This document shows positions 1 through 64,000 of a stretch of 64,000 nucleotides of DNA, in pieces. The notes below the pieces were generated by a model. That model saw only the letters and a program-made list of their open reading frames with translations, had not been told where the DNA came from and did not search any database. Source of the DNA: an uncultured bacterium (lineage in GTDB: Bacteria; UBP7; UBA6624); assembly GCA_964012435.1 (NCBI GenBank), contig CAXGSM010000002.1, positions 634 to 64,633 of the forward strand. Reading direction: 5' to 3'. A program made the position numbers and the translations under genes. Each line of letters opens with the position of its first letter. The stretch's first letter is position 1.

Positions 1-254
1 CCTGGATTAAGCTTTCTCCACACTTCTTCAAGTTCAAACTGTGTTAAGTCTTGCCCTCCCCAAAAATGAATAGAATCAACGCCACTCACTGAACGCCTAC
101 CAGAAAGAAATCTTGGCCGCTTTTCAGCATCAAGAAAAAAATCCCACTCATGATCTTTCCATCTTTCCAAAAGAGAAATTTTTCTTTCCTCTTCAGAATA
201 TCTATTCCAACCTGGGAATGGTGTTGGTAGATTTTTAATATCAAAATTTTTCAC
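1..254 (-). CDS. hypothetical protein, N-terminal part only (gene runs off window start)
   Basis: Minus-strand frame is open from GTG at 254..252 to the window edge. The GTG forms a GTGA overlap with the stop of the upstream epimerase gene. Translation starts VKNFDIKNLPTPFPGWNRYSEEERK. No family recognised. Not in the supplied ORF track. Confidence 0.35.
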   Translation of the reverse strand, partial: MKNFDIKNLPTPFPGWNRYSEEERKISLLERWKDHEWDFFLDAEKRPRFLSGRRSVSGVDSIHFWGGQDLTQFELEEVWRKLNP

Positions 255-1225
255 AATATTCTTCCCCTTGTCGAATAAATTGGATCTTTCCAGTTTTCAA
301 TCGAACGATTCTCTAGGCATGCTTTTATTTCTTTAATCCCGTCAAGAACCGAATACTCTGATTCATAACCCCAATTCTTTCTGATCTTCTCAAAAGAAAC
401 TTTATAACTTCTTGCATCTCTATCTACAGGATGAATATTTATATCAACATTCCTTATCTCCTCTCCAAGCAAATAAGCAATTTGCTTTACCTTCAAATTT
501 TGAACAGTTGATCCAACGTTAAAGATACCATTTACTTTTTCTTTATCAAGAGTTATAGCCATAAAAAATGCCTTGGCTGCATCTTTTACATCAAGAAGTG
601 GTCTCCATTGGTCTCCACCGAACAACATTACTTTTCCACTTTGAAAAGCATGGCATGTCAATAAATTAACAACAAGATCGCATCTTGTTCTACCTGAAGC
701 TCCAAATAAAGTACTTAACCTCAAGGCACATCCTCCCTTAAGAGACAAAACCTTGCTTTCAGAGTCAAGTTTGGTTCTTGCGTAAAGCGTTAAGGGATTT
801 GGTTTTGAGTCTTCATCCACCATTCCATCCTGGGCCCCATAAACAGAACATGAACTTGCGAAAGCAAGCCTGCTTATTTCAAACTCTTTACATATTTCAA
901 CTATATTTTTTGTAGATTCATAATTGTCTTTAGCACATTTTTTTGGATCAAGATCACAACTAGGATCACCGCTTGTGCCAGCAAGATGAATAATTGCATA
1001 AGAACCAATTGCACTTTTTTTTAGAAGTTCTAAATTTCCAACATCACCTTCGATTAAATCAATTTTGCTAAGATATTTTCTGATGCCGTAATTGCCATAA
1101 GACAAATCATCAAAAACAGTAACGGAAAAACCTTGTCTTAAAAGCAAAGGAACTAAAGAACTTCCTATATAGCCTGCGCCACCGGTAACAAGAACTTTTC
1201 TCAAACTTAAAAAGGACCCTCCCAA
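251..1225 (-). CDS. NAD-dependent epimerase/dehydratase (extended SDR family)
   Basis: N-terminal Rossmann motif VLVTGGAGYIGS and catalytic YxxxK (YARTK). About 320 aa. Sits in an operon with the Wzm/Wzt exporter. Confidence 0.8.
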   Translation of the reverse strand: MGGSFLSLRKVLVTGGAGYIGSSLVPLLLRQGFSVTVFDDLSYGNYGIRKYLSKIDLIEGDVGNLELLKKSAIGSYAIIHLAGTSGDPSCDLDPKKCAKDNYESTKNIVEICKEFEISRLAFASSCSVYGAQDGMVDEDSKPNPLTLYARTKLDSESKVLSLKGGCALRLSTLFGASGRTRCDLVVNLLTCHAFQSGKVMLFGGDQWRPLLDVKDAAKAFFMAITLDKEKVNGIFNVGSTVQNLKVKQIAYLLGEEIRNVDINIHPVDRDARSYKVSFEKIRKNWGYESEYSVLDGIKEIKACLENRSIENWKDPIYSTRGRIL

Positions 1226-2442
1226 GAACCTCCTGGGTCAATCAAGCCCATAGTCATCCTTTCTCCCCCGTCAAGAACGGTGAATCTATAGCCTTTCTCT
1301 CGTTGATCGCTAGGCTGCATTAAATTTCCCTCTTCAAAAACACCTACAGATAAAAAGAACTCTCTTCTCAAGAAAGGTAATTTTTGTATTCTGTATTTAT
1401 ACTTCCAAGGACCATCTCCAGGTATTGAAACTGTATGCAGTATAGGCCCTATTAAGGATTGTCCGTAGTCTCCATGAAACTGAATAGCTATAACCGCAGT
1501 GCTATCTTTGATTGGAGCTCTTGATCCAATTTCTATAATTAATTCCATTGGTTCTCCGTGTCTGAAAAGATGAGTTTCACTTCCTGTTGCATCTAAAAAT
1601 TTCACATTATCAATTGCAATAGGGCCGTCCCCCCATCTCTGAACCCCTTCTTTCGTTCTAGTTAAATCCCCACCAGAAACAGCTAACCTTTCCCTGTATC
1701 TGTCTAATATTTGATGCTTGTCTCCAAAACCTTCTATTTTCCCATCCTCCAACCATAATAATCTTTCTGAAAAATATCTAATTATGGTTAAGTTATGGCT
1801 TACAAAAACTATAGTTTTTCCTTCTGCTTTAAGTTCATTTAATTTTGTAAAACATTTTTGTTGAAAAGACAGATCGCCAACCCCTATAACCTCGTCCAAT
1901 AAAAAAACATCGGGATCAAGTGCTATAGCTATTGAAAAAGCTAAACGTAAAACCATACCCATTGAATATGTTTTTATTTGGGCATCAGCAAAATTTTTCA
2001 ATTCAGCAAATTCAAAAATAGATTCTTCTTTCAACTTTATGTCTTTACCGCTCATTCCCAACAAAGAGGCATTGAGATATATATTTTCTCTACCGGTTAA
2101 CTCTGGATGAAAACCAGCACCAAGCTCCAACAGACTTGCAACCTTTCCTCCAATTTGGATATGACCAGAATCAGACGCATAAATACCTGCCAAAAGTTTT
2201 AAAAATGTTGATTTTCCAGCTCCATTTCTGCCAATTAGACCAATAATTTCTCCTGACCTGATGCTCAAAGAAATATCATCAAGAACTTTGAAGGAAGTTT
2301 TTTTACCTTTTATTCCGGCTAGCTTATCTCGAAAACTTCTTTTTGCACCTTGTGAAAAAGTTTTAACAAGGTTTGAAACTTTTATTCCCCCTTGTTCTAT
2401 TTTTATTTTTTTTAGGCTAGACATCTCATACTTCCTCAGCAA
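1207..2442 (-). CDS. polysaccharide/O-antigen-type ABC exporter ATP-binding protein (Wzt/TagH-like) with C-terminal extension
   Basis: Walker A GRNGAGKST, signature-like YSMGM, Walker B VFLLDE. About 150 aa follow the ABC core, as in Wzt-type proteins. An alternative ATG at 2424 (MSSLKK) lies 1 nt after the permease stop. Confidence 0.8.
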   Translation of the reverse strand: MLRKYEMSSLKKIKIEQGGIKVSNLVKTFSQGAKRSFRDKLAGIKGKKTSFKVLDDISLSIRSGEIIGLIGRNGAGKSTFLKLLAGIYASDSGHIQIGGKVASLLELGAGFHPELTGRENIYLNASLLGMSGKDIKLKEESIFEFAELKNFADAQIKTYSMGMVLRLAFSIAIALDPDVFLLDEVIGVGDLSFQQKCFTKLNELKAEGKTIVFVSHNLTIIRYFSERLLWLEDGKIEGFGDKHQILDRYRERLAVSGGDLTRTKEGVQRWGDGPIAIDNVKFLDATGSETHLFRHGEPMELIIEIGSRAPIKDSTAVIAIQFHGDYGQSLIGPILHTVSIPGDGPWKYKYRIQKLPFLRREFFLSVGVFEEGNLMQPSDQREKGYRFTVLDGGERMTMGLIDPGGSWEGPF

Positions 2443-3256
2443 ATCTAGATTCGGATTTCATAAAAACACAATAACCCCAAGCCAACAACAATAAACCCAA
2501 GCCAAAAGCCATTGCAAGTGACATTAGATCAGGGCTAGATAGGTCTAAAAGAACATCTCTATATGATTTAATTACATGTGTCATTGGGTTAAGGTAATAA
2601 ATTTGATGGATGATTTCAGCACTTTTTTCATTCAAAAAATTCAGACTCTGAAACTTCTCTAATGTCGGAGGAGCATAAAGAACTGGAGTTCCGAAAAAAA
2701 GAACAGTCATAAATGTATTTGCAAGCTGCTCTGTATCCCTGTAAAAGACATTCATTGTAGACAAAAGCAAACCGACACCGAGTGTTATCATTAGATGCAA
2801 AAAAAGTATAACTGGCAAATACAAAATTGGCAAAAGCTCAAGAAAGGAACCATGATCTGGCCACCATTTGAGCAAACATGCCAAAATCAAAATCACTAAC
2901 ATCATCAAAAAATGAACTGCTTCAGCCAGAACAGAAGCTAAAGGCAAAACAATCCTTGGAAAAGCAACTTGCTTCAATAAACCTCCTGCTTGGACTATTG
3001 AAGGCGTTGATTTTGTGACCCCTCCAGAAAAGAAATTGAAAGCAAATAGGCCAATGATTAAAAGAAATGGATAGGTTGTCCCTCCCATTCCAAACTTATC
3101 AGTAAGCAAGACTCCAAAGACAGCATAGTAAACAAAAAACATTGTCAAAGGCTGCACAAGAGACCATAAAAAGCCCAAACCGGTATTTCTGTACCTAAGA
3201 CGAAGATCTCTAAGTATTAAATTTTTCAAAAGCTCAGTGTATTCAAAAATCTTCAT
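2426..3256 (-). CDS. ABC-2 type transporter permease (Wzm/TagG-like)
   Basis: 276 aa and polytopic (about 6 hydrophobic helices). N-terminal LRDLRLRYRNTGLGFLWSLVQP is typical of the ABC-2 family. Lies directly upstream of the Wzt-like ATPase. Confidence 0.8.
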   Translation of the reverse strand: MKIFEYTELLKNLILRDLRLRYRNTGLGFLWSLVQPLTMFFVYYAVFGVLLTDKFGMGGTTYPFLLIIGLFAFNFFSGGVTKSTPSIVQAGGLLKQVAFPRIVLPLASVLAEAVHFLMMLVILILACLLKWWPDHGSFLELLPILYLPVILFLHLMITLGVGLLLSTMNVFYRDTEQLANTFMTVLFFGTPVLYAPPTLEKFQSLNFLNEKSAEIIHQIYYLNPMTHVIKSYRDVLLDLSSPDLMSLAMAFGLGLLLLAWGYCVFMKSESRFAEEV

Positions 3257-3259
3257 AAG

Positions 3260-4102
3260 CTAAAAAACAACCTTTACGCCACCATCAGCCTTCCAGCTCA
3301 AATCACTAAAAACAAAAACATTCTTAGCATAGCTAGAAAAATCATCTGATTTTATCAGCAGTTCTCCTTCTGTTGCAGAAATGTTAAAAAAATCTTCAAA
3401 AATCTTAATTGAAGCATTTTTGGAAGATATCATTAAATCCTTAAAAGACAAATTAAATTCAGAAATTCTCAAAAAGGAATTCTCCTGATTGTCTATATAC
3501 ATAAAAAATTTATCCCCTCGAACATCAAGAATATTGTCTTTAAACACATAATCAAAGTACTCCAAGTCTGACGAGGAGATAACATCATGAAACTCATAGC
3601 TCCAATGATACACGGGAGCGTTTGATTGAAAAGAAAAATTTTCACCCTTTAAGCTTGGAGAACCATATAAAAAAACATTTGAATTTTCAATAATAATTTT
3701 TTCTGCATCTAATGCATAACTTAAATAATTTGCTTGTTCAAAAGGGCCCTTTAAGGTAATTTTTCCAAAATGATCGAAAGCTGCTGGGCCATTTGATTGA
3801 AAATCAAAAAAAGAAGCTTTTACATGGACGCCCTTACCCATTACCATGTTTGAATTTGAAAGTGTCCCTTGGGGAGCTGAAAAAAAATATTCATCTTCAT
3901 AAGAACCGTTTAAACCTTTAGAAAAATCAAAAAAACCTTTTCCATCAGATGAAACGTAACAGGATTGTGCCTTGAAGTTGTTTCCGATTATTTCAATCTG
4001 GCTATCATTTTTACATAACGCAACAAAAGAACCATTTGCTGCCATTGAGACATCACCATAACCTTTAATTAAAGTATCTAAAAATAAAAAAAAATAAATC
4101 AA
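3260..4102 (-). CDS. hypothetical protein (orphan in exporter operon)
   Basis: 280-aa ORF. Its TTG start forms a TTGA overlap with the coaD stop. Rich in F/S/N/D and ends in ...GGVKVVF. No family recognised. Confidence 0.5.
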   Translation of the reverse strand: MIYFFLFLDTLIKGYGDVSMAANGSFVALCKNDSQIEIIGNNFKAQSCYVSSDGKGFFDFSKGLNGSYEDEYFFSAPQGTLSNSNMVMGKGVHVKASFFDFQSNGPAAFDHFGKITLKGPFEQANYLSYALDAEKIIIENSNVFLYGSPSLKGENFSFQSNAPVYHWSYEFHDVISSSDLEYFDYVFKDNILDVRGDKFFMYIDNQENSFLRISEFNLSFKDLMISSKNASIKIFEDFFNISATEGELLIKSDDFSSYAKNVFVFSDLSWKADGGVKVVF

Positions 4103-4605
4103 TCTTTTTCTTGAATCCTTTTTTTGATATTGTCAAGAATGGAAGCAGGAACCTGTTCTGAAAAGTCTCCACCCAACAATGCAACCTCTTTGATAAGTCT
4201 AGAGGAAACAAATGACCATTTGGAATCTGCAACCATAAATATAGTTTCACATCCATGTAACAGCTGGCTATTCATCAAGCTCATTTGTAGCTCATATTCA
4301 TAATCACTAACAGCTCTCAAACCTCTGACTATTACATTAATTTTATTTTTTCTCATCCAGTCAGTAATCAAACCATCAACAACATGGACTTTAACCCTGT
4401 CAAAATCATCTTCTACAAGTTCCTCACAAGCGGAAGATACCATCATCTGTTTTCTTTCACCGGATGAGAACCAACATTTTTTTGCAGGATTCTTTGCAAT
4501 CAACACATGAACAACATCAAAACAAGAAAGACTTCTTTTTAAGATGTTTAAATGACCCCTTGTTACAGGGTCAAAAGTCCCGGAATACACTACCTCTTTA
4601 GACAT
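4099..4605 (-). CDS. coaD: phosphopantetheine adenylyltransferase
   Basis: YSGTFDPVTRGHLNIL (T/HxGH nucleotidyltransferase motif), VRGLRAVSDYEYELQM, SFVSSRLIKEV. 168 aa. Confidence 0.93.
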   Translation of the reverse strand: MSKEVVYSGTFDPVTRGHLNILKRSLSCFDVVHVLIAKNPAKKCWFSSGERKQMMVSSACEELVEDDFDRVKVHVVDGLITDWMRKNKINVIVRGLRAVSDYEYELQMSLMNSQLLHGCETIFMVADSKWSFVSSRLIKEVALLGGDFSEQVPASILDNIKKRIQEKD

Positions 4606-5161
4606 TTTTCAAATTAAAGAAATTCAAACTTTCATTTCCATGTTCTATTTTTTGCACTAGTTCTAAATTGTAAAGCTTAGGTAGTGATATTTTATTTGGC
4701 CATCTACATACAAGCGTTGTCTGTCTTTTAACAAGATTCTGACAAGACTTCAAAACTTCACTTCCTAAATCTAAATTCTTGAAAGGAGGGTCACAGCAAA
4801 TAAGATCAAAAGATGACTCAGATGTTTGTAATGAATGCGGCAACGAACCATACACCATGCTGTATCTACCTTGTGTTACTTTAAGATCTATTAAATTTTC
4901 ACGAATTACACGTAAGCTTCTAGCATCTTTTTCAAAAAAAACAACATGCTTGGCCCTGTTGCTAAGCATACTTATACCCCATATACCACTACCGGCAAAT
5001 AAATCAGCAACATTTTTTCCTTCAAGATCATTGAATTTATCAGATATTACCTGTCTCCACCTACCAGTCAAAGGTCTCAAATTGGATCTTTGGTAAAAAA
5101 ATACCTTTCTCGAATTTAGCTCTCCACCATGTATCTTTAAATATTTTTTAATTTTTCTCAT
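4598..5161 (-). CDS. rsmD: 16S rRNA (guanine966-N2)-methyltransferase RsmD family
   Basis: SAM motif DLFAGSGIWG and the DPPF motif (CCDPPF). 187 aa. Adjacent to coaD, a common pairing. Confidence 0.8.
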   Translation of the reverse strand: MRKIKKYLKIHGGELNSRKVFFYQRSNLRPLTGRWRQVISDKFNDLEGKNVADLFAGSGIWGISMLSNRAKHVVFFEKDARSLRVIRENLIDLKVTQGRYSMVYGSLPHSLQTSESSFDLICCDPPFKNLDLGSEVLKSCQNLVKRQTTLVCRWPNKISLPKLYNLELVQKIEHGNESLNFFNLKNV

Positions 5162-5171
5162 AATCTAATAG

Positions 5172-5177
5172 TATAAT
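5172..5177 (+). promoter_or_regulatory. candidate -10 box (TATAAT) for rpmB
   Basis: Perfect TATAAT lies 9 nt upstream of the rpmB ATG. No Shine-Dalgarno lies between them. The -35 region is weak. Confidence 0.3.
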
Positions 5178-5186
5178 TACCTCCTT

Positions 5187-5405
5187 ATGTCAAGAAAAGA
5201 TCAAATAACTGGAAAACAAGGGAAAAGTGGGAATATCGTAAGTCACTCACACAGGAAGTCTAAAAGAAGGTTCTCTATAAATTTAATTAAAAAAAGAGTT
5301 TGGGACGAAGAAAAGGGACATTATGTCACATTAAGAGTTTCAAACAAAACACTTAGAACAATTAAGAAGAAAGGCCTTTCTTCAACAGTAAAAGACAATA
5401 AATAA
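5187..5405 (+). CDS. rpmB: 50S ribosomal protein L28
   Basis: MSRKDQITGKQGKSGNIVSHSHRKSKRRF...LRVSNKTLRTIKKKG matches the L28 pattern. 72 aa. Confidence 0.92.
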   Translation: MSRKDQITGKQGKSGNIVSHSHRKSKRRFSINLIKKRVWDEEKGHYVTLRVSNKTLRTIKKKGLSSTVKDNK

Positions 5406-5414
5406 ATAATCTCT

Positions 5415-6947
5415 ATGGGCAAAAAGTTCAAACATATTGAAAAAAAAATTACCCTGGTGGGAACAATAAGGAAATACTCTAGACCTTTTTTCATAACAAC
5501 AGGTTTAATCTTTGTAGTTTCTATTTTTTGGAATTATGGTACAACATTTACAAAATCAACAAAAATTAGCGATGAAGCACTTCAGCAACAACTTGAAATT
5601 GCTCCATCTGTAGTTGACGGAGAGGCAATTGATGAAAACTCGGTAAGCCGACTTGTTGGCTTAAAAGTCCAACAATGGAGAGTACAAAACCCATCCTCAG
5701 CTCCAGGGATCATGGACATGATTCAATTCAGGGTAGAAAGCATGGATGAGATAATTGAAAGAAGGGTTTTCTTGAGCGAAGCAAAAATTCAAAAAATAAA
5801 AATCAAAGATAGCTCTATTTCAGAAAGAAAAGAAAGAGATCTGGAAAGCTTTTTCATAAACCAAGATGAAGAAGGTAATTTTTTTGAAAAATTTAAAAGC
5901 AGAAAAGAAGCAAAAAAGGCATTTTTCAACAGAATCTCCTCTTTAGGAATGTCTGAAACAGATTATCTAAATCTAATCGAAGAGGATTTAATGATTGAAG
6001 AAATTGAAGTTTCAATATCTATGACAGCACAATCTGATTCAGAAACATACAAAAAAGATATTGAAAACGTGATCCAAAACATGATAGACGAAGGCAAAAA
6101 CCTTACTGAGATATCACTTGAATTAAACAATGGAAGACCTGGCTTGAGGTCAATAGCGAGTAGATGGATAACAAGAGCTGAAGCAGAGTCCGCAATGATA
6201 CCTTTTGAAGAACTAAATCAGCAAAAAATAATTAAATATCAACTAGGCAATGAAACATTTTTTTCTATAGGTCTTGAATACAGAGAAGCTTCTGGTCAAG
6301 AATATGAAGAATTTGTCAAAACGCAAAAAAGCAAAAACAACAAAGAGTTAAACCTTGAGCAAATTGCTGTTGAAACAGATTATTCAAAAAATTATGAAGC
6401 CGTTAGGGTCCAAAGCATACAAGTTTCAGCACCATTAAATGAACTTTACAACGACATAAAAAACAAAATAACCTCTTCTCATGAAATTGTCGTAAATGAC
6501 AAAGTTTATTTAATCTACAGAGATTTGCTATTAGGTAATTACGATTCATCTGGCTCCAAAAGTTTAGAAAGCTCGCAAGAAGAAAATGCCAGGAATGAAT
6601 ATCTTGCATTATGCGCATGGAGCTTTTTGCTAAAAAGCAAAATGTCAGAATCAGAAAAAGACGAATCCTCTCTGCTTCAGTCTCAATCATGCTCATCAGA
6701 CCTTTTGAAACTAGCTCCTTTTGACCCTTACAACATCCTGCTGTTAGCAAGAATAGAGCTTGAAACCGGAAACAAGACAAAAGCGATTAAACTGATTGAA
6801 GAAGCAAAAGAGTTTCGTGGACAAAACTTAAACATATCCTTTCAAATATCTTCCCTTTTTAGAGAAGCTGGAAATGAGGAGATGGCTCTTTTGGAAGATG
6901 AAGAAAGAAATCAAATGATAGGGAACTTAAACAACAAACTATTTTGA
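5415..6947 (+). CDS. hypothetical membrane-anchored periplasmic protein (possibly PpiD/SurA-like chaperone, TPR-like C-terminus)
   Basis: N-terminal single TM (FFITTGLIFVVSIFW), then a long acidic/helical region. The C-terminus is helical-repeat-like. The functional guess rests only on architecture. Confidence 0.45.
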   Translation: MGKKFKHIEKKITLVGTIRKYSRPFFITTGLIFVVSIFWNYGTTFTKSTKISDEALQQQLEIAPSVVDGEAIDENSVSRLVGLKVQQWRVQNPSSAPGIMDMIQFRVESMDEIIERRVFLSEAKIQKIKIKDSSISERKERDLESFFINQDEEGNFFEKFKSRKEAKKAFFNRISSLGMSETDYLNLIEEDLMIEEIEVSISMTAQSDSETYKKDIENVIQNMIDEGKNLTEISLELNNGRPGLRSIASRWITRAEAESAMIPFEELNQQKIIKYQLGNETFFSIGLEYREASGQEYEEFVKTQKSKNNKELNLEQIAVETDYSKNYEAVRVQSIQVSAPLNELYNDIKNKITSSHEIVVNDKVYLIYRDLLLGNYDSSGSKSLESSQEENARNEYLALCAWSFLLKSKMSESEKDESSLLQSQSCSSDLLKLAPFDPYNILLLARIELETGNKTKAIKLIEEAKEFRGQNLNISFQISSLFREAGNEEMALLEDEERNQMIGNLNNKLF

Positions 6948-8227
6948 ACAAGAAATATCACATACGAACATTCGGTTGTCAAATGAATACAGCTGATTCA
7001 GATTCAATTGCAGGAATGCTTGATAGTTTTGGACTTGAAAAGTCAACAGAAGAAAAAGCAGATATAGTTCTTTATAACACTTGTGCAGTTAGAGAAAAAG
7101 CTGAACAAAGAATGAGGTCTGAGCTTGGTAGCGTCAGGATACGAAAAGAAAAAAATCCTGAAGTAAAAATAGGCATACTTGGCTGTGCTGCTGAAAGCTT
7201 GAAGGAAAAATTAGAAAAAGAAGCATGGATTGATATTGTGCAAGATGGTAAAGATCTTGAAAAAATGAAAGAAGCAGTGATGCAAATTCTTCCAGACGAA
7301 TATGAACCTACTCAGGATTCTTTTGGCCTACATAGAGGTGGTGAAAATTCAGGAATGATACCTGTCATAAGGGGATGCTCCTACATGTGCTCTTATTGCA
7401 TTGTTCCTAGAACAAGAGGTCTACAAAGATCTATACCTTTAGAGGAGATACTAAAAGATGTAGAGCTGTCTATCGAGAAAGGCTCAAAAGAAATATATCT
7501 ATTAGGTCAAAACTTCCTTTCGTATGGTAGAGATCTCTCAAAAAAAATATCTCCGGAGGAAATGATATCGACTGTGCATGACTCATTTCCCGAACTTAAA
7601 AGAATAAGATTCCTAACAAGTCATCCTCACGACCTAACAAAGAATTTTCTACAAACAATGACCTCGCTTCCACGTGTTGCAAAATATCTTCATTTACCAT
7701 TTCAATCTGGAAGTGATACTGTTCTTAAAGCCATGAGGAGAATAACAACAAGGAGAACTGTTATTGAAAAGTCACAATGGGTAAGAGATATATGGAAGGA
7801 TGCAACCCTCTCTACGGATATCATTGTTGGCTTTCCAACTGAAACTAAAAAAGATCACGAAGAAACAATCTCTTTGTTGGAGGAGGTTCAGTATGATTTT
7901 GCATACTCTTTCCTCTACTCGCCAAGACCTCAAACTAAAGCATTTCCATTAGGCGATCCAATACCTCATAAAGAAAAAGTTGAAAGGCTTTCAGAAGTGA
8001 CAAAAGTTTTAAACTCAATTTGGTTTGAAAAAAATAAAAAATATCTAGGTAAAACAGTTGAAGTTTTAGCAGAAAGCAAAGAAGGAAAATCTAAAAACAG
8101 ATGGACTGGCAGGTCGGAAGGCTTTCATCTTGTTCACTTTGATTCAGACACAAATCCAATAGGCAAGTATGTCAAAGTAAAAATTACAAAAACAGGATCA
8201 ACATTTCTTGGAGGAGAGCTTGTTTAA
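6944..8227 (+). CDS. miaB: tRNA-2-methylthio-N6-dimethylallyladenosine synthase (radical SAM methylthiotransferase)
   Basis: UPF0004 motif IRTFGCQMNTADSD, radical SAM CxxxCxxC (GCSYMCSYCIVP), C-terminal TRAM-like domain. The TTG start is forced because the next ATG lies inside the FGCQMN motif. Confidence 0.9.
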   Translation: MNKKYHIRTFGCQMNTADSDSIAGMLDSFGLEKSTEEKADIVLYNTCAVREKAEQRMRSELGSVRIRKEKNPEVKIGILGCAAESLKEKLEKEAWIDIVQDGKDLEKMKEAVMQILPDEYEPTQDSFGLHRGGENSGMIPVIRGCSYMCSYCIVPRTRGLQRSIPLEEILKDVELSIEKGSKEIYLLGQNFLSYGRDLSKKISPEEMISTVHDSFPELKRIRFLTSHPHDLTKNFLQTMTSLPRVAKYLHLPFQSGSDTVLKAMRRITTRRTVIEKSQWVRDIWKDATLSTDIIVGFPTETKKDHEETISLLEEVQYDFAYSFLYSPRPQTKAFPLGDPIPHKEKVERLSEVTKVLNSIWFEKNKKYLGKTVEVLAESKEGKSKNRWTGRSEGFHLVHFDSDTNPIGKYVKVKITKTGSTFLGGELV

Positions 8228-9557
8228 AATTTTTATTCTCTTGCTGCTTCCAATTCAGCTACAAGAGGCGCTTCAGCTACACCCTTCCGTTATCACTGCA
8301 AAAAAAAATGTTGAATTATCAGAGCTAAATTTCGCACAATCCGAATATCAAACATTTTCCCCCCTACTCTCAACAAGTGGATCTCATAACAATAATGAAA
8401 GTAGTGTCAATTTTGACACAAGCAAATCAAGCAATTTGAATGCTTCAATTTCATGGCTTACAAGAAGAGGATATTCACTTAGTCTTTCATTACGTAATGG
8501 GGAATCCATATACAACAGTTCAATAGGTGGAATAACTGACAACTATTCACTTTCCTCAGGCTTTTCACTTAGCTATCCTCTTTTTTCTGAAAAAAGAAAA
8601 TCAAGATTAAGCAGCACAGACATATCAGCATTCAACACCTTGAAAACCCATATAGACTACCAAGCGACCTTGAACCAATCAGCATATGATGTGATTTCAA
8701 GATTTTGGGATTGTTTAATTCTTGAAGAAAACCTAACCTTGACAAAACTGTCATTAGAAGAAAGCCAACAGCAGCAATCTCAAATAGAAGCAAGAATAAA
8801 AACTGGCACACTTGCTGAAAGCGAAATCTATAGTTACATCAACAGGACACTTCAACAAGAAGCTTCAGTGATTGATGCAGAAATAAGGCTACAGGAATGC
8901 AATGAGCAAGCAAACCTTCTTTTTGGTAGAGAAGTCCCCAGGGAATGGTTTGAATTGGTCAAATCAATTGATTTTCAAGAAGATACTTCATATCCTGAAA
9001 AAGCATACAAGACAACAGATGTTGAAAAAAGCGAGATTGATCTAAGCATTGGACAAATCAGTCTGCAAAATTCATACTCTCAAGATATGGCTGATTTTGA
9101 TCTTTCCATGAGTTATGGTTTGAATGCTAACTCAACAACTCAGACAAGCTTCAGCGATCTGGAAAATCCGAACTGGAGTGTTGGGCTAACCTGGTCAAAA
9201 AGACTGGGAAACAAAAATTACAACCAAAAAGAATCAGAGATAAATTTTGAGAATCTCAATCTCTTTCTGGAGAGAACAATGGATAATGCACTTCTTACAG
9301 AAAGAAGCCTGGTTAACCAGATCATCTCTATAGAAAAGCTCGTTACAGCTTCTGAATCAGGAGTGCAAGCTGCACAAAAAGCTTACGAAGGAACAAAAGC
9401 AAGATGGGAAGTTGGACTGACAACAAACCTTGAACTATTCACCTTGGAAAATTCATTAATGTCTGCAAAGATGTCTTTACTCACAACGAAAAAAAACCTC
9501 TTACTGGCAAAAGCAAATCTTGCAAGATTTAGAGGAAATATTATTTCAAAAAATTAG
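8208..9557 (+). CDS. TolC-family outer membrane efflux protein
   Basis: About 450 aa with a hydrophobic N-terminus. It has the two-fold repeated helical/coiled organisation typical of the OEP family. No adjacent pump genes. Confidence 0.65.
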   Translation: MEESLFKIFILLLLPIQLQEALQLHPSVITAKKNVELSELNFAQSEYQTFSPLLSTSGSHNNNESSVNFDTSKSSNLNASISWLTRRGYSLSLSLRNGESIYNSSIGGITDNYSLSSGFSLSYPLFSEKRKSRLSSTDISAFNTLKTHIDYQATLNQSAYDVISRFWDCLILEENLTLTKLSLEESQQQQSQIEARIKTGTLAESEIYSYINRTLQQEASVIDAEIRLQECNEQANLLFGREVPREWFELVKSIDFQEDTSYPEKAYKTTDVEKSEIDLSIGQISLQNSYSQDMADFDLSMSYGLNANSTTQTSFSDLENPNWSVGLTWSKRLGNKNYNQKESEINFENLNLFLERTMDNALLTERSLVNQIISIEKLVTASESGVQAAQKAYEGTKARWEVGLTTNLELFTLENSLMSAKMSLLTTKKNLLLAKANLARFRGNIISKN

Positions 9558-9828
9558 CTGGCAAATTTTTCTCGCCATAAATCCATCTGCCTCTCACAAG
9601 AACTTCAGAGATATAGGAATTTGAAACCCTGGTTGCATCAATTAAGAAAACATGCTTACTTTCAAAAATGCCTTTTTCGAATTGTTTTGTGAAATTGCTC
9701 AAGTCCTTAAATTCAATCCATTGATCTGAAAAAAGAATTACAGACAAAAGAGAGTCATTTTCCTCTATTAGATAAGCTGCTTCAACACAAGACCCATCAA
9801 AGATTCCTTTCGCAATTTTTTCAATCAT
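9541..9828 (-). CDS. hypothetical small protein
   Basis: 95-aa ORF with an ATGA overlap onto the mgtE stop (translationally coupled). No family recognised. Confidence 0.45.
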   Translation of the reverse strand: MIEKIAKGIFDGSCVEAAYLIEENDSLLSVILFSDQWIEFKDLSNFTKQFEKGIFESKHVFLIDATRVSNSYISEVLVRGRWIYGEKNLPANFLK

Positions 9829-11180
9829 AATAATCCAATAATCAACGATGTGTAAATAGTTACTCCGGTTATATCACAAATAGTTGAAATCAATGGTGCA
9901 CTGGCGACAGCAGGATCAATTTTCTTCAAAGACATCAATAGTGGTATTGCTGTTCCCACTATGCTGCCGGTCATTATTGCGGCCACAAGACTTAAGCCAA
10001 CCACTTTGAGTTGGTCAAATTGCAAAGACTGGCCAGAAAAAAAATAAGAAACAATAAAAACAACCAAAGCACAACACAAAGCCATCGCAAGACCAACCTT
10101 TAATTGTTTTAAAACAAACCTCCAAGGCTTTTCAGCTGAAAGTCTGTTTGTGGCAAGGGCTCGAACAACTATTACCGAAGATTGATTTCCAATTGCACCG
10201 CCTAAAGCCATTATCAATGGTAAAAACGCAAGAAGCAAAACAAAATTCTCAATTGAATGACCTTTTGTTTCTAGGATCCTGCCGGTTAAAAAGCTTCCAA
10301 TCAAAGTTAAAAGAAGCCATGACATCCTTCTTAAAGCAATCTTCCAAGTCGTTTGGTTGACAGTTAACTCTTCCTCAGAAAGGCCTGCTAGCAAAAATAC
10401 ATCTTCAGTTGCTTCTTCTTGAACTATATCAACAATATCATCTGGGCTTAAGGCTCCGCACAGCACGCCCTCTTCGTCAGTCACGGGAACCATTAAAAGA
10501 CCATACTGCTCAAACACCTTAATCGCTTCTTCTTTATCTGACGATATTGAGATTGAGATAACCTCATCTATAAAAACATCAGAAATAGGAAACCCTTCAT
10601 CTGAATCACTAAGCTTTTTGAGGGTCACAAAACCTAAGAGCTTTCTATCATCATCTACAACATAAACAATATTTGAAAAATCATCATCAAAGCTGACAAG
10701 CTTGTTCAGTGCGTCTTTTACATTGTCTTTTATGTTTACAAATGCAGGCAGAATATCCATCCTTCCGGCTGCAGTATCTTCATCAAAATTTAAAAGGTCA
10801 CTTATTAAGTGATTTTGTGTCCTAAGCTTTAATGTTATCTTTTCTTTTATCCTGTCTGGAAGAAATCGGATAACAGCAGTAGCTATATCGACTGGCAACT
10901 TGCGTAAAATTTTCATAGAATGATCAGTTTTTAATCTCGAAATCTGCTGCGCTAACACATCCTCATCCACTTTTTCAAGTATCAATTGTGGTCTAGGTAT
11001 TTTTAAGACCAAATCAAACAAATTTTGTCTATCTTCTTTTTCAAGAAGCGGAAAAACGCTAGCAATTTCACCAGGGTGATATTTAAGAATAAATTTCTTT
11101 TTTCTTTGAATGCTTTTGTAGTTTAATATCTTCTCTAAAGCTGCTAAAAGAATTGAATTACGTAGTTTGCGTGACATCAA
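9825..11180 (-). CDS. mgtE: magnesium transporter MgtE
   Basis: N-terminal MgtE-N helical domain, a CBS pair (VISISISSDKEEAIKVFEQYGLLMVPVTDEEG), and a C-terminal 5-TM domain with GNQSSVIVVRALA. Confidence 0.9.
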   Translation of the reverse strand: MMSRKLRNSILLAALEKILNYKSIQRKKKFILKYHPGEIASVFPLLEKEDRQNLFDLVLKIPRPQLILEKVDEDVLAQQISRLKTDHSMKILRKLPVDIATAVIRFLPDRIKEKITLKLRTQNHLISDLLNFDEDTAAGRMDILPAFVNIKDNVKDALNKLVSFDDDFSNIVYVVDDDRKLLGFVTLKKLSDSDEGFPISDVFIDEVISISISSDKEEAIKVFEQYGLLMVPVTDEEGVLCGALSPDDIVDIVQEEATEDVFLLAGLSEEELTVNQTTWKIALRRMSWLLLTLIGSFLTGRILETKGHSIENFVLLLAFLPLIMALGGAIGNQSSVIVVRALATNRLSAEKPWRFVLKQLKVGLAMALCCALVVFIVSYFFSGQSLQFDQLKVVGLSLVAAIMTGSIVGTAIPLLMSLKKIDPAVASAPLISTICDITGVTIYTSLIIGLL

Positions 11181-11308
11181 TCAAGCTCCATTTAAATTGG
11201 GAAAAAAATAAAATTTTCTAGAAAACAATTTAATTTTGTGCATTTTTATATGATTTTAGTTTTAAAAAAATACATTTACCCATTTTTAATACATAAAATG
11301 TAATTATT

Positions 11309-11989
11309 ATGATTAACCCAATTTCTTTATTTTTAAATAACTTCTTAACATCAGGAGGCCTAGGTGGATCAATTATCCTTCTAGTAATAATTCTCCTTTC
11401 GATCTATGGCCTTGCAATAGTTTTTGAAAGAAGAAAAACATTTGCAAGAATACCAAAAGGTGGCGGCAAAGATGTTGTAAGGCGAATAATTAGCTCTTTG
11501 GAGATAGACGATATAGCAGAAGCGAAAGTACAAACATCATCTAGAAAAGACGTTTATTCCAGAATGCTGAAAACTGTTCTTGAATCGAGAGAATGCAGTA
11601 AGGCTATATTTGAAGAAAATATTTCAAAAACATTTCTCAAAATCTCATCCGATCTTGAAAGAAACTTAGCAAGCCTTGCAACCATTGTTGAATTTTCGCC
11701 ACTTATAGGTCTGCTTGGAACAATTGTGGGTTTAATGAAGATTTTTGGAAGCATTTCTGAAGGTGGCTTGGGCCATCATGAAGAACTTGCAGGAGGTATC
11801 TCAACTGCTCTCATAACAACAGCTGCAGGTCTTATAGTTGCAATATTCTTTGGGATAATACTTAGATCTTATAAATCAAAAATTGAAGACATTTCAATGA
11901 ATATTGAAAATTGTGTTTCAGACGTGGTTTCACATCCATCATTTTTTCAAAAAAACATAAATGACGACATGGAGAGTTCGAATAATTGA
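11309..11989 (+). CDS. MotA/TolQ/ExbB-family proton channel protein
   Basis: 226 aa with 3 TM. LATIVEFSPLIGLLGTIVGLMKIFGSI and GGISTALITTAAGLIVAI are typical of ExbB/TolQ. Confidence 0.85.
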   Translation: MINPISLFLNNFLTSGGLGGSIILLVIILLSIYGLAIVFERRKTFARIPKGGGKDVVRRIISSLEIDDIAEAKVQTSSRKDVYSRMLKTVLESRECSKAIFEENISKTFLKISSDLERNLASLATIVEFSPLIGLLGTIVGLMKIFGSISEGGLGHHEELAGGISTALITTAAGLIVAIFFGIILRSYKSKIEDISMNIENCVSDVVSHPSFFQKNINDDMESSNN

Positions 11990-12396
11990 AAACAAGATTT
12001 AAAAACAAGTCAGAAAACACAGAGTTAAAAATAGCCTGGACTCCTCTTATTGACATGGTTTTCATACTGCTTCTTTTTTTCGCCGTCACAACAACATGGG
12101 CTTCAAAAGAAGCCGGAATGAATATGGAACTGCCAAATGCTGGCTCAGGAACACAACAAAACAATAACCAAATAATTTATGTAGATGAATTAGGAAGAAT
12201 ATACATAAACAATCAAGACACACCGCTTTCAATTGCTGATTTCCTAAATGAACTAAACCGTTTTGAAAAAGATCAACCATGGGAAATAAGAGCTAACAAA
12301 GATGTTCCTTATGAGAAAGTTATTATTGTGCTTGACAACCTAAGAAAAGAAAAATACATGAATGTAATACTTGCGGTTGAACCTAATAGAAATTGA
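11986..12396 (+). CDS. ExbD/TolR-family biopolymer transport protein
   Basis: 136 aa. The TM segment TPLIDMVFILLLFFAV carries the conserved Asp. TTGA overlap with the upstream stop. The TTG start is forced because the next ATG is inside the TM. Confidence 0.85.
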   Translation: MKTRFKNKSENTELKIAWTPLIDMVFILLLFFAVTTTWASKEAGMNMELPNAGSGTQQNNNQIIYVDELGRIYINNQDTPLSIADFLNELNRFEKDQPWEIRANKDVPYEKVIIVLDNLRKEKYMNVILAVEPNRN

Positions 12397-13451
12397 AAAA
12401 AATAACTGAAATAGAAAAAAATATAATTCCAGAATCATTAAGAACACCTCTTAGGATTTCTCTTTTTTTGCATGTAATATTGATTTCTTTTCTTGCCTTC
12501 ATAAAATTCCCCTTGCCTGAACCACCACCGTTAATTCTAAAAATATCAGAAGAACAAAATGCAGAAAGTGAAAAAGAAAAAGAAAATAATGATCCTGAAA
12601 AAGAACAGGAAGATTCAAAAGGTCATGGTTCAAGAGAGCTGAATAAAGAAAGCAAAAAAACAACAAATCAAAAACCAGTACAAGGTCAAATATATGTAGT
12701 TAAATCTGGTGACAGCGTTGGAAAAATTGCTTCAGAAGCTGGAGTCAGTGTTCAAGATATGAAAAAATTCAATCCATGTGATCTTGGCGAAAACCCATCT
12801 CTAATAATAAAACCAGGAGATAGGCTGATGATACCGGGTGCCGGAAGGAAAGAGCCTGGTCCATGCAAAACAAAACAAAAAGAAATACCTTCAGAAGAAA
12901 TAGAAATAACTGAAGAAGATCTTATGGAAACAATTTTAAAAACAACAGAAGTTACAGTTGAAGAGGTGGTTGAAGAGGCGGTTGAAGAGGCGGTTGAAGA
13001 GGTGGTTGAAATAGACCCTTGCGCAGCTGACCAACCTTATGATGAAAGCTGTTGGCCACTAGATAAGGAAAGGCCAAAACCTCTTGTTACAAAATTAGCT
13101 GGATATGAAAATGTTGGTGGATGGTTTAAACAACCAATAAAAGACAATAATGGCAAGCTGATGGGAAGAGCTGAATTTGGAACCTCTTCATCGCCATTAA
13201 ACATTCCGAAAAATCTTACTGATGGAGACGGCCTTGCTAAAGGCACATCTGTAGTAGTTGAAATGGAATTTTCAGAAAATGGAGAAGCCAAATCGGAGCC
13301 AAAAATAATTTTGACAAGCGGATACGAATCCCTTGACAAAAGAGCAATAGCCTGGATGAAGAGAACAACATTTAAAGACAGCTTCAATAGACATCAGATG
13401 GAAAATGGTGGCATCTTGAGGATTCAATTTTATTTTCCAGGTGCATCATGA
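12393..13451 (+). CDS. TonB/TolA-like energy-transducer protein carrying a LysM domain
   Basis: The N-terminal TM has an S-x3-H-x6-L pattern (SLFLHVILISFL). A PEPPP and acidic linker follows. LysM (YVVKSGDSVGKIASEAGVSVQDMKKFNP...IKPGDRLMIP) is at about 12690-12833. The C-terminus is TonB_C-like (GTSVVVEMEFSENGEAKSEPKIILTSGYESLDKRAIAWMKR). Confidence 0.7.
   Translation: MKKITEIEKNIIPESLRTPLRISLFLHVILISFLAFIKFPLPEPPPLILKISEEQNAESEKEKENNDPEKEQEDSKGHGSRELNKESKKTTNQKPVQGQIYVVKSGDSVGKIASEAGVSVQDMKKFNPCDLGENPSLIIKPGDRLMIPGAGRKEPGPCKTKQKEIPSEEIEITEEDLMETILKTTEVTVEEVVEEAVEEAVEEVVEIDPCAADQPYDESCWPLDKERPKPLVTKLAGYENVGGWFKQPIKDNNGKLMGRAEFGTSSSPLNIPKNLTDGDGLAKGTSVVVEMEFSENGEAKSEPKIILTSGYESLDKRAIAWMKRTTFKDSFNRHQMENGGILRIQFYFPGAS
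12957..13010 (+). repeat. in-frame 12-nt tandem repeat (4.5 units, GTTGAAGAGGYG) encoding (V-E-E-A/V)n
   Basis: Read directly: gttgaagaggtg gttgaagaggcg gttgaagaggcg gttgaagaggtg gttgaa. Lies in the linker of the TonB/TolA-like protein. Confidence 0.9.
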
Positions 13452-15331
13452 TTTTAGCTTTTTTCTTAAGCCTGATTCTCAATCCAATCTTCATCGAGAA
13501 CCAATTTATAAAAATAAGAGTAAATCCAGGACCTCAGGAAGAAGCCAGATTTGCACTTGACACCACGCAAGGCAACCCAGAAGAGCCTAACGATAATGAA
13601 AAAAAATTAATCTATGGCGCAAAAATGCCCTGGTCTAGTTTTGCAATAATAAAAATTGATGAAAAAACATTCATTTTTGGGGGAGCTTCAAGAAACGATA
13701 GGAAAAATTTTTTTACGAACCTCCAAACAGGAAACAAAATATCTGATCCCTACGTTGAAGACGAAAAAATAATTTCAACCTGGGAGTTTTCTGGAGTAGA
13801 AATAAGCCAAATTCTGTCTTTTGAAAAAGGTTATTCTACAAATCTCAAAGATGCAATGGGTATTACCTATATTGCAAAATCAACAGATCAAAAAGAACAT
13901 AAGGTTGCAATCACATTGATACTTGACACAATGCTTGGAGAAAATGATGGAGCACCGTTAAGAGCAGAAGGAGCCCAAGGTCTTATCGAGTCAGAGATAT
14001 GTTTTGAAAAATCTGAATTACCAGAATTTTGGCAAGCTTGGGATACTGAAGACCAAGCAACAATCAAAGCTGAAGGTAGATTAAAAATAAAAGATAAACA
14101 AAATCCAAAAAGATTAGTTTTGGCAAATTGGGGAAAGCTTGCAAAAACAAATTGGAATATAGAGTGCCAACCAGGTGCAAGCTTTGTGAGGGATGGAGAT
14201 TTTGAAGACGAAAAAGACACTGCTGTTGCTATAGTTTGGGATTCAATTACCGTTGACAGCAAACCTCAAGAGTTTCACACTACATATGGAATAGCAGATG
14301 CTCCAGCTCCTCCAGAGTGCAAACCTTTATCTGCATACATAAGCGGTAAGCCTTTTGAGATAGCAAGCAATGAAGAAAAATCTTTTTTTGGAAATTGGAC
14401 AACTGATAAAGATTACCCTATACAGCCAAAAGAAGCAACCCTGACAGTTTACTCTAACGATGGATTGAAAATAATAAATCCAGAAAAATCAATCGATCTT
14501 GAAGAATATCCGAACGGCTATCATTCATTCAAAATTTTCAACCCTGGATTAAATAAAAATAATGCCACCTATACTTTAAAAATAGAGTCACCTGAAGGCT
14601 TCGAGTGTGCAACAACAAACAAGGTAAAAATATCTAAACCTGCTAATTTAGAAATGAAGCTGATGCAGAAACCATCCATATCATCAATTTCTGGAATAAG
14701 GCATGACCCTACAAAATTTTATGCAAATTTAACAATTGAAAACTCTGGTGAAAGTAATTCTGAGAAAGGAAGCGTGGAGATCAGAACAAATCAAATATTA
14801 TCGATTTCATCAGGTTTAAAAATTGATTTTGAAACCATCCCCCCAAGAGGTAAAAAAACTTTTTCATGGCTTGTTTCGATTTCACCTGAATCATCAGGAT
14901 TGGCTTCCTTGAACTGGATTTTAAACTATAAAAATGAAGAAAAAATATCTAAAAAAATTGAATTCAACATACCTTCTTTAGATCAACACATGAGAATAAA
15001 ATCAATACAAAGAAACTTCTCTAACTCTTTAGTAACAGCGGTAAAAATGAAACCATTTTCAACATTCTCAGGCAAATGGGAGCTTCCCGGAAAATGTTTA
15101 CTTGCCGGAGATGGAGGTATAGAAAAATATGGATACACTGTTGAAACAAAATGCTATGACAACATTGTTGAGGTTTTAATTTCCGGCAATGAGGCTGAAT
15201 TACCGCCTTTGGTTGGTCTTTTTAGGGTCTTTCATTCTGGAAACCATGATAAAAGCTGGAATCGAATCGAAAATTGTATTAACATTAATAAGACAAACGA
15301 GTGTCAAACACTAGAGGAGATATGGGAATGA
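13448..15331 (+). CDS. hypothetical exported protein, 627 aa (C-terminal CARDB/Ig-like segment possible)
   Basis: ATGA overlap with the upstream gene and a hydrophobic N-terminus. ANLTIENSGESNSEKGSVEI resembles a CARDB-type Ig-fold strand pattern. No TolB-like repeat recognised. Confidence 0.55.
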   Translation: MILAFFLSLILNPIFIENQFIKIRVNPGPQEEARFALDTTQGNPEEPNDNEKKLIYGAKMPWSSFAIIKIDEKTFIFGGASRNDRKNFFTNLQTGNKISDPYVEDEKIISTWEFSGVEISQILSFEKGYSTNLKDAMGITYIAKSTDQKEHKVAITLILDTMLGENDGAPLRAEGAQGLIESEICFEKSELPEFWQAWDTEDQATIKAEGRLKIKDKQNPKRLVLANWGKLAKTNWNIECQPGASFVRDGDFEDEKDTAVAIVWDSITVDSKPQEFHTTYGIADAPAPPECKPLSAYISGKPFEIASNEEKSFFGNWTTDKDYPIQPKEATLTVYSNDGLKIINPEKSIDLEEYPNGYHSFKIFNPGLNKNNATYTLKIESPEGFECATTNKVKISKPANLEMKLMQKPSISSISGIRHDPTKFYANLTIENSGESNSEKGSVEIRTNQILSISSGLKIDFETIPPRGKKTFSWLVSISPESSGLASLNWILNYKNEEKISKKIEFNIPSLDQHMRIKSIQRNFSNSLVTAVKMKPFSTFSGKWELPGKCLLAGDGGIEKYGYTVETKCYDNIVEVLISGNEAELPPLVGLFRVFHSGNHDKSWNRIENCININKTNECQTLEEIWE

Positions 15332-15966
15332 AAAAAATAACCTTACTATTTATATTATCAATAATGAACATTGCAAATCTTAAAGGCTTAGATATAAGAG
15401 ATTTATCTGAAGATCACCCTGCATACAATACTGTGCTATACCTTATCGAAGAAGGTTTCTTAAGCACTTTTGATGGTGATGAATTCAGAGGTGGACAATC
15501 TATAACTAGGCTTGAAGTGGCAATGCTCGTTGACAAGATGCTCAAGCATGTCTCTTCTGGTGAGAAGAATCCAACAGCTCAGGAAACTGATGCTATTCGC
15601 TTGCTGGCAGAAGAATTTAAAACAAACATCATAAGAATTGATGATAAACTTTATGCCTTTGAGCAGAGAATCCAACTTTTAGAAAGCGAGCAATCTAAAG
15701 TTGTTGATGATTTTCTAGCAATCAAAATTGAAGTTGATCAGAAATTGACTCAATTTGAAAATGACTTGAACCTCTTACGACAAAGTCTAGAAAATCGATC
15801 CATACAGCAAGAAACAAAGTTGATGCTTGACGAAATGAGCCTTAGGCTGACTGATCTTGAAACAAGAATGTCAGATTATGATAAAAAAAATACAGATGGG
15901 ACAACAAAGGTTGAATCACAATATGTATTTTGGCTTTTCGGATTGCTTGCTTTAGCGTCTAGCTAA
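15328..15966 (+). CDS. SLH-domain / coiled-coil / C-terminal-anchor protein (Omp-alpha-like tether candidate)
   Basis: Signal-like MKKITLLFILSIMNIANL. SLH motif DLSEDHPAYNTVLYLIEEGFLSTFDGDEFRGGQSITRLEVAMLVDKML. About 100 aa of heptad-rich sequence follow. The C-terminal hydrophobic end is YVFWLFGLLALASS. The ATG at 15328 has GAGGAG 8 nt upstream and an ATGA overlap with the upstream stop. Confidence 0.7.
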   Translation: MKKITLLFILSIMNIANLKGLDIRDLSEDHPAYNTVLYLIEEGFLSTFDGDEFRGGQSITRLEVAMLVDKMLKHVSSGEKNPTAQETDAIRLLAEEFKTNIIRIDDKLYAFEQRIQLLESEQSKVVDDFLAIKIEVDQKLTQFENDLNLLRQSLENRSIQQETKLMLDEMSLRLTDLETRMSDYDKKNTDGTTKVESQYVFWLFGLLALASS

Positions 15967-15972
15967 ACAGAT

Positions 15973-16878
15973 TTGAAAGTTCTAGTTACTGGTGGTGCTG
16001 GATTTATTGGCCACACAATATCGAAAAAATACATCGAAAAAGGTTACAAGGTAACAATACTAGATAATCTTTCAACTGGGAAAAAAGAAAATATACCAAA
16101 TGATGCTGATTTTATATTTGGCGACATATGCGATTCAAAAATTATAAAAAAATTAGGTTCATTTGACCTTTTAAGTCATCATGCAGCCCAAACAAGTGTA
16201 ACTTTCTCCGTTAAAAACCCTTTAATTGATGCAAGAAATAATATATTCGGAACAATATCTTTACTTGAAAACATGAAGGGCAAAATAAATCAAATTATAT
16301 TTGCAAGCACAGGTGGAGCAATATATGGCAACATCAAAAAAACAGCAACAGAAAAACATAAAACAAATCCAGAATCACCATATGCATTAAATAAAATGAC
16401 TGGTGAGAAAATTGTTACTATGTGGGCCAAACAAAACAAAACCAAAGCAACAATACTTAGGTATTCAAATGTTTACGGGCTAGGTCAAGATCCTCACGGA
16501 GAATCTGGAGTTATAGCAATATGGATGAAAAATATACTTGAAAAAAAACCATGTGTCATATATGGAGATGGAAATTCAGTAAGAGACTATGTCTATGTAG
16601 AAGATGTTGCAAATGCAAATCTTTTATCGATTGGCAAAGAAGGGGTTTTCAATATTGGCACAGGCATTGGAACATCAACAAATACATTATTCAAAATGCT
16701 TCGACCTAAAGAAAAGGCGATTTACAAAAAAGCAAGAGAGGGAGAGGTGGAAAGAAGTGTTTTAGATGCATCAAAAGCAAAAAAAATCTTTTATTGGGAG
16801 TCCAAAACTAGAATACAAGATGGTATACGTTTAACGTTTTCAAAAGAAACAAAAAGGAGAAAGAATAACAATGAGTAA
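15973..16878 (+). CDS. NAD-dependent epimerase/dehydratase (UDP-sugar 4-epimerase-like)
   Basis: KVLVTGGAGFIGH Rossmann motif and YxxxK (YALNK). 301 aa. TTG start. Confidence 0.8.
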   Translation: MKVLVTGGAGFIGHTISKKYIEKGYKVTILDNLSTGKKENIPNDADFIFGDICDSKIIKKLGSFDLLSHHAAQTSVTFSVKNPLIDARNNIFGTISLLENMKGKINQIIFASTGGAIYGNIKKTATEKHKTNPESPYALNKMTGEKIVTMWAKQNKTKATILRYSNVYGLGQDPHGESGVIAIWMKNILEKKPCVIYGDGNSVRDYVYVEDVANANLLSIGKEGVFNIGTGIGTSTNTLFKMLRPKEKAIYKKAREGEVERSVLDASKAKKIFYWESKTRIQDGIRLTFSKETKRRKNNNE

Positions 16879-17821
16879 AAAAGTTGGTTTTGTTGGAGCG
16901 GGTTTTGTTGGAGCGGAGGCTGCGAGACAGGTAATGTCTGAAGGAATTGCAAATGTGGCACTAGTTGACATAGTTGGAGACATGGCGAAAGGAAAAGCTT
17001 TAGACTTGACAGAAGCTGCTCCAATACTTAAAACGGCTAAAGGTGCAATTGGCGGCAGTGACTATAAGCTACTACAGGGTTCGGATGTAGTTGTAGTAAC
17101 GGCGGGAATCCCAAGAAAACCGGGAATGAGCAGAGATGATCTTCTAAAAACCAATATACTCATAACAAAAGAAGTATGCAACGGTATTAGAAAATATGCT
17201 CCGGGAAGCATTGTGATAATGGTTACAAATCCATTAGATGCAATAGTTTATGTTGCACAAAAATTTCTAGAAGGAACTTGCAAAGTTATTGGAATGGCTG
17301 GAGCGTTAGACAGTGCAAGATTTAGAACTTTTCTTTCAATGGAGACAGGAGTTTCTTCGGATGACATACAAGCAATGGTTCTTGGAAGCCATGGCGATGC
17401 AATGGTTCCACTTGTTAGTTCAGCATCAATATCAGGAATACCTGCTAAAGAGCTAATAAAAGAAAAACGCTTAGATGAAATTATTGAAAGAACCCAAAAA
17501 GGTGGAGGAGAGATTGTTGCATTGCTAAAAACAGGTAGTGCATACTATGCTCCGGGAATATCTGTTGCAAGCATGGTGAAATCAATCATATTAGATGAAA
17601 ACAAAATAATCCCAACATGCACACAGCTCAATGGAGAATATGGGGAGTCTGGAGTATTTATGGGAGTTCCTGCAATTCTTGGAACAAACGGAGTTAAAAA
17701 AATAATAGAAGTCTCTCTTTCCCAAAAAGAAAAAAAACTTTGGGAGAATAGCCTAAATCACGTTAGAGAGCTTATGGATGTTTCAGATTCAATAATCAAA
17801 AATGAAAAAATACAATTTTGA
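16871..17821 (+). CDS. mdh: malate dehydrogenase (LDH-like MDH family)
   Basis: KVGFVGAGFVGAEAA dinucleotide fold, GIPRKPGMSRDDLL substrate loop with Arg, and the catalytic-His region GSHGD. 316 aa. Confidence 0.88.
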   Translation: MSKKVGFVGAGFVGAEAARQVMSEGIANVALVDIVGDMAKGKALDLTEAAPILKTAKGAIGGSDYKLLQGSDVVVVTAGIPRKPGMSRDDLLKTNILITKEVCNGIRKYAPGSIVIMVTNPLDAIVYVAQKFLEGTCKVIGMAGALDSARFRTFLSMETGVSSDDIQAMVLGSHGDAMVPLVSSASISGIPAKELIKEKRLDEIIERTQKGGGEIVALLKTGSAYYAPGISVASMVKSIILDENKIIPTCTQLNGEYGESGVFMGVPAILGTNGVKKIIEVSLSQKEKKLWENSLNHVRELMDVSDSIIKNEKIQF

Positions 17822-18626
17822 CAACCTTTCATTAACACATTTCTCATCCGGAACACTCTCTTTAGATGGTGGTGCAATGTTTGGAGTTGTTCCAAAAAAT
17901 CTATGGAGCAAAGTGTACCCATGCGATAAACAAAACAGAATAAAACTTGGGATGAATCTCTTATTGATACAAAATCGTAATCAAAATATTTTGATAGATA
18001 CTGGTTGCCTCGGTATAAACAACGAAAAACTCAAAAAAATATATGACATAAAAAACAAAAAACCATTTCAAAAACTTGGTATATCTGAAGATGAAATTGA
18101 TCATGTTGTGTTAACTCATCTTCATTTTGATCATGCTGGCGGAGCAACAATATTCAATGGTGAAAAATGGATTCCAAGATTTAAAAATGCAACATATTGG
18201 GTTGACAAAACCGAATGGAAAAGAGCAACAAACCCAAACGAAAGGGAAAAGGCTTCATACTACCCTGAAACCTTCATGCCTCTTGCAGAGGAAGGGAAAC
18301 TTCAATTGATCTCTGGTGATAAAGAGATTATTGAAAATATATTTTTCATAAATGCTCCGGGGCATACTCCTGGTCATAGAATCATCAAAATCACAAGCGG
18401 ACAAAAAGAAATGTATTATCTTGCTGACCTTGTTCCAACCGCAAAACACTTACCAATTCCATGGATAATGTCCTATGACTTAGAACCATTAAGAACACTT
18501 GAAACAAGAAAAAAAATTTATCCTAAGTTTGTAAACAAAAATGTAAGATTGTTTTTTGAACATGATGAAGAGCCAACTTCAGGGTTTGTTAAAGAAGAAG
18601 ATAAAAAAATAACATTTTACAAATAA
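17802..18626 (+). CDS. MBL-fold metallo-hydrolase
   Basis: HxHxDH motif (LTHLHFDHAGG) and a later GHTPGH. 274 aa. Confidence 0.8.
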   Translation: MKKYNFDNLSLTHFSSGTLSLDGGAMFGVVPKNLWSKVYPCDKQNRIKLGMNLLLIQNRNQNILIDTGCLGINNEKLKKIYDIKNKKPFQKLGISEDEIDHVVLTHLHFDHAGGATIFNGEKWIPRFKNATYWVDKTEWKRATNPNEREKASYYPETFMPLAEEGKLQLISGDKEIIENIFFINAPGHTPGHRIIKITSGQKEMYYLADLVPTAKHLPIPWIMSYDLEPLRTLETRKKIYPKFVNKNVRLFFEHDEEPTSGFVKEEDKKITFYK

Positions 18627-18777
18627 TTTTTTTATCGAAAATATATTTTTTTTTATCATTATTTATCAAAATGTTTTTTATTTTTAAATTTATTTATCTT
18701 TATATATGCAAAAAACCATATTTTTTACTTTTTATGAAATGATAACCGTATAAATTATTCAAGGAGTTATATAAACT

Positions 18778-20871
18778 ATGGATTATTCAACTAATTTTGG
18801 AAGCTTAACATTCAATAAAAAAGCAATGAAAAATTACATGCAACCAAATACTTATAAAAAAATGTTAAAAATATTAGAAGGCGAAAATGCAATGGATTCA
18901 AAAACTGCTAATGAAACCGCTGAAGCAATGAAAAGATGGGCTGTCGAAAATGGATGTACTCATTACTGTCACTGGTTCCAACCCCTAACAGGAAGCACTG
19001 CTGAAAAACATGATTCTTTTTACGATCCTGATAATAATGAAAATTTAATTACAAACTTTTCAGGAAAGCTTCTTGTAAGAGGTGAGCCAGATGCAAGCTC
19101 ATTTCCTTCTGGGGGAATTAGAGATACTTATGAAGCAAGGGGGTATACAGCTTGGGATACCTCAAGTCCTGCTTTCATCAACAGAACTGAAACAGGGGCA
19201 ACCTTATGTATACCTACAGCTTTTGTCTCTTGGACAGGTGAGGCTTTAGATAAAAAAACACCTTTATTAAGATCAATAAATGCTGTTAACATTCAAGCAA
19301 TGAGGATGCTTAAAATATTTGGCAACGACAAAGGGGTGAAGAAAACCATAACGACATTAGGCTGTGAACAAGAGTTTTTTCTAATTGATGAATCTTTTGT
19401 TGAGGAAAGAGAAGATTTACTTTTATGTGGAACCACGCTAATTGGCAAAGAGGCGCCAAAAGGACATCAATTAGATGACCATTATTTTGGAACAATGAAG
19501 GAAAGAGTTTTAGCCTATTATCATGATATTGAAGATCAATTATTAGATTTAGGTGTGCCTTTTAAAACAAGGCACAATGAAGTTGCTCCAGCTCAATTTG
19601 AATTAGCTCCTACGTTTGAAAATGCAAATGTTGCAACAGACCATCAAATGATAACCATGCATGTTTTGAAAAAAACTGCAAAAGATCATGGTTTTTGTTG
19701 CCTTCTTCATGAAAAACCATTTGCAAGAATTAATGGATCTGGAAAACATAACAATTGGTCAATATCTACAGATACTGGATTAAACCTTCTTGACCCAACA
19801 GAAAAAACACATGAGAATATTCAATTTTTAACATTTCTTTGTTCGATAATTCAGGCTGTTGATAAGCATGCCGATCTTCTCAGAGCATCAATTGCTTCAG
19901 CTGGCAATGACCTCAGGCTTGGCGGAAATGAAGCTCCACCTGCAATAATATCAATATTCCTAGGAGAAATGTTGACAGATATTCTAGACCAAATAGAAAA
20001 AGGCAAAGTAAGCTCAACAAAAAAAGGTGGCATAATGAATCTTGGTTCAACAACTATTGCAGAAATATCTAGGCATAGTGGAGATAGAAATAGAACAAGC
20101 CCATTTGCATTTACTGGAAATAAATTCGAATTCCGAGCACCTGGTTCAGCTTGTTCGATAGCATGGCCAAATACAGTTTTAAATACGATAATTGCAGAGT
20201 CAATGGATGAAATTGCTACAAAAATTGAACAAGAAATAAAATCTTCAGATTTAGAAAAAGCTGTTTACAAAGTGTTAAAAGCGGTTATTAAAAAACATAA
20301 AAAAGTATGTTTTGATGGTGACGGATACAGTAAAAATTGGGAAAAAGAAGCGGTAAGCAGGGGATTACCTAACTTGAAAACCTGCGCTGATGCACTACCT
20401 TGTTTAAAATCAAAAAAATCACTAGATGTTTTTGAGAGATACGATGTTTTGACAAACATCGAACTCAAAGCAAGAGTAGAAATCCTTGAAGAGCAATACA
20501 TTACAAATAAAGAAATAGAAGCAAGGACTTTGGTTTCAATGATGAGTACCCAAATCATTCCTGCTGCTGAAGTGTACCAGTTCGAACTTGCAAAAAACCT
20601 TAACGCTGTCTCATCGGCACTGAATTCAAAAAATAAAACCAAAAGCCAACAAGCAAAATTAAAAAATCTAACAAACATGATTGAAGATTCTTTGGACCTT
20701 GTTCAAAGATTGAAGCAACAAGAAAAAAAACACCTCTCTCCAGATGATATAAAAAATTCCATCATACCCTTGATGGATAAAATCAGAATCTGCAGTGATG
20801 AATTGGAGGGAATTGTCCCGGATGACCTATGGCCTATTCCAAAATATTCAGAAATGCTATTCTTGTTTTGA
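18778..20871 (+). CDS. glnN: glutamine synthetase, type III
   Basis: 697 aa, the GSIII size class. The N-terminal FGSLTFNKKAMKNY region, the catalytic-core-like NEVAPAQFELAP and the HEKPF..NGSGKHNNWS motifs fit. AAGGAG RBS is upstream. Confidence 0.85.
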   Translation: MDYSTNFGSLTFNKKAMKNYMQPNTYKKMLKILEGENAMDSKTANETAEAMKRWAVENGCTHYCHWFQPLTGSTAEKHDSFYDPDNNENLITNFSGKLLVRGEPDASSFPSGGIRDTYEARGYTAWDTSSPAFINRTETGATLCIPTAFVSWTGEALDKKTPLLRSINAVNIQAMRMLKIFGNDKGVKKTITTLGCEQEFFLIDESFVEEREDLLLCGTTLIGKEAPKGHQLDDHYFGTMKERVLAYYHDIEDQLLDLGVPFKTRHNEVAPAQFELAPTFENANVATDHQMITMHVLKKTAKDHGFCCLLHEKPFARINGSGKHNNWSISTDTGLNLLDPTEKTHENIQFLTFLCSIIQAVDKHADLLRASIASAGNDLRLGGNEAPPAIISIFLGEMLTDILDQIEKGKVSSTKKGGIMNLGSTTIAEISRHSGDRNRTSPFAFTGNKFEFRAPGSACSIAWPNTVLNTIIAESMDEIATKIEQEIKSSDLEKAVYKVLKAVIKKHKKVCFDGDGYSKNWEKEAVSRGLPNLKTCADALPCLKSKKSLDVFERYDVLTNIELKARVEILEEQYITNKEIEARTLVSMMSTQIIPAAEVYQFELAKNLNAVSSALNSKNKTKSQQAKLKNLTNMIEDSLDLVQRLKQQEKKHLSPDDIKNSIIPLMDKIRICSDELEGIVPDDLWPIPKYSEMLFLF

Positions 20872-20899
20872 TTTAGTTTATTTTATGCAAATATAAAAT

Positions 20900-21832
20900 T
20901 TAAATTTTATTGAATTTAAAAACTCGCAACTTTGCAGACCTGACTTGAGGCATTTTGGCTATCTCTAGCTGACTAGGCTGAATCGGTTTTTTTGTGACAC
21001 TCTCCCCAAAACCCATTCTTTCCATTTTTTTATAAAAACTCTTCACCTGTCTATCCTCAATACTATGCCATGTTAAAAAAATACCAATGCCACCCAGCTC
21101 AATCACTTCCGACATTGAATTAAGCAAGGAGTCAAGCTCTTGTGATTCTTTATTAACTTCTCTCCTCAGAGCCATAAAAACCTTTGTAGAAGGATGAATT
21201 CTTTTAACACCATTTTCGAAAAGAATTTTTGAAAGCTGGTTACATGGCATTGAAGAAATATTTCTGTTCCTTACAATCACATTTGAAATTCTTCTATAAC
21301 TCTTGATGCCGCTTTCTTTAAAAATCTTCCTCAATTGAGGCTCATTGTATGAATTTAATATTTCAGATGCTGTTAATGTATTTTCGTTTTTGTCAAACCT
21401 CATGTCGGCTTCTTCAGATCCGTTAAATGACATGTCTTCTCTATAAAGCTGATCTAACCTGGCTCCAAGATCAGCAAAAACAACATCACATTTTTTCCAA
21501 CCTATCTTTTCCATCATTTTTTTGATCTGGCTATGTCTCGATTGAAAACATTCAAATGAAGATTCGAAATTACCCAAATTACCTTGTGATAAATCTACAT
21601 TTTGAAAAACTTTAGCAAGTCTTTTTTCAGCTCTTTCGATCGCCTTTTTATCCATATCTATACCAAGAACAGAACATCCAGATTTCAAAAAAATTTCAGA
21701 ATGCCCTCCATCGCCTAATGTAGCATCAACGACCCTCAATGGAACTTTGTCGGAATAGTCTGAACAAAGAAGCAAAGAGTCAATAAACTCTTTAATCTCT
21801 TTAGTCATTGCAGAAGGATGGTAACTAGTCAT
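20900..21832 (-). CDS. rsmH: 16S rRNA (cytosine1402-N4)-methyltransferase RsmH/MraW
   Basis: HPSAMTKEIKEFI...VVDATLGDGGHSE...GIDMDKKAI matches the RsmH N-terminus. Start placed at the MTSYHPS ATG (21832), 8 nt overlapping the upstream PPC gene. The track start at 21862 is probably too long. Confidence 0.88.
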   Translation of the reverse strand: MTSYHPSAMTKEIKEFIDSLLLCSDYSDKVPLRVVDATLGDGGHSEIFLKSGCSVLGIDMDKKAIERAEKRLAKVFQNVDLSQGNLGNFESSFECFQSRHSQIKKMMEKIGWKKCDVVFADLGARLDQLYREDMSFNGSEEADMRFDKNENTLTASEILNSYNEPQLRKIFKESGIKSYRRISNVIVRNRNISSMPCNQLSKILFENGVKRIHPSTKVFMALRREVNKESQELDSLLNSMSEVIELGGIGIFLTWHSIEDRQVKSFYKKMERMGFGESVTKKPIQPSQLEIAKMPQVRSAKLRVFKFNKI

Positions 21833-22235
21833 GCCAAAGCCAAAGCCCCCTCTCCTTATCAAAAAATCTAACTTTTTGATTTAAAGATTGCATAACCATA
21901 AACTCACAAACAAACACTTTGCAACCTTTTAAAACATGCCCTCCGTAAGTTTGACCTTTTTTATCAGATAAGCTTATATGAAAATGAGGAAAAATATCAT
22001 CTTTAAAATTTGAATCAGATTTTAATGAAATATTCCCAGATAAAGAAACTATTTCTAAATCTTCACTAATAGAAATTTCCTCATATTTCTCTTCTTTTTG
22101 GTTGTACCAAGCTATATTTGCCTGCTTTAAAGCACCTATGCCAAAGATCCAACATGATTGAATTTTTCTATTTTTTGCAAAATCAAGCAAGGATTCAAGA
22201 AGATCACATCCATTTTTCAAAGAATACATTTTCAT
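21825..22235 (-). CDS. PPC (DUF296) domain protein
   Basis: GIGALKQANIAWYN...LEIVSLSGNIS...PHFHISLSDKKGQTYGGHVLKGCKVFVCEFMV fits the PPC/DUF296 pattern. 136 aa. Confidence 0.7.
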   Translation of the reverse strand: MKMYSLKNGCDLLESLLDFAKNRKIQSCWIFGIGALKQANIAWYNQKEEKYEEISISEDLEIVSLSGNISLKSDSNFKDDIFPHFHISLSDKKGQTYGGHVLKGCKVFVCEFMVMQSLNQKVRFFDKERGLWLWHD

Positions 22236-23176
22236 AACATAATATTCTCATTTAAAAATTTCAAAAAATCATCAGGAAGTTCCATTCTCCTAACCCTTAT
22301 CCAACAAGGGAAACCTTTTAAGCTCCATCTTGAAGCATCTTTTTTTGTGATGATTACACCGCCGTAAGATCTAGCATTCATGATAGCAAGATTCCTCCAC
22401 TTAGAAGAAACAGCATGATCAGGTATGTTTAGATTAAAACAATCAATACCCTCATCCCTCAGTTCCGCTTCCAAGTTTTTAGAATTTGCTATACCAGCAG
22501 CTAAAGGTAGCCGCATTGACGGAGGGTCTGTTGGCTCCCAATTCTCATTCAGCCAGCTATTCCCCTTTGATTTGATTTTAAATTTCTTAATAGAGGGTGC
22601 CCATCTTTTAATTTCTGAAAAATCTGCATTTGGCATCGAGAGCAAACAATCAGCACGAGAGTAAGAGCTTCCCCACTCTCTTAATAAACCTTTTGGAAAG
22701 GGTATCGATGCCTTATTGCTTGAAACGGAAACTATATTTAGGTCAACCTCTATTGATGACCACTGAAAACCATCTTCTAAAATAATGACGTCGCATCCAA
22801 TTTTAGATAACTCTTTACAAAGGTAATTTTTATCCTTCCCGATTGCAACAATCAAACCAGGAACTTCTTTCTTAATTAGACTCGCTTCATCTCCAGCTTC
22901 AACATTACAAAAATGTTGCCCAGGGCCAAAAATTTTATTATCCCAGTTTCTCTTGCCCCCATAACCCAAAACAACAATTCCTACATTTTTACGCTTTTCT
23001 AATAAATATTTTGAAATTAATATAGAAATTGGTGTTTTTCCTGCTCCACCTGCTTGAACAGAGCCAATACTAATAACTTTAGAAGAAAGCCTGGATGGCC
23101 TTTTCCCATGATGCCTTCGTAATAATTCCCTCAAGAAAGAATAAAAAATTTCCATTAATCCAGTTTTTTTCATCAA
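22232..23176 (-). CDS. lpxK: tetraacyldisaccharide 4'-kinase
   Basis: P-loop context VISIGSVQAGGAGKTP is characteristic of LpxK. 314 aa. Confidence 0.85.
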   Translation of the reverse strand: MMKKTGLMEIFYSFLRELLRRHHGKRPSRLSSKVISIGSVQAGGAGKTPISILISKYLLEKRKNVGIVVLGYGGKRNWDNKIFGPGQHFCNVEAGDEASLIKKEVPGLIVAIGKDKNYLCKELSKIGCDVIILEDGFQWSSIEVDLNIVSVSSNKASIPFPKGLLREWGSSYSRADCLLSMPNADFSEIKRWAPSIKKFKIKSKGNSWLNENWEPTDPPSMRLPLAAGIANSKNLEAELRDEGIDCFNLNIPDHAVSSKWRNLAIMNARSYGGVIITKKDASRWSLKGFPCWIRVRRMELPDDFLKFLNENIML

Positions 23177-23260
23177 TTGCTACTTACTATTTTAGACAGG
23201 CTTGATCAACTTTTATATATTTTACCTAACTAAAAATGGAATAAAAAACACTCTAAATAC

Positions 23261-23296
23261 TTGACAGAGGTAATAATGACGTTATATACTAGTGGG
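23261..23296 (+). promoter_or_regulatory. candidate sigma70-type promoter of the mraZ/dcw operon, plus one GTGGG box
   Basis: TTGACA at 23261-23266. TATATA (23283-23288) or TATACT (23285-23290) lies at 16-18 nt spacing. GTGGG at 23292-23296 resembles the MraZ-box core, but only one copy is seen. Confidence 0.4.
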
Positions 23297-23302
23297 TGAA
23301 AT

Positions 23303-23818
23303 TTGAAGAAAATGGCAATTATTGGCACACAAATCACAATCGACAAAAATGGCAGATTCGTCGTCCCTTCTGATAAAAGAAGAATTTTTGATGAATTAAA
23401 AAATATCATCGTTGTTCTAGATGATGCAGATGAAATAAGACGTAGAGTTTTAATTTACTCTGGAAAAAGTCATTTAACTCATTTAAATCATTTAAGAAAT
23501 CTTGCTTCGGAAGGTTTTGTTACAAAATCTGGCGAAAGGCTAACGAAAGCAGAAAGCTTGAGGATTGTTTCAATGTACGAAGAAAACGCTATTGTTAGAA
23601 GAATAGATCCATCTGGAAGAGTGTCATTACCTTTAGAAGTTCTTGGATTAGCGGGAATTAAAGATATTGCATATATTGGAGGAGTGCAAAGAATTGCACT
23701 TTACTCTCCCCCAATATGGAAGCAACTTGTCGAAGAGAGGGAGCATCTATTGAAATCTCTCAGCTACGAACAAAGAGTTGAATTAGCCGAAATACCCTTC
23801 GAGGGCCATGTTGAATAA
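23303..23818 (+). CDS. mraZ: division/cell-wall cluster transcriptional regulator MraZ
   Basis: Two SpoVT/AbrB-type half-domains with DxxxR-like motifs (DKNGRFVVPS and DPSGRVSLPLEVL). Start is TTG at 23303 or ATG at 23312. Confidence 0.88.
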   Translation: MKKMAIIGTQITIDKNGRFVVPSDKRRIFDELKNIIVVLDDADEIRRRVLIYSGKSHLTHLNHLRNLASEGFVTKSGERLTKAESLRIVSMYEENAIVRRIDPSGRVSLPLEVLGLAGIKDIAYIGGVQRIALYSPPIWKQLVEEREHLLKSLSYEQRVELAEIPFEGHVE

Positions 23819-23844
23819 AAAAAATATGCTGAAAAGGAGGCATT

Positions 23845-23958
23845 ATGAACAATAACAGAAAACCAGGAGCATTAGATTTCTTTTTTGAACTACTAGTTCC
23901 TGTATTTTTTCTAGTAATACTAACTGGTTACTTCATTGTTTCAACACTAGTTGTTTAA
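23845..23958 (+). CDS. micro-ORF, 37-aa single-pass membrane peptide
   Basis: AAGGAGG at 23834-23840 lies 4 nt before the ATG. Translation is MNNNRKPGALDFFFELLVPVFFLVILTGYFIVSTLVV. Not in the ORF track (under 60 aa). Occupies the ftsL/ftsI slot. Confidence 0.5.
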   Translation: MNNNRKPGALDFFFELLVPVFFLVILTGYFIVSTLVV

Positions 23959-24062
23959 TGGTGGAAAATATACCAAAATGGGCTACAACGATAGTCGTTG
24001 GGACTATTGTTGCAAGCGGAATTCTCTTCCTGGCAGGGTCAATCATGGAGGCTTTAATTTAA
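23958..24062 (+). CDS. micro-ORF, 34-aa single-pass membrane peptide
   Basis: TAATG overlap with the preceding micro-ORF, and its stop abuts the murE TTG start. Translation is MVENIPKWATTIVVGTIVASGILFLAGSIMEALI. Confidence 0.4.
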   Translation: MVENIPKWATTIVVGTIVASGILFLAGSIMEALI

Positions 24063-25490
24063 TTGCAAATACAAAAATTAATCTCCACGATTGACTGTCT
24101 ATATCAAGGCGATCTTAATAGTCAAGTTTCAAAAATAAAAGAAGATTCCAGAAAAGTTCAAAAAAGAGATATATTTATAACGCATGCGGGCGTACGCGCA
24201 CACGCAATAGAAGCACAGCAAAGAGGTGCGTCAGCAATACTTAGTCCAGTATTCTTTAGAGATCTTAGAGTAAATCAAATAATCGGAGACACAGCAAGGT
24301 CAAAAAAAGATCTGATCAAAAATCTTTACAAAGAAACAATAAAAAACATAAAAATTATCGGAATCACTGGTACAGATGGAAAAACAACAACCTCAATGCT
24401 TACAAACAGCATCATCAATGAATCAAAAAAATCAGCTTCTATAGGCACACTAGGTGTAAAAGGTAACGATATCAATATCAAAACACAATTAACCACACCT
24501 CAAACTTCTGACTTGCTAAACACTTTAAATAAGTTGTACGAAAAAAAATATGAATATGCAGTTATTGAATGTTCATCACATGGTTTATTTCAGGACAGAA
24601 TAGATCCAATTAAGCTAAAGGCTGCTGCAATCAACAGGGTAACCAGGGATCATTTAGATTTTCATGGAAATCAAAAATACTACTTCAAAGCAAAATCTCT
24701 GATTTTTTCAAAATTAAATAACGGCTCACCTGCAATAATTAACTCAAGCTCTCCATGGCTTGAAGCATTGCAAAAAAAATATCCGAAACTCAATTGGATA
24801 ACATGGGGTAGAGAGAAAGGAGATGTAGTTGGAAAAGTCGTTTCCAAAACATTAACAAAATCAATTATCCAAATCAATCTTCCTGAAAGAAAAAATATCG
24901 AAGTGGAAACAAACCTTGTAGGTGATTTCCAAATAGAAAACATACTTACATCTATATCTTTATGTTATAGCCTTGGTTTTTCTGAATCTGAGATGGTAAA
25001 CGGAATATACGGTTTAAAAAACATACCTGGAAGAATGCAAAAAATAAAAAATGAAAAAACAAATGTATTTATTGATTATGCTCACACACCAAATGCAATA
25101 AAAAATTCAATTCAATCATTAAAAAAAATATGTAAAGGAAGAGTCTTTGCTGTGTTTGGATGTGGTGGAGATAGAGACAAGGGCAAAAGGCCCGAAATGA
25201 TGAAAGCAGGGATGAATGCAGATAAATTATTTATCACGTCAGATAACCCCAGAACAGAAAATCCAGATTCAATAATTAAAGACATGTTGAAAAATTACAA
25301 GCATGCAAAAAGAATTGAAGTTGAAAAAGATAGAAAAAAAGCAATTGAAAGTGCAATTCAATCAGCAAAGAAAGATGATGTTGTACTTATTGCAGGAAAA
25401 GGTCATGAAGAACATCAGATAATTGGTGAAGTAAAGAAGCCTCATAATGATTTGCTTTTCGCTAAGGAGGTTCTTGCAAGTTGCGCCTAA
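24063..25490 (+). CDS. murE: UDP-N-acetylmuramoyl-L-alanyl-D-glutamate--2,6-diaminopimelate ligase
   Basis: GITGTDGKTTT P-loop and the DNPR motif (TSDNPRTENP) typical of meso-DAP-adding MurE. 475 aa. Confidence 0.92.
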   Translation: MQIQKLISTIDCLYQGDLNSQVSKIKEDSRKVQKRDIFITHAGVRAHAIEAQQRGASAILSPVFFRDLRVNQIIGDTARSKKDLIKNLYKETIKNIKIIGITGTDGKTTTSMLTNSIINESKKSASIGTLGVKGNDINIKTQLTTPQTSDLLNTLNKLYEKKYEYAVIECSSHGLFQDRIDPIKLKAAAINRVTRDHLDFHGNQKYYFKAKSLIFSKLNNGSPAIINSSSPWLEALQKKYPKLNWITWGREKGDVVGKVVSKTLTKSIIQINLPERKNIEVETNLVGDFQIENILTSISLCYSLGFSESEMVNGIYGLKNIPGRMQKIKNEKTNVFIDYAHTPNAIKNSIQSLKKICKGRVFAVFGCGGDRDKGKRPEMMKAGMNADKLFITSDNPRTENPDSIIKDMLKNYKHAKRIEVEKDRKKAIESAIQSAKKDDVVLIAGKGHEEHQIIGEVKKPHNDLLFAKEVLASCA

Positions 25491-26842
25491 ACCCCCACAG
25501 TATAGCAAAAGCTTTGCAAACAAAAGGCAAAGGGCAAATGCCGACTGATGATCTTTACATAACTAATGATTCAAGAAAAATAAAACAAAATTCTTTATTT
25601 GTTGCAATAGCTGGCAAAAAAACAAATGGTACAGAGTTTATCAAACAAGCAATACAAAAAGGGGCTTCAGCAATAATTTCAAATAAAAAATTAGACCTTG
25701 GCAAAAAGATATGGTTATTGAACTCTGAAGACCCACAAGCCGCATATGGAAAACTAGCGAATAGAGCAAGGAAAGAATGGAATCAAAATGTCATTGGCAT
25801 AACAGGGTCTGTAGGCAAATCAACAATCAAAGATTTAACTGCCGCAGCACTTGGAACAGCTGATGATGTTGTCGCTTCACCCTACTCCTTTAATAATGAA
25901 ATTGGGCTTCCCTATTCAATACTGAATGCAAAAGGTACAGAAAAATATATGGTTCTTGAAATGGGTGCAAAAAATCCGGGAGATATCAACTACCTAAAAA
26001 AAATTGCAGAACCAGATTGTGCGGTCTATTCCCTCATATGCAACAGCCATGCAGAATACCTAGGTGGTATAGAGGGAGTGATCAAAGAAAAAGGTTCATT
26101 GGTTTCCGGCTGGGGAGAAAATAAAACCTTAGTAATATCGTCAAAAAACAATCACCATCAAGAAATATCTAGACTTTCATCTGGTGCAAAAATAGTCAAA
26201 TGGGGACCTGGTGAAGAAATCAGCTCTAAAGAGGTTAAATTAGACAAATATGGAATTCCTAACTTCAAGATCAAATACAAAAATAAAATATATAAAGTTA
26301 ACTTAAGACTACCAGGTTCTTTTCAGGTTGAAAACTCTTTAGCAGCATTGTCTACAGCTGTTAGCTTCAATATTGATTTAAATGACGCCATAACAAGAAT
26401 AGAAAAAGTTAAACCTCTTCCACACAGAAAAGAAATATATGCGATAAGCAATGATGGAGTTTTGCTAGATGATTGTTACAACGCAGGTGTGAAATCAACA
26501 AGCGAAAGTATCAAATGGGCTTCTTCAATATCTGCTAAAAGACCAAAAATAATGATACTTGGAGATATTTTAGAAACCGGCAAAGATGAAATAAAAATGC
26601 ATAAAAAAATTGGAAAAATAATTAAAGATAACAAATATTCTGAATTTTTAACAGTTGGAAATTTAGCAAAATATGCATTAGAGGAGTCAAGAATAAGTGG
26701 AAAACACTACCCTACAACTGATGATCTTTTGGATGATTTAAAAAAATATGACTTTTCAGCAAAAGTTACACTGGTAAAAGGCTCAAGATCAATGCAGCTT
26801 GAAAAAATTACAAAAAAAATTAGGGAGATTTTTTCTACGTAA
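25481..26842 (+). CDS. murF: UDP-N-acetylmuramoyl-tripeptide--D-alanyl-D-alanine ligase
   Basis: ITNDSRKIKQNSLFVAIAGKKTNG, GITGSVGKST, and its position after murE. Confidence 0.9.
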   Translation: MRLNPHSIAKALQTKGKGQMPTDDLYITNDSRKIKQNSLFVAIAGKKTNGTEFIKQAIQKGASAIISNKKLDLGKKIWLLNSEDPQAAYGKLANRARKEWNQNVIGITGSVGKSTIKDLTAAALGTADDVVASPYSFNNEIGLPYSILNAKGTEKYMVLEMGAKNPGDINYLKKIAEPDCAVYSLICNSHAEYLGGIEGVIKEKGSLVSGWGENKTLVISSKNNHHQEISRLSSGAKIVKWGPGEEISSKEVKLDKYGIPNFKIKYKNKIYKVNLRLPGSFQVENSLAALSTAVSFNIDLNDAITRIEKVKPLPHRKEIYAISNDGVLLDDCYNAGVKSTSESIKWASSISAKRPKIMILGDILETGKDEIKMHKKIGKIIKDNKYSEFLTVGNLAKYALEESRISGKHYPTTDDLLDDLKKYDFSAKVTLVKGSRSMQLEKITKKIREIFST

Positions 26843-26845
26843 CAA

Positions 26846-27892
26846 ATGAACATTTTTAATAAGCACTCTATTTTTTACACATTGTGCTTTTTAATAATTT
26901 TTAATTTTATTTTCAATCAAAATCTGCATAACAACATTCACATAAGTAATAATTTAAACTACCAAAATCTCTTAATTGGAATATTTATAATCACAATATT
27001 TTCATTTAATTCATACTTAAAAATCGCGGACAAAAAAGGCTGGGGTCAGTATGTAAGAGAGGAAGGGTTGGAATCACACCTTAAAAAAACAGGTACGCCA
27101 ACAGCAGCAGGTTGGATTTTTTTCGTGATGTCAATCGTTCCACTTTATATTTTTTTACCTAATTTTTTAATTGAAGAAAACATCCTATGGGTACCCTTGT
27201 TAGCAATAACGATAATGTTCATAACAGGCCTATTAGATGACTTATACAAAATAAACGGTAAAAAAGAGGGTCTTCTTGCAAGATATAGACTTTTAGCTCA
27301 ATTTTTAGTTGGCTCTCTTTTAGGGTATTACTTCCTACCTTGGGATTTATATACCAACTTAGCTGTTGGTTTCTTATTGTTTGGTACTGCCGTCAATGGT
27401 ATTAATTTTACCGATGGATCTGATGGTCTTCTGGCGGCAGTTATCCTTGCAACACCAATTGGACTTTTGATGCTTTATATAGTCTCTCAAGCAATGGGTG
27501 TAGGCTTTCCCATCGTAGGCTCTAAATTTATCTTTATCTTATTAGGTTTGCTGATGCTTTCATGGATACCTTTCAATAAACATCCTGCTAAATTATTTAT
27601 GGGTGAAACTGGCTCTTACACAATTGGGGCAATAGTGGGATTCATTGCAATATATTCACTGCAAAGCGAACCGATGGTTACTTTCTTGCTACTTTCTGTA
27701 CCTGTTTTTCAAATTACAACTGTTGTGATTCAGGTTTTCTTTTATAAAAAATTTGGCAAAAGAGTATTTTTAATGGCTCCGTTTCACCATCATCTTGAAA
27801 AAAAAGGATGGAGCGAAAACAAGATAGCTTATTCAGCTTTCTTTTTTCAATTATTTTTAACTATCTCATTAATAGGAAGTGTTACCTACTGA
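26846..27892 (+). CDS. mraY: phospho-N-acetylmuramoyl-pentapeptide transferase
   Basis: GTPTAAG, LLDDLYKI, NGINFTDGSDGL and APFHHHLEKKGW. The FMGDxGS motif reads FMGETGS here. Confidence 0.9.
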   Translation: MNIFNKHSIFYTLCFLIIFNFIFNQNLHNNIHISNNLNYQNLLIGIFIITIFSFNSYLKIADKKGWGQYVREEGLESHLKKTGTPTAAGWIFFVMSIVPLYIFLPNFLIEENILWVPLLAITIMFITGLLDDLYKINGKKEGLLARYRLLAQFLVGSLLGYYFLPWDLYTNLAVGFLLFGTAVNGINFTDGSDGLLAAVILATPIGLLMLYIVSQAMGVGFPIVGSKFIFILLGLLMLSWIPFNKHPAKLFMGETGSYTIGAIVGFIAIYSLQSEPMVTFLLLSVPVFQITTVVIQVFFYKKFGKRVFLMAPFHHHLEKKGWSENKIAYSAFFFQLFLTISLIGSVTY

Positions 27893-29082
27893 TGAAAACA
27901 CTTATTTACGGTATGGGGATAAGTGGTAAATCGGCTGCTGAATACTTGGAGAGGAAAAAAGAAAAAATTGTTGTTTATGACGATAATAAAAAATCAAAAA
28001 AATACATGAACTGGAATCAAGATCTCTCTAATATCAAGGCAATAGTTGCTTCTCCTGGAATACGCTCTACAAATCCAATTTTAAAAAAAGCTCAAGATTT
28101 AAACATACCGATACACTGTGATATTGGGCTTGTATCTTTTGAAAAAAAATTACCAAAAATAATTTCCGTAACTGGAACTGCTGGAAAAACAACACTTGTA
28201 AGCTTGCTTGTAGATGTTTTAAATGCAGATGGGGAAAAATCAATAGCATTAGGAAACTATGGTCTTTCTCCCTTGGATGTATTGAAAAATAATTATAAAT
28301 ATTGGGTAATAGAGGTTTCAAGTTTTCAATCAAAAAGACTGGCTTTCCTGAAACCAAACATAGGTATCTATTTAAATCTCTCACAAAATCATCTTGACTG
28401 GCATGAAACAATCGAAGATTACAAAATCTGCAAAGGAACAATTTTCAAAAACCAGGATTCTAATGATTTGAGAATAGTAAACCCTGATCTTGAAAAAAAA
28501 TACATAACAGGCAAAGCAAAAGAAAAAGAAATAAAGAAAAATGAATTTTCAAACCTAAGAGAAGATATTCATGAAGACACTTTATCTACTCTTGGCTTAT
28601 GCATAAAAGAATTAAATCTAAATCACAATATAGCAAAACAATCAGTCATGAACTTTAAAACATTAATGCATAGATATCAAAAAATCAATACAAACGATGG
28701 AATTCATTGGATTAATGATTCAAAAGCAACAACACCTCTTGCCACATTGACAGCTATAGAAAGAACTCCTGCTGGATCAATAGTCTTAATGGGGGGAAGC
28801 GACAAAGACCTTAGCTATAAAAAAACATTAGAAAAGATAAAAAAGAAAAAAATGAAATTAATACCATTTGGAGATATATCTCATGCACTACATGAAGAAG
28901 CAAACAAGCTTTCAGTAGATTCTTCAAAACCATGTGAATCATTAAAAAAAGCAATTCAAAAAGCGAAAAATAACGGAAAAGGAAAAACCATATTGTTATC
29001 CCCAGGAACGGCAAGTTTTGACGAATTTGCAGGCTATGAACAAAGAGGAATGTACTTTATCGAAAAAATAAAAGGAGGTTGA
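27892..29082 (+). CDS. murD: UDP-N-acetylmuramoylalanine--D-glutamate ligase
   Basis: MKTLIYGMGISGKSAAEYL and VTGTAGKTT. The ATG at 27892 overlaps the mraY stop (TGATG). The track start at 27808 lies inside mraY. Confidence 0.9.
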   Translation: MKTLIYGMGISGKSAAEYLERKKEKIVVYDDNKKSKKYMNWNQDLSNIKAIVASPGIRSTNPILKKAQDLNIPIHCDIGLVSFEKKLPKIISVTGTAGKTTLVSLLVDVLNADGEKSIALGNYGLSPLDVLKNNYKYWVIEVSSFQSKRLAFLKPNIGIYLNLSQNHLDWHETIEDYKICKGTIFKNQDSNDLRIVNPDLEKKYITGKAKEKEIKKNEFSNLREDIHEDTLSTLGLCIKELNLNHNIAKQSVMNFKTLMHRYQKINTNDGIHWINDSKATTPLATLTAIERTPAGSIVLMGGSDKDLSYKKTLEKIKKKKMKLIPFGDISHALHEEANKLSVDSSKPCESLKKAIQKAKNNGKGKTILLSPGTASFDEFAGYEQRGMYFIEKIKGG

Positions 29083-29084
29083 TT

Positions 29085-30491
29085 ATGGATAGTCAAAAAA
29101 ATATACACTTTATAGCAATGGGAGGAAGTGGCATGGAGCCGCTTGCCAGATGGTGCGCAGAAAAAGGATACAAGGTTTCAGGTTCTGATATTTCAGAAAA
29201 ATCAGTAAAAAAACTAACTGAACTTGGTTTTGACTGCAAGCTAAAACATTCGGAAGAGAATATTCCAGAAAATTGTAATCTTGTTGTTTATTCAAATGCA
29301 ATACCAGAAAACAATATAGAAGTTCAAGAAGCAAAACAAAGAAACATAACAAGATTGCATAGACCGATATTTCTTGCAAAACAATTTAACAAAGCAGAAA
29401 AAAGAATAGCTATAACTGGAACCCATGGAAAAACAACAACGAGCTCTTTAATATCATGGATTGTATATAAATCTGGAAGAGACCCCAATGTTCTTATTGG
29501 TGGAGAAATGCTTAATTGGAATGCTGGCTACAGAGTTGGAAATAATAAATACTTTGTTGTTGAAGCAGATGAAAGTAATCCTGAATTTGTCAATCTAGAC
29601 CCAACAACACTTGTTCTAAACAATCTAGACTGCGATCATATGGATACATACAGAACAATGGAAAATCTTGAAAGGTACATTACGGACTATTTAACAAGCC
29701 GTGATGAGAAATGCAATTTTGTAATGCCTAGAGAAAAAGGATTAGGAATGTCAAAAATACTTGAAAATAGCTCCATTAGACCAGGCAGCATCATTACAAC
29801 AGCTCTCATTGAAAGTGACAAAGAACTTGGGCAAGGAAGCATGGCTGATAGAGCATTGCTGGAAGGGAAAATAATTAGCGAAGGCGAAAGAGGGATGCTG
29901 ATGAGGGTTCTTTATTACGGCTTGCCTTTAGGTGAATTCTTTTTGCCTCTTTCTGGCAAGCATAACGCAAGAAATGTCCTTTCAGCAATTGGTGCGTGTT
30001 TAACATTAGGGATGGATGAAAATGAAATCTACGAAGGGTTAAGGTCTTTCAAAGGTGTAGGCAGAAGAATGGAAAGAATTGGAAACACTGCTGTAGGTGA
30101 AATTTTTTCAGACTATGCACATCATCCCACAGCGCTAAGAGAAACACTAAAAAGTATTAAAAGTAAATACAAAAACAAAAAAATTGGAATTGTTTTCGAG
30201 CCACATAGATATACAAGGTTACAAAAAACACATGAACAATTTTCAAATGTTTTAAATTCTTTTGAATTCAATCAAAAACTTATATTGCCAATCTATACAG
30301 CAGGGGAAAAAGAAATTGATGGAATTAGCAGTGAACTTCTTGTAAGCAATAATTCTGATTGCCAACTTGTTCAGCGAGAAGACATGATTGAAAATCTTGT
30401 AAATGGTGAAAATGACATAATTATTTTTCTAGGAGCGGGAAACATACATAAAATTGCTAATCAAACATTCCAGCTTTGTCAAATTAATTAA
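29085..30491 (+). CDS. murC: UDP-N-acetylmuramate--L-alanine ligase
   Basis: IHFIAMGGSGMEPLA and ITGTHGKTTT. AAGGAGG lies 6 nt upstream of the ATG at 29085. Confidence 0.92.
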   Translation: MDSQKNIHFIAMGGSGMEPLARWCAEKGYKVSGSDISEKSVKKLTELGFDCKLKHSEENIPENCNLVVYSNAIPENNIEVQEAKQRNITRLHRPIFLAKQFNKAEKRIAITGTHGKTTTSSLISWIVYKSGRDPNVLIGGEMLNWNAGYRVGNNKYFVVEADESNPEFVNLDPTTLVLNNLDCDHMDTYRTMENLERYITDYLTSRDEKCNFVMPREKGLGMSKILENSSIRPGSIITTALIESDKELGQGSMADRALLEGKIISEGERGMLMRVLYYGLPLGEFFLPLSGKHNARNVLSAIGACLTLGMDENEIYEGLRSFKGVGRRMERIGNTAVGEIFSDYAHHPTALRETLKSIKSKYKNKKIGIVFEPHRYTRLQKTHEQFSNVLNSFEFNQKLILPIYTAGEKEIDGISSELLVSNNSDCQLVQREDMIENLVNGENDIIIFLGAGNIHKIANQTFQLCQIN

Positions 30492-31360
30492 TGCTACAAA
30501 AATTCAAAGACTTTGATGGAAGAAATCTAACCACCTTCAAGATTGGTGGGAGGATAAAGAAACTTCTAATTGCATCAACTCTCAAAGAGCTAAAAGAAGC
30601 AATTGAAATTCTTTCGAATAAAAAAAGATGGCTGATTTTAGGTGCTGGAAGCAATGTTTTAATATCAGATAAAGGACTAGATGGAGCAATAAAACTAAAA
30701 GGAGATTTTTTGAAAATTACACATCATAACAATCTAGTATCTTGTGGTGGTGGAACGTTCGGATCAGCGGTAATCAAATATGCTGAAAATCAATCTTTAT
30801 CTGGAATGGAGCCATTTTCAGGATTGCCAGGAACGATTGGAGGATGGATAGCAACAAACTGCGGCCCAAAAGAAATGAATATTATTGACATACTCGAATC
30901 AGTTACAGTTATAAATAAAAAAACACTTCAAGTAAAAACACTTCAAAAAAATGACTTTGGATATGGCTATAGATATTGCTCGCTAAAAAATCAATACGGA
31001 ATAATAAAGGCCAACTTTAAATTACAAAATAAACAAAAAGAAAAAATAAAGCAAGAAAATCAAAAATTCATGAAATACAGATTATCAACACAGCCAAAAG
31101 GAAGCTCTGTAGGTTGTATATTTAAAAATCCCAAAGGTAAATCAGCTGGAAAAATAATAGATTCATGTGGGCTTAAAGGATTCAAGATTAAAAATTTACA
31201 AGTTTCAAAAACACATGGAAATTTCATAATAAATCAAGGAAAATCAAAAGCTGAAGATGTTTTTGAAATGATAGAAGCAATCAAAAAAAATGTATTCTCA
31301 AAAACAGGAATAAAACTAACTGCTGAAGTAGAAAAAATAGGACATTTTAAGCATGACTGA
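30491..31360 (+). CDS. murB: UDP-N-acetylenolpyruvoylglucosamine reductase
   Basis: TTFKIGG, GAGSNVLISD and the C-terminal GCIFKNP motif. 289 aa. TAATG junction with murC. Confidence 0.9.
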   Translation: MLQKFKDFDGRNLTTFKIGGRIKKLLIASTLKELKEAIEILSNKKRWLILGAGSNVLISDKGLDGAIKLKGDFLKITHHNNLVSCGGGTFGSAVIKYAENQSLSGMEPFSGLPGTIGGWIATNCGPKEMNIIDILESVTVINKKTLQVKTLQKNDFGYGYRYCSLKNQYGIIKANFKLQNKQKEKIKQENQKFMKYRLSTQPKGSSVGCIFKNPKGKSAGKIIDSCGLKGFKIKNLQVSKTHGNFIINQGKSKAEDVFEMIEAIKKNVFSKTGIKLTAEVEKIGHFKHD

Positions 31361-32351
31361 CAACCTCTTCGGAAAACAAGAAAAAAACAATCTAGATATA
31401 AACGTGAAAATCATTGCTTTAGGTGGTGCAGGATGCAAGATACTAAAAAGAATCAATAGCAGATTGCATAAAAGCATTCAAAAAGATGCAATAGACACAT
31501 CTATATCAAGCTTGAATAACCTTTCAGAAGATGTCAAAAAATACAACATAGCAGTAGATAGGTATGGAGGCAAAGGTACTGATTGTGATTATTACGGCTT
31601 AAAAGAATACCTTGTTGAAGACAAGATGGAAAATACAAAAATTGAAAAAACAGAAAATATTGATTTGATAATTTTCATATCCTGTTTAGGCTATGGTAGC
31701 GGATCAGCAATTCTTCCATGGGCGCTTGAACAGCTGGAACAATCTCTAGACCAACTTGGAAGAAAAACAATTAAGTTAGGTTTTTTCATCCAACCTACAG
31801 TAAGTGAAAATCCTGATTCTCTGGAGATAATTGATGACTCCTTGAAGCATTCAAATGACAAACTTGATTCTTATTTGATAATTTCAAATGACAAACTTTA
31901 CTCAAGCTTTCAAGGAACTTTGGAAGATGCCTTGCATAAAGCTGACTCCTGCCTTATGGAAATTATTGAGCTAATCATTGAGAACAATTACAACACTATA
32001 AATCTAGATAAAGCAAACATACTTGAGTTTTTCAGAAATGCAGGACAAATACATTTTGGACAAGGGAAATCAAAAGAAGAAACCATGATACATATGGCTA
32101 TTGAAGAATCATTTGAAGGAACACTCTTAAGACCTTTGCCAATCAACAAACCCCCTCATAGGGCTTTATGCTGGATAAATGGCCCTCCAATCAGTGCTTG
32201 CTTGCATCAAGAAATAGTAGAAAGTATTTCCTCAAGGTTATCTCCTGCCATAAACGGCAAGCAAGGAAAAATTAACATATCAATAAATACAATGAATCAA
32301 AAAATGCTTGAAATACATTTGATGCTCAGTAGCAAACAGGGAATTGCCTGA
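31353..32351 (+). CDS. highly divergent FtsZ/tubulin-family protein lacking a C-terminal tail
   Basis: Collinear by eye with the FtsZ core. T1 is IIALGGAGCKIL, the NTD-like region is AIDTS, and the G-box reads GYGSGSA (31689-31709). IISNDKL corresponds to IPNDKL. T7 reads NLDKAN (32001-32018). It lies at the end of the mur genes and before yggS. Confidence 0.65.
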   Translation: MTDNLFGKQEKNNLDINVKIIALGGAGCKILKRINSRLHKSIQKDAIDTSISSLNNLSEDVKKYNIAVDRYGGKGTDCDYYGLKEYLVEDKMENTKIEKTENIDLIIFISCLGYGSGSAILPWALEQLEQSLDQLGRKTIKLGFFIQPTVSENPDSLEIIDDSLKHSNDKLDSYLIISNDKLYSSFQGTLEDALHKADSCLMEIIELIIENNYNTINLDKANILEFFRNAGQIHFGQGKSKEETMIHMAIEESFEGTLLRPLPINKPPHRALCWINGPPISACLHQEIVESISSRLSPAINGKQGKINISINTMNQKMLEIHLMLSSKQGIA

Positions 32352-32352
32352 A

Positions 32353-32943
32353 ATGAAAATACCTTCAGGTGTAAGAATCATTGCGGCTGTAAAAAACAGA
32401 AATGATTCAGAGTTAGAAAAAATCCATTCAAAAGGTATACAAGATTTTGGAGAAAATAAATTACAAGAACATCTAAACAGGTCTGAAAAAATCAAAAGCA
32501 AAAATATAAATTGGCATTTCATTGGAAGGATTCAAATGAATAAAATTAAAAAAATATCCAAAGAATTCAAATTCATACACTCAATATCTAGATTTTCAGA
32601 AATCAAACAAATATCAAAACTAGGACCCCCTTATCCAACATGTTTAATTCAAATAAACCTAGGTGATAGTTCAAAATCAGGAATCAATCCAACAGACTTA
32701 AAGCCTTTATTAGACGTGTCAAGAAAAGAAAATCCTGAACTGCCGATTAAAGGTCTTATGACAATGCCTCCTTATACAACAAATCCGGAAGAAAATAGAA
32801 TGTGGTTTAGAGAGGTTAAAAAATTGGGTGAAGAAAATTTCAAAAAGCCATTATTGTCAATGGGAACAACTCAAGATTGGAAAGTAGCAATCTCTGAAGG
32901 TTCGAACATCATAAGATTGGGGAGGAAGATTTTTGAATTCTGA
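32353..32943 (+). CDS. yggS: YggS/YlmE-family pyridoxal-phosphate homeostasis protein
   Basis: IIAAVKNR (Lys for PLP), FGENKLQE, WHFIGRIQMNKIKKI, and C-terminal IRLGRKIF. Confidence 0.85.
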   Translation: MKIPSGVRIIAAVKNRNDSELEKIHSKGIQDFGENKLQEHLNRSEKIKSKNINWHFIGRIQMNKIKKISKEFKFIHSISRFSEIKQISKLGPPYPTCLIQINLGDSSKSGINPTDLKPLLDVSRKENPELPIKGLMTMPPYTTNPEENRMWFREVKKLGEENFKKPLLSMGTTQDWKVAISEGSNIIRLGRKIFEF

Positions 32944-33718
32944 ATGGATAGAACATTTAATACTTGGCTTAATCCAAGGAATTACAGAATTTTTACCAAT
33001 TTCATCTACTGGCCACCTTCTTCTTGTAAGAAACTTTTTTGGAATAAGTCCAGAATCAAATTCTGCTATCCTGACTATATTGCACCTTGGAACGCTTTTG
33101 AGCCTTTTGGTGGTTGAAGGTAAAAATTTAACTAAAATGATATTATCCAAGCATCCATTTCGCAATATTGAATTCCATGCAATATTCATAACAACACTTG
33201 CAACTTTGGTTTTTTATTTATCTTTTCAAAATTTATTTGAATCAAGCTTTCAAGATGCAGGAAGTGTTGCAATAGGTTTAGTTTTCACTGCATTTATTTT
33301 AGTTTATGCAGAATTAAGAAAATCAACATCATTTAAAAATCTGAGGCACACAACTTTTTTGGACTGGATCGCAATAGGTTTCCTGCAAGCAATCGCAATC
33401 ATACCTGGGGTTAGTAGATCTGGAGCAACAATAGCTGGGGGATTGCTCATTGGTATGAACAGATATGAGTCTGTTAAATTTTCTTTTATGCTCTCGATAC
33501 CAGTCATAATAGGAGCAACTCTCATAAAGCTGGAAAATATAGAATCGTATATTGCCGTTAATCCAGGACCTGCAATATTAGGATTTTTAACTGCTTTTTC
33601 ATTTGGGATATGGGCAATGAAGTTCATGTTAAATTATGTCAAAACAAATAAGCTTGAACCTTTTGCTATATATTGCTTGATATTAGGATTCCTTTCAATG
33701 TTGGTGGTAAATCGATGA
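32933..33718 (+). CDS. uppP: undecaprenyl-diphosphate phosphatase
   Basis: GLIQGITEFLPISSTGHL and PGVSRSGATI motifs. 261 aa and polytopic. TTG start (no in-frame ATG before the first motif). Confidence 0.9.
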   Translation: MNSEWIEHLILGLIQGITEFLPISSTGHLLLVRNFFGISPESNSAILTILHLGTLLSLLVVEGKNLTKMILSKHPFRNIEFHAIFITTLATLVFYLSFQNLFESSFQDAGSVAIGLVFTAFILVYAELRKSTSFKNLRHTTFLDWIAIGFLQAIAIIPGVSRSGATIAGGLLIGMNRYESVKFSFMLSIPVIIGATLIKLENIESYIAVNPGPAILGFLTAFSFGIWAMKFMLNYVKTNKLEPFAIYCLILGFLSMLVVNR

Positions 33719-35715
33719 AGCTAAAAATAAACCTAGAAACTTTTTTGATTTTATTCGTCATGTATCACACAATTGCAACAACAACACAAATATTAGATCC
33801 ACTATCAAAAAACTACAGAGAGTTATTTATCACTTTATGGGGAGTGAATTCATGGATTTACCCTTTGCTTCTTGTTTATCCCATCTTAAATTCAATTAAT
33901 GAAAAAAAATTCGCCAGACTTCTTTTGATTCCTTGGATTTTTTTACTTCTAGGGTCTGGAGATAATGCTGGCATATGGGGAAAAAAAATCTATTCTTTTG
34001 TGGAGGGCATAATTGACAAAGAAGGAATAATAATATTAAATACATTTACCTTTATTTCGATTGGTATTATCTACTTTGATCTAGATAAACATATAAAAAA
34101 TATCTTTCAAGACTTGTATAAAAAAAATAACTTCGAGAAAGATTTCAATTCTGGAAATTTTGAGAAAGATTTTGAATCATTAAAAAAGTCCAAAATAACA
34201 ACAAGCACCTTAGTTAAAAAGGATACGAAAAAGAAAGTTGCTCAAAAAACAAAAAGCCAAAAAAGCAACAAAAAAACAATTAAAAATCTAGAAAGTAAAC
34301 CAAGTTCAAAAGGGTACCATATACCAACAGAACTTTTACACAAACCAGAGCCAGTAATAGAAATGGGGATGCAAGAAGTAAAAGACATGGCTGACATAAT
34401 TATAAAAACCTTAAAAGATTGCGCTGGATCCGAAACATTTTATGAAAGCTGTGCTCAAGGACGTTCTGTTGTAAGGTTTGAATTTAGAGTTTCCCCATCT
34501 GCAAATTTATCAAAAATAAGAAGCTCTGCAGAAAATATTGCAGTAGCTATTGCAAGTGTAGGAAAGGTAAGAATAGAAGCACCTGTTATTGGAAAAAGCA
34601 CTATAGCTGTAGAGATACCTCAAAGAAATAAATCGATTTTAAGATTGAGTGAAGTTATAAAAAATCAAAAAAATGCAAATGGTTTAAATTTCATAATGGG
34701 AGCCCGAGTAGATGGAAGTCTATTTAATGTAGATTTAGCATCACTGCCTCATATGTTAATTGCAGGAGCAACACAATCTGGAAAATCAGTTTTTGTAAAT
34801 ACATTATTATTAAATTTGATATACAACAAAAGTCCAAAAGATCTAAAACTAATACTTGCGGATATGAAAAAAGTTGAATTGACTCTTTATAAAGATATTC
34901 CTCATCTGCTAGTTCCAATTGTATCAACTCCAGATCCAGCATTAAATGCATTAGATTGGGCAAGAGTAGAGGTTGATCGTAGATATGAATTATTGGAAGA
35001 GTCCAAAACAAAAAATTTAGAAGAATATAACAAAAAGTCTAAAAACAAACTCCCGTACATAGTTATAGTTTTGGAAGAACTTTCCGCACTTCTAATAACA
35101 TCCAAAAACAGAGTAATAGAATCCCTCTCTGATCTTTCAGAAAGAGCAAGAGCAGCAGGAGTCCATTTAATTGCAACAATGCAAAGGCCTGATTCAAAAA
35201 AACTAGACGGATCCGTTAAGGCTAACTTGCCTGGGAAAGTTAGTTTCAGGTTAGGAACAAGATCTGACTCAATAACAGTTTTCGGTAAGGGTGGAGCAGA
35301 GAACCTTTTAGGCAGAGGAGATCTTTATTTTGATAGTCCAACACACCCTGAATTAATAAGATGCCAAGCTCCATTGGTAGAAACAGAAGAAATAGAAAAA
35401 GTACTTGATTATCTAATTAAAAATTATGGTGAAGCTGAATACGACAAATCAGTTGAAGGCGAAGTGATAACACCAATAGATGAAATTAATGACGATATCT
35501 TGGAGGGCATGTCGAGCACTGATCGTCAGCTAATCAATGATATTAGACAAAGAATCAAAGATGAAGATGCAATAAGCGTAAGTCAACTTCAAAGACTTTT
35601 TGGTATTGGATACAATAAAGCATCAAGAATGATGATGATAATGGAACAATTAAACTGGGTTCATCAAGACCCAAATACATCAGCAGGCAAAAAAGGATGG
35701 GTGGTTGATCTGTGA
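33715..35715 (+). CDS. ftsK: DNA translocase FtsK/SpoIIIE
   Basis: 4 N-terminal TM helices and a K-rich linker. Walker A is GATQSGKSV and Walker B is VIVLEE. The C-terminal gamma winged-helix is SVSQLQRLFGIGYNKASRMM. The ATG at 33715 overlaps the uppP stop (ATGA). Confidence 0.9.
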   Translation: MKLKINLETFLILFVMYHTIATTTQILDPLSKNYRELFITLWGVNSWIYPLLLVYPILNSINEKKFARLLLIPWIFLLLGSGDNAGIWGKKIYSFVEGIIDKEGIIILNTFTFISIGIIYFDLDKHIKNIFQDLYKKNNFEKDFNSGNFEKDFESLKKSKITTSTLVKKDTKKKVAQKTKSQKSNKKTIKNLESKPSSKGYHIPTELLHKPEPVIEMGMQEVKDMADIIIKTLKDCAGSETFYESCAQGRSVVRFEFRVSPSANLSKIRSSAENIAVAIASVGKVRIEAPVIGKSTIAVEIPQRNKSILRLSEVIKNQKNANGLNFIMGARVDGSLFNVDLASLPHMLIAGATQSGKSVFVNTLLLNLIYNKSPKDLKLILADMKKVELTLYKDIPHLLVPIVSTPDPALNALDWARVEVDRRYELLEESKTKNLEEYNKKSKNKLPYIVIVLEELSALLITSKNRVIESLSDLSERARAAGVHLIATMQRPDSKKLDGSVKANLPGKVSFRLGTRSDSITVFGKGGAENLLGRGDLYFDSPTHPELIRCQAPLVETEEIEKVLDYLIKNYGEAEYDKSVEGEVITPIDEINDDILEGMSSTDRQLINDIRQRIKDEDAISVSQLQRLFGIGYNKASRMMMIMEQLNWVHQDPNTSAGKKGWVVDL

Positions 35716-35769
35716 AGAAAAAAATCAATACACAAACAATTAAACATGCTCGTATAGGGTTTTCGAAAA

Positions 35770-36654
35770 ATGGATCCTGATTTTTTCTCTTTAGGAAACT
35801 TCACAATAAGATGGTATGGCTTATGTATGGCTTCTACTGTGTTTATATCCTGGTGGTGGTCTAATAAATGGATAGAAAATAATAAAAAATCCGGTTTAAA
35901 CAAGAAAGATTTTGAGGATGGTTTGTTCTGGGCTGTTGTTTGGGGTATATTTGGAGCAAGATTAATCTACGTTTTAACGAATCTTTCTCAGTATCAAAAT
36001 TTAACTGAAGCAATGCAAATATGGAGGGGAGGCTTATCATTTCATGGAGCAATTGCTTTTGGTATTTTTTACTGGTCATTATGGGCAAGAAAAAGAAATA
36101 TAAAACTATGTAGGATATTAGACCTACTAGCTTATCCTTCAGCAATAGGTATCATTTTTGGCAGAATTGGAAACCTTATGAATGGAGATGATGCAGCAGG
36201 AAGGTTAACGAATTTGCCTATAGGTTACACATGGCCAGAAAAAGCATATGGCTTCTCAAGCTTTTGCCCTAACGCTGAAGAAACTATTGCTACATGTTCA
36301 GTCGAACTTGTGAGAGGTCCAGTTCACCTTTCTCAAGTTTACGGAATGCTTGTTGGGTTAATACTTTTTTTAATATTGTGGATAGGCACAAGACGCCCTA
36401 AGCATGAAGGATGGCTAACTGGTCAATGGTTGATATGGTACTCTCTATTAAGATCGGTATTAGAAGAACCTTTTCGAAATAATCCTATATACTGGCAAGT
36501 TTTTGAAAATAAAGAAATTGGCTTTTCGGTTTTCACATTAACTCAAATAGCCTCTTTCTTGATAATTGCAATAGGCCTTCTAGTGTTAAAAATGACACAA
36601 AAAAACGATACAAGCCCTTGGACAGGTTTTAATTATTTTAAAATTAAGGAATGA
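35770..36654 (+). CDS. lgt: prolipoprotein diacylglyceryl transferase
   Basis: IRWYGL, GGLSFHGA and GRIGNLMNGD motifs. Polytopic, 294 aa. Confidence 0.88.
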   Translation: MDPDFFSLGNFTIRWYGLCMASTVFISWWWSNKWIENNKKSGLNKKDFEDGLFWAVVWGIFGARLIYVLTNLSQYQNLTEAMQIWRGGLSFHGAIAFGIFYWSLWARKRNIKLCRILDLLAYPSAIGIIFGRIGNLMNGDDAAGRLTNLPIGYTWPEKAYGFSSFCPNAEETIATCSVELVRGPVHLSQVYGMLVGLILFLILWIGTRRPKHEGWLTGQWLIWYSLLRSVLEEPFRNNPIYWQVFENKEIGFSVFTLTQIASFLIIAIGLLVLKMTQKNDTSPWTGFNYFKIKE

Positions 36655-37745
36655 GACAAATGAAAAAAACATTAATCACTATTTTTACATCTTTGATTTT
36701 CTTTTCGTGTGGGAAAGTCAATAACGAGCACACCCTGCTCTATCTAGTTAACGAAAGGCCAGATGAGGTTGTTATAGTTGATACATCCGATCAAAAAGTT
36801 ATCAATAGATTTATGGCTGGAGAAGGCCTAAATGACTTAACCCTTATCCCAAATCAAGGAATAGGATTTATAGCAAATCAACATGGTGGCGTAATATCTG
36901 TTGTTGATCTAAACATGGGAACGCTAGAAAGCGAAATACCTACAAATGGGTTTCCTTTGCATTTAACCAGCCCTCCTTCCGGTGAAAAAGTTTATGCAAC
37001 TGTAGCAAATCCAGAAACGCTTCAAGCAAATGAAGTAAGTGTTTTCTCTGTTGAATCGTCATCTTTTATTGAATCAATACCTGTAGGTAACACTATAAAC
37101 AATATAGAAATACATCCTGATGGAAAAACCCTTTATGCAACAAGAGCAAATACCGCAATGTTATTTCTAGTTGACACGGTTGAAAAGATAATAAAAAAAG
37201 AAAAAGTTTTATCTAATTCGCCTGCAGCAATGGCTGTAAGCCCAGACGGAAAATACATCGCTCTTGCCTTAACGCAAACCGATACAGTGCAAATATATGA
37301 TCAAAATGCAGAAGATTTAATATTCTCAATACCTGTAGGCGATGCTCCAAGAGCTGTAACATTTTCAGATGATGGAAAATTAGTTTTAGCTGCTGATATG
37401 AGAACAAGATTTGTCCATATCGCAAAAACTGACACAGGTGAAATTATTGGAAAAATAAAATTCGACATGGCTCCAACAAACTTAAGAGTCGTTAATGGAA
37501 AAGTTTGGGCTACAGTCAAAGCTCCTTTTATTTTTGGAGCAGACCTTACAAGCTTGGAGATAACAGACAAAATTCATCTCAACTCTATCCCTGTTACCTT
37601 TGAGGCAGTAGCCCCCAACAAGCTCTCGTTAAGCGATAATGACTCTGGTTTACCAATAGTTGAAATCGCCATATTTTTAGTTATTTTTTATCTTATAAAA
37701 AAGGGAAAAAGACAAGAAAAGAAAGAGGGGAAGGAAGATAATTGA
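36651..37745 (+). CDS. YVTN-type beta-propeller repeat lipoprotein with C-terminal TM/basic tail
   Basis: Lipobox LIFFSCG. Repeated about 40-residue units (..VYATV.., ..LYATRAN.., ..SPDGKYIALAL.., ..FSDDGKLVLAAD..). The C-terminus is LPIVEIAIFLVIFYLIKKGKRQEKK. Confidence 0.65.
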   Translation: MRQMKKTLITIFTSLIFFSCGKVNNEHTLLYLVNERPDEVVIVDTSDQKVINRFMAGEGLNDLTLIPNQGIGFIANQHGGVISVVDLNMGTLESEIPTNGFPLHLTSPPSGEKVYATVANPETLQANEVSVFSVESSSFIESIPVGNTINNIEIHPDGKTLYATRANTAMLFLVDTVEKIIKKEKVLSNSPAAMAVSPDGKYIALALTQTDTVQIYDQNAEDLIFSIPVGDAPRAVTFSDDGKLVLAADMRTRFVHIAKTDTGEIIGKIKFDMAPTNLRVVNGKVWATVKAPFIFGADLTSLEITDKIHLNSIPVTFEAVAPNKLSLSDNDSGLPIVEIAIFLVIFYLIKKGKRQEKKEGKEDN

Positions 37746-38521
37746 ATAAAAAAATAATAATTTTCCTCTTTCTAGCCCTTAACTCCTGCTCAGGATCACA
37801 ACCAACCAGTGCTAGGGTTCCTTCAGCCGCAACAAGCACAAAAAATAGACCTCCAGTTATTGAAAGTTTAGAAACAAGTCCAAAGTTTGTTTCTTTTTCT
37901 GGGGAAGCTACAACAAGAGCGATAGCTTCAGATCCAGATTTTGATAGATTGGATTTTTCATGGGAGGTTACGGGTGGAAAAATTCTAGAAGGGAAAAATA
38001 CTCCTTTTATAAAATGGAAAGCTGATGAAACGTCTGAAAAAGTGAATATAAAAGTTACGGTAAAAGATTCAGATGGCTACAAGGAAGAAAACCTTGAAAT
38101 AAAACTTACAAAAAAAAGCGCTTTTCTAGAGGAAAAAAAACCAAAAAAAGAAGAACATGGCGAAGAATATAAAATTTTTCTAAAAACAGCTAATGTTGAT
38201 TCTTTTAGCATGTCCAATATTCAAATCAACTACCCTTCAGAAAAGATAAAACTGAAAAGCATCATCTTCAATGGTCTAGAAAAAAAGGATCATGAAAACT
38301 GGTATTCAATCATAGATAGCTCGACAGTAGGAAGGATAAAAATAACCCTCTTCCCAAAAGAGAAAAAGGAAAGAATGGGGGGTAAGATTGCTACATTAAA
38401 TTTCATCTTGAGAGATGACTCTTATCCATCGATTAATGATTTTTCTTTTAAACAAACTGGAAAAGAAATAGGCTTTTGGGACAATGCTAAAAAAGTTATT
38501 CCGATAGCTTTATCAAAATAA
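37742..38521 (+). CDS. lipoprotein with PKD/Ig-like domain
   Basis: Lipobox LALNSCSG. DPDFDRLDFSWEVTGGKI...VTVKDSDG is PKD-like. The TTG start is forced (no ATG before the lipobox) and forms a TTGA junction. Confidence 0.6.
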   Translation: MNKKIIIFLFLALNSCSGSQPTSARVPSAATSTKNRPPVIESLETSPKFVSFSGEATTRAIASDPDFDRLDFSWEVTGGKILEGKNTPFIKWKADETSEKVNIKVTVKDSDGYKEENLEIKLTKKSAFLEEKKPKKEEHGEEYKIFLKTANVDSFSMSNIQINYPSEKIKLKSIIFNGLEKKDHENWYSIIDSSTVGRIKITLFPKEKKERMGGKIATLNFILRDDSYPSINDFSFKQTGKEIGFWDNAKKVIPIALSK

Positions 38522-38534
38522 AACTCTAACCAAG

Positions 38535-41333
38535 ATGTCTAGAAATATATTTATACAAGGTGCAAAAATCCATAATTTAAAGAATATAAATGTTGAAATA
38601 CTAGGCAATAAACTAACTGTTGTATCTGGCTTAAGCGGTTCTGGCAAATCTTCATTAGCGTTTGATACGCTTTACTCAGAGGGAAGAAGGCTGTATCTTG
38701 ATAGTCTTTCAACTTATGCAAAACAATTTTTAGGAGATTTAAAAAAATCAAACATAGACAACATAGAAGGAATATCTCCAGCAATAGCAATAAATCAGGC
38801 ACCTCTATCAAAAAACCCAAGATCAACAGTTGGAACAGCAACAGAATTATTGGATTTTTTAAGATTGCTTTATGGCAGAGCCGGAGTCCCCTACTGTCCA
38901 AAATCAAACAAAAAGGCTGTGTCGCAAAGCTCAGAATCAATTTTAAAAAAACTTTTAAACTATAAAAAGGGAACAAAATATATCATTTATGCGCCGATTG
39001 AAAGATCAAAAAAAGGAGAATTTCAAAACCTTATAACAGCTTTAAAAACTGAGGGATATTCAAGATTAAGAATTGATAAAAACATCTATAGACTTGATCA
39101 AAAAATCGAACTAGAAAAAAACAAAAGGCACGACATAGATCTTGTAATAGACAGGCTAATCGCAGGAGGTGATGAAAAAAGAATATCAAGATCAATAAAA
39201 ACTGCTTTGGAAAAAGGAAAGGGGCAAATGATCGTTGAAAATTTATCCGAAAAAAAAGAAAAAACCTATAGTGAATTGTTCATCTCACCAGAAACTGGAG
39301 AAACTATACCTCCATTAAACCCAAGATTTTTTTCTTTCAACTCTCCAGAAGGAGCTTGCAAAAAATGCAAAGGTATTGGCGTTATTGAACAGGTTGATAT
39401 TGATGCATTAATAAATTGGAATGCAAGCTTGATTAATGGCGGCATAAAGGCTTTAAAAGAAAGACTTTTAGACAGATGGCATCAAGCTTCCGCAAGAGGA
39501 ATCATGGAATCTTTTGGAGAAGATTCAACTAAAAAATTAAAAGATATTGATAAAAATATTTTAAATATTATCATTTTTGGATCTGGTGAAGAGAAAATTT
39601 CTTACATTATGAGTTCAAGAAGGGGTAAAAAATATCATTTCAACCATGTTGTTAAAGGGATATCAGCAGCACTTTGGAAAAAAATGTCAAACACAAAAAG
39701 CCCAAGCATCAAAAAAAGAGTACAAAAATATATATCTCAAAAAATATGCCCTAAATGCAAAGGGCAAAGGCTTAAAGATGCAGCATTAGCTGCACGTTTT
39801 GCTGAAATGAGCTTTTCAGAGCTCTCTCAAATGTCATTAAAACAAATGCATTCATGGGTCAAAAAAATTAAAATTCCAGCAACTGAAAAGCAGATTGCTG
39901 AACCTATATTAAAAGAAATCAAAAATCGTCTTGATTTTTTAATTGAAGTTGGCGTTGGATATCTAGAAATAGACAGACTTTCTTCAACTTTATCCGGAGG
40001 GGAGTCAAAGAGAATAAAACTAGCAAAGCAAATTGGAGGCAAAATGTCTGGTGTTCTTTATGTTCTTGATGAACCAACAATTGGCTTACACCCTAACGAC
40101 ACATCAAAATTAATAAAATCATTAAAATCCCTAGTCGATTTAGGCAATACTGTAGTTGTTGTGGAGCATGACCCTGAAACAATAAAAAAAGCTGATGAAT
40201 TGATTGAAATAGGTCCTGGAGCTGGAATTTTTGGTGGCAGTATCATTTATCAAGGTTCCCCAAAAGATGCTGTAACTAACAAAAAAAGCCTTATAGGGCC
40301 CTGGCTAAACAAAAAACTTCAAATAAAAAAGGCAAAACGAAAATTGCAAGCTGGAATAAAAATAAAAAAAGCAAAAGTTAATAATTTAAAAAATATATCA
40401 ATTTCAATACCCTCTAAAGGCATGATTGTCCTATGCGGCCCTTCAGGATCAGGAAAAAGCAGTTTGCTTGAAGGGGTCATAAGCAATGGATATAAAGAAA
40501 TAAAATCTCAAGAAAAACTGTCAAATGAAATTGCTGAAAGAATTGACTCAATAGATATTTATGAGAAAGTTGAGCTAATAGACCAATCTCCAATAGGGAG
40601 AACCCCTAGAAGCAATCCTGCTACATATACTGACATATTCACAATAATAAGAAATATTTTTTCAAAAACACACGAATCTCAAAGCCAAGGCTACAATGCT
40701 GGATTTTTCTCATTTAATGTCCCTGGTGGCAGATGTGAAGCCTGCAAAGGTAGCGGTTACCAAGAGGTAGAAATGCATTTTTTAGCTGATGTATCTGTAA
40801 AATGTGCTTCCTGCAATGGCGAAAGGTATGGAGAAGAAGGGCTTTCTGTAAAATATAAAGGACTGAATATATCTCAGGTACTAAACCTCTCAGTTGATGA
40901 GGCGAAAGATTTCTTTTCAGATGTTTCAATACTTAAAAAAAGACTTGAAATATTGTCAAAAGTTGGACTTGGCTATATATCTTTAGGTCAACCAGCTACA
41001 ACTTTATCCGGAGGAGAGGCTCAGAGGCTAAAGTTATCAAAACATCTTGGAAAAAAAAGAAAAGGGAAATCGCTAATACTTCTAGACGAACCAACAACAG
41101 GACTTCATCCAAACGACATAAGCAAGCTAATAAATGTATTTGACGAACTCATAGACCAAGGCAATACACTTATAGTAATAGAGCACAATTTACAAATCCT
41201 CTCTTACGCTGACTGGGTTATCGAAATGGGTAAAGAAGGCGGCAAGAAGGGGGGCGAGATTGTGTTTGAAGGAGATCTCGATGCCTTAAGGCAAGCAAGT
41301 ACACTTACGTCAAAAGAGATAAAAAAATGGTAA
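38535..41333 (+). CDS. uvrA: excinuclease ABC subunit A
   Basis: GLSGSGKSSLAFDTLY, zinc modules (CKKCKG, CPKCKG, CEACKG), two LSGGE signatures and a second Walker A GPSGSGKSS. 932 aa. Confidence 0.95.
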   Translation: MSRNIFIQGAKIHNLKNINVEILGNKLTVVSGLSGSGKSSLAFDTLYSEGRRLYLDSLSTYAKQFLGDLKKSNIDNIEGISPAIAINQAPLSKNPRSTVGTATELLDFLRLLYGRAGVPYCPKSNKKAVSQSSESILKKLLNYKKGTKYIIYAPIERSKKGEFQNLITALKTEGYSRLRIDKNIYRLDQKIELEKNKRHDIDLVIDRLIAGGDEKRISRSIKTALEKGKGQMIVENLSEKKEKTYSELFISPETGETIPPLNPRFFSFNSPEGACKKCKGIGVIEQVDIDALINWNASLINGGIKALKERLLDRWHQASARGIMESFGEDSTKKLKDIDKNILNIIIFGSGEEKISYIMSSRRGKKYHFNHVVKGISAALWKKMSNTKSPSIKKRVQKYISQKICPKCKGQRLKDAALAARFAEMSFSELSQMSLKQMHSWVKKIKIPATEKQIAEPILKEIKNRLDFLIEVGVGYLEIDRLSSTLSGGESKRIKLAKQIGGKMSGVLYVLDEPTIGLHPNDTSKLIKSLKSLVDLGNTVVVVEHDPETIKKADELIEIGPGAGIFGGSIIYQGSPKDAVTNKKSLIGPWLNKKLQIKKAKRKLQAGIKIKKAKVNNLKNISISIPSKGMIVLCGPSGSGKSSLLEGVISNGYKEIKSQEKLSNEIAERIDSIDIYEKVELIDQSPIGRTPRSNPATYTDIFTIIRNIFSKTHESQSQGYNAGFFSFNVPGGRCEACKGSGYQEVEMHFLADVSVKCASCNGERYGEEGLSVKYKGLNISQVLNLSVDEAKDFFSDVSILKKRLEILSKVGLGYISLGQPATTLSGGEAQRLKLSKHLGKKRKGKSLILLDEPTTGLHPNDISKLINVFDELIDQGNTLIVIEHNLQILSYADWVIEMGKEGGKKGGEIVFEGDLDALRQASTLTSKEIKKW

Positions 41334-41334
41334 A

Positions 41335-42939
41335 GTGAACATTGCTGAAAAAATGAAAAAAAACATTTCAAACATTCCTAATCTTCCTGGAATTTATAAA
41401 TTTATATCTAAAAAAAATGAAATTTTATATATAGGAAAAGCAAAAAATCTTAAAAAAAGAATCAAAAGCTGGATACATAAAAAAAAAGAAAACAAAAAAG
41501 AAAAAATATTAATATCATCAATCAACCAAATTGAATTCACAATCACAAAAAATGAAAACTCTGCGCTCATTCTCGAATCTCAAGAAATAAAATTACATAA
41601 ACCTAAATTTAATGTTCTTTTGAAGGATGATAAAACATATCCGTATATAAGCATAATCAAAGACTCATATCCATATTTAAAAATTTCTAGAACAATCAAT
41701 AAAAAACATACATACATTGGCCCTTTTTCCAACTCTAAATCAGTGAGGAAAACTATTTCATTCCTTGAAAGAAATTTTGGAATAAGACCCTGCAGATATG
41801 ATCTAGAAAAAAAATCAATAAAATCCTGTGTTTACTATCAAATGAAGCAATGCCCTGCTCCGTGCGAAAAAAAAATAGACAAAAAATCATATCAAGCAAC
41901 TGTTAATTCAGCAGTAGATTTTATAAATGGTAAAAAAAACAATATTTTTAAAATTCTCGAAAATCAGATGGCAGAAGCTTCAAATTTAAAAAGGTATGAG
42001 CTGGCAGCGCAATACAGAGACAGAATCATTAGTCTAAAATCAATTGTAAAAGCAAAAAAAGACAGTCTCAAAACAGATGTAAATTCTGATTTAATACTAT
42101 TGATCGAAAATGATTCAAATACTTTATTCAGTATACTTAAAATCAGAAATGGAAGAGTGTTTGACCCGCTCAAATACACGGTCAAAAACCCAATACTAAA
42201 AAGTTATGAAAGTGTTTTCATTAAGGCGATAGAGCAATATTATGCACAAAATAATATTCCAAAAAAAATAATCATCAACCCAGGTTTAAAACATATTAGA
42301 GCCTTAAAAGAAATACCTATGTTTTCAAAAACAAAGATAAGAACTCCATTTTTCAAATGGGAAAAAGAAAAAATGAATGAACTGTATAAAAATACACTGA
42401 TCAAAAAAAATAAACTAAATAAAAATAATCAAAAATCTTTAAATGAACTTGCTGAAAAAATAGATCTTGGTTATCCTCCAAAATATATTGAGGGTTTTGA
42501 TGTATCAAATCTTATGGGTGAAAATGCAGTAGCAAGTCAAGTCTGTTATAAAAATGGCAAATATGAAAAAAAATTAACAAGAAATTACATAATCAAATCA
42601 ATTAAAAGCATAGATGATCCACGAATGATTGCCGAAGTGATATCCAGAAGATGCAAGCAAATTATCAATAATGGAAAACAGCCAGATTTAATACTTGTCG
42701 ATGGGGGAATCACTCAATTAAAGTCAACCGTAAAAACACTTAAAGAACATTTTTTAAATATACCTGTCGTAAGTATTGCAAAAAAATTTGAAAAAATTTA
42801 CTCAGGAGAAACTTTGAAAGAGGTAAGGATGCAAAAAAACTCACCGGCTCATAATTTATTAATAAAAATAAGAAACGATGCTCATAGAGTTGCTTTACGA
42901 CACCATAGGAAATTAAGAAAAAAGAATACTTTTATTTGA
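41335..42939 (+). CDS. uvrC: excinuclease ABC subunit C, short form without C-terminal (HhH)2
   Basis: GIY-YIG (GIYKFISKKNEILYIGKAKNLKKR), a UVR-like region (YELAAQYRDRI) and an Endo-V-like domain ending RNDAHRVALRHHRKLRKK. 534 aa. GTG start. Confidence 0.85.
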   Translation: MNIAEKMKKNISNIPNLPGIYKFISKKNEILYIGKAKNLKKRIKSWIHKKKENKKEKILISSINQIEFTITKNENSALILESQEIKLHKPKFNVLLKDDKTYPYISIIKDSYPYLKISRTINKKHTYIGPFSNSKSVRKTISFLERNFGIRPCRYDLEKKSIKSCVYYQMKQCPAPCEKKIDKKSYQATVNSAVDFINGKKNNIFKILENQMAEASNLKRYELAAQYRDRIISLKSIVKAKKDSLKTDVNSDLILLIENDSNTLFSILKIRNGRVFDPLKYTVKNPILKSYESVFIKAIEQYYAQNNIPKKIIINPGLKHIRALKEIPMFSKTKIRTPFFKWEKEKMNELYKNTLIKKNKLNKNNQKSLNELAEKIDLGYPPKYIEGFDVSNLMGENAVASQVCYKNGKYEKKLTRNYIIKSIKSIDDPRMIAEVISRRCKQIINNGKQPDLILVDGGITQLKSTVKTLKEHFLNIPVVSIAKKFEKIYSGETLKEVRMQKNSPAHNLLIKIRNDAHRVALRHHRKLRKKNTFI

Positions 42940-44044
42940 TTTGGAAAACAAGACCGCACTTTTCAAGTCTTCTCAATATAATTTTTGAAGGAAGGTCAGC
43001 TTCATGCTTTAAAACACCTGCTTTCAACTTGTCTCGCATTGCCAATCTTGCTATCTCAGCAGCAGGAAAGCCGGTAGCTCTTTCCATTGATGTTAAACCT
43101 GTCACTGGATCATTTTGATCTATTAATAAAATTTCCATTTTTGATTTGTCTCCACTTACCTTAACAAGAAGAACAACCAAGTCCTCTTTTGAAGTTGGAA
43201 TTTTTTCTCCGAGCTTTTCTTCTGCAGAAGCTAAAGCATCTTCTTGCCAATTCGTTTCAAAAAAACCTTCTTTTTTCCATCTGAACATTAAATCCCAATG
43301 ACCAGGCCATCTTAATGTTTTATATTTATAACTATTTAAGATACCATGAAAAGTATTTGCTGAAGTGCTTATTCCTCCCCTTGTAAGTGAAGCTTCAAGC
43401 TTGCCTATTTTATCTATTTTGACTTCTTCTTTTCCATCTAGACATTCTCTGATTCTTAATTCACCTTCCTCTAGAATGGTTTCACATCCAGAATATTCGT
43501 TCAAAAGTCCTTCAGCAGCAAAAAACAAATAATGCTTAAATTTATTTTCTAATGGTTCTTTTGGCAATCCCCCACAAAAAATACTTACATCCTTTGCATC
43601 ATCTACTCTAGATAAACCATAAGAAGCGAGAAGCTGCCCTAACCCAGGGGCTAGCCCACAATCAGGCACGATAGCGACACCTTGCTCTAACGCTTCTTGG
43701 TTCATATCATGCTGTAATGCAACAACATCAGGGTTACCTCCAAGGTCAACATAGTGCATATTGTTTGATATTGCATATTTTGTTAACTTTTGTGAAAACA
43801 TGTATGAAGCTGAATTTACTATGGCATCAGGCTTATACATCAAAACCCAATCATCAGGATTAGATGCATCTAATGCTTGAAATTGTATGCTTGCACTTTC
43901 AGGCAGGTGTTTGTTGGAGAAATTAATAAAATCAGCAATTTTTTCTGAATCATTATCTGCAAGAATTATCTCATGATCAAAAGACAAATTATAAGCAATT
44001 GCCCTCCCCTGTCTGCCTGCTCCCAATATCAAAACTCTTGCCAT
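42932..44044 (-). CDS. saccharopine dehydrogenase-family NAD(P)-binding oxidoreductase
   Basis: RVLILGAGRQGRAIA Rossmann fold and a PDCGLAPGLG mid-motif typical of the family. 370 aa. Confidence 0.65.
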   Translation of the reverse strand: MARVLILGAGRQGRAIAYNLSFDHEIILADNDSEKIADFINFSNKHLPESASIQFQALDASNPDDWVLMYKPDAIVNSASYMFSQKLTKYAISNNMHYVDLGGNPDVVALQHDMNQEALEQGVAIVPDCGLAPGLGQLLASYGLSRVDDAKDVSIFCGGLPKEPLENKFKHYLFFAAEGLLNEYSGCETILEEGELRIRECLDGKEEVKIDKIGKLEASLTRGGISTSANTFHGILNSYKYKTLRWPGHWDLMFRWKKEGFFETNWQEDALASAEEKLGEKIPTSKEDLVVLLVKVSGDKSKMEILLIDQNDPVTGLTSMERATGFPAAEIARLAMRDKLKAGVLKHEADLPSKIILRRLEKCGLVFQIK

Positions 44045-44124
44045 CTACACAAATCATACCAACCAGTAACAAAGATTAGGTTTTAGAATTGAATTAAAAT
44101 TAAGTAACAATAGGAGTAAAAAAA

Positions 44125-45207
44125 ATGTCTTTAATCTCTTTGGCAATGCTAACAGATCCAAAATGGGGAGAGTTCTTGTCTAATTTTATTATCTATCCCT
44201 TTGCAGGATGGTTTATCGGTGTAATACTATTGGGTCTTTTTCATAAGAAGCTAACCTCTTACCTTGAAGGTAAAGGTAAAAAAGAAGCTGAAAAAACTGT
44301 AAAGGGTATAGAGAAGCCTTTATCTTGGCTCATCATTATTCTTGCAACAGAAAAAGGCTGGAACGATCAACAGGGCTCACTACAGCTAACTGAACTTACC
44401 GAGACAATAGAAAAAATATTCTTTGTAATTATCGCAATAGCTATTGCAAGTTCAACAAAACATATTGTTAATTTTATTTTTGCATCTGTCCTTGAGCCTA
44501 TTGCTGAGAAAAGTAAAGGAAAAATTGATGATCAAATTATTGCAGTTTTAAAAAATTCTTCTGGTGGGCTAGTTTGGATAGTGGCATTTGTTGTCATTAT
44601 TAGTGGTCTTGGCTACGATGTTATGGGCCTTGTTGCTGGACTTGGTATAGGAGGTCTTGCATTTGCACTTGCAGCAAAAGATACATTGTCTCAAGCTTTT
44701 GGAGGGATAGTTTTATTTATGGATAGACCATTTGAGGTTGGGGATTCAGTTGAAATAGATGGGGTTAGAGGTGATGTTGAGGAAATAGGATTGAGGTCAA
44801 CAAAACTAAGAGGCTTAGACAAAACTGCAATCATAATACCTAATGCAACAGTCTCATCTGCAACAATAACTAACAGAAGCAGACGTTCAGGTTTTAGACA
44901 GGAAGTTGTCTTAGGGCTTGTTTACAACACATCATTTGATCTTATAAATAAAGCAAAAGAAACACTTGAAACAATAATAAAAAAACATCCTGAAACGCAA
45001 GATAAATGCTGGGTTAACCTTCTAGAGTTTGGTGACTCTTCATTAAATCTTGAAGTTGTTTACTGGATCAGAAAAAAATCAGGAGGTGACCTTAGAAAAG
45101 TTAGGCATGAGGTGAATATGACAATACTTCAAGAATTCAATAATTTAAACCTTGAATTTGCCTTCCCAACAACAACGATTGATTGGAATCCTCCAAAAAA
45201 AGATTAA
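44125..45207 (+). CDS. mechanosensitive ion channel (MscS family)
   Basis: TM helices followed by the MscS core (GGIVLFMDRPFEVGDSVEIDGVRGDVEEIGLRSTKLR...IIPNA). Confidence 0.85.
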   Translation: MSLISLAMLTDPKWGEFLSNFIIYPFAGWFIGVILLGLFHKKLTSYLEGKGKKEAEKTVKGIEKPLSWLIIILATEKGWNDQQGSLQLTELTETIEKIFFVIIAIAIASSTKHIVNFIFASVLEPIAEKSKGKIDDQIIAVLKNSSGGLVWIVAFVVIISGLGYDVMGLVAGLGIGGLAFALAAKDTLSQAFGGIVLFMDRPFEVGDSVEIDGVRGDVEEIGLRSTKLRGLDKTAIIIPNATVSSATITNRSRRSGFRQEVVLGLVYNTSFDLINKAKETLETIIKKHPETQDKCWVNLLEFGDSSLNLEVVYWIRKKSGGDLRKVRHEVNMTILQEFNNLNLEFAFPTTTIDWNPPKKD

Positions 45208-45857
45208 TGAAATTATTTTTTGGATTATATTTTTTGCTTTTTGTAGCAGCTCCAAAAGAAGAAGCGTCATTGATCTTAAAGCCATTAATAGAAGCTTATA
45301 TTGAATTTGAAGGCAGTCCTCCAAGCAATTGTGAAGAGATGAGAAGATCTCCTGCTTTTTTTATCACGTTGAAAAATAATGCAGGCCAGATTCTTGGTTG
45401 TAAAAATTTAAAATCAAAACCAGTGGAAGGTGCAGGATTTTCAAAATGGGGTATATTTTCAAGTAATGAAACAAAAACAATTAGCTATTTTTCAGAAAAA
45501 ATAAAACTTTTTGAAAAGCCAGAAAGACAGCAGTGGGAAAAAATTCCACTGGGTCAAGCTTTTGCTAGACTCTTAGGCAAGGCTAAAAGAATATGGAGAA
45601 TTGAAAAAAATGGAAATCATCCTCAATTCCAAGATCTAAAATCATTTGGAGGGAATTTGCTGGGTAAATCAATTCCTCATGGCGTTTGGAAAAATGGAAC
45701 ATTGGCAGAAGGGTCAATAGAAGGAACTTTGGAAGATGCAATATCTAGATTTGATAAAAATTTACCAGGCTGGATAATAGATATTAAAAATAACTGGGTT
45801 TATGAAGTGAAGATTGCTGATGAAAAAACAGAAATTTCATTTTTTTCCTTGGATTAA
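45207..45857 (+). CDS. hypothetical exported protein
   Basis: The ATG at 45207 overlaps the mscS stop (TAATG). Signal-like MKLFFGLYFLLFVAAP. No family recognised. Confidence 0.5.
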   Translation: MKLFFGLYFLLFVAAPKEEASLILKPLIEAYIEFEGSPPSNCEEMRRSPAFFITLKNNAGQILGCKNLKSKPVEGAGFSKWGIFSSNETKTISYFSEKIKLFEKPERQQWEKIPLGQAFARLLGKAKRIWRIEKNGNHPQFQDLKSFGGNLLGKSIPHGVWKNGTLAEGSIEGTLEDAISRFDKNLPGWIIDIKNNWVYEVKIADEKTEISFFSLD

Positions 45858-45859
45858 TA

Positions 45860-47227
45860 ATGATTGAAAAAAAAATCAAAAAACATATACCTAAAAAAAT
45901 ATTTGAACTTGATGAAGTTTGGATTGTTGGCGGCGCAATAAGAGAAGCCTTATCGGATCAAAACAATCTCATAACAGAAATTGACATAGCATCAAATGCA
46001 AAGAATAAAAAAAAAATAGAACAAATATTTCAAAAAAAATATGGCAATTTTCATAAAATCAACAAAAAATTAAAAACTGTAAGATTTCAAAATGAAAAAA
46101 TCAATATTGATATTACTTATTTTGAACAATCAATAAAAGATGACCTTTTAAGGAGAGATTTTAAAATGAATGCAATTGCATGGAATGACAAAAAAGGATT
46201 CTATGACCCCTTAAATGGATTGGAGGATATAAAAAATAAAGAAATTTCAAGCTGTACAGTTAATTCAATAAAAGATGACCCAATCCGAATTCTTAGAGCT
46301 TTCAGATTTGCAACGAAAAATAGCTTTTCACTAAGTGAAAATCTAAAAAATGAAATAAATAAATATAAAAATTTATTAAAAAAATGTGCTGGAGAAAGGA
46401 TCCATAATGAAATAAAAAAAGGATTCAAGCTAAATCCTCACAAGTTTGCAAATCTGATGGTAAAAACAAATATTTTAGAAATTATTTTTGACGAATGGAA
46501 ACATACAAAAAAATGCAAAGCTAATCAGGATTCAAAGATAACCGTTGAAGAACATTCACTAAAAGCTTTAAAGAAATTTCAAGAGGTTACTCTAGAGTTT
46601 AATCATTATTATCCGAAGTGGTCAAAACATATTGCAAATGAAAAAAAATGTAAATGGTGGTTTTACCTCTCAGTCTTATTTCATGATATTGGAAAGCCTA
46701 GAACAGCAATTATCCAAAATCAAAAGATGACATATCCAAAACATGCTCAAATTGGATTTTCTTTAATAGAAAAAAATCTTGAAGAACTAAGGTTTTCAAA
46801 TGAAGAAAAAAAAGGTATACAAGAAACTATATCTGGCCACTTAAGAGTTTCACAAATATCAAACAATAATGAGAATCCAACAAAAAAAGCAATGAATAGA
46901 TTTTTCAGAACCTTCAAAGAAAATTCTATTTTCATGATATTGTTAGATTTTTCTGATGCGAATGCCTACCCGGCAAAAATAAAAAAACAAATATTGACGG
47001 AAAAGCATTTAAAAATTCATGATATTCTTTTTGACGCATTTTTCCTTAAGCAAAATGAAATCTTGCCAGAACCATTGCTTAATGGCTCAGACCTTATGGA
47101 TATAGGTTACCCTGAAGGGCCTTTGATAGGAAAAACGTTAAAAAAAATAAAAAATCTTCAAATCAATGACAAAATCACCAATCAAAAAGATGCTTTGAAC
47201 TATGCAACAAAGGAATTAAACACTTAA
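45860..47227 (+). CDS. CCA-adding enzyme / poly(A) polymerase-family tRNA nucleotidyltransferase with HD domain
   Basis: GGAIRE...EIDIA head-domain motifs, RRDFKMNA, and an HD region (LSVLFHDIGKP). 455 aa. Confidence 0.75.
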   Translation: MIEKKIKKHIPKKIFELDEVWIVGGAIREALSDQNNLITEIDIASNAKNKKKIEQIFQKKYGNFHKINKKLKTVRFQNEKINIDITYFEQSIKDDLLRRDFKMNAIAWNDKKGFYDPLNGLEDIKNKEISSCTVNSIKDDPIRILRAFRFATKNSFSLSENLKNEINKYKNLLKKCAGERIHNEIKKGFKLNPHKFANLMVKTNILEIIFDEWKHTKKCKANQDSKITVEEHSLKALKKFQEVTLEFNHYYPKWSKHIANEKKCKWWFYLSVLFHDIGKPRTAIIQNQKMTYPKHAQIGFSLIEKNLEELRFSNEEKKGIQETISGHLRVSQISNNNENPTKKAMNRFFRTFKENSIFMILLDFSDANAYPAKIKKQILTEKHLKIHDILFDAFFLKQNEILPEPLLNGSDLMDIGYPEGPLIGKTLKKIKNLQINDKITNQKDALNYATKELNT

Positions 47228-48111
47228 TGATAGAAGTTATTCTTGGTGTTGTTCTTCTTGTTTTTGGTGGAGATATGGCTATTAATGCTGCAGATAAAAT
47301 TTCTAAAAAATTTGGCATATCAAATTTAACAATTGGTCTATCTTTAATTGCAATCATGACGAGCCTGCCAGAATTATTCACAAATATTGCAAGCGGCATG
47401 CAAAAGGAAGGAAATATAGCTTTAGGCAATGTTTATGGAAGCAATGCTTCTAATGCGCTACTAATAGGAGCAATAGCATTATTTTTTGGAACGCATGAAA
47501 AAGAATACAAGAAGATTAGCAATTATCTCGCAATTGCAGCTCCAGCAATACTATACATATTTTGCTTAAATTCAGAGATAAGCCAAACGGAATCTTTCAT
47601 TTTGCTTTTGACTTATATATTGTTTTCAAAAACATTATTCCCTGGAAAAAAAACAGCAAAAAATAAAAAAAGAATAGTAGATTTCAAAATATTTGCCCAG
47701 ATAGCAATATCCATTTTTTTACTTTGGAAAGGTGGAGATATAGCTGTAAGTGGAGCGATAAAACTTGCTGGACAATTTGGTTGGTCTGAAGTTTTTTCAG
47801 GATTAATCCTTGGTTTTGGAACAAGCCTGCCAGAATTAACAGTGACTTTTGCTGCTGTTAAGAAAAAAAATCTGGCAATCATATCTGGAAACCTGATTGG
47901 ATCAAATATTATGAATCCATTAGTTGCAATGCCTTTTTCTACAATTTCAGGAAATCTTCATGTTGCAAATAATGAAAAAATGGCATGGTGGGCAATATTA
48001 GGAACAATTATTTATATCTTTGGAACAACCCAGAATAAAAAAAATAAAAAAATTATTGCAAGTCTTTCGTTTTGTATGTTCCTGTGGATTATCCTTTCTT
48101 ATTCAGGTTAA
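47227..48111 (+). CDS. Ca2+/Na+ antiporter (CaCA / YrbG family)
   Basis: Two alpha-repeats (GLSLIAIMTSLPELFTNI and LILGFGTSLPELTVTF). 294 aa and polytopic. Confidence 0.8.
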   Translation: MIEVILGVVLLVFGGDMAINAADKISKKFGISNLTIGLSLIAIMTSLPELFTNIASGMQKEGNIALGNVYGSNASNALLIGAIALFFGTHEKEYKKISNYLAIAAPAILYIFCLNSEISQTESFILLLTYILFSKTLFPGKKTAKNKKRIVDFKIFAQIAISIFLLWKGGDIAVSGAIKLAGQFGWSEVFSGLILGFGTSLPELTVTFAAVKKKNLAIISGNLIGSNIMNPLVAMPFSTISGNLHVANNEKMAWWAILGTIIYIFGTTQNKKNKKIIASLSFCMFLWIILSYSG

Positions 48112-48114
48112 AAA

Positions 48115-48504
48115 TCAATCTAAAAGACGATCCTGATATTCCTTTTTCTTTAAAGCAATTTTAAGTATTAGTTCGGCTGATTTCCTATTTCTTTCATCAG
48201 TATCAAGACTCCTGTCGGTAGTTAATCTCTCATCAACAAAAAAAACCTCAAAACCTTTTTTTGTTAAATTTTTAGCTATTGATTTAATGTGTATAGACAT
48301 GTCTGAATCACCACCACTCATCCTTACAGGTAGACCTATTGCAATTAAATCAACATCATTATCAGAGGCCTCGTTACATATTAGTCCCGAGGAAGAATTT
48401 AATATCTTTTTTGTCCAGCTTTTTATTACAAATTTTCGACTTGAATCAGACAAGGCAAAACCATGAAATTTTGTGCCGACATCACAAGAAATAATTTTTT
48501 TCAC
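48115..48504 (-). CDS. ruvX: YqgF/RuvX-family putative pre-16S rRNA nuclease (Holliday junction resolvase-like)
   Basis: 129 aa. N-terminal IISCDVGTKFHGFALSD, later DERLTT. Lies downstream of alaS, a common pairing. Confidence 0.75.
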   Translation of the reverse strand: MKKIISCDVGTKFHGFALSDSSRKFVIKSWTKKILNSSSGLICNEASDNDVDLIAIGLPVRMSGGDSDMSIHIKSIAKNLTKKGFEVFFVDERLTTDRSLDTDERNRKSAELILKIALKKKEYQDRLLD

Positions 48505-51038
48505 TTTATGCTTTTTTTAATGAATTCAATTGCCTTGTCTATCCCTTTTCTGTTTTTACCCCCGCCTTGAGAAAAGCTATCTCGTCCCCCTCCCCCTCCA
48601 TTTAGAAATACTGAAATATTTTTTAAAATTTCAGATGCATTTAACCCTTCTTTTACCAATGCTTTTGAAACAGAAATACAATAATTAAAACTTTCTTCTT
48701 CTGTGATCAAGAATGCCAAAACACGATCTTTGTTGCTTGAAAAAGATTTCGCTAAATCAGTCAGGATATCCCTATCTACACCTTTATGAACAACAAAAGA
48801 AATACCTTTTATATTTTGTGAAGAATCCATTAGTTCATCATGGTTCTTTTTAATTTTTAACTCAATTAAATTTTTATTTACCTTTCTTAAATCTTTTAAC
48901 TCTTGCTCAAGTGATAAAACCCTATCTTCAAACTTATCTTTATTTATGCTCCATTTATTTGAAATTCTTTTTATTACACCATGAGAGCTTGCAGCTAAAT
49001 CTTGAGATAAAAAACCAGTAAAAGCTTCAAATCGCTTGACACCTTGTGCAATAGACGAAAAATTTGAAATGATGAAAGATCCGATTTGACTAGTTTTTTC
49101 AACATGCGTTCCTCCGCATAATTCAATACTGAAATTTTCCCCCACTTCATCACCTATACTCACGACTCTTACTTTTTCAGCATCATACTTCTCGCCAAAT
49201 AAAGCCATAGCGCCAATGGAACGCGCTTCTTTTAATGATGAAAAAGAAATATTAACATTGCAGTTAGAAGCTATCCATTGAGAAACCATTTTTTCAATCT
49301 TCGCAATATCAGAGTCTGATATGTTTTCATTTAAAGTAACATCGAATCTCAATCTATCATTTTCTACAAGGCTGCCTGCCTGTGTGACCGAATCACCATA
49401 AATTAACCTTAATGCAGCATGAAGCAAGTGGGTTGCTGTATGAGCTCTTTCGCAACCATATCTATGGCTCTTATTAATTTTCGTCTTTAAAAAATCACCT
49501 ATTTTGAATTCCGTATCAGCTTTACCTTCATGGATCAACTTTCCTCTATCCCAGAAAGTCTTTTTTACATCTAGAACCAATTTTCCAGATTGATCTAAGA
49601 ATCTTCCTTTGTCTCCAATCTGACCCCCACCCTCTGGATAAAAACAAGTTTTATCTACGATTATTCTTGTTTTATCTTTTTTAACAGAGTAACTTTTAAC
49701 TTCAGATTCCAAAACATATCCTTCCTCTCTTGAGGTTGGATGATTTTCTCCTTTATAGGTCCAAGCATCATCCTTTTTTATCCTGTCAGATTTAGATCTT
49801 TCTCTTTGTTTTTTCATACCCTCTTCAAAACCTTCGTAATCTATTTCCAAGCCTTTAAATGAAGCAATATCTTCAGATATCTCTAATGGAAGGCCGTAAG
49901 TGTCATACATTTCAAAAAGCACTGAACCTGGGATCTTTTTATCTTTGAATCCTACCAACTGCAGCTCAAGCTCTCTTTCACCTCTGCTAACAGTTTTTTT
50001 AAAAAGCAATTCCTCTCCTTCTATTACGCTAGATACAAAATCCCTTTTTTCTTTAAGCTCATGGTAAACATTCTCATAAAAAGAAATAGAGGGAAGCATG
50101 TCTTTAAGAAAAGATTTATTTATTCCTAATGTCCTTCCTGCTCTTATAGCCCTTCTTAGGATTCTTCTCAAAACATAACCTTTTCCTATATTTGAAGGCA
50201 AAACCCCATCTGCTATTAAAAAAACAGAGCTTTTCAAATGATCTGCAATCACCCTTCTGCTTTCTTCATTTTTGCTTGAAGATAAAGAATTTAAAAAATC
50301 AAAAGAACCTTCAAAGATGTCGGTATCAAAAACACTACTCTTTCCTTGGATTGCAGCAGTCACTCTTTCAAGACCCATTCCTGTATCTATATTCTTGCAA
50401 GGAAGATCCCCGATCGTGCCATCTTTCAATTTATTATTTGACATGAAAACCAAATTCCATATCTCCATAAACCTTTCAGAATTATTAGCTGGAGTTTTTC
50501 CTGGGTCAACCTCCTCCCCAAAGTCATAGAATATTTCTGAACATGGTCCGCAGGGCCCATTTGAACCCATTGACCAAAAGTTATCATCATCCAAAAAAAG
50601 CAATTTATCTTTAGGGAATCCAATTTCTTTGATCCATATATCTGCTGCTTCAAAATCATCCTTATAAACAGTTACCCATAAATTATCGGGTTTTAAATGT
50701 AGTTCGCTCAACAGGAAATCCCAAGAAAGTTCAATAGCTTCTTTTTTAAAATAATCTCCAATAGAAAAATTTCCTAGCATTTCAAAAAAAGTACAATGTC
50801 TTGGAGTTTTGCCAACAGAATCTATATCAATTGTTCTTATGCATTTTTGACAACTAGCCAATCTTTTATTTGGAGGTTTTTTTTCACCTAAAAAATAAGG
50901 TTTTAATGGAGCCATCCCAGCTGCATTAAATAAAAGTGTTGGATCTCCATTTATTGGCAAAGGGGCGCTTTCAACAATGGAATGACCATTATTTTTGAAA
51001 TATTTCAAAAATCTACTTCTTACTTCATGTGATTTCAT
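48501..51038 (-). CDS. alaS: alanine--tRNA ligase
   Basis: Class II core (FLKYFKNNGHSIV, CQKCIRT, FFEMLGNFS), the editing-domain HxxxH/CxxxH (HTATHLLH, ELCGGTH) and a C-terminal DHHA1-like domain with a GGGG stretch. Confidence 0.95.
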   Translation of the reverse strand: MKSHEVRSRFLKYFKNNGHSIVESAPLPINGDPTLLFNAAGMAPLKPYFLGEKKPPNKRLASCQKCIRTIDIDSVGKTPRHCTFFEMLGNFSIGDYFKKEAIELSWDFLLSELHLKPDNLWVTVYKDDFEAADIWIKEIGFPKDKLLFLDDDNFWSMGSNGPCGPCSEIFYDFGEEVDPGKTPANNSERFMEIWNLVFMSNNKLKDGTIGDLPCKNIDTGMGLERVTAAIQGKSSVFDTDIFEGSFDFLNSLSSSKNEESRRVIADHLKSSVFLIADGVLPSNIGKGYVLRRILRRAIRAGRTLGINKSFLKDMLPSISFYENVYHELKEKRDFVSSVIEGEELLFKKTVSRGERELELQLVGFKDKKIPGSVLFEMYDTYGLPLEISEDIASFKGLEIDYEGFEEGMKKQRERSKSDRIKKDDAWTYKGENHPTSREEGYVLESEVKSYSVKKDKTRIIVDKTCFYPEGGGQIGDKGRFLDQSGKLVLDVKKTFWDRGKLIHEGKADTEFKIGDFLKTKINKSHRYGCERAHTATHLLHAALRLIYGDSVTQAGSLVENDRLRFDVTLNENISDSDIAKIEKMVSQWIASNCNVNISFSSLKEARSIGAMALFGEKYDAEKVRVVSIGDEVGENFSIELCGGTHVEKTSQIGSFIISNFSSIAQGVKRFEAFTGFLSQDLAASSHGVIKRISNKWSINKDKFEDRVLSLEQELKDLRKVNKNLIELKIKKNHDELMDSSQNIKGISFVVHKGVDRDILTDLAKSFSSNKDRVLAFLITEEESFNYCISVSKALVKEGLNASEILKNISVFLNGGGGGRDSFSQGGGKNRKGIDKAIEFIKKSIK

Positions 51039-51049
51039 TAATTATTATT

Positions 51050-52606
51050 TTAGATTTGATAATCGGAATTCAACACAAATGAACTATCTAGACCAGCTCT
51101 TCTTGCTTGATTCACGGCCATTTTCATAAAATCTAACTGCTTTATCGAATGAGCATCTGTATTCAAAGACAACTTAACGCCTGATTTACTTGCATTCTTT
51201 GCAATGCTCGCATCAACATCCAACCTTTCAGGATTGCCGTTAATCTCAAGAGCGATATTTCTCTCTAACAACTTTGAAAAAACTTTGGGCCAATCAACAT
51301 CATAGCCCTCTCTTGTTAATAATTTTCTCCCTGTTGAATGACCTAATACATTAATATGTGGGTTTTCAAGAGCTTTCAATATCCTTTCAGTTTGATCCCC
51401 ATTTAAATTTTGATGAATACTCGCTACAACCCAATCAACTTTCTCTAAAACAGAATCGTCATAATCAAGAGAGCCATCATTCAAAATGTCACATTCAGTC
51501 CCAGTCAAAACCTCTAAATCCCAATTTTTATTTTTTATATATGATACCTGATCAAACAAACTCTCTTCTTTTAACCCTCCTGCGTAAGAAGCGCTCTTGC
51601 TGTGATCAGTAATAGCTATTCTTGAATAACCTTTAGCGCAAGATCCAGATACCATATCATCTATTGAATCAAAACCATCACTCCAATTAGTATGCATGTG
51701 CATGTCTAGATTTATATCGTCTATGCTTAAAAGCTCAGGGACATTTTTTTTAAACTCGCAAGGATTCCATATTCTTAACTCAGGTGGAATGTAAGAATAC
51801 CCATTAAGATCATAAATCTCTTCTTCGGATTCGACTTTATACAACTTTAAGCTGTCTAAATGTTTTTTTGTAGAAGTTGTTTCAAGCCATCTCTTGCCAA
51901 ACTCATTCTTTTTAGAAATTGAAACCTTTATTGACCTTCCATTATATGAAAATTCAATCTGTTCACCTTGAACTCTCCCCTTAAGAGAAGAAGCAAAATT
52001 ACCAATATTGAAACCAGGATCACAAATATAAATTAATTCAACACACTCTAAGACTTCATCGCATCTCCTCAAGCCTCCAGTTTCTCTAAAATCAATATGA
52101 TGATACTTATTTTGTATTGCTTCAAAAATATCTTGTCCTTCTGATAATAAAAACTTACCCTTATAGCTTGCATAAAGCTTGATTCCTCTTCTTATGTTCT
52201 CATTTTGAGACTTGGAAAAAAAAGCTAAATCATTTTTAAAAATATTCTCTTTTAGGCTTTCGTAACTAAATATTTTTTCTTTAAATAATTTTTTCATAGA
52301 ACCAAGACCCAAACCTCGAATTTTAGATAACTCCCAAAAAGCAGCTGGTATTTTTTCATCTAACTCATCAAGCTCTGAAAGCCTTCCTGTTAATTTTATT
52401 TCTGCTATTTTTTTTGCTATCGAGGGTCCAATCCCTGGAATCTTTTGATAATCATCTATTAAATGAAATGAATCATTCGAATTAGCTACGGTGTTTGAAG
52501 CTTTTCGTATTGCCGAAATTTTAAAAGGATTGCTGCCTATTAGCTCTTTTGAATCTGCTAATCTAGATAATATTTTGGATATTTTTAAATTCAAAGAATC
52601 AGCCAC
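51050..52606 (-). CDS. family X DNA polymerase-like protein with PHP domain (polymerase carboxylates substituted)
   Basis: N-terminal HhH (IPGIGPSIAKKI; IRGLGLGSMKKL). Palm motif reads GGLRRCDEVLECVELIYI (52028-52078). The PHP domain carries HMHTNWSDG and ITDHS. Confidence 0.75.
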   Translation of the reverse strand: MADSLNLKISKILSRLADSKELIGSNPFKISAIRKASNTVANSNDSFHLIDDYQKIPGIGPSIAKKIAEIKLTGRLSELDELDEKIPAAFWELSKIRGLGLGSMKKLFKEKIFSYESLKENIFKNDLAFFSKSQNENIRRGIKLYASYKGKFLLSEGQDIFEAIQNKYHHIDFRETGGLRRCDEVLECVELIYICDPGFNIGNFASSLKGRVQGEQIEFSYNGRSIKVSISKKNEFGKRWLETTSTKKHLDSLKLYKVESEEEIYDLNGYSYIPPELRIWNPCEFKKNVPELLSIDDINLDMHMHTNWSDGFDSIDDMVSGSCAKGYSRIAITDHSKSASYAGGLKEESLFDQVSYIKNKNWDLEVLTGTECDILNDGSLDYDDSVLEKVDWVVASIHQNLNGDQTERILKALENPHINVLGHSTGRKLLTREGYDVDWPKVFSKLLERNIALEINGNPERLDVDASIAKNASKSGVKLSLNTDAHSIKQLDFMKMAVNQARRAGLDSSFVLNSDYQI

Positions 52607-52647
52607 AATGATTCAATTCTAAATTTAGACTAGAGACAATAGCGGGA

Positions 52648-54312
52648 TTAAAAATCATTATCAGAAAGTTTTCTATAATTAACGTCTACTGAATCAAGTC
52701 TTTTTGAATTGATCTCCCATCTTTTCAAAAAATTATCATAATTTTTAAACTCTGGCAAAGTCCAGACAACTTCAGCCATCGCTACAGTTCTAGGAAAGGC
52801 CATATACATAAGCTTATCCCAATCATAAATATACTCGGTCCATAAATTACCCTGTGCTCCTAAGACTCTATTAATTTTATCTTTATCCAACTCTTCAGGA
52901 ACAGGGTCAAACGAATAAACTTTTTTTAATGGCAGGTATCCACCAATTGCCTCAGGTTCATTTTCAGGGTCATCTTGATAATAATCAAAATATGAATGAG
53001 AGGTTGGAGACATGACAATGTCATGACCTTTGTTTGCTGCATCTATTCCATATTGCCAATTTCTCCAAACCATCATTGCAGCATTTGGAGCAAGACCCCC
53101 CTCTTGAATCTCGTCCCAGCCAATTAGGCGTCGATTGTTTTTATTTAAAAATGATTCTATTTTTGCAATATACCAACTCTGTAAGCCATGCTCATCAACC
53201 AAATCCTCTCTTTGGATGAAATCTTGAACATCGGGATTGTTTTTCCATGGCCCTTTTGGAGCCTCATCTCCTCCAATATGTATAAATTCTGAAGGAAAAA
53301 GATCCATAACTTCAGAAAGAACATCCTGCAAAAAGAGAAAAGTTTCCTCTTTTATGTTGTAAACCCCATCAGAAACACCCCATCTTGTTAGGACTTCAGT
53401 AGGTCCATTTGGGTTTCCGAACTGAGGGTAAGATGCAATTGCAGCAGATGAATGTCCAGGTATTTCTATCTCAGGAACAACATTAATAAATAATTGTCCT
53501 GCATATTCAACAACTTCTTTAACCTCTTTTTGAGTGTAAAAACCACAATATTCAACCCCGTCCCCAGCATTCCTATTCCCTTTTTGTGGAGACTCGCTTC
53601 TGCAGCTACCAAATTCAGTAAGCCTTGGCCATTTTTTAATCTCAATTCTCCATCCCTGATCTTCTGTGAGATGCCAATGAAAATTATTGAATTTGTAAAA
53701 TGCCAACAAATCTAAAAATTTCTTTATTTCATCAACGCTAAAAAAATGCCTACCTACATCAAGATGCATTCCTCTCCATTTAAACCTTGGAAAATCGCTG
53801 ACCTTCAAACCGGGAAGAGAACATTTTTCATCAAGGCAACTTTTTTTATCTCTTTCAATGCTCAGAGGCAACAACTGTCTTATCGTTTGAATGGCATAAA
53901 AAAGACCTTTAGGTGATTTTGCTCCAATATAAATCGTATCGGAACTAATGTCAAGAATGTAACCTTCATCACCAATTTCAGGATTTTTAAATGCGGGATG
54001 ATCATCGCTTATAACAACTTTTTTTTGCTTGAGTTCTTTATTGACAACCATCTCTAAAAGGCTCACTGAAAAAGGAGTTGTTAGGCTTTCATCTTTTAGC
54101 TTGCTTGGATGCGGAACAATATTTAAAATCTCAAAAAAATAATTAGAAACCTCATAAGATTTTGCATCTTGAAAATCAAGATAAAAGACAACATCTTCAT
54201 CAAAATTAAAAACCTGCTCAGTTATTGTCATGTTGTTCGGTTGAGGGATTATTGAAACTTGATGCTTATCCATTTCAAACAAAAAAAGAAAATAAAGAAA
54301 AATTGAATACAT
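52648..54312 (-). CDS. beta-N-acetylhexosaminidase (GH20)
   Basis: RGMHLDVGRHF, NNFHWHLTEDQGWR and IHIGGDE catalytic-region motifs. Hydrophobic N-terminus. Confidence 0.88.
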   Translation of the reverse strand: MYSIFLYFLFLFEMDKHQVSIIPQPNNMTITEQVFNFDEDVVFYLDFQDAKSYEVSNYFFEILNIVPHPSKLKDESLTTPFSVSLLEMVVNKELKQKKVVISDDHPAFKNPEIGDEGYILDISSDTIYIGAKSPKGLFYAIQTIRQLLPLSIERDKKSCLDEKCSLPGLKVSDFPRFKWRGMHLDVGRHFFSVDEIKKFLDLLAFYKFNNFHWHLTEDQGWRIEIKKWPRLTEFGSCRSESPQKGNRNAGDGVEYCGFYTQKEVKEVVEYAGQLFINVVPEIEIPGHSSAAIASYPQFGNPNGPTEVLTRWGVSDGVYNIKEETFLFLQDVLSEVMDLFPSEFIHIGGDEAPKGPWKNNPDVQDFIQREDLVDEHGLQSWYIAKIESFLNKNNRRLIGWDEIQEGGLAPNAAMMVWRNWQYGIDAANKGHDIVMSPTSHSYFDYYQDDPENEPEAIGGYLPLKKVYSFDPVPEELDKDKINRVLGAQGNLWTEYIYDWDKLMYMAFPRTVAMAEVVWTLPEFKNYDNFLKRWEINSKRLDSVDVNYRKLSDNDF

Positions 54313-54356
54313 ATAAAATACCTCTTGTTTCTAAAAAAATCATTAATATAAAGTCT

Positions 54357-57035
54357 ATGCTAATAAAAACAATAACAATATTACTTTTTTCACTCTCTCC
54401 TTTTTTGAAAGAGCCTTGTGTAAAGATTGGAACAGCAGGTGCAAAATGGAGTATGAAAAAAAATTGCTATATTGTCACCATTCCTGATGAAAAAGAAACG
54501 AAAACACATAGAGGAATAGACGGCATAAAGTGGATGGATGACTGGCATGTTATTGGTCCATTTCCAAGCGGATCAAGAGAGCTTGGGATGGATCCTTTTT
54601 TATCTTTTGATGATATATCTAAAAAGGAATTTAACTTCGAAAAATCTTACCCTAGTGAGCTTGTAGATGGTGGCATGATATCTTGGAAAAAAATCAAATC
54701 AAAAAATGATGGCTGGGTCAATGTATCATTCCCAGATGTAAGGTGGCAACCGCTTCAAGATCATCATGGCTGGGCTGGGATAATATTTAAAGGATGGGCG
54801 ATAGGTAAATTTTTTGTTGAAAAATCAGGAAAATATCTAGCACAATGCTTATCAACATCTAAATTTTTAATTAACAATAAGATTGTCAATGGTGACATTT
54901 ATGCAGATGGATATGGGTGGTTTCTTGTAAATTTAAGTAAAGGAGAGCATTCAATAAAAATACCTTTGAGTGGTTTTGAATCAGATTCTTTCAAGTGTCA
55001 TTTCAAAAAATCAAATGATAATTTTTTTATACTGCCTGGAGATACCATTGTTCCAGACCTTCTTGAAGGTGAAATTGTTTCAAATTATTTCTCAATACCA
55101 ATAATAAATACTTCTAATGATTGGATAAACAAAATAAACATAAATATAAAAAAACCACTGGAGCTTGTAAGTAAAACAATAGAGGTAAAAATAGCCCCTG
55201 GTCAAGTTTATCCAATTGCAATCAAATTAAAAAATATAGAACAATATTTCGAAGATTGTCCTTTGAGGTCAACAATAACAATTTCAACAAATGGGGAAGA
55301 TCATCAAGATCATGATTTTCAAATAAGGTGTAGAAAATTGGATCAATCGTTTCGATATACATTCATAGGTCAAGATGGAAGTATTCAATACGCATCCGCA
55401 AGAGCTCCTCTTAAAGAATGTGAAGAAGATTTTTTAAATGATCAAATTCTTAAATTTTCATGTCCTGTAATACTCACTACACATGGAGCTGGCGTAAAAG
55501 CAGAGGGCCAAGCGGAAGCATACTCGTCAAAAGAAAATGCCTGGGTTCTAGCACCTACAGGAAGAAGAAGATTTGGATATGATTGGGAGGGTCCTGGAAG
55601 GATCAATGCAATGAATGCATTACATGCATTGCCAACACACATCAAATCATTGAGTAAAAGAAAACATGACCCATATAGGGTTCTTTTTACAGGTCATTCA
55701 ATGGGTGGACATGGAGCATGGAGCCTTTCTCTGCGATATCCCGATAGAGCAATTGCATCTGCTCCTGCTGCTGGATGGATTAAATTTCAGCATTATGTTT
55801 CTTATTTCCTCAGACCTGGAGATAGCTATATAGATCCAATACTAAAGGGAATCTTAGAAACATCAATAGCAGAACACAATAATGATCTATATGCTTCAAA
55901 TATGAAAGGCATTCCTGTTCTTGCAAGAGTTGGCGGAGATGACCAATCTGTTCCTCCATGGCATTTAAGAAGAATGTCAAGGATGCTTTTAGAAGAAGGT
56001 GTTGACTCAACTGTGTCTGAAGTTCCAGGAAAAGGTCACTGGTGGGGAGGGGTTGTAGACGATCAAGAAATGAATAATTTTTTTAATTCCCATATTGAAT
56101 CTAAACCCCAAGCAACAAATGAATTTTCTATTACAGTTTTAAACACTTCATCTTTTGAATCTAAAGGTGGGATAAAACCCTTACAGTTAAACACACCTTA
56201 CAGACTTGGAAAGATACAAGTTAACGTGCAGCAAAAAACACATTATTTAAAAACCTTAAATATAAAAAGTTTAAAAATACTAGCAAAAGAAGCAAATATT
56301 TACAATGAAAAAATAAATCAAATCAATATTGATGGAGAAAATTTTTCAATAGAAGGCGAATCTTATTTTTGCAAATTGGAAAAATTAAACACCTGGCAGC
56401 AATGCACAAAAGAAGAAATTGAATCTAGAGAGGAAAGGATGCCGGAAAGCATGGGGCCTGCAAGACAGATACTCGAAAAAGATTTCGTTATCGTCTATGG
56501 GTCAAATGGAAGCGAGAAACAAACAAAAAACAGAATTGAAAGAGCGGTATTTATTGCAAATGATTGGTTTTTAAGAGGTAGAGGCTCGGTTGAAATCTAC
56601 TCAGATAAAGAAATAATGAATTCAAATCTCCAAAATAAAAATTTGATACTTTTAGGTGGGCCAAAGACTAATCTTCTTTCAAATATATTTATACAGGACA
56701 ATTCTTTCATATCTTATGAGCATCAGGAAGATGCGGTTAACATAGATGGAGCTGGCAGCTTTAAGAATCCAGGAACAGGATTTCAATTTTTAACATTTTC
56801 AAAATATAAAAACAATCAAACTTTAGCATTGATAATAGGCGGTGTTGACGAAAAAGGATTTTCAAATACTTTTCAAATATTTCCATTTTCATCAGGTGTA
56901 ACAGTTCCTGATTTCATGATAATAAACAATGAATTTAAATCAAAAGGATCAGGTGGCATATTAGCTGCTGGATTCTGGTCAAATGACTGGAGTTTTAATC
57001 CAGCAATAGGCTATTCTGTTAATCAAGAAAAATAA
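54357..57035 (+). CDS. large secreted alpha/beta-hydrolase-fold protein (serine hydrolase, S9/esterase-like)
   Basis: Signal-like MLIKTITILLFSLSPF and nucleophile elbow GHSMGGHGAW. Long N- and C-terminal non-catalytic regions. The track start at 54225 overlaps the GH20 gene on the opposite strand, so the ATG at 54357 is preferred. Confidence 0.6.
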   Translation: MLIKTITILLFSLSPFLKEPCVKIGTAGAKWSMKKNCYIVTIPDEKETKTHRGIDGIKWMDDWHVIGPFPSGSRELGMDPFLSFDDISKKEFNFEKSYPSELVDGGMISWKKIKSKNDGWVNVSFPDVRWQPLQDHHGWAGIIFKGWAIGKFFVEKSGKYLAQCLSTSKFLINNKIVNGDIYADGYGWFLVNLSKGEHSIKIPLSGFESDSFKCHFKKSNDNFFILPGDTIVPDLLEGEIVSNYFSIPIINTSNDWINKININIKKPLELVSKTIEVKIAPGQVYPIAIKLKNIEQYFEDCPLRSTITISTNGEDHQDHDFQIRCRKLDQSFRYTFIGQDGSIQYASARAPLKECEEDFLNDQILKFSCPVILTTHGAGVKAEGQAEAYSSKENAWVLAPTGRRRFGYDWEGPGRINAMNALHALPTHIKSLSKRKHDPYRVLFTGHSMGGHGAWSLSLRYPDRAIASAPAAGWIKFQHYVSYFLRPGDSYIDPILKGILETSIAEHNNDLYASNMKGIPVLARVGGDDQSVPPWHLRRMSRMLLEEGVDSTVSEVPGKGHWWGGVVDDQEMNNFFNSHIESKPQATNEFSITVLNTSSFESKGGIKPLQLNTPYRLGKIQVNVQQKTHYLKTLNIKSLKILAKEANIYNEKINQINIDGENFSIEGESYFCKLEKLNTWQQCTKEEIESREERMPESMGPARQILEKDFVIVYGSNGSEKQTKNRIERAVFIANDWFLRGRGSVEIYSDKEIMNSNLQNKNLILLGGPKTNLLSNIFIQDNSFISYEHQEDAVNIDGAGSFKNPGTGFQFLTFSKYKNNQTLALIIGGVDEKGFSNTFQIFPFSSGVTVPDFMIINNEFKSKGSGGILAAGFWSNDWSFNPAIGYSVNQEK

Positions 57036-57499
57036 AAATTCAAAATTTCCAAAGTAAACGAAAAAGGAACCAATATAACAGTCAGAATAAGTGGGATTAG
57101 AACAAAATCGCATCTTAAACAATTTTTTTTACTTTTCTCAATACCCTTAATACTGTTTTCTATTTCATAAGATACTTTAGTGCAAAATTTCAAACTTGCA
57201 GCTTCAACCAATATGGCAATAATAACAACGAGCAATTTAATCTTGATTGCCGAAGAAGTAATCACATAAGAAATAAAAATTGGGTTTTCAAAAAAAAGTA
57301 TTATTGAAGCTAAGACAGGACCAATTGTCATTAAAAATATTTCAGATCGTCTCATGGGGCCCTCAAGCTTTCTAGCTTTTTCAAAATCATCTTTTTGAAT
57401 CTTTTTCACATAAGAAAACCTATAAAAAACAAACAAAAGCCACAAGACAGAAAGTAAATTTTGAATTTGCCATAAAGCAATATTTGATGAAGAATCCAT
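57023..57499 (-). CDS. hypothetical integral membrane protein
   Basis: 158 aa with 4 hydrophobic helices. Its start overlaps the apgM stop by 1 nt. Confidence 0.5.
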   Translation of the reverse strand: MDSSSNIALWQIQNLLSVLWLLFVFYRFSYVKKIQKDDFEKARKLEGPMRRSEIFLMTIGPVLASIILFFENPIFISYVITSSAIKIKLLVVIIAILVEAASLKFCTKVSYEIENSIKGIEKSKKNCLRCDFVLIPLILTVILVPFSFTLEILNFYFS

Positions 57500-58686
57500 T
57501 AGCTTAAATAAGTTTTTAGCCTAGAGGCATTGGCAAGAACTAGAGACATGATATCTTTTGCATAAATTGAGCCAATGGAACCTTTTTTTGCTTCAATCTC
57601 GTTAAACCTCAAAAGATTGTCTCCCTGAGACTTCCCTCCATGTATCAAAATTGGAACCCTATGCCATGAATGACCTTTATAAGAGCATGGAGTGCAATGA
57701 TCTCCAGTTACAACCAAAACATCAAAATTGGAATTATCCATAATTTTTTTAATAATGGAATCAGCCTCTTCTACACATAAAGTTTTTCTTTTAAAGTCGC
57801 CATCTTCGCCAGCAGCATCAGTATCTTTGTAATGAAAAAAAACAAAATCCTCTTTTGCGCTTATGGTTGCTTCAATTCTCTTCTCTATATCATTTGGATA
57901 TTTTTTTACATTCATGCCTAGGTATTTTGCAACACCAATATAACAAGGATAATTTGCTACAGCTTTACAGGTAAGTAAATGTTTCCTTTCCAAGGTCGTA
58001 ATTGGCTTTAAAACATCTGCTCCTCTCAATAAAACACAATTTGCTCTTTTTTCATTCTTAATTAAATCGTTAGCGAACTCTACCCAGGCAGACATAACTA
58101 ATCTAGATCTCCTTAAATTACTATCTACTGAAGGGAAAAAGGGTTCTACATTTGTTTTTCCAGAATCATTTCCTGGCAAAGGGCCTTTTAAACCTTTTCC
58201 TTTGAAAACCACAGAAAACCTATGCCCTTTTCCTTGGATAACCTCAACAGTGCAGCCTTCTACATTAATTTTTGAAATTTTATTTAAAATTGCTGAAGCC
58301 TCGCCGGTACCTATTCTTCCAGCTCTTCTATCGATAATTTTTCCATTTTCAGAAAAAGCTAAATTCCCTCTGACGGCCAAATCTCCTGGAGAAAGATCGA
58401 AACCCAAACCAAGAGCCTCTACAACTCCACGACCCACTGTATCTTTCAAGGGGTCAAAACCAAAAAGAGCCATGTGTGCCATTTCTGAACCAGGCGTAAT
58501 ACCTTCTTCAATTGGAAGATGCATGCCCATTGAACTTTTTGGAGAGATTGAATCAAGATATGGAGTTTGCGCTTCAACTAATGGGGTCTTGGAATACTGA
58601 TTAGGAATATCCCCTACTCCATCAATAACAAAAAATAGAATACGTCCACCGCTTGTCGCTAACTGATTCCAATTTAAACTCATCAA
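57499..58686 (-). CDS. apgM: cofactor-independent phosphoglycerate mutase, archaeal-type (ApgM family)
   Basis: FFVIDGVGD N-terminal metal site, FFHYKDTDAAGEDG and VTGDHCTP motifs. About 395 aa. Confidence 0.8.
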   Translation of the reverse strand: MMSLNWNQLATSGGRILFFVIDGVGDIPNQYSKTPLVEAQTPYLDSISPKSSMGMHLPIEEGITPGSEMAHMALFGFDPLKDTVGRGVVEALGLGFDLSPGDLAVRGNLAFSENGKIIDRRAGRIGTGEASAILNKISKINVEGCTVEVIQGKGHRFSVVFKGKGLKGPLPGNDSGKTNVEPFFPSVDSNLRRSRLVMSAWVEFANDLIKNEKRANCVLLRGADVLKPITTLERKHLLTCKAVANYPCYIGVAKYLGMNVKKYPNDIEKRIEATISAKEDFVFFHYKDTDAAGEDGDFKRKTLCVEEADSIIKKIMDNSNFDVLVVTGDHCTPCSYKGHSWHRVPILIHGGKSQGDNLLRFNEIEAKKGSIGSIYAKDIMSLVLANASRLKTYLS

Positions 58687-58938
58687 CTACTCGAAATACT
58701 TGCTATTTATCTCTATGTAACCACTCCACTCTTCAGGAAGATCCTCTTCTGGAAAAATAGCTTCAACTGGACAAACCGAAACACAAGCCCCACAATCAAT
58801 ACATGTGTCAGGATCTATATAACATTGATTTTCACCTTCATCATCCTCTTCTCTCGGGTGTATACAATCAACAGGACAGGCATCAATGCAAGCTCTATCC
58901 TTCTCTCCGATACAGGGCTCAGCAATAATATGAGTCAT
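58687..58938 (-). CDS. ferredoxin, FdxA-like (2 cluster motifs)
   Basis: IAEPCIGEKDRACIDACPVDCI and CIDCGACVSVCPVEAIF. 83 aa. Resembles 7Fe (3Fe-4S + 4Fe-4S) ferredoxins. Confidence 0.85.
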   Translation of the reverse strand: MTHIIAEPCIGEKDRACIDACPVDCIHPREEDDEGENQCYIDPDTCIDCGACVSVCPVEAIFPEEDLPEEWSGYIEINSKYFE

Positions 58939-59510
58939 TACGAAAAGGAGCTGCCGCCTCCGCCACAGCCGCAGCCACCACTTTTAGCACTATTTGGATT
59001 AGAAAGCTTTAAACCAGCGCCTTGAACACTCATTACGTAATCCATCCTTGTGCCTTTTATCATCGGTAAAGAATCTGGACCTATGCCCACTTTTAAACCA
59101 TGCTGTTCAACTAAATGTGCATCATCTAGGAACTCTTTAACGAATTTAAAATGATATTCAAAACTGCAATTACAGTTGGTGCTTACTTCAATCTGTAATC
59201 CAAAATATTCAGGATCCTCTTCAGTCATAGTTTCCAATATGACTTTAGCAGCCCTCTCAGTAATAACAAAAACTGCATCCTTCATCTCTGATATCATTAA
59301 ATTAATTTCTTCTAAAATTTCATCAAGTTCCTCTTTTTTCCTACCATGGCCTAAAACTCCTTGCTCTAAGGTCTCGTAACTTGAAACACCGCATCCAACA
59401 CAGTGTATACCTCTGGATTTTAATGCATCCGCAGCATAAGGGAATTTCTCAATAATATTCGAAATTGTCATATCTTTAGTAACAGCATTTTCAATATCTA
59501 TAGAACTCAT
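58938..59510 (-). CDS. fusion protein: DUF1858 (redox-disulfide) domain + HesB/IscA-type Fe-S carrier domain
   Basis: N-terminal MTISNIIEKFPYAADALKSRGIHCVGCGVSSYETLEQG. C-terminal IscA-like ITERAAKVI...DYV...GLKLSNPNSAKSGGCGCGGGGSSF. GGAGG RBS upstream. Confidence 0.7.
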   Translation of the reverse strand: MSSIDIENAVTKDMTISNIIEKFPYAADALKSRGIHCVGCGVSSYETLEQGVLGHGRKKEELDEILEEINLMISEMKDAVFVITERAAKVILETMTEEDPEYFGLQIEVSTNCNCSFEYHFKFVKEFLDDAHLVEQHGLKVGIGPDSLPMIKGTRMDYVMSVQGAGLKLSNPNSAKSGGCGCGGGGSSFS

Positions 59511-59543
59511 AAAACCTCCAAATAAATCACTCTCAACCTTATT

Positions 59544-61700
59544 CTAAATCTTAAAAAACAGAAAAAGAAAAAATAACAACAATGTAGAAAAGCTCAGATA
59601 AAAAACATAAGGATAACCAGGAAATATATATTCATATCCCTCAGACGATTCCAATGTTCCCAAAAAAGCATGCCCTATCCTGGGCAACTCTTGCTCCATT
59701 GATTTAGATTTCCATCCAGGATACCACCAAACAGGATTGAAATTCAGCCCTTCAGCAAAATTTTTATGACTTGTGTCTATAAAATCATTTAAATCTCCAG
59801 TAAAAAGCTTGGAGAGCAAAATAATTCTGTTATCTTCTGATGATTGAATCAATTTATCTCTCGAGAAAAAAGACATTTCTTTTGGTTTGAATGTCTGTCT
59901 TTTATACCTGTAAAAAACTTCCCCTGCAATAAGATGCTCTTCTGGTACAGAACTAATATTTAATTTTGTTCTGGACCAAATCTCTTTAAGGTTAATTAAA
60001 TCAGAAATTGTTGGATTTTCCAAACCTGTTGAAGGTATAAAAAAATCTTGAAATTCAATTGCCCAAACAGATTGCAAAGGTGAATTCAACTGAAGCCTGA
60101 TAGGCTTATTGACACAATTGGAAAAAATTGGATCATCCCATAAATACCCATTGGGGCTTCCTACATAGGCAGCAAAAGGTTTTTTCATATCTATGCTTTC
60201 CTGTTTTAAGCTTTCCGAATACGTGTCTACAAACCAGACTGAGGCCCCTGGTTCAGGACAATTACTATTTGAAATAAAGCTAATCTCATTCTCGGGAAGA
60301 TATTCATAAAATCTGACATTCCAACGCCAAGCTATGCCGATAAATGTTTCCAAAATTAAAAAAACACCCAGGTAAATGTGAAGATTTTTCTGTTTCTTTT
60401 TGACTGCTAACATTAACAAAAAAACAAATGGCAAAACTAAATTTAAAAAAGAATATTGAGTGCTTTCTGAACCTTGCAGGAAAAAAAATGAAGATAAGAA
60501 AAAGAAGAAACAAAAAATTGCCTGCTTGCGACTAAATTTAAACTGATTTTTTCTAAGCGTTTCAGAAAGATACAAGCAAAAAAAGAATAAAACCCCAAGC
60601 ATAAATCTATGAAAATCTCTAAAAAGACCCAGGTGAGGAAGAATCTTCACGAGTAATCCATAACCGGGACCCCATGAAAAAATCAAAGAAACCAGCATTC
60701 CAAGCAAATAAATATTACTTATTGATCCTGATTTAAAACTAAAAAATAAATAAAATAAAAAAATTGGAAACAATATAGAAAGATAAGACGAAGCAACCGG
60801 GTCATAAGAAGCAATATCACCTAAGCCAAACAAAGGAAAAAACCCATTTAAAAGAATCCTGAAATCAATTCCGCCTTGAGTCCCCCAAAAAAAACCTTCC
60901 CTTACTGAGCTGCTAGATAATGAAAAAGTCCCAAAAAGTTGAGGCATTGCTATAAGGATAGAAACAAAAATACAAGAAGAAAAAATCAAAAAAAGTTTTT
61001 TAAAAAAGGGTCCTTTGAGCGAAAATAAATATACAAAAGCGATAAAGATTACTATTATGCTGCCTTGAATTTGACCAGCTAAAAATGAAGAAGTAATAAA
61101 GAAAATCAACCAAAAAATTTCTTTCTTTGGAATTTTTTTCTCTACTAAATTCTTAAAAATTTTATCAATATAAATAATCATCCAAGGCAAAACAGAACTA
61201 GATAAAATCAAATTAATATTTGTAGACTGCGACTGATGAAAACCATAGTTACAAAAAATTAAAGTCGGTATCCAGACAGCCCAACCCTTGCAACCTTTTA
61301 AACGTAAAAGAGTTACCATTCCGCAACACATGATTAAATTTGCAAAAATTAACAAAAAAACATACTCTCCAGCAACACCCAAAACATTACTTGAGTCTGG
61401 CCATGGAGGAAGCATGTAAACAATCCAACGGAAAGGGTGAAAAAAACCAATTTGACCTTCAGCAATCAATGGAAATGAACCATTTAATGGACTTATGCCC
61501 CAGGAAAAATTTTCTACTTGTTGATAAAAAACTCTTGTAAAGGCTAGCCCGAACTCAAGATCGTCACCATTTAATGGATACTTATTGAAGAAGAAAGGGA
61601 AATGCTGAATGATAACAAGACTTAAACTTAACCAGAAATCTCTTAATTTAAATTTTTGCATAGATATCCTGTGCAATTGGCTTGCCATGCAATCTTCCAT
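59544..61700 (-). CDS. large polytopic membrane protein (GT-C-like architecture; function unknown)
   Basis: About 470 aa holding more than 10 hydrophobic helices, then about 230 aa that look soluble, then a final TM. Alternative start ATG at 61661. No catalytic motif identified. Confidence 0.5.
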   Translation of the reverse strand: MEDCMASQLHRISMQKFKLRDFWLSLSLVIIQHFPFFFNKYPLNGDDLEFGLAFTRVFYQQVENFSWGISPLNGSFPLIAEGQIGFFHPFRWIVYMLPPWPDSSNVLGVAGEYVFLLIFANLIMCCGMVTLLRLKGCKGWAVWIPTLIFCNYGFHQSQSTNINLILSSSVLPWMIIYIDKIFKNLVEKKIPKKEIFWLIFFITSSFLAGQIQGSIIVIFIAFVYLFSLKGPFFKKLFLIFSSCIFVSILIAMPQLFGTFSLSSSSVREGFFWGTQGGIDFRILLNGFFPLFGLGDIASYDPVASSYLSILFPIFLFYLFFSFKSGSISNIYLLGMLVSLIFSWGPGYGLLVKILPHLGLFRDFHRFMLGVLFFFCLYLSETLRKNQFKFSRKQAIFCFFFFLSSFFFLQGSESTQYSFLNLVLPFVFLLMLAVKKKQKNLHIYLGVFLILETFIGIAWRWNVRFYEYLPENEISFISNSNCPEPGASVWFVDTYSESLKQESIDMKKPFAAYVGSPNGYLWDDPIFSNCVNKPIRLQLNSPLQSVWAIEFQDFFIPSTGLENPTISDLINLKEIWSRTKLNISSVPEEHLIAGEVFYRYKRQTFKPKEMSFFSRDKLIQSSEDNRIILLSKLFTGDLNDFIDTSHKNFAEGLNFNPVWWYPGWKSKSMEQELPRIGHAFLGTLESSEGYEYIFPGYPYVFYLSFSTLLLFFLFLFFKI

Positions 61701-62616
61701 TTTCTATAAAAACTCTATGGTTATTCATGCCTTCAACCAATGCTCCTCCAACATAAACACCCTTTATTTCAGTTTCATAAGTTTGAATATTGTGTTTAGG
61801 AATTTGAAGTTCTCCTTCCAGCTTCAAACCACAACCATTTATTAAAAAATTTTTATCTGGCCTGTAGCCTGTCAACAAAAAACAATAATCAAAATCAAAA
61901 TTAACAGTTTTTAAATTTTGGACTTCAAAGGAAGCATGAGAGTCCACCAAAGAGATCAATCTTGAATTACCTAATAAAGTGATTTTTTTTGTACTTACCG
62001 CATCTAAAAAATCAGGATATATCCATTTTTTAATCTTTGAAGAATCTGGGCTTGATTGCCTGCAACTTAACAATACATTATTGCTTTTGCTCAAATCCAA
62101 AGCTGCCTCTACTGCAGAATTACCCGCACCAACTATTAATACATTTTTATTTTCAATTAAAGTCGATCCTGAAAAATAATGACTCACATTGAAGCCATTC
62201 TCACCAGGAACATCTAAATAATTTGGATTCGAATATATCCCAGTGGTTAAAACAACTTTTTTTGTATGAATTTTTTGACCACCTTTAAGGGTTAAAGTAA
62301 AGTCATTATCCTTTCCGGAAAGATGATCTAATTCTGAAAAATTTAAAATATTTAAATCATGTCTACCTGCAAAAGATTCATAATAATCACAGGCTTCCTT
62401 CAAAGTTGGATTAGAGCCATTCTTAGACTTCATTTCAAACTCATCTAAAGTTAGCTTTTCTGAAGTTGAAAAAAAAACCATATCTTTAGGGTAGCTTCTT
62501 ATGTGGTTACAAATACTGCCTTTATCAAGACCTAGAACCTTTAATGCATATTTGCCCAATTGATACAAAACCGAAAGTCCATTTGGACCCATGCCTACAA
62601 CAACAACATCAAACAT
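61648..62616 (-). CDS. FAD-dependent pyridine nucleotide-disulfide oxidoreductase, YpdA-like (putative low-MW-thiol disulfide reductase)
   Basis: FDVVVVGMGPNGLS...LDKGSICNHIRSYPKDMVFFSTSEKLTL resembles the YpdA-family N-terminus. A second GxGxxA (VLIVGAGNSAVEAA) is present. 322 aa. Confidence 0.65.
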   Translation of the reverse strand: MFDVVVVGMGPNGLSVLYQLGKYALKVLGLDKGSICNHIRSYPKDMVFFSTSEKLTLDEFEMKSKNGSNPTLKEACDYYESFAGRHDLNILNFSELDHLSGKDNDFTLTLKGGQKIHTKKVVLTTGIYSNPNYLDVPGENGFNVSHYFSGSTLIENKNVLIVGAGNSAVEAALDLSKSNNVLLSCRQSSPDSSKIKKWIYPDFLDAVSTKKITLLGNSRLISLVDSHASFEVQNLKTVNFDFDYCFLLTGYRPDKNFLINGCGLKLEGELQIPKHNIQTYETEIKGVYVGGALVEGMNNHRVFIENGRLHGKPIAQDIYAKI

Positions 62617-64000
62617 TAAATAATATGAATTTTCAAGACCGCAAAAACATCGGCACTAAGAGATACAGAAAAATTCCCCCTAGAATTCCTTACATTTTCA
62701 AGCTTCATTAAATCCTTTTTTAATTTTGAACTCTTGGTTAATATGCTAGTTCTTTCTTTTTTAAGCCTTGTTAATTCGTTCTTTTGTCCTTCATCCATGT
62801 CACGATTTTTAGAAAGGCTCATAACTTTGATATGTATTTTATTAAATTCCATTTTGTAATCATCAATTGCATCAGATATTCTTAACTTTAAATTATTAAA
62901 TCTAAAATCTTCCAATTCAATCAAATGATTAAAAACACTCTGCTTTTTATCCAAGAAAGCATCTTTAATTGAATCTATTTTTTGGAAAAATGGCTCAAGA
63001 GAAAAATTATCAGCAATCCTGCATGGGATCTCAGCTGGCCATAACAAATCATCAGGAATCTTGTCTAAGATTAAAAAATCATTGGAATCTGTCAAGATTA
63101 AAGAAACATCCTCAAAGCTCTCCTCCTTGTAACTCCATTTTATTTTTGAAAAAAAAGCTACACAATGATCAGATGATGTATCAAATCCTATCTCCTTTAA
63201 AACCTCTCTTTTAAGCACGGTAAATGACAGAGGAAGGTCAGTGACATCTTTTATAGATGAAGTTAAAAATGGGTGATTAATTGTTAGGTAATCAATCCAA
63301 GTTCTTGATAGTGCAATATCTTTTGAAAAAGTTCCTCTAATTAATTCTGGAAAGAAACGTGACGATCCTTCTTTTAGAAAATGAGGTATGGTGAATTTCA
63401 ATTCAAAATCATCTGAATCTTTAAGACAGTTATATTTATCTAAAAATTCACAAAAAGCAAGTTCGACTATTTCACCATCATTAAAAAACTTTATATTTTC
63501 TATATTGTTTAAATTTTCTGGCCTCAAATCAATACCACTTTTTGCAAATGATGACTCCAGCGACTCATCTACTTTCTTTATTGAAGAGGTTAATGAAGAA
63601 TCTAACTTTTTTAATTTCTTTTTTTTGCCATAAGAATCAACAAAAGCTTCCATGACAAATGATTCAGGATCATTTTCTGACGTCATATAGCCTAAAATTG
63701 TTTCTAATTCCCCAATTGTGTTTTTAAACAAATCTAGTTTTTTTTCTAAAATTTTAATTAAATGATCCTCTATCGTTTTTTTGGCAATTAAATTCACTAT
63801 CAAAACCTCTTTCTTTTGCCCTAACCTATGCACCCTACCTATTCTTTGCTCAATTTTCATCGGATTCCATGGAAGGTCGTAATTAACAACAATATTAGCG
63901 AATTGCAAATTACGCCCTTCGCTGCCAGCCTCTGTGCTTACTAATATTTGACCTTTTTGAAAATTTTCAATTATTTCATTTTTTTCGCCAACAGACATTC
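62616..64000 (-). CDS. SNF2-family helicase, C-terminal part only (N-terminus beyond window end)
   Basis: Helicase-C motifs STEAGSEGRNLQ, NYDLPWNP and QRIGRVHRLGQKKEV lie at the window edge. About 330 aa follow with no recognised domain and a coiled-coil-like end. The M at 63998 is almost certainly internal. Confidence 0.8.
   Translation of the reverse strand, partial: MSVGEKNEIIENFQKGQILVSTEAGSEGRNLQFANIVVNYDLPWNPMKIEQRIGRVHRLGQKKEVLIVNLIAKKTIEDHLIKILEKKLDLFKNTIGELETILGYMTSENDPESFVMEAFVDSYGKKKKLKKLDSSLTSSIKKVDESLESSFAKSGIDLRPENLNNIENIKFFNDGEIVELAFCEFLDKYNCLKDSDDFELKFTIPHFLKEGSSRFFPELIRGTFSKDIALSRTWIDYLTINHPFLTSSIKDVTDLPLSFTVLKREVLKEIGFDTSSDHCVAFFSKIKWSYKEESFEDVSLILTDSNDFLILDKIPDDLLWPAEIPCRIADNFSLEPFFQKIDSIKDAFLDKKQSVFNHLIELEDFRFNNLKLRISDAIDDYKMEFNKIHIKVMSLSKNRDMDEGQKNELTRLKKERTSILTKSSKLKKDLMKLENVRNSRGNFSVSLSADVFAVLKIHII

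What the first reader, a model, noticed from the sequence alone, without database searches (positions are those of the whole stretch)
11309..15966. Tol/TonB-type motor operon with non-canonical partners: a LysM-TonB_C protein, a 627-aa orphan and an SLH/coiled-coil tether
- Five genes are chained by 4-nt start/stop overlaps: TTGA at 11986 and 12393, ATGA at 13448 and 15328. This argues for one co-translated module.
- Genes 1-3 are recognisable. They are ExbB/TolQ, ExbD/TolR with the TM Asp, and a TonB/TolA-like protein with an S-x3-H-x6-L anchor and a TonB_C-like end.
- The layout mirrors tolQ-tolR-tolA-tolB-pal.
- Position 4 is a 627-aa exported protein in which I see no TolB-like propeller repeats.
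- Position 5 carries an SLH domain instead of an OmpA-like Pal domain.
- I do not know of a described envelope-energising system with this partner set.
Basis: partly seen in the sequence, partly recalled or inferred. Interest (0 to 1): 0.72.

Follow-up and report, generated by a model that had tools for sequence, protein, structure and literature searches.

The report
TonB-type motor with cell-wall tether partners
This is a real five-gene operon, conserved in several double-membraned bacterial lineages that lack Tol-Pal, which couples a proton-driven ExbB/ExbD/TonB motor to a secreted sugar-binding-like/cohesin protein and a rod-shaped cell-wall tether instead of to nutrient receptors, and I found no paper that describes it.

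Summary
Five + strand genes (11309-15966) are chained by TTGA/ATGA overlaps. They encode ExbB/TolQ-like, ExbD/TolR-like and TonB-like (with a LysM insert) proteins, a 627-aa exported protein and an SLH/coiled-coil protein.

One correction: the 627-aa protein is not an orphan. Its N-terminal domain has no Pfam model but has about 3,700 cluster representatives. It models confidently as a galactose-mutarotase-like beta-supersandwich, two Ig/CARDB domains and a type-II-like cohesin. It is not a TolB propeller.

Gene 5 has the architecture of Thermotoga Omp-alpha: signal peptide, SLH, coiled coil and C-terminal helix.

The order ExbB-ExbD-TonB-cohesin protein-tether recurs in nearly every related locus that has enough flank. 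These loci come from Halanaerobiales, Limnochordia, Armatimonadota, Hebobacteria and the window's unnamed marine lineage. Halothermothrix orenii carries the module, and its 2009 genome paper noted a Ton system with no TonB-dependent receptors.

Best reading: a proton-motive-force-driven module that acts on an outer membrane/cell wall tether, working like Tol-Pal but not homologous to it at positions 4 and 5. The mechanism is inferred, not shown. I found no published description. It is a new variant of a known kind, and interest is high.

The parts
11181..11308 (+). AT-rich 128-bp intergenic region upstream of gene 1, next to the divergent mgtE; probable promoter region
   Evidence: The promoter-like matches are not above shuffled expectation, so this is position-based inference only.
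11309..11989 (+). Gene 1: ExbB/TolQ/MotA-family proton-channel subunit (226 aa)
   Evidence: Pfam PF01618, 2.9e-27. NCBIfam TolQ scores 81.9 bits and ExbB 51.7 bits, both far below their equivalog cut-offs. Orthologues were found in 69 of 80 related loci.
11986..12396 (+). Gene 2: ExbD/TolR-family subunit (136 aa) with a transmembrane Asp (D23, codon 12052-12054)
   Evidence: Pfam PF02472, 2e-25. NCBIfam TolR scores 57.8 bits and ExbD 46.9 bits. There is a TTGA overlap with gene 1. Orthologues were found in 70 of 80 loci.
12393..13451 (+). Gene 3: TonB-type transducer (352 aa) with a LysM insert
   Evidence: The orthologous slot holds a TonB-like protein in 71 loci. Pfam TonB_C is detected in relatives.
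12450..12503 (+). N-terminal membrane anchor of the TonB-like protein with S23-x3-H27-x6-L34
   Evidence: Read from the sequence. S-x3-H is present in 67 of 68 slot-3 proteins.
12693..12836 (+). LysM (peptidoglycan-binding) domain inserted in the TonB linker; specific to the window's lineage
   Evidence: Pfam PF01476, 9e-8, residues 101-148. It is found only in L001-L005 and L088.
13155..13448 (+). Divergent TonB_C-like C-terminal domain
   Evidence: Pfam PF03544, 3e-3, below the gathering score. It aligns with the clear TonB_C domains of orthologous slot proteins.
13448..15331 (+). Gene 4: exported 627-aa all-beta protein; family of about 620-720 aa with Sec signal peptides and no lipobox
   Evidence: AlphaFold2 mean pLDDT is 86.3.
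13481..14317 (+). Conserved N-terminal domain (aa 12-290): galactose-mutarotase-like beta-supersandwich with invariant DTxLGxNDGAP, W217 and D246; not in Pfam
   Evidence: AlphaFold2 pLDDT 90.1, pTM 0.91. Foldseek TMq 0.5-0.62 to the Cgs, GH94, GH116 and YidC-P1 domains. There are 3,706 representatives at E<=1e-3.
14327..14971 (+). Two Ig-like (CARDB/NPCBM_assoc-type) domains (aa 294-395 and 401-508)
   Evidence: AlphaFold2 secondary structure. Pfam CARDB or NPCBM_assoc is found in 13-14 of 25 family members.
14987..15325 (+). C-terminal cohesin-like domain (aa 514-626)
   Evidence: The family profile matches type-II-like cohesins (ScaB 3l8q at 1.2e-12, SdbA 2bm3). Pfam Cohesin is found in 12 of 25 members. 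The window protein itself has no Pfam hit.
15328..15966 (+). Gene 5: Omp-alpha-type tether (212 aa): signal peptide, SLH, coiled coil, C-terminal hydrophobic helix
   Evidence: The Omp-alpha architecture is described in PMC9388160.
15397..15522 (+). SLH domain (aa 24-65)
   Evidence: Pfam PF00395, 2.2e-5. The best solved relatives are Veillonella OmpM SLH/stalk entries 8bz2, 8bys and 8bym.
15580..15897 (+). Coiled-coil stalk (aa 85-190)
   Evidence: 0 Pro/Gly in 106 residues. The heptad score is 0.51 against 0.28 +/- 0.05 in 500 shuffles, and none of the shuffles reached it.
15919..15963 (+). C-terminal hydrophobic anchor (QYVFWLFGLLALASS) preceded by Lys residues
   Evidence: Read from the sequence. 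61 of 64 complete position-5 proteins end in such a helix, with 2.9 K/R in the 10 aa before it and 0.34 after it.

Best explanation
The five genes form one module. An inner-membrane proton-driven ExbB/ExbD-type stator and a TonB-type transducer are dedicated to two co-encoded envelope proteins rather than to TonB-dependent receptors.

- Partner A (gene 4) is a soluble exported protein. It has an N-terminal beta-supersandwich of a fold that elsewhere accompanies glycan-handling enzymes, two Ig spacers and a C-terminal cohesin, which is a protein-docking domain.
- Partner B (gene 5) is an Omp-alpha-type rod. Its SLH domain holds the peptidoglycan or secondary cell-wall polymer. [quoted passage not shown]

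Proposed mechanism: the TonB C-terminal domain engages partner A and/or B. Proton-motive-force-driven pulling then attaches, releases or repositions the wall-to-outer-membrane tether. This is the same logic as TolQRA acting on TolB-Pal, in lineages that have no Tol-Pal.

What is shown:
- the gene identities;
- the domain architectures;
- the translational coupling;
- the conservation of the five-gene order across lineages;
- the absence of a receptor gene in the loci.

What is inferred:
- which proteins touch each other;
- which membrane holds the C-terminal helix;
- the physiological role (envelope tethering or outer-membrane integrity).
For: - Translational coupling: four 4-nt overlaps join the genes.
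- Synteny: the order ExbB-ExbD-TonB-family protein-coiled-coil anchor, on the same strand, holds in 61 of 63 (5' side) and 64 of 65 (3' side) testable loci. The loci come from Limnochordia, Halanaerobiales, Armatimonadota, Hebobacteria and the window's lineage.
- These five are the only genes conserved across all the loci.
- Pfam-annotated contexts agree in Orenia marismortui, H. orenii, 'bacterium JZ-2024 1', a 1-Mb MAG contig and a 35%-identity relative of the window.
- H. orenii carries exactly this module. Its genome paper found ExbB/ExbD/TonB together but no outer-membrane receptors and suggested 'a different function' (PMC2626281).
- A 2025 survey detected Ton systems (tonB plus TBDT) among diderm Firmicutes only in Negativicutes, and Tol-Pal only in Gracilicutes (PMC12204202).
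- Pal and Tol are absent from Terrabacteria, which use SLH-based tethers.
- Omp-alpha, with the same architecture as gene 5, is an accepted outer membrane-wall spacer.
- The motor subunits score higher against TolQ/TolR models than against ExbB/ExbD models.
- The window's lineage adds a second wall-binding module, LysM, to TonB.
Against: - No protein-protein contact was tested, and no experiment exists.
- The window protein's TonB_C match is below Pfam's threshold.
- The strict proteobacterial D-box pattern is absent from slot-3 proteins: 2 of 67, the same as in a control segment.
- Armatimonadota and Hebobacteria versions of gene 5 lack SLH. Wall binding by partner B is therefore not universal.
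- The coiled coil varies from about 100 to 850 aa and does not correlate with TonB length (rho -0.17, p 0.23). This is awkward for a simple periplasm-spanning ruler.
- A C-terminal helix after a Sec signal would by default stay in the inner membrane.
- The supersandwich fold also fits a nutrient or glycan-binding role.
- The rest of the window organism's genome could not be searched for TBDTs or Tol-Pal.
- Armatimonadota are reported to have TonB.
Confidence: 0.5

Rival explanations
1. Ordinary TonB-dependent nutrient (glycan) uptake. Gene 4 would be a periplasmic or surface glycan-binding accessory protein, and TonB would energise an outer-membrane transporter encoded elsewhere. That transporter could be a divergent barrel or OmpM. 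Gene 5 would be a bystander tether.
For: - The N-domain fold is shared with the non-catalytic N-domains of glycoside phosphorylases and hydrolases, and it has invariant acidic residues.
- The TonB_C domain is typical of uptake systems.
- TonB has been reported in Armatimonadetes.
- OmpM doubles as an uptake channel in Veillonella (PMC10628300).
Against: - No Plug/TonB_dep_Rec gene lies in the window or in the flanks with called-gene Pfam annotation. In all 80 loci only the five module genes are conserved.
- No TBDT was found in H. orenii or in Halanaerobiales and Limnochordia generally.
- The model does not explain why gene 5 is strictly retained next to the motor across phyla.
Confidence: 0.2
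2. A surface-layer, sheath or cell-surface display scaffold. The cohesin protein and the SLH/coiled-coil protein would build or anchor an outer proteinaceous layer, like the cellulosome anchors SdbA/OlpB or the Thermotoga toga. The motor would help export or assemble it.
For: - The family profile matches type-II cohesins of anchoring scaffoldins.
- SLH domains anchor S-layers.
- Databases call the family 'cellulosome anchor protein'.
- Omp-alpha is a toga component.
- A remote homologue of the N-domain occurs in an archaeal context.
Against: - No dockerin-bearing partner or cellulosomal enzyme lies in any locus.
- The hosts are LPS diderms, so an SLH domain bound to the wall is periplasmic. 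The window encodes LpxK, a Wzm/Wzt-type ABC transporter and a TolC-like OEP.
- I know of no precedent for TonB driving S-layer assembly.
Confidence: 0.12
3. Stator-anchoring strut. Gene 5's C-terminal helix stays in the inner membrane beside ExbB/ExbD, and its SLH/coiled coil fixes the motor to the wall, as the peptidoglycan-binding domain of MotB does. Gene 4 would be the sole force target.
For: - A signal peptide plus a C-terminal helix gives inner-membrane anchoring by default.
- Flagellar-type stators need wall anchoring (established knowledge of MotB).
- The window's lineage adds LysM to TonB.
Against: - The basic residues lie on the periplasmic side of the helix: 2.9 K/R before it against 0.34 after it. 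That is the reverse of what the positive-inside rule predicts for such an anchor.
- The same architecture in Thermotoga is outer-membrane anchored.
- Armatimonadota versions have no wall-binding domain.
Confidence: 0.1
4. Anti-phage defence of the Zorya type (a MotA/B-like motor plus effectors), or a chance juxtaposition of unrelated genes.
For: Weak ZorA matches to gene 1 (2e-5).
Against: - No ZorB, ZorC or ZorD match was found, and genes 2-5 have no meaningful PADLOC hit.
- The module sits in a fixed housekeeping neighbourhood that is conserved at 35% protein identity (SurA-MiaB-OEP-MgtE).
- It is present throughout cultured Halanaerobiales.
- Overlapping stop/start codons and conservation in 60+ loci exclude chance.
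Confidence: 0.03

Closest known systems
Tol-Pal system (TolQ-TolR-TolA-TolB-Pal) of Gracilicutes
   Same: - A five-gene operon in the same order of roles: proton channel, Asp-bearing partner, membrane-anchored transducer with S-x3-H, exported soluble protein, wall-binding envelope tether.
- The motor subunits score best against TolQ/TolR models.
- It is found in lineages that lack Tol-Pal.
   Different: - Position 4 is a supersandwich-Ig-cohesin protein, not a TolB N-domain plus beta-propeller.
- Position 5 is an SLH/coiled-coil/helix protein, not an OmpA-like lipoprotein.
- The transducer carries a TonB_C-type domain.
- There is no CpoB gene.
- NCBIfam equivalog cut-offs for TolQ and TolR are not reached.
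Ton system (ExbB-ExbD-TonB with TonB-dependent transporters)
   Same: - MotA_ExbB and ExbD domains.
- A TonB anchor motif, an acidic or proline-rich linker and TonB_C.
   Different: - No TBDT lies in any locus, and none is reported in H. orenii.
[quoted passage not shown]
- The strict D-box pattern is absent.
Omp-alpha / Omp-beta bipartite tether of Thermotogae, and the OmpM/SlpA superfamily
   Same: - Gene 5 has the Omp-alpha plan: N-terminal SLH, coiled-coil stalk and C-terminal helix instead of a barrel.
- Its SLH/stalk is most similar to the OmpM stalk.
- It is encoded next to an all-beta exported protein.
   Different: - The neighbouring all-beta protein is a soluble multidomain protein, not a beta-barrel like TM0476 (417 aa).
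- The papers read on Thermotoga toga genes never mention ExbB or TonB.
- Sequence homology to T. maritima Omp-alpha itself was not tested.
Other motor-coupled envelope machines: Agl-Glt gliding complex and the vWA 'force transducers' (Williams-Jones et al. 2025)
   Same: TolQR/ExbBD-type motors are wired to non-receptor partners, which shows that such rewiring occurs.
   Different: - The transducer C-terminal domains differ (vWA, or Glt proteins).
- The partners differ.
- The taxa differ (Proteobacteria, PVC, Bacteroidetes).
Type-II cohesin anchoring scaffoldins (SdbA, ScaB)
   Same: A cohesin fold at the C-terminus of the family and a functional association with an SLH protein.
   Different: - Cohesin and SLH are on separate polypeptides.
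- There is no dockerin partner.
- The hosts are diderm.
- The label 'cellulosome anchor protein' is a domain-based misnomer.

Membership tests
Ton system | ExbB/TolQ/MotA-family proton-channel subunit | tested here: met
   Pfam PF01618, 2.9e-27 and 95 bits against a cut-off of 22.9.
Ton system | ExbD/TolR-family subunit with a conserved transmembrane Asp | tested here: met
   Pfam PF02472, 2e-25. D23 lies in 'TPLIDMVFILLLFF'.
Ton system | TonB: N-terminal anchor with S-x3-H, extended linker, TonB_C domain | tested here: met
   The anchor motif is present (S23/H27/L34), and S-x3-H occurs in 67 of 68 slot-3 proteins. The window protein's own TonB_C match is sub-threshold at 18.4 bits against 24.6. 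It aligns to orthologues that pass.
Ton system | D-box (hydrophobic/hydrophilic pattern flanked by Pro) after the anchor, as defined in Proteobacteria (PMC10907165) | tested here: not met
   The strict pattern occurs in 2 of 67 proteins, equal to the control segment. A beta-prone stretch (PPPLILKISEE) does occupy that position.
Ton system | Cognate TonB-dependent outer-membrane transporter with a TonB box | tested here: not met
   There is none in the 64-kb window or in annotated flanks of relatives. None was found in the H. orenii genome according to PMC2626281. The rest of the window's genome could not be searched.
Tol-Pal system | TolQ and TolR equivalogs | tested here: not met
   TolQ and TolR are the best-scoring NCBIfam models (81.9 and 57.8 bits) but lie far below their cut-offs of 221 and 127.
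Tol-Pal system | TolB: N-terminal domain plus six-bladed beta-propeller | tested here: not met
   A confident AlphaFold2 model shows a supersandwich, two Ig domains and a cohesin. Foldseek gives no propeller match.
Tol-Pal system | Pal: outer-membrane lipoprotein with an OmpA-like peptidoglycan-binding domain | tested here: not met
   Gene 5 has SLH, no OmpA domain and no lipobox.
Tol-Pal system | Septal recruitment and a role in outer-membrane constriction | not testable with these tools
   This needs microscopy and genetics.
Omp-alpha-type tether (Thermotogae) | N-terminal SLH domain after a signal peptide | tested here: met
   Pfam SLH, 2.2e-5. 55 of 64 complete position-5 proteins have it.
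Omp-alpha-type tether (Thermotogae) | Long coiled-coil stalk | tested here: met
   Residues 85-190 have no Pro or Gly. The heptad score exceeds all 500 shuffles. Stalk length in relatives ranges from about 100 to 850 aa.
Omp-alpha-type tether (Thermotogae) | C-terminal transmembrane helix instead of a beta-barrel | tested here: met
   61 of 64 complete proteins have it. The window's hydrophobic stretch is short, about 14 residues.
Omp-alpha-type tether (Thermotogae) | Outer-membrane location and a partner beta-barrel (Omp-beta) encoded alongside | tested here: not met
   No barrel gene is adjacent. The neighbour is the soluble 627-aa protein. Membrane location is not testable here.
Cohesin-dockerin anchoring scaffoldins | Cohesin domain | tested here: met
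   The family profile matches ScaB (3l8q) at 1.2e-12. Pfam Cohesin is found in 12 of 25 members. The window member is assigned only by alignment and model.
Cohesin-dockerin anchoring scaffoldins | Dockerin-bearing partner proteins | tested here: not met
   No dockerin hit in the module proteins or in the annotated neighbours of the loci with called-gene Pfam annotation. The only gene families conserved across the 80 loci are the five module genes.
Zorya defence system | ZorA with a long tail plus ZorB and ZorC/D effectors | tested here: not met
   Only weak ZorA-model hits to the MotA/ExbB core, and none for the other genes.

The most novel reading that the evidence does not exclude
The module is the Terrabacterial counterpart of Tol-Pal. 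It would be an ancient, receptor-independent use of the ExbB/ExbD/TonB motor to control SLH/coiled-coil tethering of the outer membrane to the cell wall, and it may reflect what the Ton motor did before TonB-dependent transporters existed. In Halanaerobiales and Limnochordia it may be the only Ton-type system.
Probability: 0.3. Interest if true: 0.9.

Novelty: new variant of a known kind. Interest (0 to 1): 0.75.

Why it matters
Diderm Terrabacteria include diderm Firmicutes, Armatimonadota and candidate phyla. They lack Tol-Pal, Lpp and Pal, and they hold their outer membrane with SLH-based tethers. How they energise processes at the outer membrane or coordinate tethering is open.

A conserved operon that hard-wires a proton-driven TonB motor to an Omp-alpha-like tether and a cohesin-bearing adaptor gives that question a concrete, testable candidate.

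It also explains a 2009 puzzle: H. orenii has ExbB/ExbD/TonB but no receptors.

It bears on the evolution of Ton and Tol. ExbBD has been proposed to predate TBDTs (cited in PMC12204202).

Finally, it defines a large exported domain family that Pfam does not model, with about 3,700 cluster representatives at 50% identity.

Tried and rejected
- **Whole-chain Foldseek of the 627-aa model.** It returned only multi-Ig proteins (integrin alpha legs, alpha-2-macroglobulins) with TM below 0.25 and was uninformative. Re-modelling the N-domain alone solved this.
- **Genes 4 and 5 as equivalents of Thermotoga OmpB/OmpA1.** Rejected for gene 4, because TM0476 is a 417-aa barrel. Kept for gene 5 as an architectural match only.
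- **TonB linker length against coiled-coil length.** No correlation was found (rho -0.17, p 0.23).
- **Strict D-box pattern.** Not found above the control level.
- **Promoter and terminator scans.** Hits were at or below shuffled expectation.
- **tRNA and Rfam scans of the window.** Nothing was found.
- **PADLOC.** Only weak ZorA-core hits.
- **Literature.** Seven full-text searches found no description of the module. Engel et al. 1992 could not be read. Subscription-only reviews, such as the 2025 Nat Rev Microbiol review on Terrabacteria, were not searchable, so prior mention cannot be excluded.

Full report
**1. Observation**

The window holds five + strand ORFs exactly as described: 11309-11989, 11986-12396, 12393-13451, 13448-15331 and 15328-15966. 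The junctions read TTGA, TTGA, ATGA and ATGA. Gene 5 has alternative in-frame starts at 15322 and 15301, and a GGAG sits 9 nt before 15328.

A 128-bp AT-rich gap separates gene 1 from the divergent mgtE. An epimerase gene follows gene 5 after 6 nt, and no + strand terminator-like site occurs before 19000. Transcription may therefore continue into genes that are not conserved partners.

Pfam gives the following:
- gene 1: MotA_ExbB, 2.9e-27;
- gene 2: ExbD, 2e-25;
- gene 3: LysM, 9e-8, plus a sub-threshold TonB_C at 3e-3;
- gene 4: nothing;
- gene 5: SLH, 2.2e-5.

The ExbD Asp (D23) and the TonB anchor motif S23-x3-H27-x6-L34 are visible in the sequence.

**2. The '627-aa orphan' is a large family**

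A first search found 69 relatives of about 620-720 aa. Many come from Halanaerobiales and are labelled 'cohesin domain-containing protein', 'cellulosome anchor protein' or 'COG1361 family'.

An alignment shows a strongly conserved N-terminal region of about 280 residues. Its invariant positions include DTxLGxNDGAP, W217 and D246. The C-terminal half is more variable. All members have Sec signal peptides and none has a lipobox.

A profile of the N-domain alone finds 3,706 cluster representatives at E<=1e-3 and 1,195 at E<=1e-30 among 1.84 billion. In nearly all of the 150 best hits the domain sits at the N-terminus of the protein. A remote member lies in an archaeal context without any motor genes.

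**3. Structure of gene 4's product**

AlphaFold2 with the family alignment gives mean pLDDT 86.3. The protein is all-beta with four domains: residues 12-290, 294-395, 401-508 and 514-626.

Whole-chain Foldseek was uninformative. The N-domain modelled alone reaches pLDDT 90.1 and pTM 0.91. It matches galactose-mutarotase-like beta-supersandwiches with TMq 0.5-0.62:
- the N-domains of cyclic glucan synthase;
- GH94 phosphorylases;
- GH116 and GH65 enzymes;
- the periplasmic P1 domain of YidC.

The family profile matches type-II-like cohesins at its C-terminus (ScaB 3l8q at 1.2e-12, and SdbA). Among 25 members, Pfam finds NPCBM_assoc in 14, CARDB in 13 and Cohesin in 12.

The protein is therefore not a TolB-type propeller. 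No single characterised family covers it.

**4. Gene 5**

The SLH region is most similar to the SLH/stalk of Veillonella OmpM (8bz2, 8bys, 8bym) and to the N-terminus of cyanobacterial SomB-type porins.

Residues 85-190 contain no Pro or Gly. Their heptad score of 0.51 exceeds all 500 shuffles, which average 0.28 +/- 0.05. The protein ends in a short hydrophobic segment.

Across relatives, 61 of 64 complete position-5 proteins end in a hydrophobic helix and 55 carry SLH. The stalk ranges from about 100 to 850 aa. Armatimonadota and Hebobacteria versions lack SLH.

Basic residues lie before the helix (2.9 K/R in 10 aa) rather than after it (0.34). This plan of SLH, coiled coil and C-terminal helix is that of Thermotoga Omp-alpha, an outer membrane-wall spacer (PMC9388160; PMC10160955).

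**5. Synteny**

A scan of one genome per GTDB species found 354 genomes that encode a relative of gene 4. The 80 best loci were fetched. They come from these groups:
- Bacillota MAGs, including Limnochordia/Limnochordales, Halanaerobiales and Halobacteroidaceae, Orenia metallireducens and 'Darwinibacter';
- Armatimonadota;
- Candidatus Hebobacteria;
- unnamed marine relatives of the window.

Iterated searches with the five window proteins against six-frame ORFs found ExbB in 69 loci, ExbD in 70 and the position-5 protein in 65. The order and strand were always the same. The gap between ExbD and gene 4 always holds one gene. It is a classical TonB with an S-x3-H anchor, a Pro/Glu-rich linker and a 'YPK..A...G.EG.V' C-domain.

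All-against-all clustering shows that these five are the only genes conserved across the loci. Counting only loci with enough flank, 61 of 63 have the three upstream genes. The other two have motor hits in broken ORFs. 64 of 65 have a position-5 ORF.

Independent gene calls with Pfam annotation show the same five genes in:
- Orenia marismortui;
- a 1-Mb MAG contig;
- 'bacterium JZ-2024 1';
- a 35%-identity relative of the window that also shares the upstream SurA-MiaB-OEP-MgtE block and the LysM-TonB fusion;
- Halothermothrix orenii.

The family is present across cultured Halanaerobiales. The LysM insert occurs only in the window's lineage.

**6. Host and context**

The identical gene 4 protein is on record in GCA_002713445.1 (a 'bacterium' MAG) and on a 70-kb ENA contig. 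The AlaRS of the window has no named relative above about 40% identity, so the lineage is deep and unnamed.

The window encodes LpxK, a Wzm/Wzt-type ABC transporter, a SurA-like chaperone and a TolC-like OEP, so the host is an LPS diderm. It encodes no TBDT, TolB or Pal.

**7. Literature**

- The H. orenii genome paper reported ExbB, ExbD and a putative TonB together but no receptors, and it suggested another function (PMC2626281). One search shows that this locus is the module.
- Williams-Jones et al. 2025 found Tol-Pal only in Gracilicutes. Among diderm Firmicutes they detected Ton systems only in Negativicutes. Their new vWA transducers are a different system (PMC12204202).
- Witwinowski et al. 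place Pal/Tol in Gracilicutes and SLH-based OmpM or Omp-alpha/beta tethers in Terrabacteria.
- Seven full-text searches found no description of this five-gene module.

**8. Interpretation**

Shown:
- the module is conserved and translationally coupled;
- the motor and transducer belong to the Ton/Tol kind;
- positions 4 and 5 are not TolB and Pal, and neither is a receptor.

Inferred:
- TonB's C-terminal domain acts on the cohesin-bearing protein and/or the Omp-alpha-type tether;
- this modulates wall-to-outer-membrane attachment, as Tol-Pal does.

The main alternative is glycan uptake through an unlinked channel. Further alternatives are assembly of a surface layer and a stator-anchoring strut. 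I reject defence or chance adjacency.

Weak points:
- no interaction data exist;
- SLH is missing in two phyla;
- the stalk length is extremely variable and does not correlate with TonB length;
- no strict D-box is present;
- the membrane that holds the C-terminal helix is uncertain;
- the rest of the window's genome could not be searched.

**9. Verdict**

It works like a Tol-Pal system but fails the membership tests for TolB and Pal. It is Ton-type at the motor and transducer but lacks the defining receptor.

I rate it a new variant of a known kind. Interest is high, because it offers a concrete candidate for how Terrabacterial diderms couple proton-motive force to their outer-membrane tethers.

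Noticed in passing
window 5415-11180; L088 1-5693: The gene block upstream of the module is SurA-like, MiaB, TolC-like OEP, a 95-aa ORF on the minus strand, then MgtE on the minus strand. The same block is conserved in a relative whose gene 4 protein is only 35% identical, so the module sits in a stable envelope and housekeeping neighbourhood.
   Followed up: partly
window 15973-18626: An NAD-dependent epimerase, a malate/lactate dehydrogenase-like gene and an MBL-fold gene follow gene 5. The gaps are 6 nt or overlapping, and no terminator-like site lies between them. They may be co-transcribed, but they are not conserved partners in other lineages.
   Followed up: partly
window 36651-37745: A 364-aa beta-propeller protein (YncE/lactonase-like Pfam hits) overlaps the end of lgt. 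It has no TolB_N or PD40 signature, so it is not evidence for a Tol-Pal system.
   Followed up: no
window 54225-57035 and 59544-61700: Two large ORFs, of 936 aa (+ strand) and 718 aa (- strand), have no Pfam match at 1e-5. They were not examined further.
   Followed up: no
window 20900-35715: A cell-wall and division cluster reads mraZ, murE, murF, mraY, murD, murC, murB, a short 332-aa protein with only a weak Tubulin/FtsZ match (5.8e-11), a YggS-like gene, uppP and ftsK. mraW and lpxK lie on the opposite strand just upstream. No ftsW, murG, ftsA or ftsQ was recognised among the ORFs scanned.
   Followed up: no
L009, L010, L014, L024, L025 and similar loci (about -5000 to -2800 and +5200 to +6900 relative to gene 4): In Limnochordia-like loci the module lies between spoIIAA-spoIIAB-sigF, a PHP-domain gene and a GNAT gene upstream, and cheW/fliM/fliN-like genes downstream. 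In Halanaerobiales a PHP gene precedes the module and a Hydrolase_2 (SleB-like cell-wall hydrolase) gene follows it (L081, L089).
   Followed up: partly
position-5 proteins of L001-L080 (C-termini): The C-terminal helix is preceded by 2-4 Lys/Arg and followed by 0-3 residues, which are rarely charged. This is opposite to the positive-inside rule for an exported protein with an inner-membrane stop-transfer anchor. Many of the helices are Gly/Ala-rich.
   Followed up: partly
L084 7001-9196: A remote homologue of the N-terminal supersandwich domain (731 aa) lies in an archaeal-type context, next to eRF1 and tRNA synthetase beta genes, with no motor genes. The domain is therefore older or more mobile than the module.
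   Followed up: no
L017, L034, L059 position-5 genes: Some Clostridia-labelled MAGs have position-5 proteins of 731-946 aa. These are almost entirely coiled coil and, if extended, would be far longer than any periplasm.
   Followed up: no

What the first reader, a model, noticed from the sequence alone, without database searches (positions are those of the whole stretch)
23303..32351. Division/cell-wall cluster contains only Mur enzymes and lacks ftsL, ftsI, ftsW, murG, ddl, ftsQ and ftsA
- The observed order is mraZ, two micro-ORFs, murE, murF, mraY, murD, murC, murB, FtsZ-like.
- Every junction overlaps or has a gap of 26 nt or less, so no further genes can hide inside.
- Canonical clusters are mraZ-rsmH-ftsL-ftsI-murE-murF-mraY-murD-ftsW-murG-murC-(murB)-ddl-ftsQ-ftsA-ftsZ.
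- All membrane and divisome components are therefore missing: the SEDS-bPBP pair FtsW/FtsI, FtsL/Q, FtsA, and also MurG.
- The cytoplasmic Mur ligases keep their canonical order.
- The cluster then runs directly into yggS-uppP-ftsK-lgt.
Basis: partly seen in the sequence, partly recalled or inferred. Interest (0 to 1): 0.6.

Follow-up and report, generated by a model that had tools for sequence, protein, structure and literature searches.

The report
Cell-wall operon stripped of divisome genes
An uncultured, small-genome marine bacterium still makes a cell wall but has lost the enzyme pair and connector proteins that normally build the division septum, and keeps only a remodelled FtsZ, so it probably divides in an unusual way.

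Summary
Window 23303-35715 reads mraZ, two conserved micro-ORFs, murE, murF, mraY, murD, murC, murB, a divergent FtsZ, yggS, uppP, ftsK. All junctions overlap or have gaps of 26 nt or less. Six genomes of the genus share the order, and contigs from other marine metagenome runs cover it.

The "missing" genes fall into three classes.
- Encoded elsewhere: murG (next to murJ), ddl, and rsmH, which lies in the window on the minus strand at 20900-21862.
- Never present in this class: ftsA.
- Truly lost: ftsI, ftsW, ftsQ, ftsB and a full-length ftsL.

The sister family (G007) keeps rsmH-ftsL-ftsI-murE-murF-mraY-murD-ftsW-murC-murB-ftsQ-ftsZ-yggS-x-uppP-ftsK, so these are clean excisions from a syntenic ancestor.

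All seven genomes of the window's family hold one SEDS protein and one class B PBP. By synteny and scores these are RodA and PBP2, the cell-elongation pair. The own genome also has a class A PBP; the relatives have matching genes.

The FtsZ has an altered G-box, lacks the second T7 aspartate and has no C-terminal tail. It is nevertheless under strong purifying selection, and metatranscriptome contigs match it.

How the cell divides is inferred, not shown.

The parts
20900..21862 (-). rsmH (mraW) 16S rRNA methyltransferase. It has moved out of the cluster to the opposite strand.
   Evidence: PF01795 scores 179.5 bits. It is 31% identical to the dcw-encoded rsmH of G007. In G006 rsmH is still between mraZ and micro-ORF 1.
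21825..23176 (-). lpxK (22232-23176) and a PCC-domain gene (21825-22235). They form a minus-strand operon with rsmH, divergent from mraZ.
   Evidence: PF02606 LpxK scores 141 bits and PF03479 scores 114 bits. The same arrangement is seen in the genus and in G006.
23303..23818 (+). mraZ, a divergent copy and the first gene of the cluster.
   Evidence: PF02381 scores 32 bits against a cut-off of 23. TIGR00242 scores 31 bits, below its cut-off. dN/dS is 0.05-0.11. Metatranscriptome contigs cover it.
23845..23958 (+). Micro-ORF 1, a 37-aa single-pass membrane peptide in the slot that ftsL holds in the sister family.
   Evidence: It is nearly invariant in the genus (A2). G006 has it directly after rsmH. 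dN/dS is 0.01-0.07. A metatranscriptome contig covers 23817-23989. It has no relative outside its own cluster among 1.84 billion representative proteins.
23958..24062 (+). Micro-ORF 2, a 34-aa single-pass membrane peptide specific to the genus.
   Evidence: It is conserved as a protein in five genus loci and absent from G006.
24063..29082 (+). murE (24063-25490), murF (25481-26842), mraY (26846-27892) and murD (27892-29082).
   Evidence: NCBIfam scores: murE 411 bits, murF 345 bits, mraY 147 bits, murD 321 bits. There is no room for ftsI before murE or for ftsW after murD.
29079..31360 (+). murC (29079-30491) and murB (30491-31360).
   Evidence: TIGR01082 scores 345 bits and NF010480 scores 259 bits. 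murD overlaps murC by 4 nt, at the place where G007 has ftsW.
31353..32351 (+). Divergent, tail-less FtsZ. It is the only FtsZ-family gene in the genome.
   Evidence: PF00091 scores 43.5 bits. TIGR00065 scores 54 bits against a cut-off of 295. It aligns to the FtsZ core of PDB 2r6r over residues 17-299. Motifs: T1 GGAGCK, G-box GYGSGSA, T7 NLDKAN, no C-terminal peptide. dN/dS is 0.05-0.07. Metatranscriptome contigs cover 31383-31724.
32344..35715 (+). yggS (32344-32943), uppP (32933-33718) and ftsK (33715-35715). This downstream part is shared with the sister family.
   Evidence: TIGR00044 scores 128 bits. BacA scores 224 bits. FtsK shows its alpha, motor and gamma domains. G007 has the same order, with an extra 141-aa ORF between yggS and uppP.

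Best explanation
[quoted passage not shown] The bacterium is probably double-membraned, because lpxK and an SLH-type tether are in the window. Its family has dismantled the septal peptidoglycan-synthase module.

**What changed.** The nearest sister family still has rsmH-ftsL-ftsI-murE-murF-mraY-murD-ftsW-murC-murB-ftsQ-ftsZ-yggS-x-uppP-ftsK. Compared with that order, the window's family has made these changes:
- It excised ftsI, ftsW, ftsQ and the 141-aa gene x.
- It replaced ftsL with a 37-aa membrane peptide.
- It lost ftsB from its own separate locus.
- It remodelled FtsZ. The G-box is changed, the second T7 aspartate is lost and the C-terminal anchoring peptide is gone.

**What stayed.**
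- The lipid II pathway: murB-F, mraY, murG, murJ, ddl and uppP.
- The elongation machinery: mreB, ORFs in the mreC and mreD positions, PBP2 and RodA.
- One class A PBP.
- ftsK.

All of the above is shown by the searches.

**How it probably works (inferred).** Septal wall is made by the elongation pair RodA-PBP2 and/or by the class A PBP. The conserved FtsZ relative probably cannot hydrolyse GTP in the normal way. It would act as a static or slowly turning-over scaffold, held at the membrane by an unknown partner. The micro-ORF peptides and FtsK are candidates for that partner.
For: **Gene identities and tight packing:**

**The sister family G007 keeps the full set.**
- It has ftsL(124 aa)-ftsI, ftsW and ftsQ at the syntenic places.
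- Its FtsZ scores 242 bits, has canonical motifs and carries a DLPPFRL tail.

**Counts across G000-G006 against G007.**
- SEDS: one per genome against two.
- Class B PBP: one against two.
- FtsQ POTRA_1: none in seven genomes against one.
- FtsB/DivIC: none in the family against one in G007. The single family hit is G005:C12, a 28% GC contig that carries a second, 45%-identical enolase, so it is read as contamination.
- The ahcY-epimerase neighbours of G007's ftsB are kept in the own genome, without ftsB after them.

**The retained pair is RodA-PBP2.**
- The SEDS gene sits in the same gap-pgk-tpi-SEDS-28x-aa context as G007's non-dcw copy.
- It scores higher on the RodA model than on the FtsW model: 167 against 158 bits in G000, and 205 against 186 in G006.
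- The bPBP follows mreB and scores 363 bits on pbp2_mrdA against 145 bits or less on the SpoVD/FtsI-type models.
- It scores 227 bits against G007's mre-linked PBP2 and 76 bits against its FtsI.

**Other retained genes.**
- Class A PBP with Transgly and Transpeptidase domains.
- MreB at 332 bits.
- MurJ and MurG adjacent on C1.
- Ddl.

**The FtsZ relative is functional.** Its dN/dS of 0.05-0.07 is lower than that of murE and murB, at 0.10-0.15. Marine metatranscriptome contigs match it.

**Assembly support.** Contigs from other metagenome runs cover the junctions. There is no second cluster.
Against: - All seven family genomes are MAGs rated 71-86% complete.
- The own genome's PBP2 is cut by a contig end, so single absences carry little weight. 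Only the pattern across genomes and the syntenic deletions do.
- FtsL, FtsB and FtsQ are small, fast-evolving bitopic proteins. Chlamydial homologues escaped annotation for years (PMC4643143). Very divergent versions, or the 37-aa peptide as a functional FtsL stump, cannot be excluded.
- The RodA-over-FtsW preference of the SEDS protein is small by score. It rests mainly on synteny.
- Nothing here shows where any protein localises. Nothing shows whether the FtsZ relative binds or hydrolyses GTP.
- The shape and lifestyle of the organism are unknown.
- murA, FtsEX, ZapA and the amidases were not searched.
Confidence: 0.7

Rival explanations
1. Pure rearrangement. All the genes missing from the cluster are intact elsewhere in the genome, so only gene order has changed.
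For: This is true for murG, ddl and rsmH. One SEDS gene and one class B PBP also lie outside the cluster.
Against: - There is only one SEDS and one bPBP per genome in seven genomes, against two each in G007.
- That pair is orthologous to the elongation pair.
- No FtsQ hit appears in any of the seven genomes.
- No genuine FtsB hit appears either.
Confidence: 0.04
2. Artefact of incomplete MAGs or of search sensitivity. The divisome genes exist but lie in unassembled regions, or are too divergent for the HMMs.
For: - Completeness is 71-86%.
- The own PBP2 is truncated at a contig end.
- The f1 ORFs in the mreC and mreD positions are not recognised by Pfam either, so divergence does blind the models in this lineage.
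Against: - The genes are missing from their ancestral positions inside contiguous, tightly overlapping operons in six genus genomes and in G006.
- SEDS and transpeptidase domains are robust families and were found whenever present.
- If each genome independently missed a gene about 20% of the time, seven genomes would almost never all miss the same five genes.
- The flanking genes of G007's ftsB are retained without it.
Confidence: 0.1
3. Same gene content, different mechanism. The class A PBP alone makes the septum under a still GTP-active FtsZ ring, as in Clostridioides difficile, and RodA-PBP2 stays purely elongational.
For: - A class A PBP is present in the own genome, and ORFs of about the same length with transpeptidase hits are in all family genomes.
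- C. difficile and many Clostridia lack FtsW-FtsI and use PBP1 for septation (PMC10693644).
- The guanine-contacting NDK motif and part of T1 are kept in the FtsZ relative.
Against: - C. difficile keeps canonical FtsZ, FtsA/SepF and FtsQLB. Here they are absent or remodelled.
- The second T7 aspartate is replaced in both genera, by N in one and H in the other. By my own knowledge of E. coli D212 mutants, this residue is needed for hydrolysis.
Confidence: 0.25
4. The FtsZ relative no longer acts in division at all. Division is driven by MreB and the elongation machinery, as in Chlamydiae, or happens by budding. The FtsZ relative has some other job.
For: - The C-terminal peptide, the anchors, MinC and the whole FtsQLB-WI module are lost.
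- MreB, PBP2 and RodA are kept.
Against: - The gene keeps its place at the end of the dcw operon, just before ftsK.
- It is under stronger purifying selection than the mur genes.
- Metatranscriptome contigs match it and other parts of the cluster.
Confidence: 0.2

Closest known systems
Canonical dcw cluster (mraZ-rsmH-ftsL-ftsI-murE-murF-mraY-murD-ftsW-murG-murC-murB-ddl-ftsQ-ftsA-ftsZ)
   Same: It starts with mraZ and ends with an FtsZ homologue. The order murE-murF-mraY-murD ... murC-murB is kept. The genes are tightly packed on one strand.
   Different: ftsL, ftsI, ftsW, ftsQ and ftsA are absent from the cluster and have no detectable homologue in the genome. murG, ddl and rsmH are encoded elsewhere. 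Two micro-ORFs fill the ftsL/ftsI slot.
Clostridioides difficile and other Clostridia without FtsW-FtsI (PMC10693644)
   Same: There is no divisome-specific SEDS/bPBP pair. RodA-PBP2 and a single class A PBP are retained, so a non-canonical septal synthase is required.
   Different: C. difficile keeps canonical FtsZ, FtsA, SepF and FtsQ/L/B homologues, and its dcw SEDS/bPBP pair was repurposed for sporulation. Here the pair and FtsQ/FtsB are gone, and FtsZ itself is remodelled.
Chlamydiae: division without FtsZ, organised by MreB with PBP2 (PMC3187750; Ouellette 2012, cited in PMC5814848)
   Same: A reduced genome with peptidoglycan, in which elongation-machinery proteins are candidates for doing the work of division.
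   Different: Chlamydiae have no FtsZ at all. They keep both SEDS/bPBP pairs and FtsQ/L homologues (PMC4643143) and lack class A PBPs (PMC5814848). This lineage is roughly the reverse.
Planctomycetota: FtsZ lost, and the remaining dcw genes non-essential in Planctopirus limnophila (PMC12283558)
   Same: A lineage-wide erosion of the canonical divisome, with intermediate gene sets.
   Different: Planctomycetes lost ftsZ, ftsA and ftsB but keep ftsI, ftsW and ftsQ. Here an FtsZ relative is kept and ftsI, ftsW and ftsQ are lost.
E. coli FtsZ T7-loop (D212) mutants (my own knowledge, not checked in a paper here)
   Same: The second aspartate of NxDxxD is replaced, by N in this genus and by H in G006.
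   Different: Those are laboratory mutants with division defects. Here the change is fixed, conserved, and accompanied by G-box changes and loss of the tail.

Membership tests
Canonical dcw cluster | mraZ-rsmH at the 5' end | tested here: inconclusive
   mraZ is present but weak, at 32 bits. rsmH has moved to the minus strand at 20900-21862. It is still in place in G006.
Canonical dcw cluster | ftsL-ftsI before murE | tested here: not met
   Only two micro-ORFs, of 37 and 34 aa, lie between mraZ and murE. G007 has a 124-aa ORF and ftsI there.
Canonical dcw cluster | murE-murF-mraY-murD and murC-murB in conserved order | tested here: met
Canonical dcw cluster | ftsW-murG between murD and murC | tested here: not met
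   murD overlaps murC by 4 nt. murG is on C1. The only SEDS gene is on C3.
Canonical dcw cluster | ddl-ftsQ-ftsA before ftsZ | tested here: not met
   murB overlaps the FtsZ-like gene by 8 nt. ddl is on C1. There is no POTRA_1 hit in seven genomes. No FtsA hit scores above MreB level in eight genomes.
FtsZ (TIGR00065 / PF00091) | Tubulin/FtsZ GTPase-domain homology | tested here: met
   PF00091 scores 43.5 bits against a cut-off of 33. PDB FtsZ chains match at E=1e-10 over residues 17-299. The N-terminal domain is modelled with pLDDT 70-92.
FtsZ (TIGR00065 / PF00091) | Equivalog score cut-off | tested here: not met
   54 bits against a cut-off of 295. G007 scores 242 bits.
FtsZ (TIGR00065 / PF00091) | G-box GGGTG(S/T)G and T7 NxDxxD | tested here: not met
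   The G-box reads GYGSGSA and the T7 loop reads NLDKAN. G006 has GGATGSA and EIDPGH. G007 has GGGTGSG and NRDLSD.
FtsZ (TIGR00065 / PF00091) | C-terminal linker plus a conserved peptide that binds membrane anchors | tested here: not met
   The protein ends right after the core. G007 carries ...DLPPFRLDRAS.
FtsZ (TIGR00065 / PF00091) | GTP-dependent polymerisation and hydrolysis | not testable with these tools
   This needs purified protein.
FtsW-FtsI-less, class A PBP-driven division (C. difficile type) | No divisome SEDS/bPBP pair, with RodA-PBP2 and one class A PBP present | tested here: met
FtsW-FtsI-less, class A PBP-driven division (C. difficile type) | Canonical FtsZ, its anchors and FtsQLB retained | tested here: not met
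FtsW-FtsI-less, class A PBP-driven division (C. difficile type) | Class A PBP required for septation | not testable with these tools
   This needs genetics or inhibitors in a culture.
Chlamydia-type MreB-dependent division | No FtsZ homologue | tested here: not met
   A conserved FtsZ relative is present, and metatranscriptome contigs match it.
Chlamydia-type MreB-dependent division | MreB, RodA and PBP2 present | tested here: met

The most novel reading that the evidence does not exclude
This marine family may be a natural intermediate on the way from FtsZ-ring division to FtsZ-independent division. It has discarded the whole module coupled to FtsZ treadmilling: the FtsZ tail, the anchors, FtsQLB and FtsW-FtsI. 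It would divide with the elongation machinery (MreB-RodA-PBP2) and/or a class A PBP. A tail-less FtsZ that cannot hydrolyse GTP would survive as a static scaffold, possibly tethered by the lineage-specific 37-aa peptide that replaced FtsL.
Probability: 0.3. Interest if true: 0.8.

Novelty: new variant of a known kind. Interest (0 to 1): 0.64.

Why it matters
FtsW-FtsI and their FtsQLB regulators were long treated as universal in walled bacteria. The first well-studied exception, C. difficile, was reported only in 2023 (PMC10693644).

This lineage goes further than that exception.
- It has peptidoglycan, MreB, RodA-PBP2 and a class A PBP.
- It has no detectable FtsW, FtsI, FtsQ, FtsB, FtsA or SepF.
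- Its only FtsZ relative has lost the tail and a catalytic residue, yet it is strongly conserved.

It therefore poses a direct question: what does FtsZ do when nothing known is left for it to recruit or guide? The sister family keeps the full set, so together they give a natural comparison series (G007, then G006, then this genus).

I found no paper describing this lineage or this gene set. The limits are that the organism is uncultured and that all genomes are MAGs.

Tried and rejected
- **Second dcw cluster or paralogues.** None was found in the assembly, so the partial-duplicate idea is rejected.
- **DivIC hit in G005.** It lies on a 28% GC contig with a second enolase. That enolase is 45% identical to the own one, while the true orthologue is 91% identical. 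I read it as contamination, not as evidence for ftsB in the genus.
- **G007's 141-aa ORF in the sepF position.** It has no Pfam SepF match, no PDB relative and no homologue in 5.8 billion proteins. It cannot be called SepF.
- **Micro-ORF 1 as an FtsL remnant.**
  - A profile search of 1.84 billion representative proteins found only its own cluster.
  - phmmer with G007's 124-aa ORF against the own genome found nothing.
  - tblastn with the same ORF against the G006 locus found nothing significant.
  - The idea remains a guess based on position.
- **Remnants of ftsQ, ftsW or ftsI in G006.** tblastn found none.
- **Naming the phylum.** Record titles say only "bacterium" or "uncultured bacterium". 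Metagenome records carry no taxon. A paper search on the accession gave nothing relevant.
- **Structure model of the FtsZ relative.** Mean pLDDT was 64 with only eight sequences, and the C-terminal domain was poorly modelled. I did not use it for a fold search.
- **MinC.** It is absent from all eight genomes, G007 included, so it does not discriminate.

Full report
**Observation**

On the plus strand it runs:
- mraZ 23303-23818 (weak, 32 bits)
- micro-ORF 1, 23845-23958
- micro-ORF 2, 23958-24062
- murE 24063-25490
- murF 25481-26842
- mraY 26846-27892
- murD 27892-29082
- murC 29079-30491
- murB 30491-31360
- an FtsZ-family gene 31353-32351
- yggS 32344-32943
- uppP 32933-33718
- ftsK 33715-35715
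- lgt 35770-36654

Every junction overlaps or has a gap of 26 nt or less. There is no room for further genes or for pseudogene remnants.

The order is identical in five other genomes of the genus. Logan contigs from other marine metagenome runs cover the junctions. X3 covers 22800-30031 in one piece, X4 covers 29350-31505 and X5 covers 31223-32469. One of these runs may be the sample the MAG came from.

One correction is needed. rsmH is in the window, at 20900-21862 on the minus strand. It is the last gene of an lpxK-PCC-rsmH operon that diverges from mraZ.

**The genome and its relatives**

The window is C2:634-64633 of a 1.10-Mb assembly with 28 contigs, about 35% GC and 81% estimated completeness.

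- The held collection has five more species of the same genus (G001-G005).
- It has one other genus of the family (G006, 54% GC).
- It has one genome of a sister family in the same class (G007, 2.1 Mb, 93% complete).
- After that the tool offers only "same domain" genomes.

Record titles say only "bacterium", so I could not name the phylum. The sequence occurs in marine metagenome runs filed under about a dozen studies. lpxK in the window, and earlier notes on an SLH-type tether, suggest a double-membraned cell. That is inference.

**Where the "missing" genes are**

Six-frame HMM searches of the own genome and of G001-G007 gave three classes.

*Present elsewhere.*
- murG is at C1:99731-100690 (224 bits over the full length). 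It lies directly downstream of murJ.
- ddl is at C1:88268-89149.
- rsmH is in the window.
- murG and ddl are also outside the cluster in G007. Their absence from the cluster is therefore old.

*Absent from the whole class.* The best "FtsA" hits in all eight genomes are MreB, at 53-64 bits against a cut-off of 176. The Pfam SepF and MinC models also hit nothing in any of the eight.

*Lost in the window's family only.*

| Gene family | G000-G006 | G007 |
|---|---|---|
| SEDS | 1 each | 2 |
| Class B PBP | 1 each | 2 |
| FtsQ POTRA_1 | 0 | 1 |
| DivIC/FtsB | 0 (one contaminant hit) | 1 |

- The own genome's class B PBP is an N-terminal fragment at the contig end, C22:1-721. It is 85% identical to the G005 protein.
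- The one family hit for DivIC is G005:C12. That contig has 28% GC and carries a second enolase only 45% identical to the own one. G005's true enolase, on C5, is 91% identical. I therefore read that contig as contamination.
- The ahcY-epimerase genes that precede ftsB in G007 are conserved in the own genome. There they are followed by a 315-aa membrane protein instead of ftsB.

**Comparison with the sister family**

On G007 contig C21 the cluster reads rsmH, a 124-aa transmembrane and coiled-coil ORF (the ftsL position), ftsI, murE, murF, mraY, murD, ftsW, murC, murB, ftsQ, ftsZ, yggS, a 141-aa ORF, uppP and ftsK. The downstream yggS-uppP-ftsK block proves the two clusters are orthologous.

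G006 is an intermediate.
- It reads mraZ, rsmH, micro-ORF 1, murE, murF, mraY, murD, murC, murB, an unassigned spacer of about 0.8 kb, the FtsZ-like gene, yggS, uppP and ftsK.
- Micro-ORF 1 therefore sits exactly where ftsL sits in G007.
- The spacer has the length of G007's ftsQ but shows no detectable similarity to it.

The window's genus then moved rsmH, gained micro-ORF 2 and closed every gap.

**Which SEDS/bPBP pair survived**

*The SEDS gene.*
- The sole SEDS gene of the family follows gap-pgk-tpiA and precedes a conserved secreted protein of about 285 aa.
- G007's non-dcw SEDS has the same neighbours.
- By NCBIfam the family proteins score higher on RodA than on FtsW: 167 against 158 bits in G000, and 205 against 186 in G006.
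- G007's dcw copy prefers FtsW (240 against 193 bits). Its pgk-linked copy prefers RodA (265 against 212 bits).

*The class B PBP.*
- The sole class B PBP follows mreB, two unrecognised ORFs in the mreC and mreD positions, and a 119-aa membrane ORF.
- It scores 363 bits on pbp2_mrdA against 145 bits or less on the SpoVD/FtsI-type models.
- It scores 227 bits against G007's mre-linked PBP2 and 76 bits against G007's FtsI.

The elongation pair survived and the division pair was lost. A 687-aa class A PBP with Transgly and Transpeptidase domains is on C4. ORFs of about 690 aa with similar transpeptidase hits occur in all family genomes.

**The FtsZ relative**

It is the only FtsZ-family gene in each family genome.

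- It aligns with solved FtsZ structures over the whole core, residues 17-299.
- The T1 loop reads GGAGCK.
- The G-box reads GYGSGSA. G006 has GGATGSA.
- The T7 loop reads NLDKAN. G006 has EIDPGH.
- The chain ends right after the core.
- G007 has GGGGTN, GGGTGSG and NRDLSD, plus a DLPPFRL tail.
- Identity to G007's FtsZ is 21.5%. The neighbouring genes are 31-37% identical.

This is not decay.
- Within the genus its dN/dS is 0.05-0.07, lower than that of murE, murB and yggS at 0.10-0.15.
- Contigs from marine metatranscriptome runs match it at 97% or better. They also match mraZ, micro-ORF 1, murD, murC, uppP and ftsK. DNA carry-over in such libraries cannot be excluded.
- Word-indexed searching found only three clusters of close relatives among 5.8 billion proteins.
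- The AlphaFold model, built from eight sequences, supports the N-terminal GTPase fold only.

**Interpretation**

Shown:
- a coordinated, family-wide loss of FtsI, FtsW, FtsQ, FtsB and a full-length FtsL;
- loss of the FtsZ tail and of a T7 residue;
- retention of lipid II synthesis, MreB-PBP2-RodA, a class A PBP and FtsK.

Inferred:
- Septal wall is made by RodA-PBP2 and/or the class A PBP. C. difficile is the precedent for the class A PBP route (PMC10693644). Chlamydiae are the precedent for using elongation-machinery proteins in division (PMC3187750, PMC5814848).
- The second T7 aspartate is needed for hydrolysis in E. coli, by my own knowledge. The FtsZ relative is therefore likely a poor GTPase and may be a static scaffold.
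- Its membrane tether is unknown. The micro-ORF peptides are candidates by position only.

**Novelty**

[quoted passage not shown] Planctomycetes lost ftsZ, ftsA and ftsB but keep ftsI, ftsW and ftsQ (PMC12283558).

The combination seen here is the mirror image: an FtsZ relative is kept while FtsW, FtsI, FtsQ and FtsB are lost. I found no description of it in the paper library. It is a new variant of a known kind of event, lineage-specific divisome reduction, and not a new kind of system.

**Caveats**

- All genomes are MAGs.
- Small bitopic proteins can escape HMMs.
- The RodA call for the SEDS protein rests mostly on synteny.
- No localisation or biochemical data exist.

Noticed in passing
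window 23845-23958: Micro-ORF 1 (37 aa, MNNNRKPGALDFFFELLVPVFFLVILTGYFIVSTLVV) is one of the most conserved genes in the cluster. Its dN/dS is 0.01-0.07. A nearly identical copy occurs in the 54% GC sister genus, directly after rsmH, in the ftsL slot. It has no relative outside its own cluster among 1.84 billion representative proteins. A metatranscriptome contig covers it.
   Followed up: partly
window 23958-24062: Micro-ORF 2 (34 aa, one transmembrane segment) starts in a TAATG overlap with micro-ORF 1 and ends one base before the murE start. It is conserved in the genus and absent from G006.
   Followed up: partly
window 20900-23176 (minus strand): rsmH has been moved behind lpxK and a PCC-domain gene. 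The result is an lpxK-PCC-rsmH operon divergent from mraZ. In G006 rsmH is still in the dcw cluster.
   Followed up: yes
L044 (G006:C19), reverse-strand positions about 10250-11060: An unassigned spacer of about 0.8 kb lies between murB and the FtsZ-like gene. It is the same length as ftsQ in G007 (771 nt) but shows no detectable similarity. It may be a decayed ftsQ.
   Followed up: partly
G005:C12:23129-24696 (L045): This 28% GC contig carries a second enolase, 45% identical to the own one, and an FtsB/DivIC gene. It looks like contamination of that MAG.
   Followed up: yes
G000:C22:1-3274 (L023): The own genome's PBP2 is cut by the contig end; only 240 aa are left. The ORFs in the mreC and mreD positions are not recognised by Pfam. 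An extra 119-aa membrane ORF sits between the mreD-position ORF and pbp2, and G007 has no such ORF.
   Followed up: partly
G000:C3:38071-38946 (L001:2595-3452): A 285-aa secreted protein with no Pfam family follows RodA. It is conserved in that position in G006 and G007 (phmmer E=5e-10). It may be an unknown partner of RodA.
   Followed up: no
L020:9946-10371 (G007): A 141-aa orphan ORF lies between yggS and uppP, the place where sepF sits in Firmicutes. It has no Pfam, PDB or database relative. It is absent from the window's family.
   Followed up: partly
window 22800-34000: The organism is widespread. Near-identical contigs occur in marine metagenome runs filed under about a dozen studies, and in several marine metatranscriptome runs.
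   Followed up: partly

Follow-up and report, generated by a model that had tools for sequence, protein, structure and literature searches.

The accepted core of bacterial cytokinesis consists of FtsZ, which treadmills by GTP hydrolysis, and of a membrane tether provided by its C-terminal peptide. Certain members of the FtsZ/tubulin superfamily depart from this scheme. These include chloroplast FtsZ1, Agrobacterium FtsZ1 and FtsZ3, E. coli FtsZ D212N, and beta-tubulin, which have lost the docking peptide at the C-terminus, the second acidic residue of the T7 loop, or both, and whose filaments are either stable or co-polymerizing. The natural tail-less or GTPase-poor variants are extra copies that accompany a canonical partner, while D212N is a laboratory mutant, described and used as a former of stable polymers (PMC12754632). 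A further case is the atypical FtsZ of Thaumarchaeota and Aigarchaeota, e.g., Nmar_1262 of Nitrosopumilus maritimus, with a degenerate G-box and a divergent T7 loop (PMC5797428, PMC3684127); this protein is archaeal and stands beside the Cdv/ESCRT system that takes over cytokinesis. Finally, Makarova and Koonin (2010, PMC2875224) described two groups of divergent prokaryotic members of the superfamily, namely FtsZl1, with a coiled coil, an alpha-helical C-domain, no alignable T6-H7, and a gene context of vWA, OmpA, and GTPase genes, and FtsZl2, which is proteobacterial, carries an unrelated alpha/beta C-terminal region of ~300 aa, and has no conserved neighbors.

The FtsZ-like gene described here was found in a 64-kb window, this term designating the whole stretch of DNA that was analysed, from an uncultured marine bacterium that belongs to a deep lineage and possesses an outer membrane; the identity of its AlaRS to relatives falls to 47% and 44%, and then to ~40% to all phyla. 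Unlike the natural tail-less variants, the gene occupies the primary ftsZ locus, and, unlike the thaumarchaeal protein, to which its product is likened by description and not by sequence, it is bacterial and part of a peptidoglycan/dcw operon. With canonical bacterial FtsZ (TIGR00065; E. coli, S. aureus, and A. aeolicus) the product shares the two-domain fold, the best sequence and profile matches, the dcw slot followed by yggS/ylmE, the guanine-contact Asn and Asp, the equivalent of T7 D209, and a conserved short N-terminal peptide. It differs in lacking the equivalog score, the GGGTG(T/S)G signature, the second T7 Asp, the T2 Asp and Gln, the T3 Gly, the T5 Arg, the linker and the C-terminal peptide, and in having no adjacent ftsQ or ftsA. 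The features of the locus are collected in Table 1.

Table 1. Features of the FtsZ-like gene and its operon in the 64-kb window (aa, residues of the FtsZ-like protein)
Feature	Position	Strand	Remarks
Upstream operon mraZ, murE, murF, mraY, murD, murC, murB	23303..31360	+	
murB	30491..31360	+	stop end shares 8 nt with the FtsZ-like ORF
FtsZ-like CDS, 332 aa	31353..32351	+	ATG start; AGGA ~10 nt upstream of the start
N-terminal peptide MTDNLFG	31353..31373	+	consensus M-x-[DE]-[NR]-L-F-G; candidate partner-docking motif
T1 loop GGAGCK, aa 24-29	31422..31439	+	E. coli N24 equivalent is Lys
T2 loop DTSIS, aa 48-52, replacing NTDxQ	31494..31508	+	S. aureus D46 and Q48 equivalents both Ser
T3 loop GGKGTD, aa 72-77	31566..31583	+	S. 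aureus G72 equivalent is Asp
T4 tubulin signature GYGSGSA, aa 113-119, replacing GGGTG(T/S)G	31689..31709	+	
T5 region PTVSENPDS, aa 148-156, replacing PFxFEGxxR	31794..31820	+	ribose-binding Glu152 retained
T6-H7 segment	31887..31946	+	guanine-contact Asn179 and Asp198 retained; invariant in 10/10 family members
T7 loop NLDKAN, aa 217-222	32001..32018	+	D219 kept; second Asp is N222; conserved Phe is K220
C-terminal (GTPase-activating) subdomain	32043..32330	+	by fold; no Pfam FtsZ_C match; signatures PPHRALxW and RLSP
yggS/ylmE-type gene, PF01168	32344..32943	+	8-nt overlap with the FtsZ-like ORF end
Downstream genes yggS/ylmE, uppP (BacA), ftsK, lgt	32344..36654	+	overlapping for the most part

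The order murE-murF-mraY-murD-murC-murB-ftsZl-yggS places the FtsZ-like gene within the dcw cluster, after its mur genes, and the order murB-(X)-ftsZl-yggS-uppP-ftsK is common to three deep lineages, whose loci have GC contents of 33%, 53%, and 74%. The gene is therefore the positional ortholog of ftsZ within the dcw operon of a deep uncultured lineage, as the initial annotation had proposed from its place between murB and yggS, a slot that is kept in all three of these deeply diverged lineages.

The upstream operon block contains none of ftsL, ftsI, ftsW, murG, ddl, ftsQ, and ftsA, and at least some of ftsW, ftsI, murG, ddl, ftsQ, and ftsA must consequently be encoded elsewhere. The same could hold for a canonical ftsZ, accompanied by ftsA, ftsQ, or sepF, in which case the tail-less copy would be an accessory paralog that modulates or caps the real Z-ring. 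Tail-less or divergent extra copies are known, such as chloroplast FtsZ1 and the truncated FtsZs of Agrobacterium, some CPR bacteria have a divergent second FtsZ (PMC9871819), and the part of the genome examined is the 64-kb window. However, where a bacterium carries two ftsZ genes, the additional one is reported to lie away from the dcw cluster (PMC9871819), whereas here it is the divergent gene that holds the ancestral slot, and it does so in three deep lineages. Moreover, tblastn searches for a second ftsZ, ftsA, and ftsQ over 269 kb, i.e., the window together with related loci of ≤21 kb each, matched only the FtsZ-like gene itself, so that neither a second tubulin-fold gene nor the ftsA already reported missing upstream is detectable in this DNA. 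We thus consider an accessory paralog unlikely.

That the product belongs to the FtsZ fold, as first judged from a by-eye alignment along the FtsZ core, is agreed upon by Pfam, phmmer, a family profile, and Foldseek. The Pfam Tubulin model (PF00091) scored 43.5 bits (E 5.8e-11), and phmmer against the PDB returned FtsZ chains, with a best E of 1e-10 and a match spanning residues 17-300. The family profile matched the FtsZ chains of the PDB with E-values from 1.6e-24 to 5e-15, compared with 6e-10 and 3e-8 for CetZ, 0.12 for TubZ, and 0.19 for Asgard tubulin. An AlphaFold model with a mean pLDDT of 90.2 and a pTM of 0.90 has the two-domain FtsZ fold, and Foldseek against the PDB retrieved FtsZ in 50/50 of the matches listed, the best being S. 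aureus FtsZ (SaFtsZ; E 2e-22, TM 0.77/0.83). The protein is thus closest to FtsZ proper, and assignments to CetZ, TubZ, or BtubAB-tubulin were rejected on the profile E-values and on the Foldseek result, the best 50 matches being all FtsZ. FtsZl1 was rejected because Pfam Tubulin_2 (PF13809) reached 13.4 bits, below its cutoff of 27, the protein has no coiled coil, its C-subdomain is FtsZ-type, and its context is dcw; FtsZl2 was rejected because of a total length of only 332 aa and a conserved operon. In contrast to both groups, the protein has an ordinary FtsZ-type C-terminal subdomain together with H7 and T7.

Within FtsZ proper, the protein is distant from the canonical sequences. Its core identity to E. 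coli FtsZ is 19%, and on the TIGR00065 equivalog it scores 54.3 bits (52-77 for the family), versus a cutoff of 295.2 and 310-472 for canonical controls. In a neighbor-joining tree, the FtsZ-like family forms a monophyletic group, and no internal branch is longer than the one that bears it; its nearest sequence, P0133, is aberrant itself, and the sister group is not trustworthy. Since the word-indexed search recovers close relatives only, an exhaustive profile search of 1.84 billion representative proteins (clusters at 50% identity) was needed to reach the two deeper relatives, P0004 and P0006, and even this search returned only three full-length clusters of the family, each of them located in the murB-(X)-ftsZl-yggS-uppP-ftsK locus. 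The FtsZ-like proteins are accordingly a distinct small subfamily with a very long stem, the second of the two options raised in the initial annotation.

The motifs were read from MAFFT and HMMER alignments that comprise 10 family sequences, with residue frequencies taken among 150 other homologues. Both alignments return exactly GGAGCK, GYGSGSA, and NLDKAN, including the Asn in place of the second T7 Asp, so that the concern that the original by-eye register was wrong can be set aside. The first of these motifs had been listed as drifted, and here the reading stands while its unusual character does not, as GGAG and Cys are ordinary among FtsZs, Ala at the E. coli G21 position occurs in 59/150 homologues, and only the change of N24 to Lys stands out, besides being variable within the clade of the window protein. 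The Tyr of the G-box is found in 0/150 other homologues (14/150 have K, R, or N at that position), and the change of its final Gly to Ala is family-wide and occurs elsewhere in 2/150. The two deeper relatives read GGATGSA and GGGTGAA, the GGGTG being retained in P0006.

More serious changes, absent from that first account, are the T2 sequence DTSIS, the Gly-to-Asp change in T3, the T5 sequence PTVSENPDS, and G111 to Ala. In SaFtsZ, D46 of T2 holds the water shell of Mg2+, Q48 locks K+ in the T7 loop, and G72 of T3 helps keep the catalytic water in place (PMC8936486). T5 has lost its two Phe, its Gly, and the equivalent of S. aureus R143, an Arg-finger-like residue. Altogether, of the seven S. 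aureus residues known to be critical for assembly or hydrolysis, five are replaced (D46S, Q48S, G72D, R143S, and D213N), with N208 and D210 kept. The two deeper lineages likewise lack D46, Q48, and R143, and at the second acidic position of T7, P0004 has His and P0006 has Asp. The alignments show, then, that most of the residues with which canonical FtsZ coordinates the metal ions and water shell at the GTP gamma-phosphate and hydrolyzes GTP across the interface have been replaced.

The other face of the pocket has a different record. N165 and the equivalent of S. aureus D187 are invariant across the family, conservation in all members also extends to D219 (S. aureus D210) and a large part of T7/H8, and the motif positions are enriched among the family-invariant columns (19/55 versus 51/277, p = 0.011). 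Glu152, the ribose contact, is Glu in 149/150 other homologues and Ala in the subclade formed by loci L001 and L009, which makes strict nucleotide binding less certain. Judged from these alignments, the nucleotide pocket is still constrained and its guanine-recognition residues are kept.

The gene is also maintained as a whole. Thirteen independent contigs carry the full-length ORF without interruption, in addition to a fragment at a contig end (L018), and dN/dS ranges from 0.03 to 0.11, with a dS of 0.74 and a dN of 0.033 between the window and locus L005. These values demonstrate strong purifying selection. The possibility of pseudogene decay or of a chance ORF, to which the degenerate-looking motifs and the score of 54 versus 295 bits on the FtsZ equivalog might point, is refuted by the intact contigs, the dN/dS values, and the confident predicted fold, and we give it practically no credence. 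The term "degenerate" in the initial annotation thus holds for the drifted motifs and fails if taken to mean decay.

Purifying selection is equally what would be expected of a fully functional, treadmilling FtsZ with a rebuilt active site, in which, for example, Lys220 supplies the charge of R143 and Asp77 replaces D46, so that only the sequence, and not the mechanism, would be unusual. In line with this, the pocket is preferentially conserved and the changes G72 to D, F210 to K, and D213 to N occur together in 8/8 sequences of the window clade, the two deeper lineages having other residues at each of these three positions. Yet the putative compensating residues are not kept in those deeper lineages, which also lack D46, Q48, and R143, and no experimentally characterized FtsZ with such a combination was met in the literature consulted. 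A rebuilt site is, in our judgment, quite improbable.

The two ends of the protein bear on how it could be coupled to the envelope. In the AlphaFold model, the final strand stops at residue 326/332, leaving six residues, and the window protein has neither a linker nor a (D/E)IPxFLR-type C-terminal peptide, which many canonical matches in the same alignment do have; the tail-less character recognized at the outset is therefore real. P0004 and P0006 continue for ~20 residues beyond this strand, in a tail that carries no FLR-type motif. At the opposite end, the N-terminal peptide is conserved in 10/10 family sequences at 28-93% identity (locus L008 has E for the final G); it has a low pLDDT and is predicted as coil ahead of strand S1. 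Its conservation is not explained by dual coding, because the overlap with murB covers codons 1-3 only. A precedent exists in E. coli FtsZ, whose N-terminal motif binds ZapA (PMC12754632). No zapA, sepF, or other small division gene was found by eye among the intergenic ORFs of the window, and no known FtsZ partner gene, zapA included, lies inside these 64 kb. The MxxNLFG peptide appears to be the best candidate for envelope or partner coupling.

Taken together, we lean slightly toward the view that a positional FtsZ ortholog has become a protein that binds GTP, hydrolyzes it slowly or not at all, and does not dock FtsA, SepF, or ZipA. The residue substitutions and the published mutant data suggest an altered or absent GTPase turnover. 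In SaFtsZ, Q48A and R143K lower the GTPase ~6-fold and stabilize the polymers, while D46A, R143Q, and D213N suppress assembly (PMC8936486). The FtsZ-like protein would still bind GTP or GDP, and, if it polymerizes, would hydrolyze very slowly or not at all and so form a stable scaffold instead of a treadmilling Z-ring, by analogy with the non-catalytic T7 of beta-tubulin and with E. coli FtsZ D212N. Coupling to the envelope would then occur through something other than a C-terminal peptide, namely the N-terminal MxxNLFG and possibly the operon partners. Co-translation with murB, yggS, uppP, and ftsK suggests that peptidoglycan synthesis and division are still organized by this protein.

The S. 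aureus data can be taken further. As one replacement at any of three positions that differ here is enough to abolish assembly in SaFtsZ, the FtsZ-like protein may not polymerize at all, and it might be a pseudo-GTPase that keeps the fold, forms no filaments, does not mark the division site, and plays another role, e.g., regulating or scaffolding peptidoglycan-precursor enzymes, with division entrusted to other machinery. Here the changes at D46, R143, and D213 are combined, and the G-box GYGSGSA is comparably degenerate to the AGKAGSA of Nitrosopumilus, whose FtsZ fails to polymerize in yeast (PMC3684127); that paper cites the finding that Cdv proteins, and not FtsZ, are at mid-cell in Thaumarchaeota. 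Within the clade, the FtsZ-like protein is 93% conserved versus 82-94% for its neighbors, and at depth it is the least conserved, and fastest evolving, of the locus (30-34% versus 35-59%). On the opposite side are the family-wide conservation of D219 and of much of T7/H8, the tight operon tie to ftsK and the mur genes, which has been kept, and a slight hint from the AlphaFold model, which seems to fit the open (T-state) SaFtsZ filaments (TM 0.77-0.83) better than the closed forms (0.66-0.75). We regard such a non-polymerizing pseudo-GTPase as rather doubtful.

A bolder version of the preferred reading, namely that of a GTP-binding, slowly hydrolyzing or hydrolysis-deficient ortholog, is also conceivable, albeit tentative. 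The protein could be the sole FtsZ of its lineage, dead for hydrolysis, unable to bind FtsA or SepF, and docked through its N-terminus, with ftsQ, ftsA, ftsW, and ftsI shed from the dcw operon; the lineage would then either represent a living transition from Z-ring-driven division to that of Planctomycetes and Chlamydiae, which dispense with FtsZ, or use a static FtsZ scaffold in place of a treadmilling one.

With the catalytic residues mostly replaced and no docking tail, the mode of division in this lineage may be unusual. An FtsZ ortholog that selection has kept in the dcw operon, although it has no tether and few of the residues for catalysis and crosstalk, would amount to a natural experiment on what the FtsZ fold can do, be it as a static scaffold, as a regulator, or with a rebuilt active site, and it may show the path of lineages toward FtsZ-independent division. 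Two leads emerge. One is the candidate N-terminal docking motif, and the other is an orphan gene, X, that occupies the ftsQ/ftsA slot in the sister lineages (loci L017 and L011) and could be a new divisome component. In L017, gene X spans positions 9163-10008. It was considered as a cryptic FtsA or FtsQ, an identity rejected by an hhalign probability of <1% and by the lack of any Pfam or PDB match. As for the remainder of the window, an Rfam scan detected no rRNA and no other RNA family, and the intergenic ORFs, inspected by eye without HMM, show only products resembling L28, ExbD, a PCC-domain protein, a YqgF-like protein, and a ferredoxin.

By sequence and fold, the 332-aa protein is an FtsZ, nearest to FtsZ proper. 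The Tubulin/FtsZ GTPase domain is its sole Pfam match (43.5 bits, cutoff 33), FtsZ_C giving none, and against the NCBIfam ftsZ equivalog TIGR00065 it scores 54.3 bits (cutoff 295.2), compared with 310–472 bits for canonical controls taken from the same searches, E. coli FtsZ (from NC_000913) among them. A phmmer search of the PDB returned FtsZ chains, with Aquifex 2r6r at the top (E 1e-10, query residues 17–299), and a five-sequence family profile matched FtsZ at 1.6e-24 to 5e-15, far better than CetZ (6e-10 and 3e-8), TubZ (0.12), or Asgard tubulin (0.19), which rules out the last three identities. FtsZl1 and FtsZl2 were rejected because their domain architecture and gene context are unlike those of the window protein (PMC2875224), Pfam Tubulin_2 scoring just 13 bits. 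In the AlphaFold2 model, which is confident (84-sequence input alignment; mean pLDDT 90.2, pTM 0.90), both FtsZ subdomains are complete with all elements, a coil spans residues 1–16, and residue 326 closes the last strand; all 50 Foldseek matches listed from the PDB are FtsZ, with filament-state structures of S. aureus FtsZ (SaFtsZ) at E ~2e-22 and TM 0.77/0.83. The FtsZ core that the initial annotation had traced by eye is thus borne out: structure and profile searches recovered the fold, and HMM placement among FtsZ, CetZ, TubZ, and Asgard tubulin puts FtsZ clearly ahead by E-value.

The gene occupies the ftsZ slot between murB and yggS, overlapping each by 8 nt (the murB overlap had been noted before), and two deeper relatives, the protein matches P0004 and P0006, lie at the same locus on other contigs (L017, 53% GC, and L011, 74% GC), in support of the positional orthology first proposed. 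The block from mraZ to murB is without ftsL, ftsI, ftsW, murG, ddl, ftsQ, and ftsA. Across the 64 kb, Pfam scans of every ORF of at least 150 aa, a look through the small ORFs between genes, and tblastn searches using FtsA, FtsQ, and FtsZ of E. coli detected no ftsA, ftsQ, ftsL, ftsI, ftsW, murG, ddl, sepF, or zapA, in agreement with the claimed absence of ftsA upstream. Where bacteria carry extra ftsZ copies, these lie outside the dcw cluster (PMC9871819), which argues by analogy that the dcw-resident gene would be the primary copy.

Coordinates of the FtsZ-like gene, its operon, and other features of the window and related loci
Feature	Position	Remark
mraZ, murE, murF, mraY, murD, murC, murB	mraZ from 23303, murB to 31360	same strand, tight operon
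FtsZ-like ORF (332 aa)	31353–32351	+ strand, as mur genes
YggS/YlmE-type PLP protein	32344–32943	same strand, 3' of FtsZ-like ORF
uppP/bacA, ftsK, lgt	after yggS, in this order	same strand, same operon
Tiny hydrophobic ORFs	23845–23958, 23958–24062	between mraZ and murE
rsmH/mraW region	20900–23176	rsmH/mraW inverted in window clade
Small ORF	21825–22235	with lpxK, separates rsmH/mraW from mraZ
LysM protein, 627-aa orphan, SLH-domain protein	12393–15966	grouped
ORFs of 936, 718, 280, 224 aa	54225–57035, 59544–61700, 3260–4102, 45183–45857	no Pfam match at E <= 1e-5
rsmH, mraZ (L017)	341–1823	adjoining, canonical order
Orphan gene X (L017)	9163–10008	281 aa
Orphan gene X (L011)	6370–7143	257 aa

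The two tiny hydrophobic ORFs may represent remnants or encode small membrane proteins, and the counterpart of the small ORF before mraZ at the related locus L001 has a PCC-domain match. GC content of the window is 29–37% (2-kb windows). The genes for LpxK, a TolC-like OEP, a SurA-like protein, and ExbB mark the organism as one with an outer membrane; the window also carries the LysM–orphan–SLH group, SLH-type outer-membrane tethering being typical of diderm Terrabacteria. The sizeable ORFs without a Pfam match fit a poorly sampled lineage, for which alanyl-tRNA synthetase (AlaRS) identities are 100, 86, and 65–67% within the clade, 47% and 44% outside it, and then ~40% to many phyla.

The gene is no relic but a maintained one. 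An intact orthologue is present on each of 13 independent contigs, with one contig-end fragment (L018) besides and five species-level MAGs among these; pairwise dN/dS is 0.03–0.11 (window versus locus L005: dS 0.74, dN 0.033, omega 0.045). Within the clade, conservation of the protein equals that of its neighbours (identity 93% versus 82–94%, or 75% versus 61–85%); in comparisons at depth, it has the lowest conservation of the locus (30–34% versus 35–59%).

A HMMER search of all 1.84 billion representative proteins returned four below E 1e-30 (the window cluster, P0004, P0006, and one fragment), followed by ordinary FtsZs at 84 bits or less. Neighbour joining on 152 sequences recovers a monophyletic family with no credible sister group, on a stem of 0.60 that is the longest internal branch (median 0.037). 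To other FtsZs its members average 22% identity, versus 34% among those others, and the window protein shares 18.7% with E. coli FtsZ. Search and tree uphold the suggested new subfamily as small, monophyletic, and long-stemmed. Since the protein has the fold and locus of a canonical FtsZ and lacks several defining sequence features, we class its family as a new, highly divergent FtsZ variant and not as an ordinary member; the literature searched, with incomplete coverage, describes no bacterial dcw-resident FtsZ combining these features.

The motif drift first read by eye (GGAGCK, GYGSGSA, NLDKAN) held in an alignment with 150 other homologues and E. coli FtsZ, which added changes in T2, T3, and T5. 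Residue roles follow S. aureus FtsZ filaments (PMC8936486; S. aureus number = E. coli number + 1).

Nucleotide-pocket motifs of the window protein
Motif	Canonical	Window protein	Remark
T1	GGGGxN	GGAGCK	N24->K the sole unusual change; K/Q/N/A within clade
T2	NTDxQ	DTSIS	S. aureus D46->S, Q48->S
T3	G72	Asp	Asp in 0/150 other homologues
T4	GGGTGTG	GYGSGSA	Tyr in 0/150 other homologues
T5	PFxFEGxxR	PTVSENPDS	both Phe, Gly, R143 gone; Glu retained
T6/H7	guanine-contacting Asn + Asp	Asn179, Asp198	invariant in family
T7	NxDFAD	NLDKAN	D210 retained, F->K, D213->N

The T2 D->S and final T4 G->A changes are family-wide (4/150 and 2/150 among other homologues). Because D46->S, R143 loss, G111->A, and tail loss are common to the whole family, they are ancestral to it. 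Degeneration is stepwise: GGGTG and a second T7 Asp are both still present in P0006, P0004 has GGATGSA with His at that Asp position, and the window clade has GYGSGSA with Asn. The pocket is still under constraint, the share of family-invariant columns being higher at motif positions (19/55) than elsewhere (51/277; Fisher p = 0.011); as a caveat, the L001/L009 subclade has Ala for the ribose-contact Glu. A separate match, P0010, is an otherwise canonical FtsZ (TIGR00065 347 bits, C-terminal PSFLRRK) whose T7 reads NLDFSN; D212->N therefore arises alone in nature.

The gene is most economically read as a positional ftsZ ortholog that has left the canonical mechanism. To judge from its sequence, the protein would probably still bind guanine nucleotide and would be unable to hydrolyse GTP by the canonical route, since of seven positions highlighted in S. 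aureus for assembly or hydrolysis, five carry other residues; an active site rebuilt with other residues seems very unlikely. We favour, with about even confidence, a low-turnover polymer or scaffold, by analogy with the stable filaments of E. coli D212N, described and used as a stable-polymer former (PMC12754632); SaFtsZ Q48A and R143K likewise lower GTPase ~6-fold and stabilise polymers (PMC8936486). Assembly is suppressed by each of SaFtsZ D46A, R143Q, and D213N, which form no filaments (PMC8936486), and a thaumarchaeal atypical FtsZ (G-box AGKAGSA) is reported to form none either (PMC3684127); these cases speak for a non-polymerising pseudo-GTPase, which we nonetheless hold to be improbable. 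As such an ortholog the gene would nonetheless be needed by the host, since it is under purifying selection and shares an operon with murB, yggS, uppP, and ftsK. The initial observation is confirmed and its interpretation supported; the protein will surprise specialists, and which function an FtsZ without GTPase and tether performs becomes directly testable.

Both alignment and model agree with the claimed lack of linker and C-terminal peptide: the protein ends in LMLSSKQGIA, directly past the last strand. Many canonical sequences of the alignment carry (D/E)IPxFLRK-type end peptides; P0004 and P0006 have ~20-residue tails without this motif. Docking of FtsA, ZipA, or SepF via such a peptide would thus not be possible for the window protein. 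At the other end, the N-terminal heptapeptide M-x-[DE]-[NR]-L-F-G is kept in 10/10 family sequences with one deviation (Glu for the final Gly in L008), down to 28% identity (trimmed core alignment) and across 33–74% GC; this conservation reaches past the three codons shared with the upstream gene and is seen both behind murB and behind the orphan gene X. As E. coli FtsZ binds ZapA through a short N-terminal motif (PMC12754632), a candidate N-terminal docking peptide is plausible.

In two sister lineages, gene X separates murB from the FtsZ-like gene and takes the usual ftsQ/ftsA slot; its two copies are homologous (BLASTP E 8e-21) and have no Pfam, PDB, FtsA, or FtsQ similarity. The window has no homologue, murB directly abutting the FtsZ-like gene. 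A separate FtsZ-like group of 500–630 aa among the distant matches (P0018, P0038, P0080, P0108, P0113) is extended at the N-terminus by a long stretch that is acidic in P0018, P0038, and P0113, the three sequences read; its motifs are T2 DTS (DTE in P0108), T4 G(R/N/K)GTGS/T(A/V/T/S), T5 without FxFEG, and T7 NLDYAD, with PDFF/PDFM as C-terminal motif, and some substitutions are common to this group and the window family.
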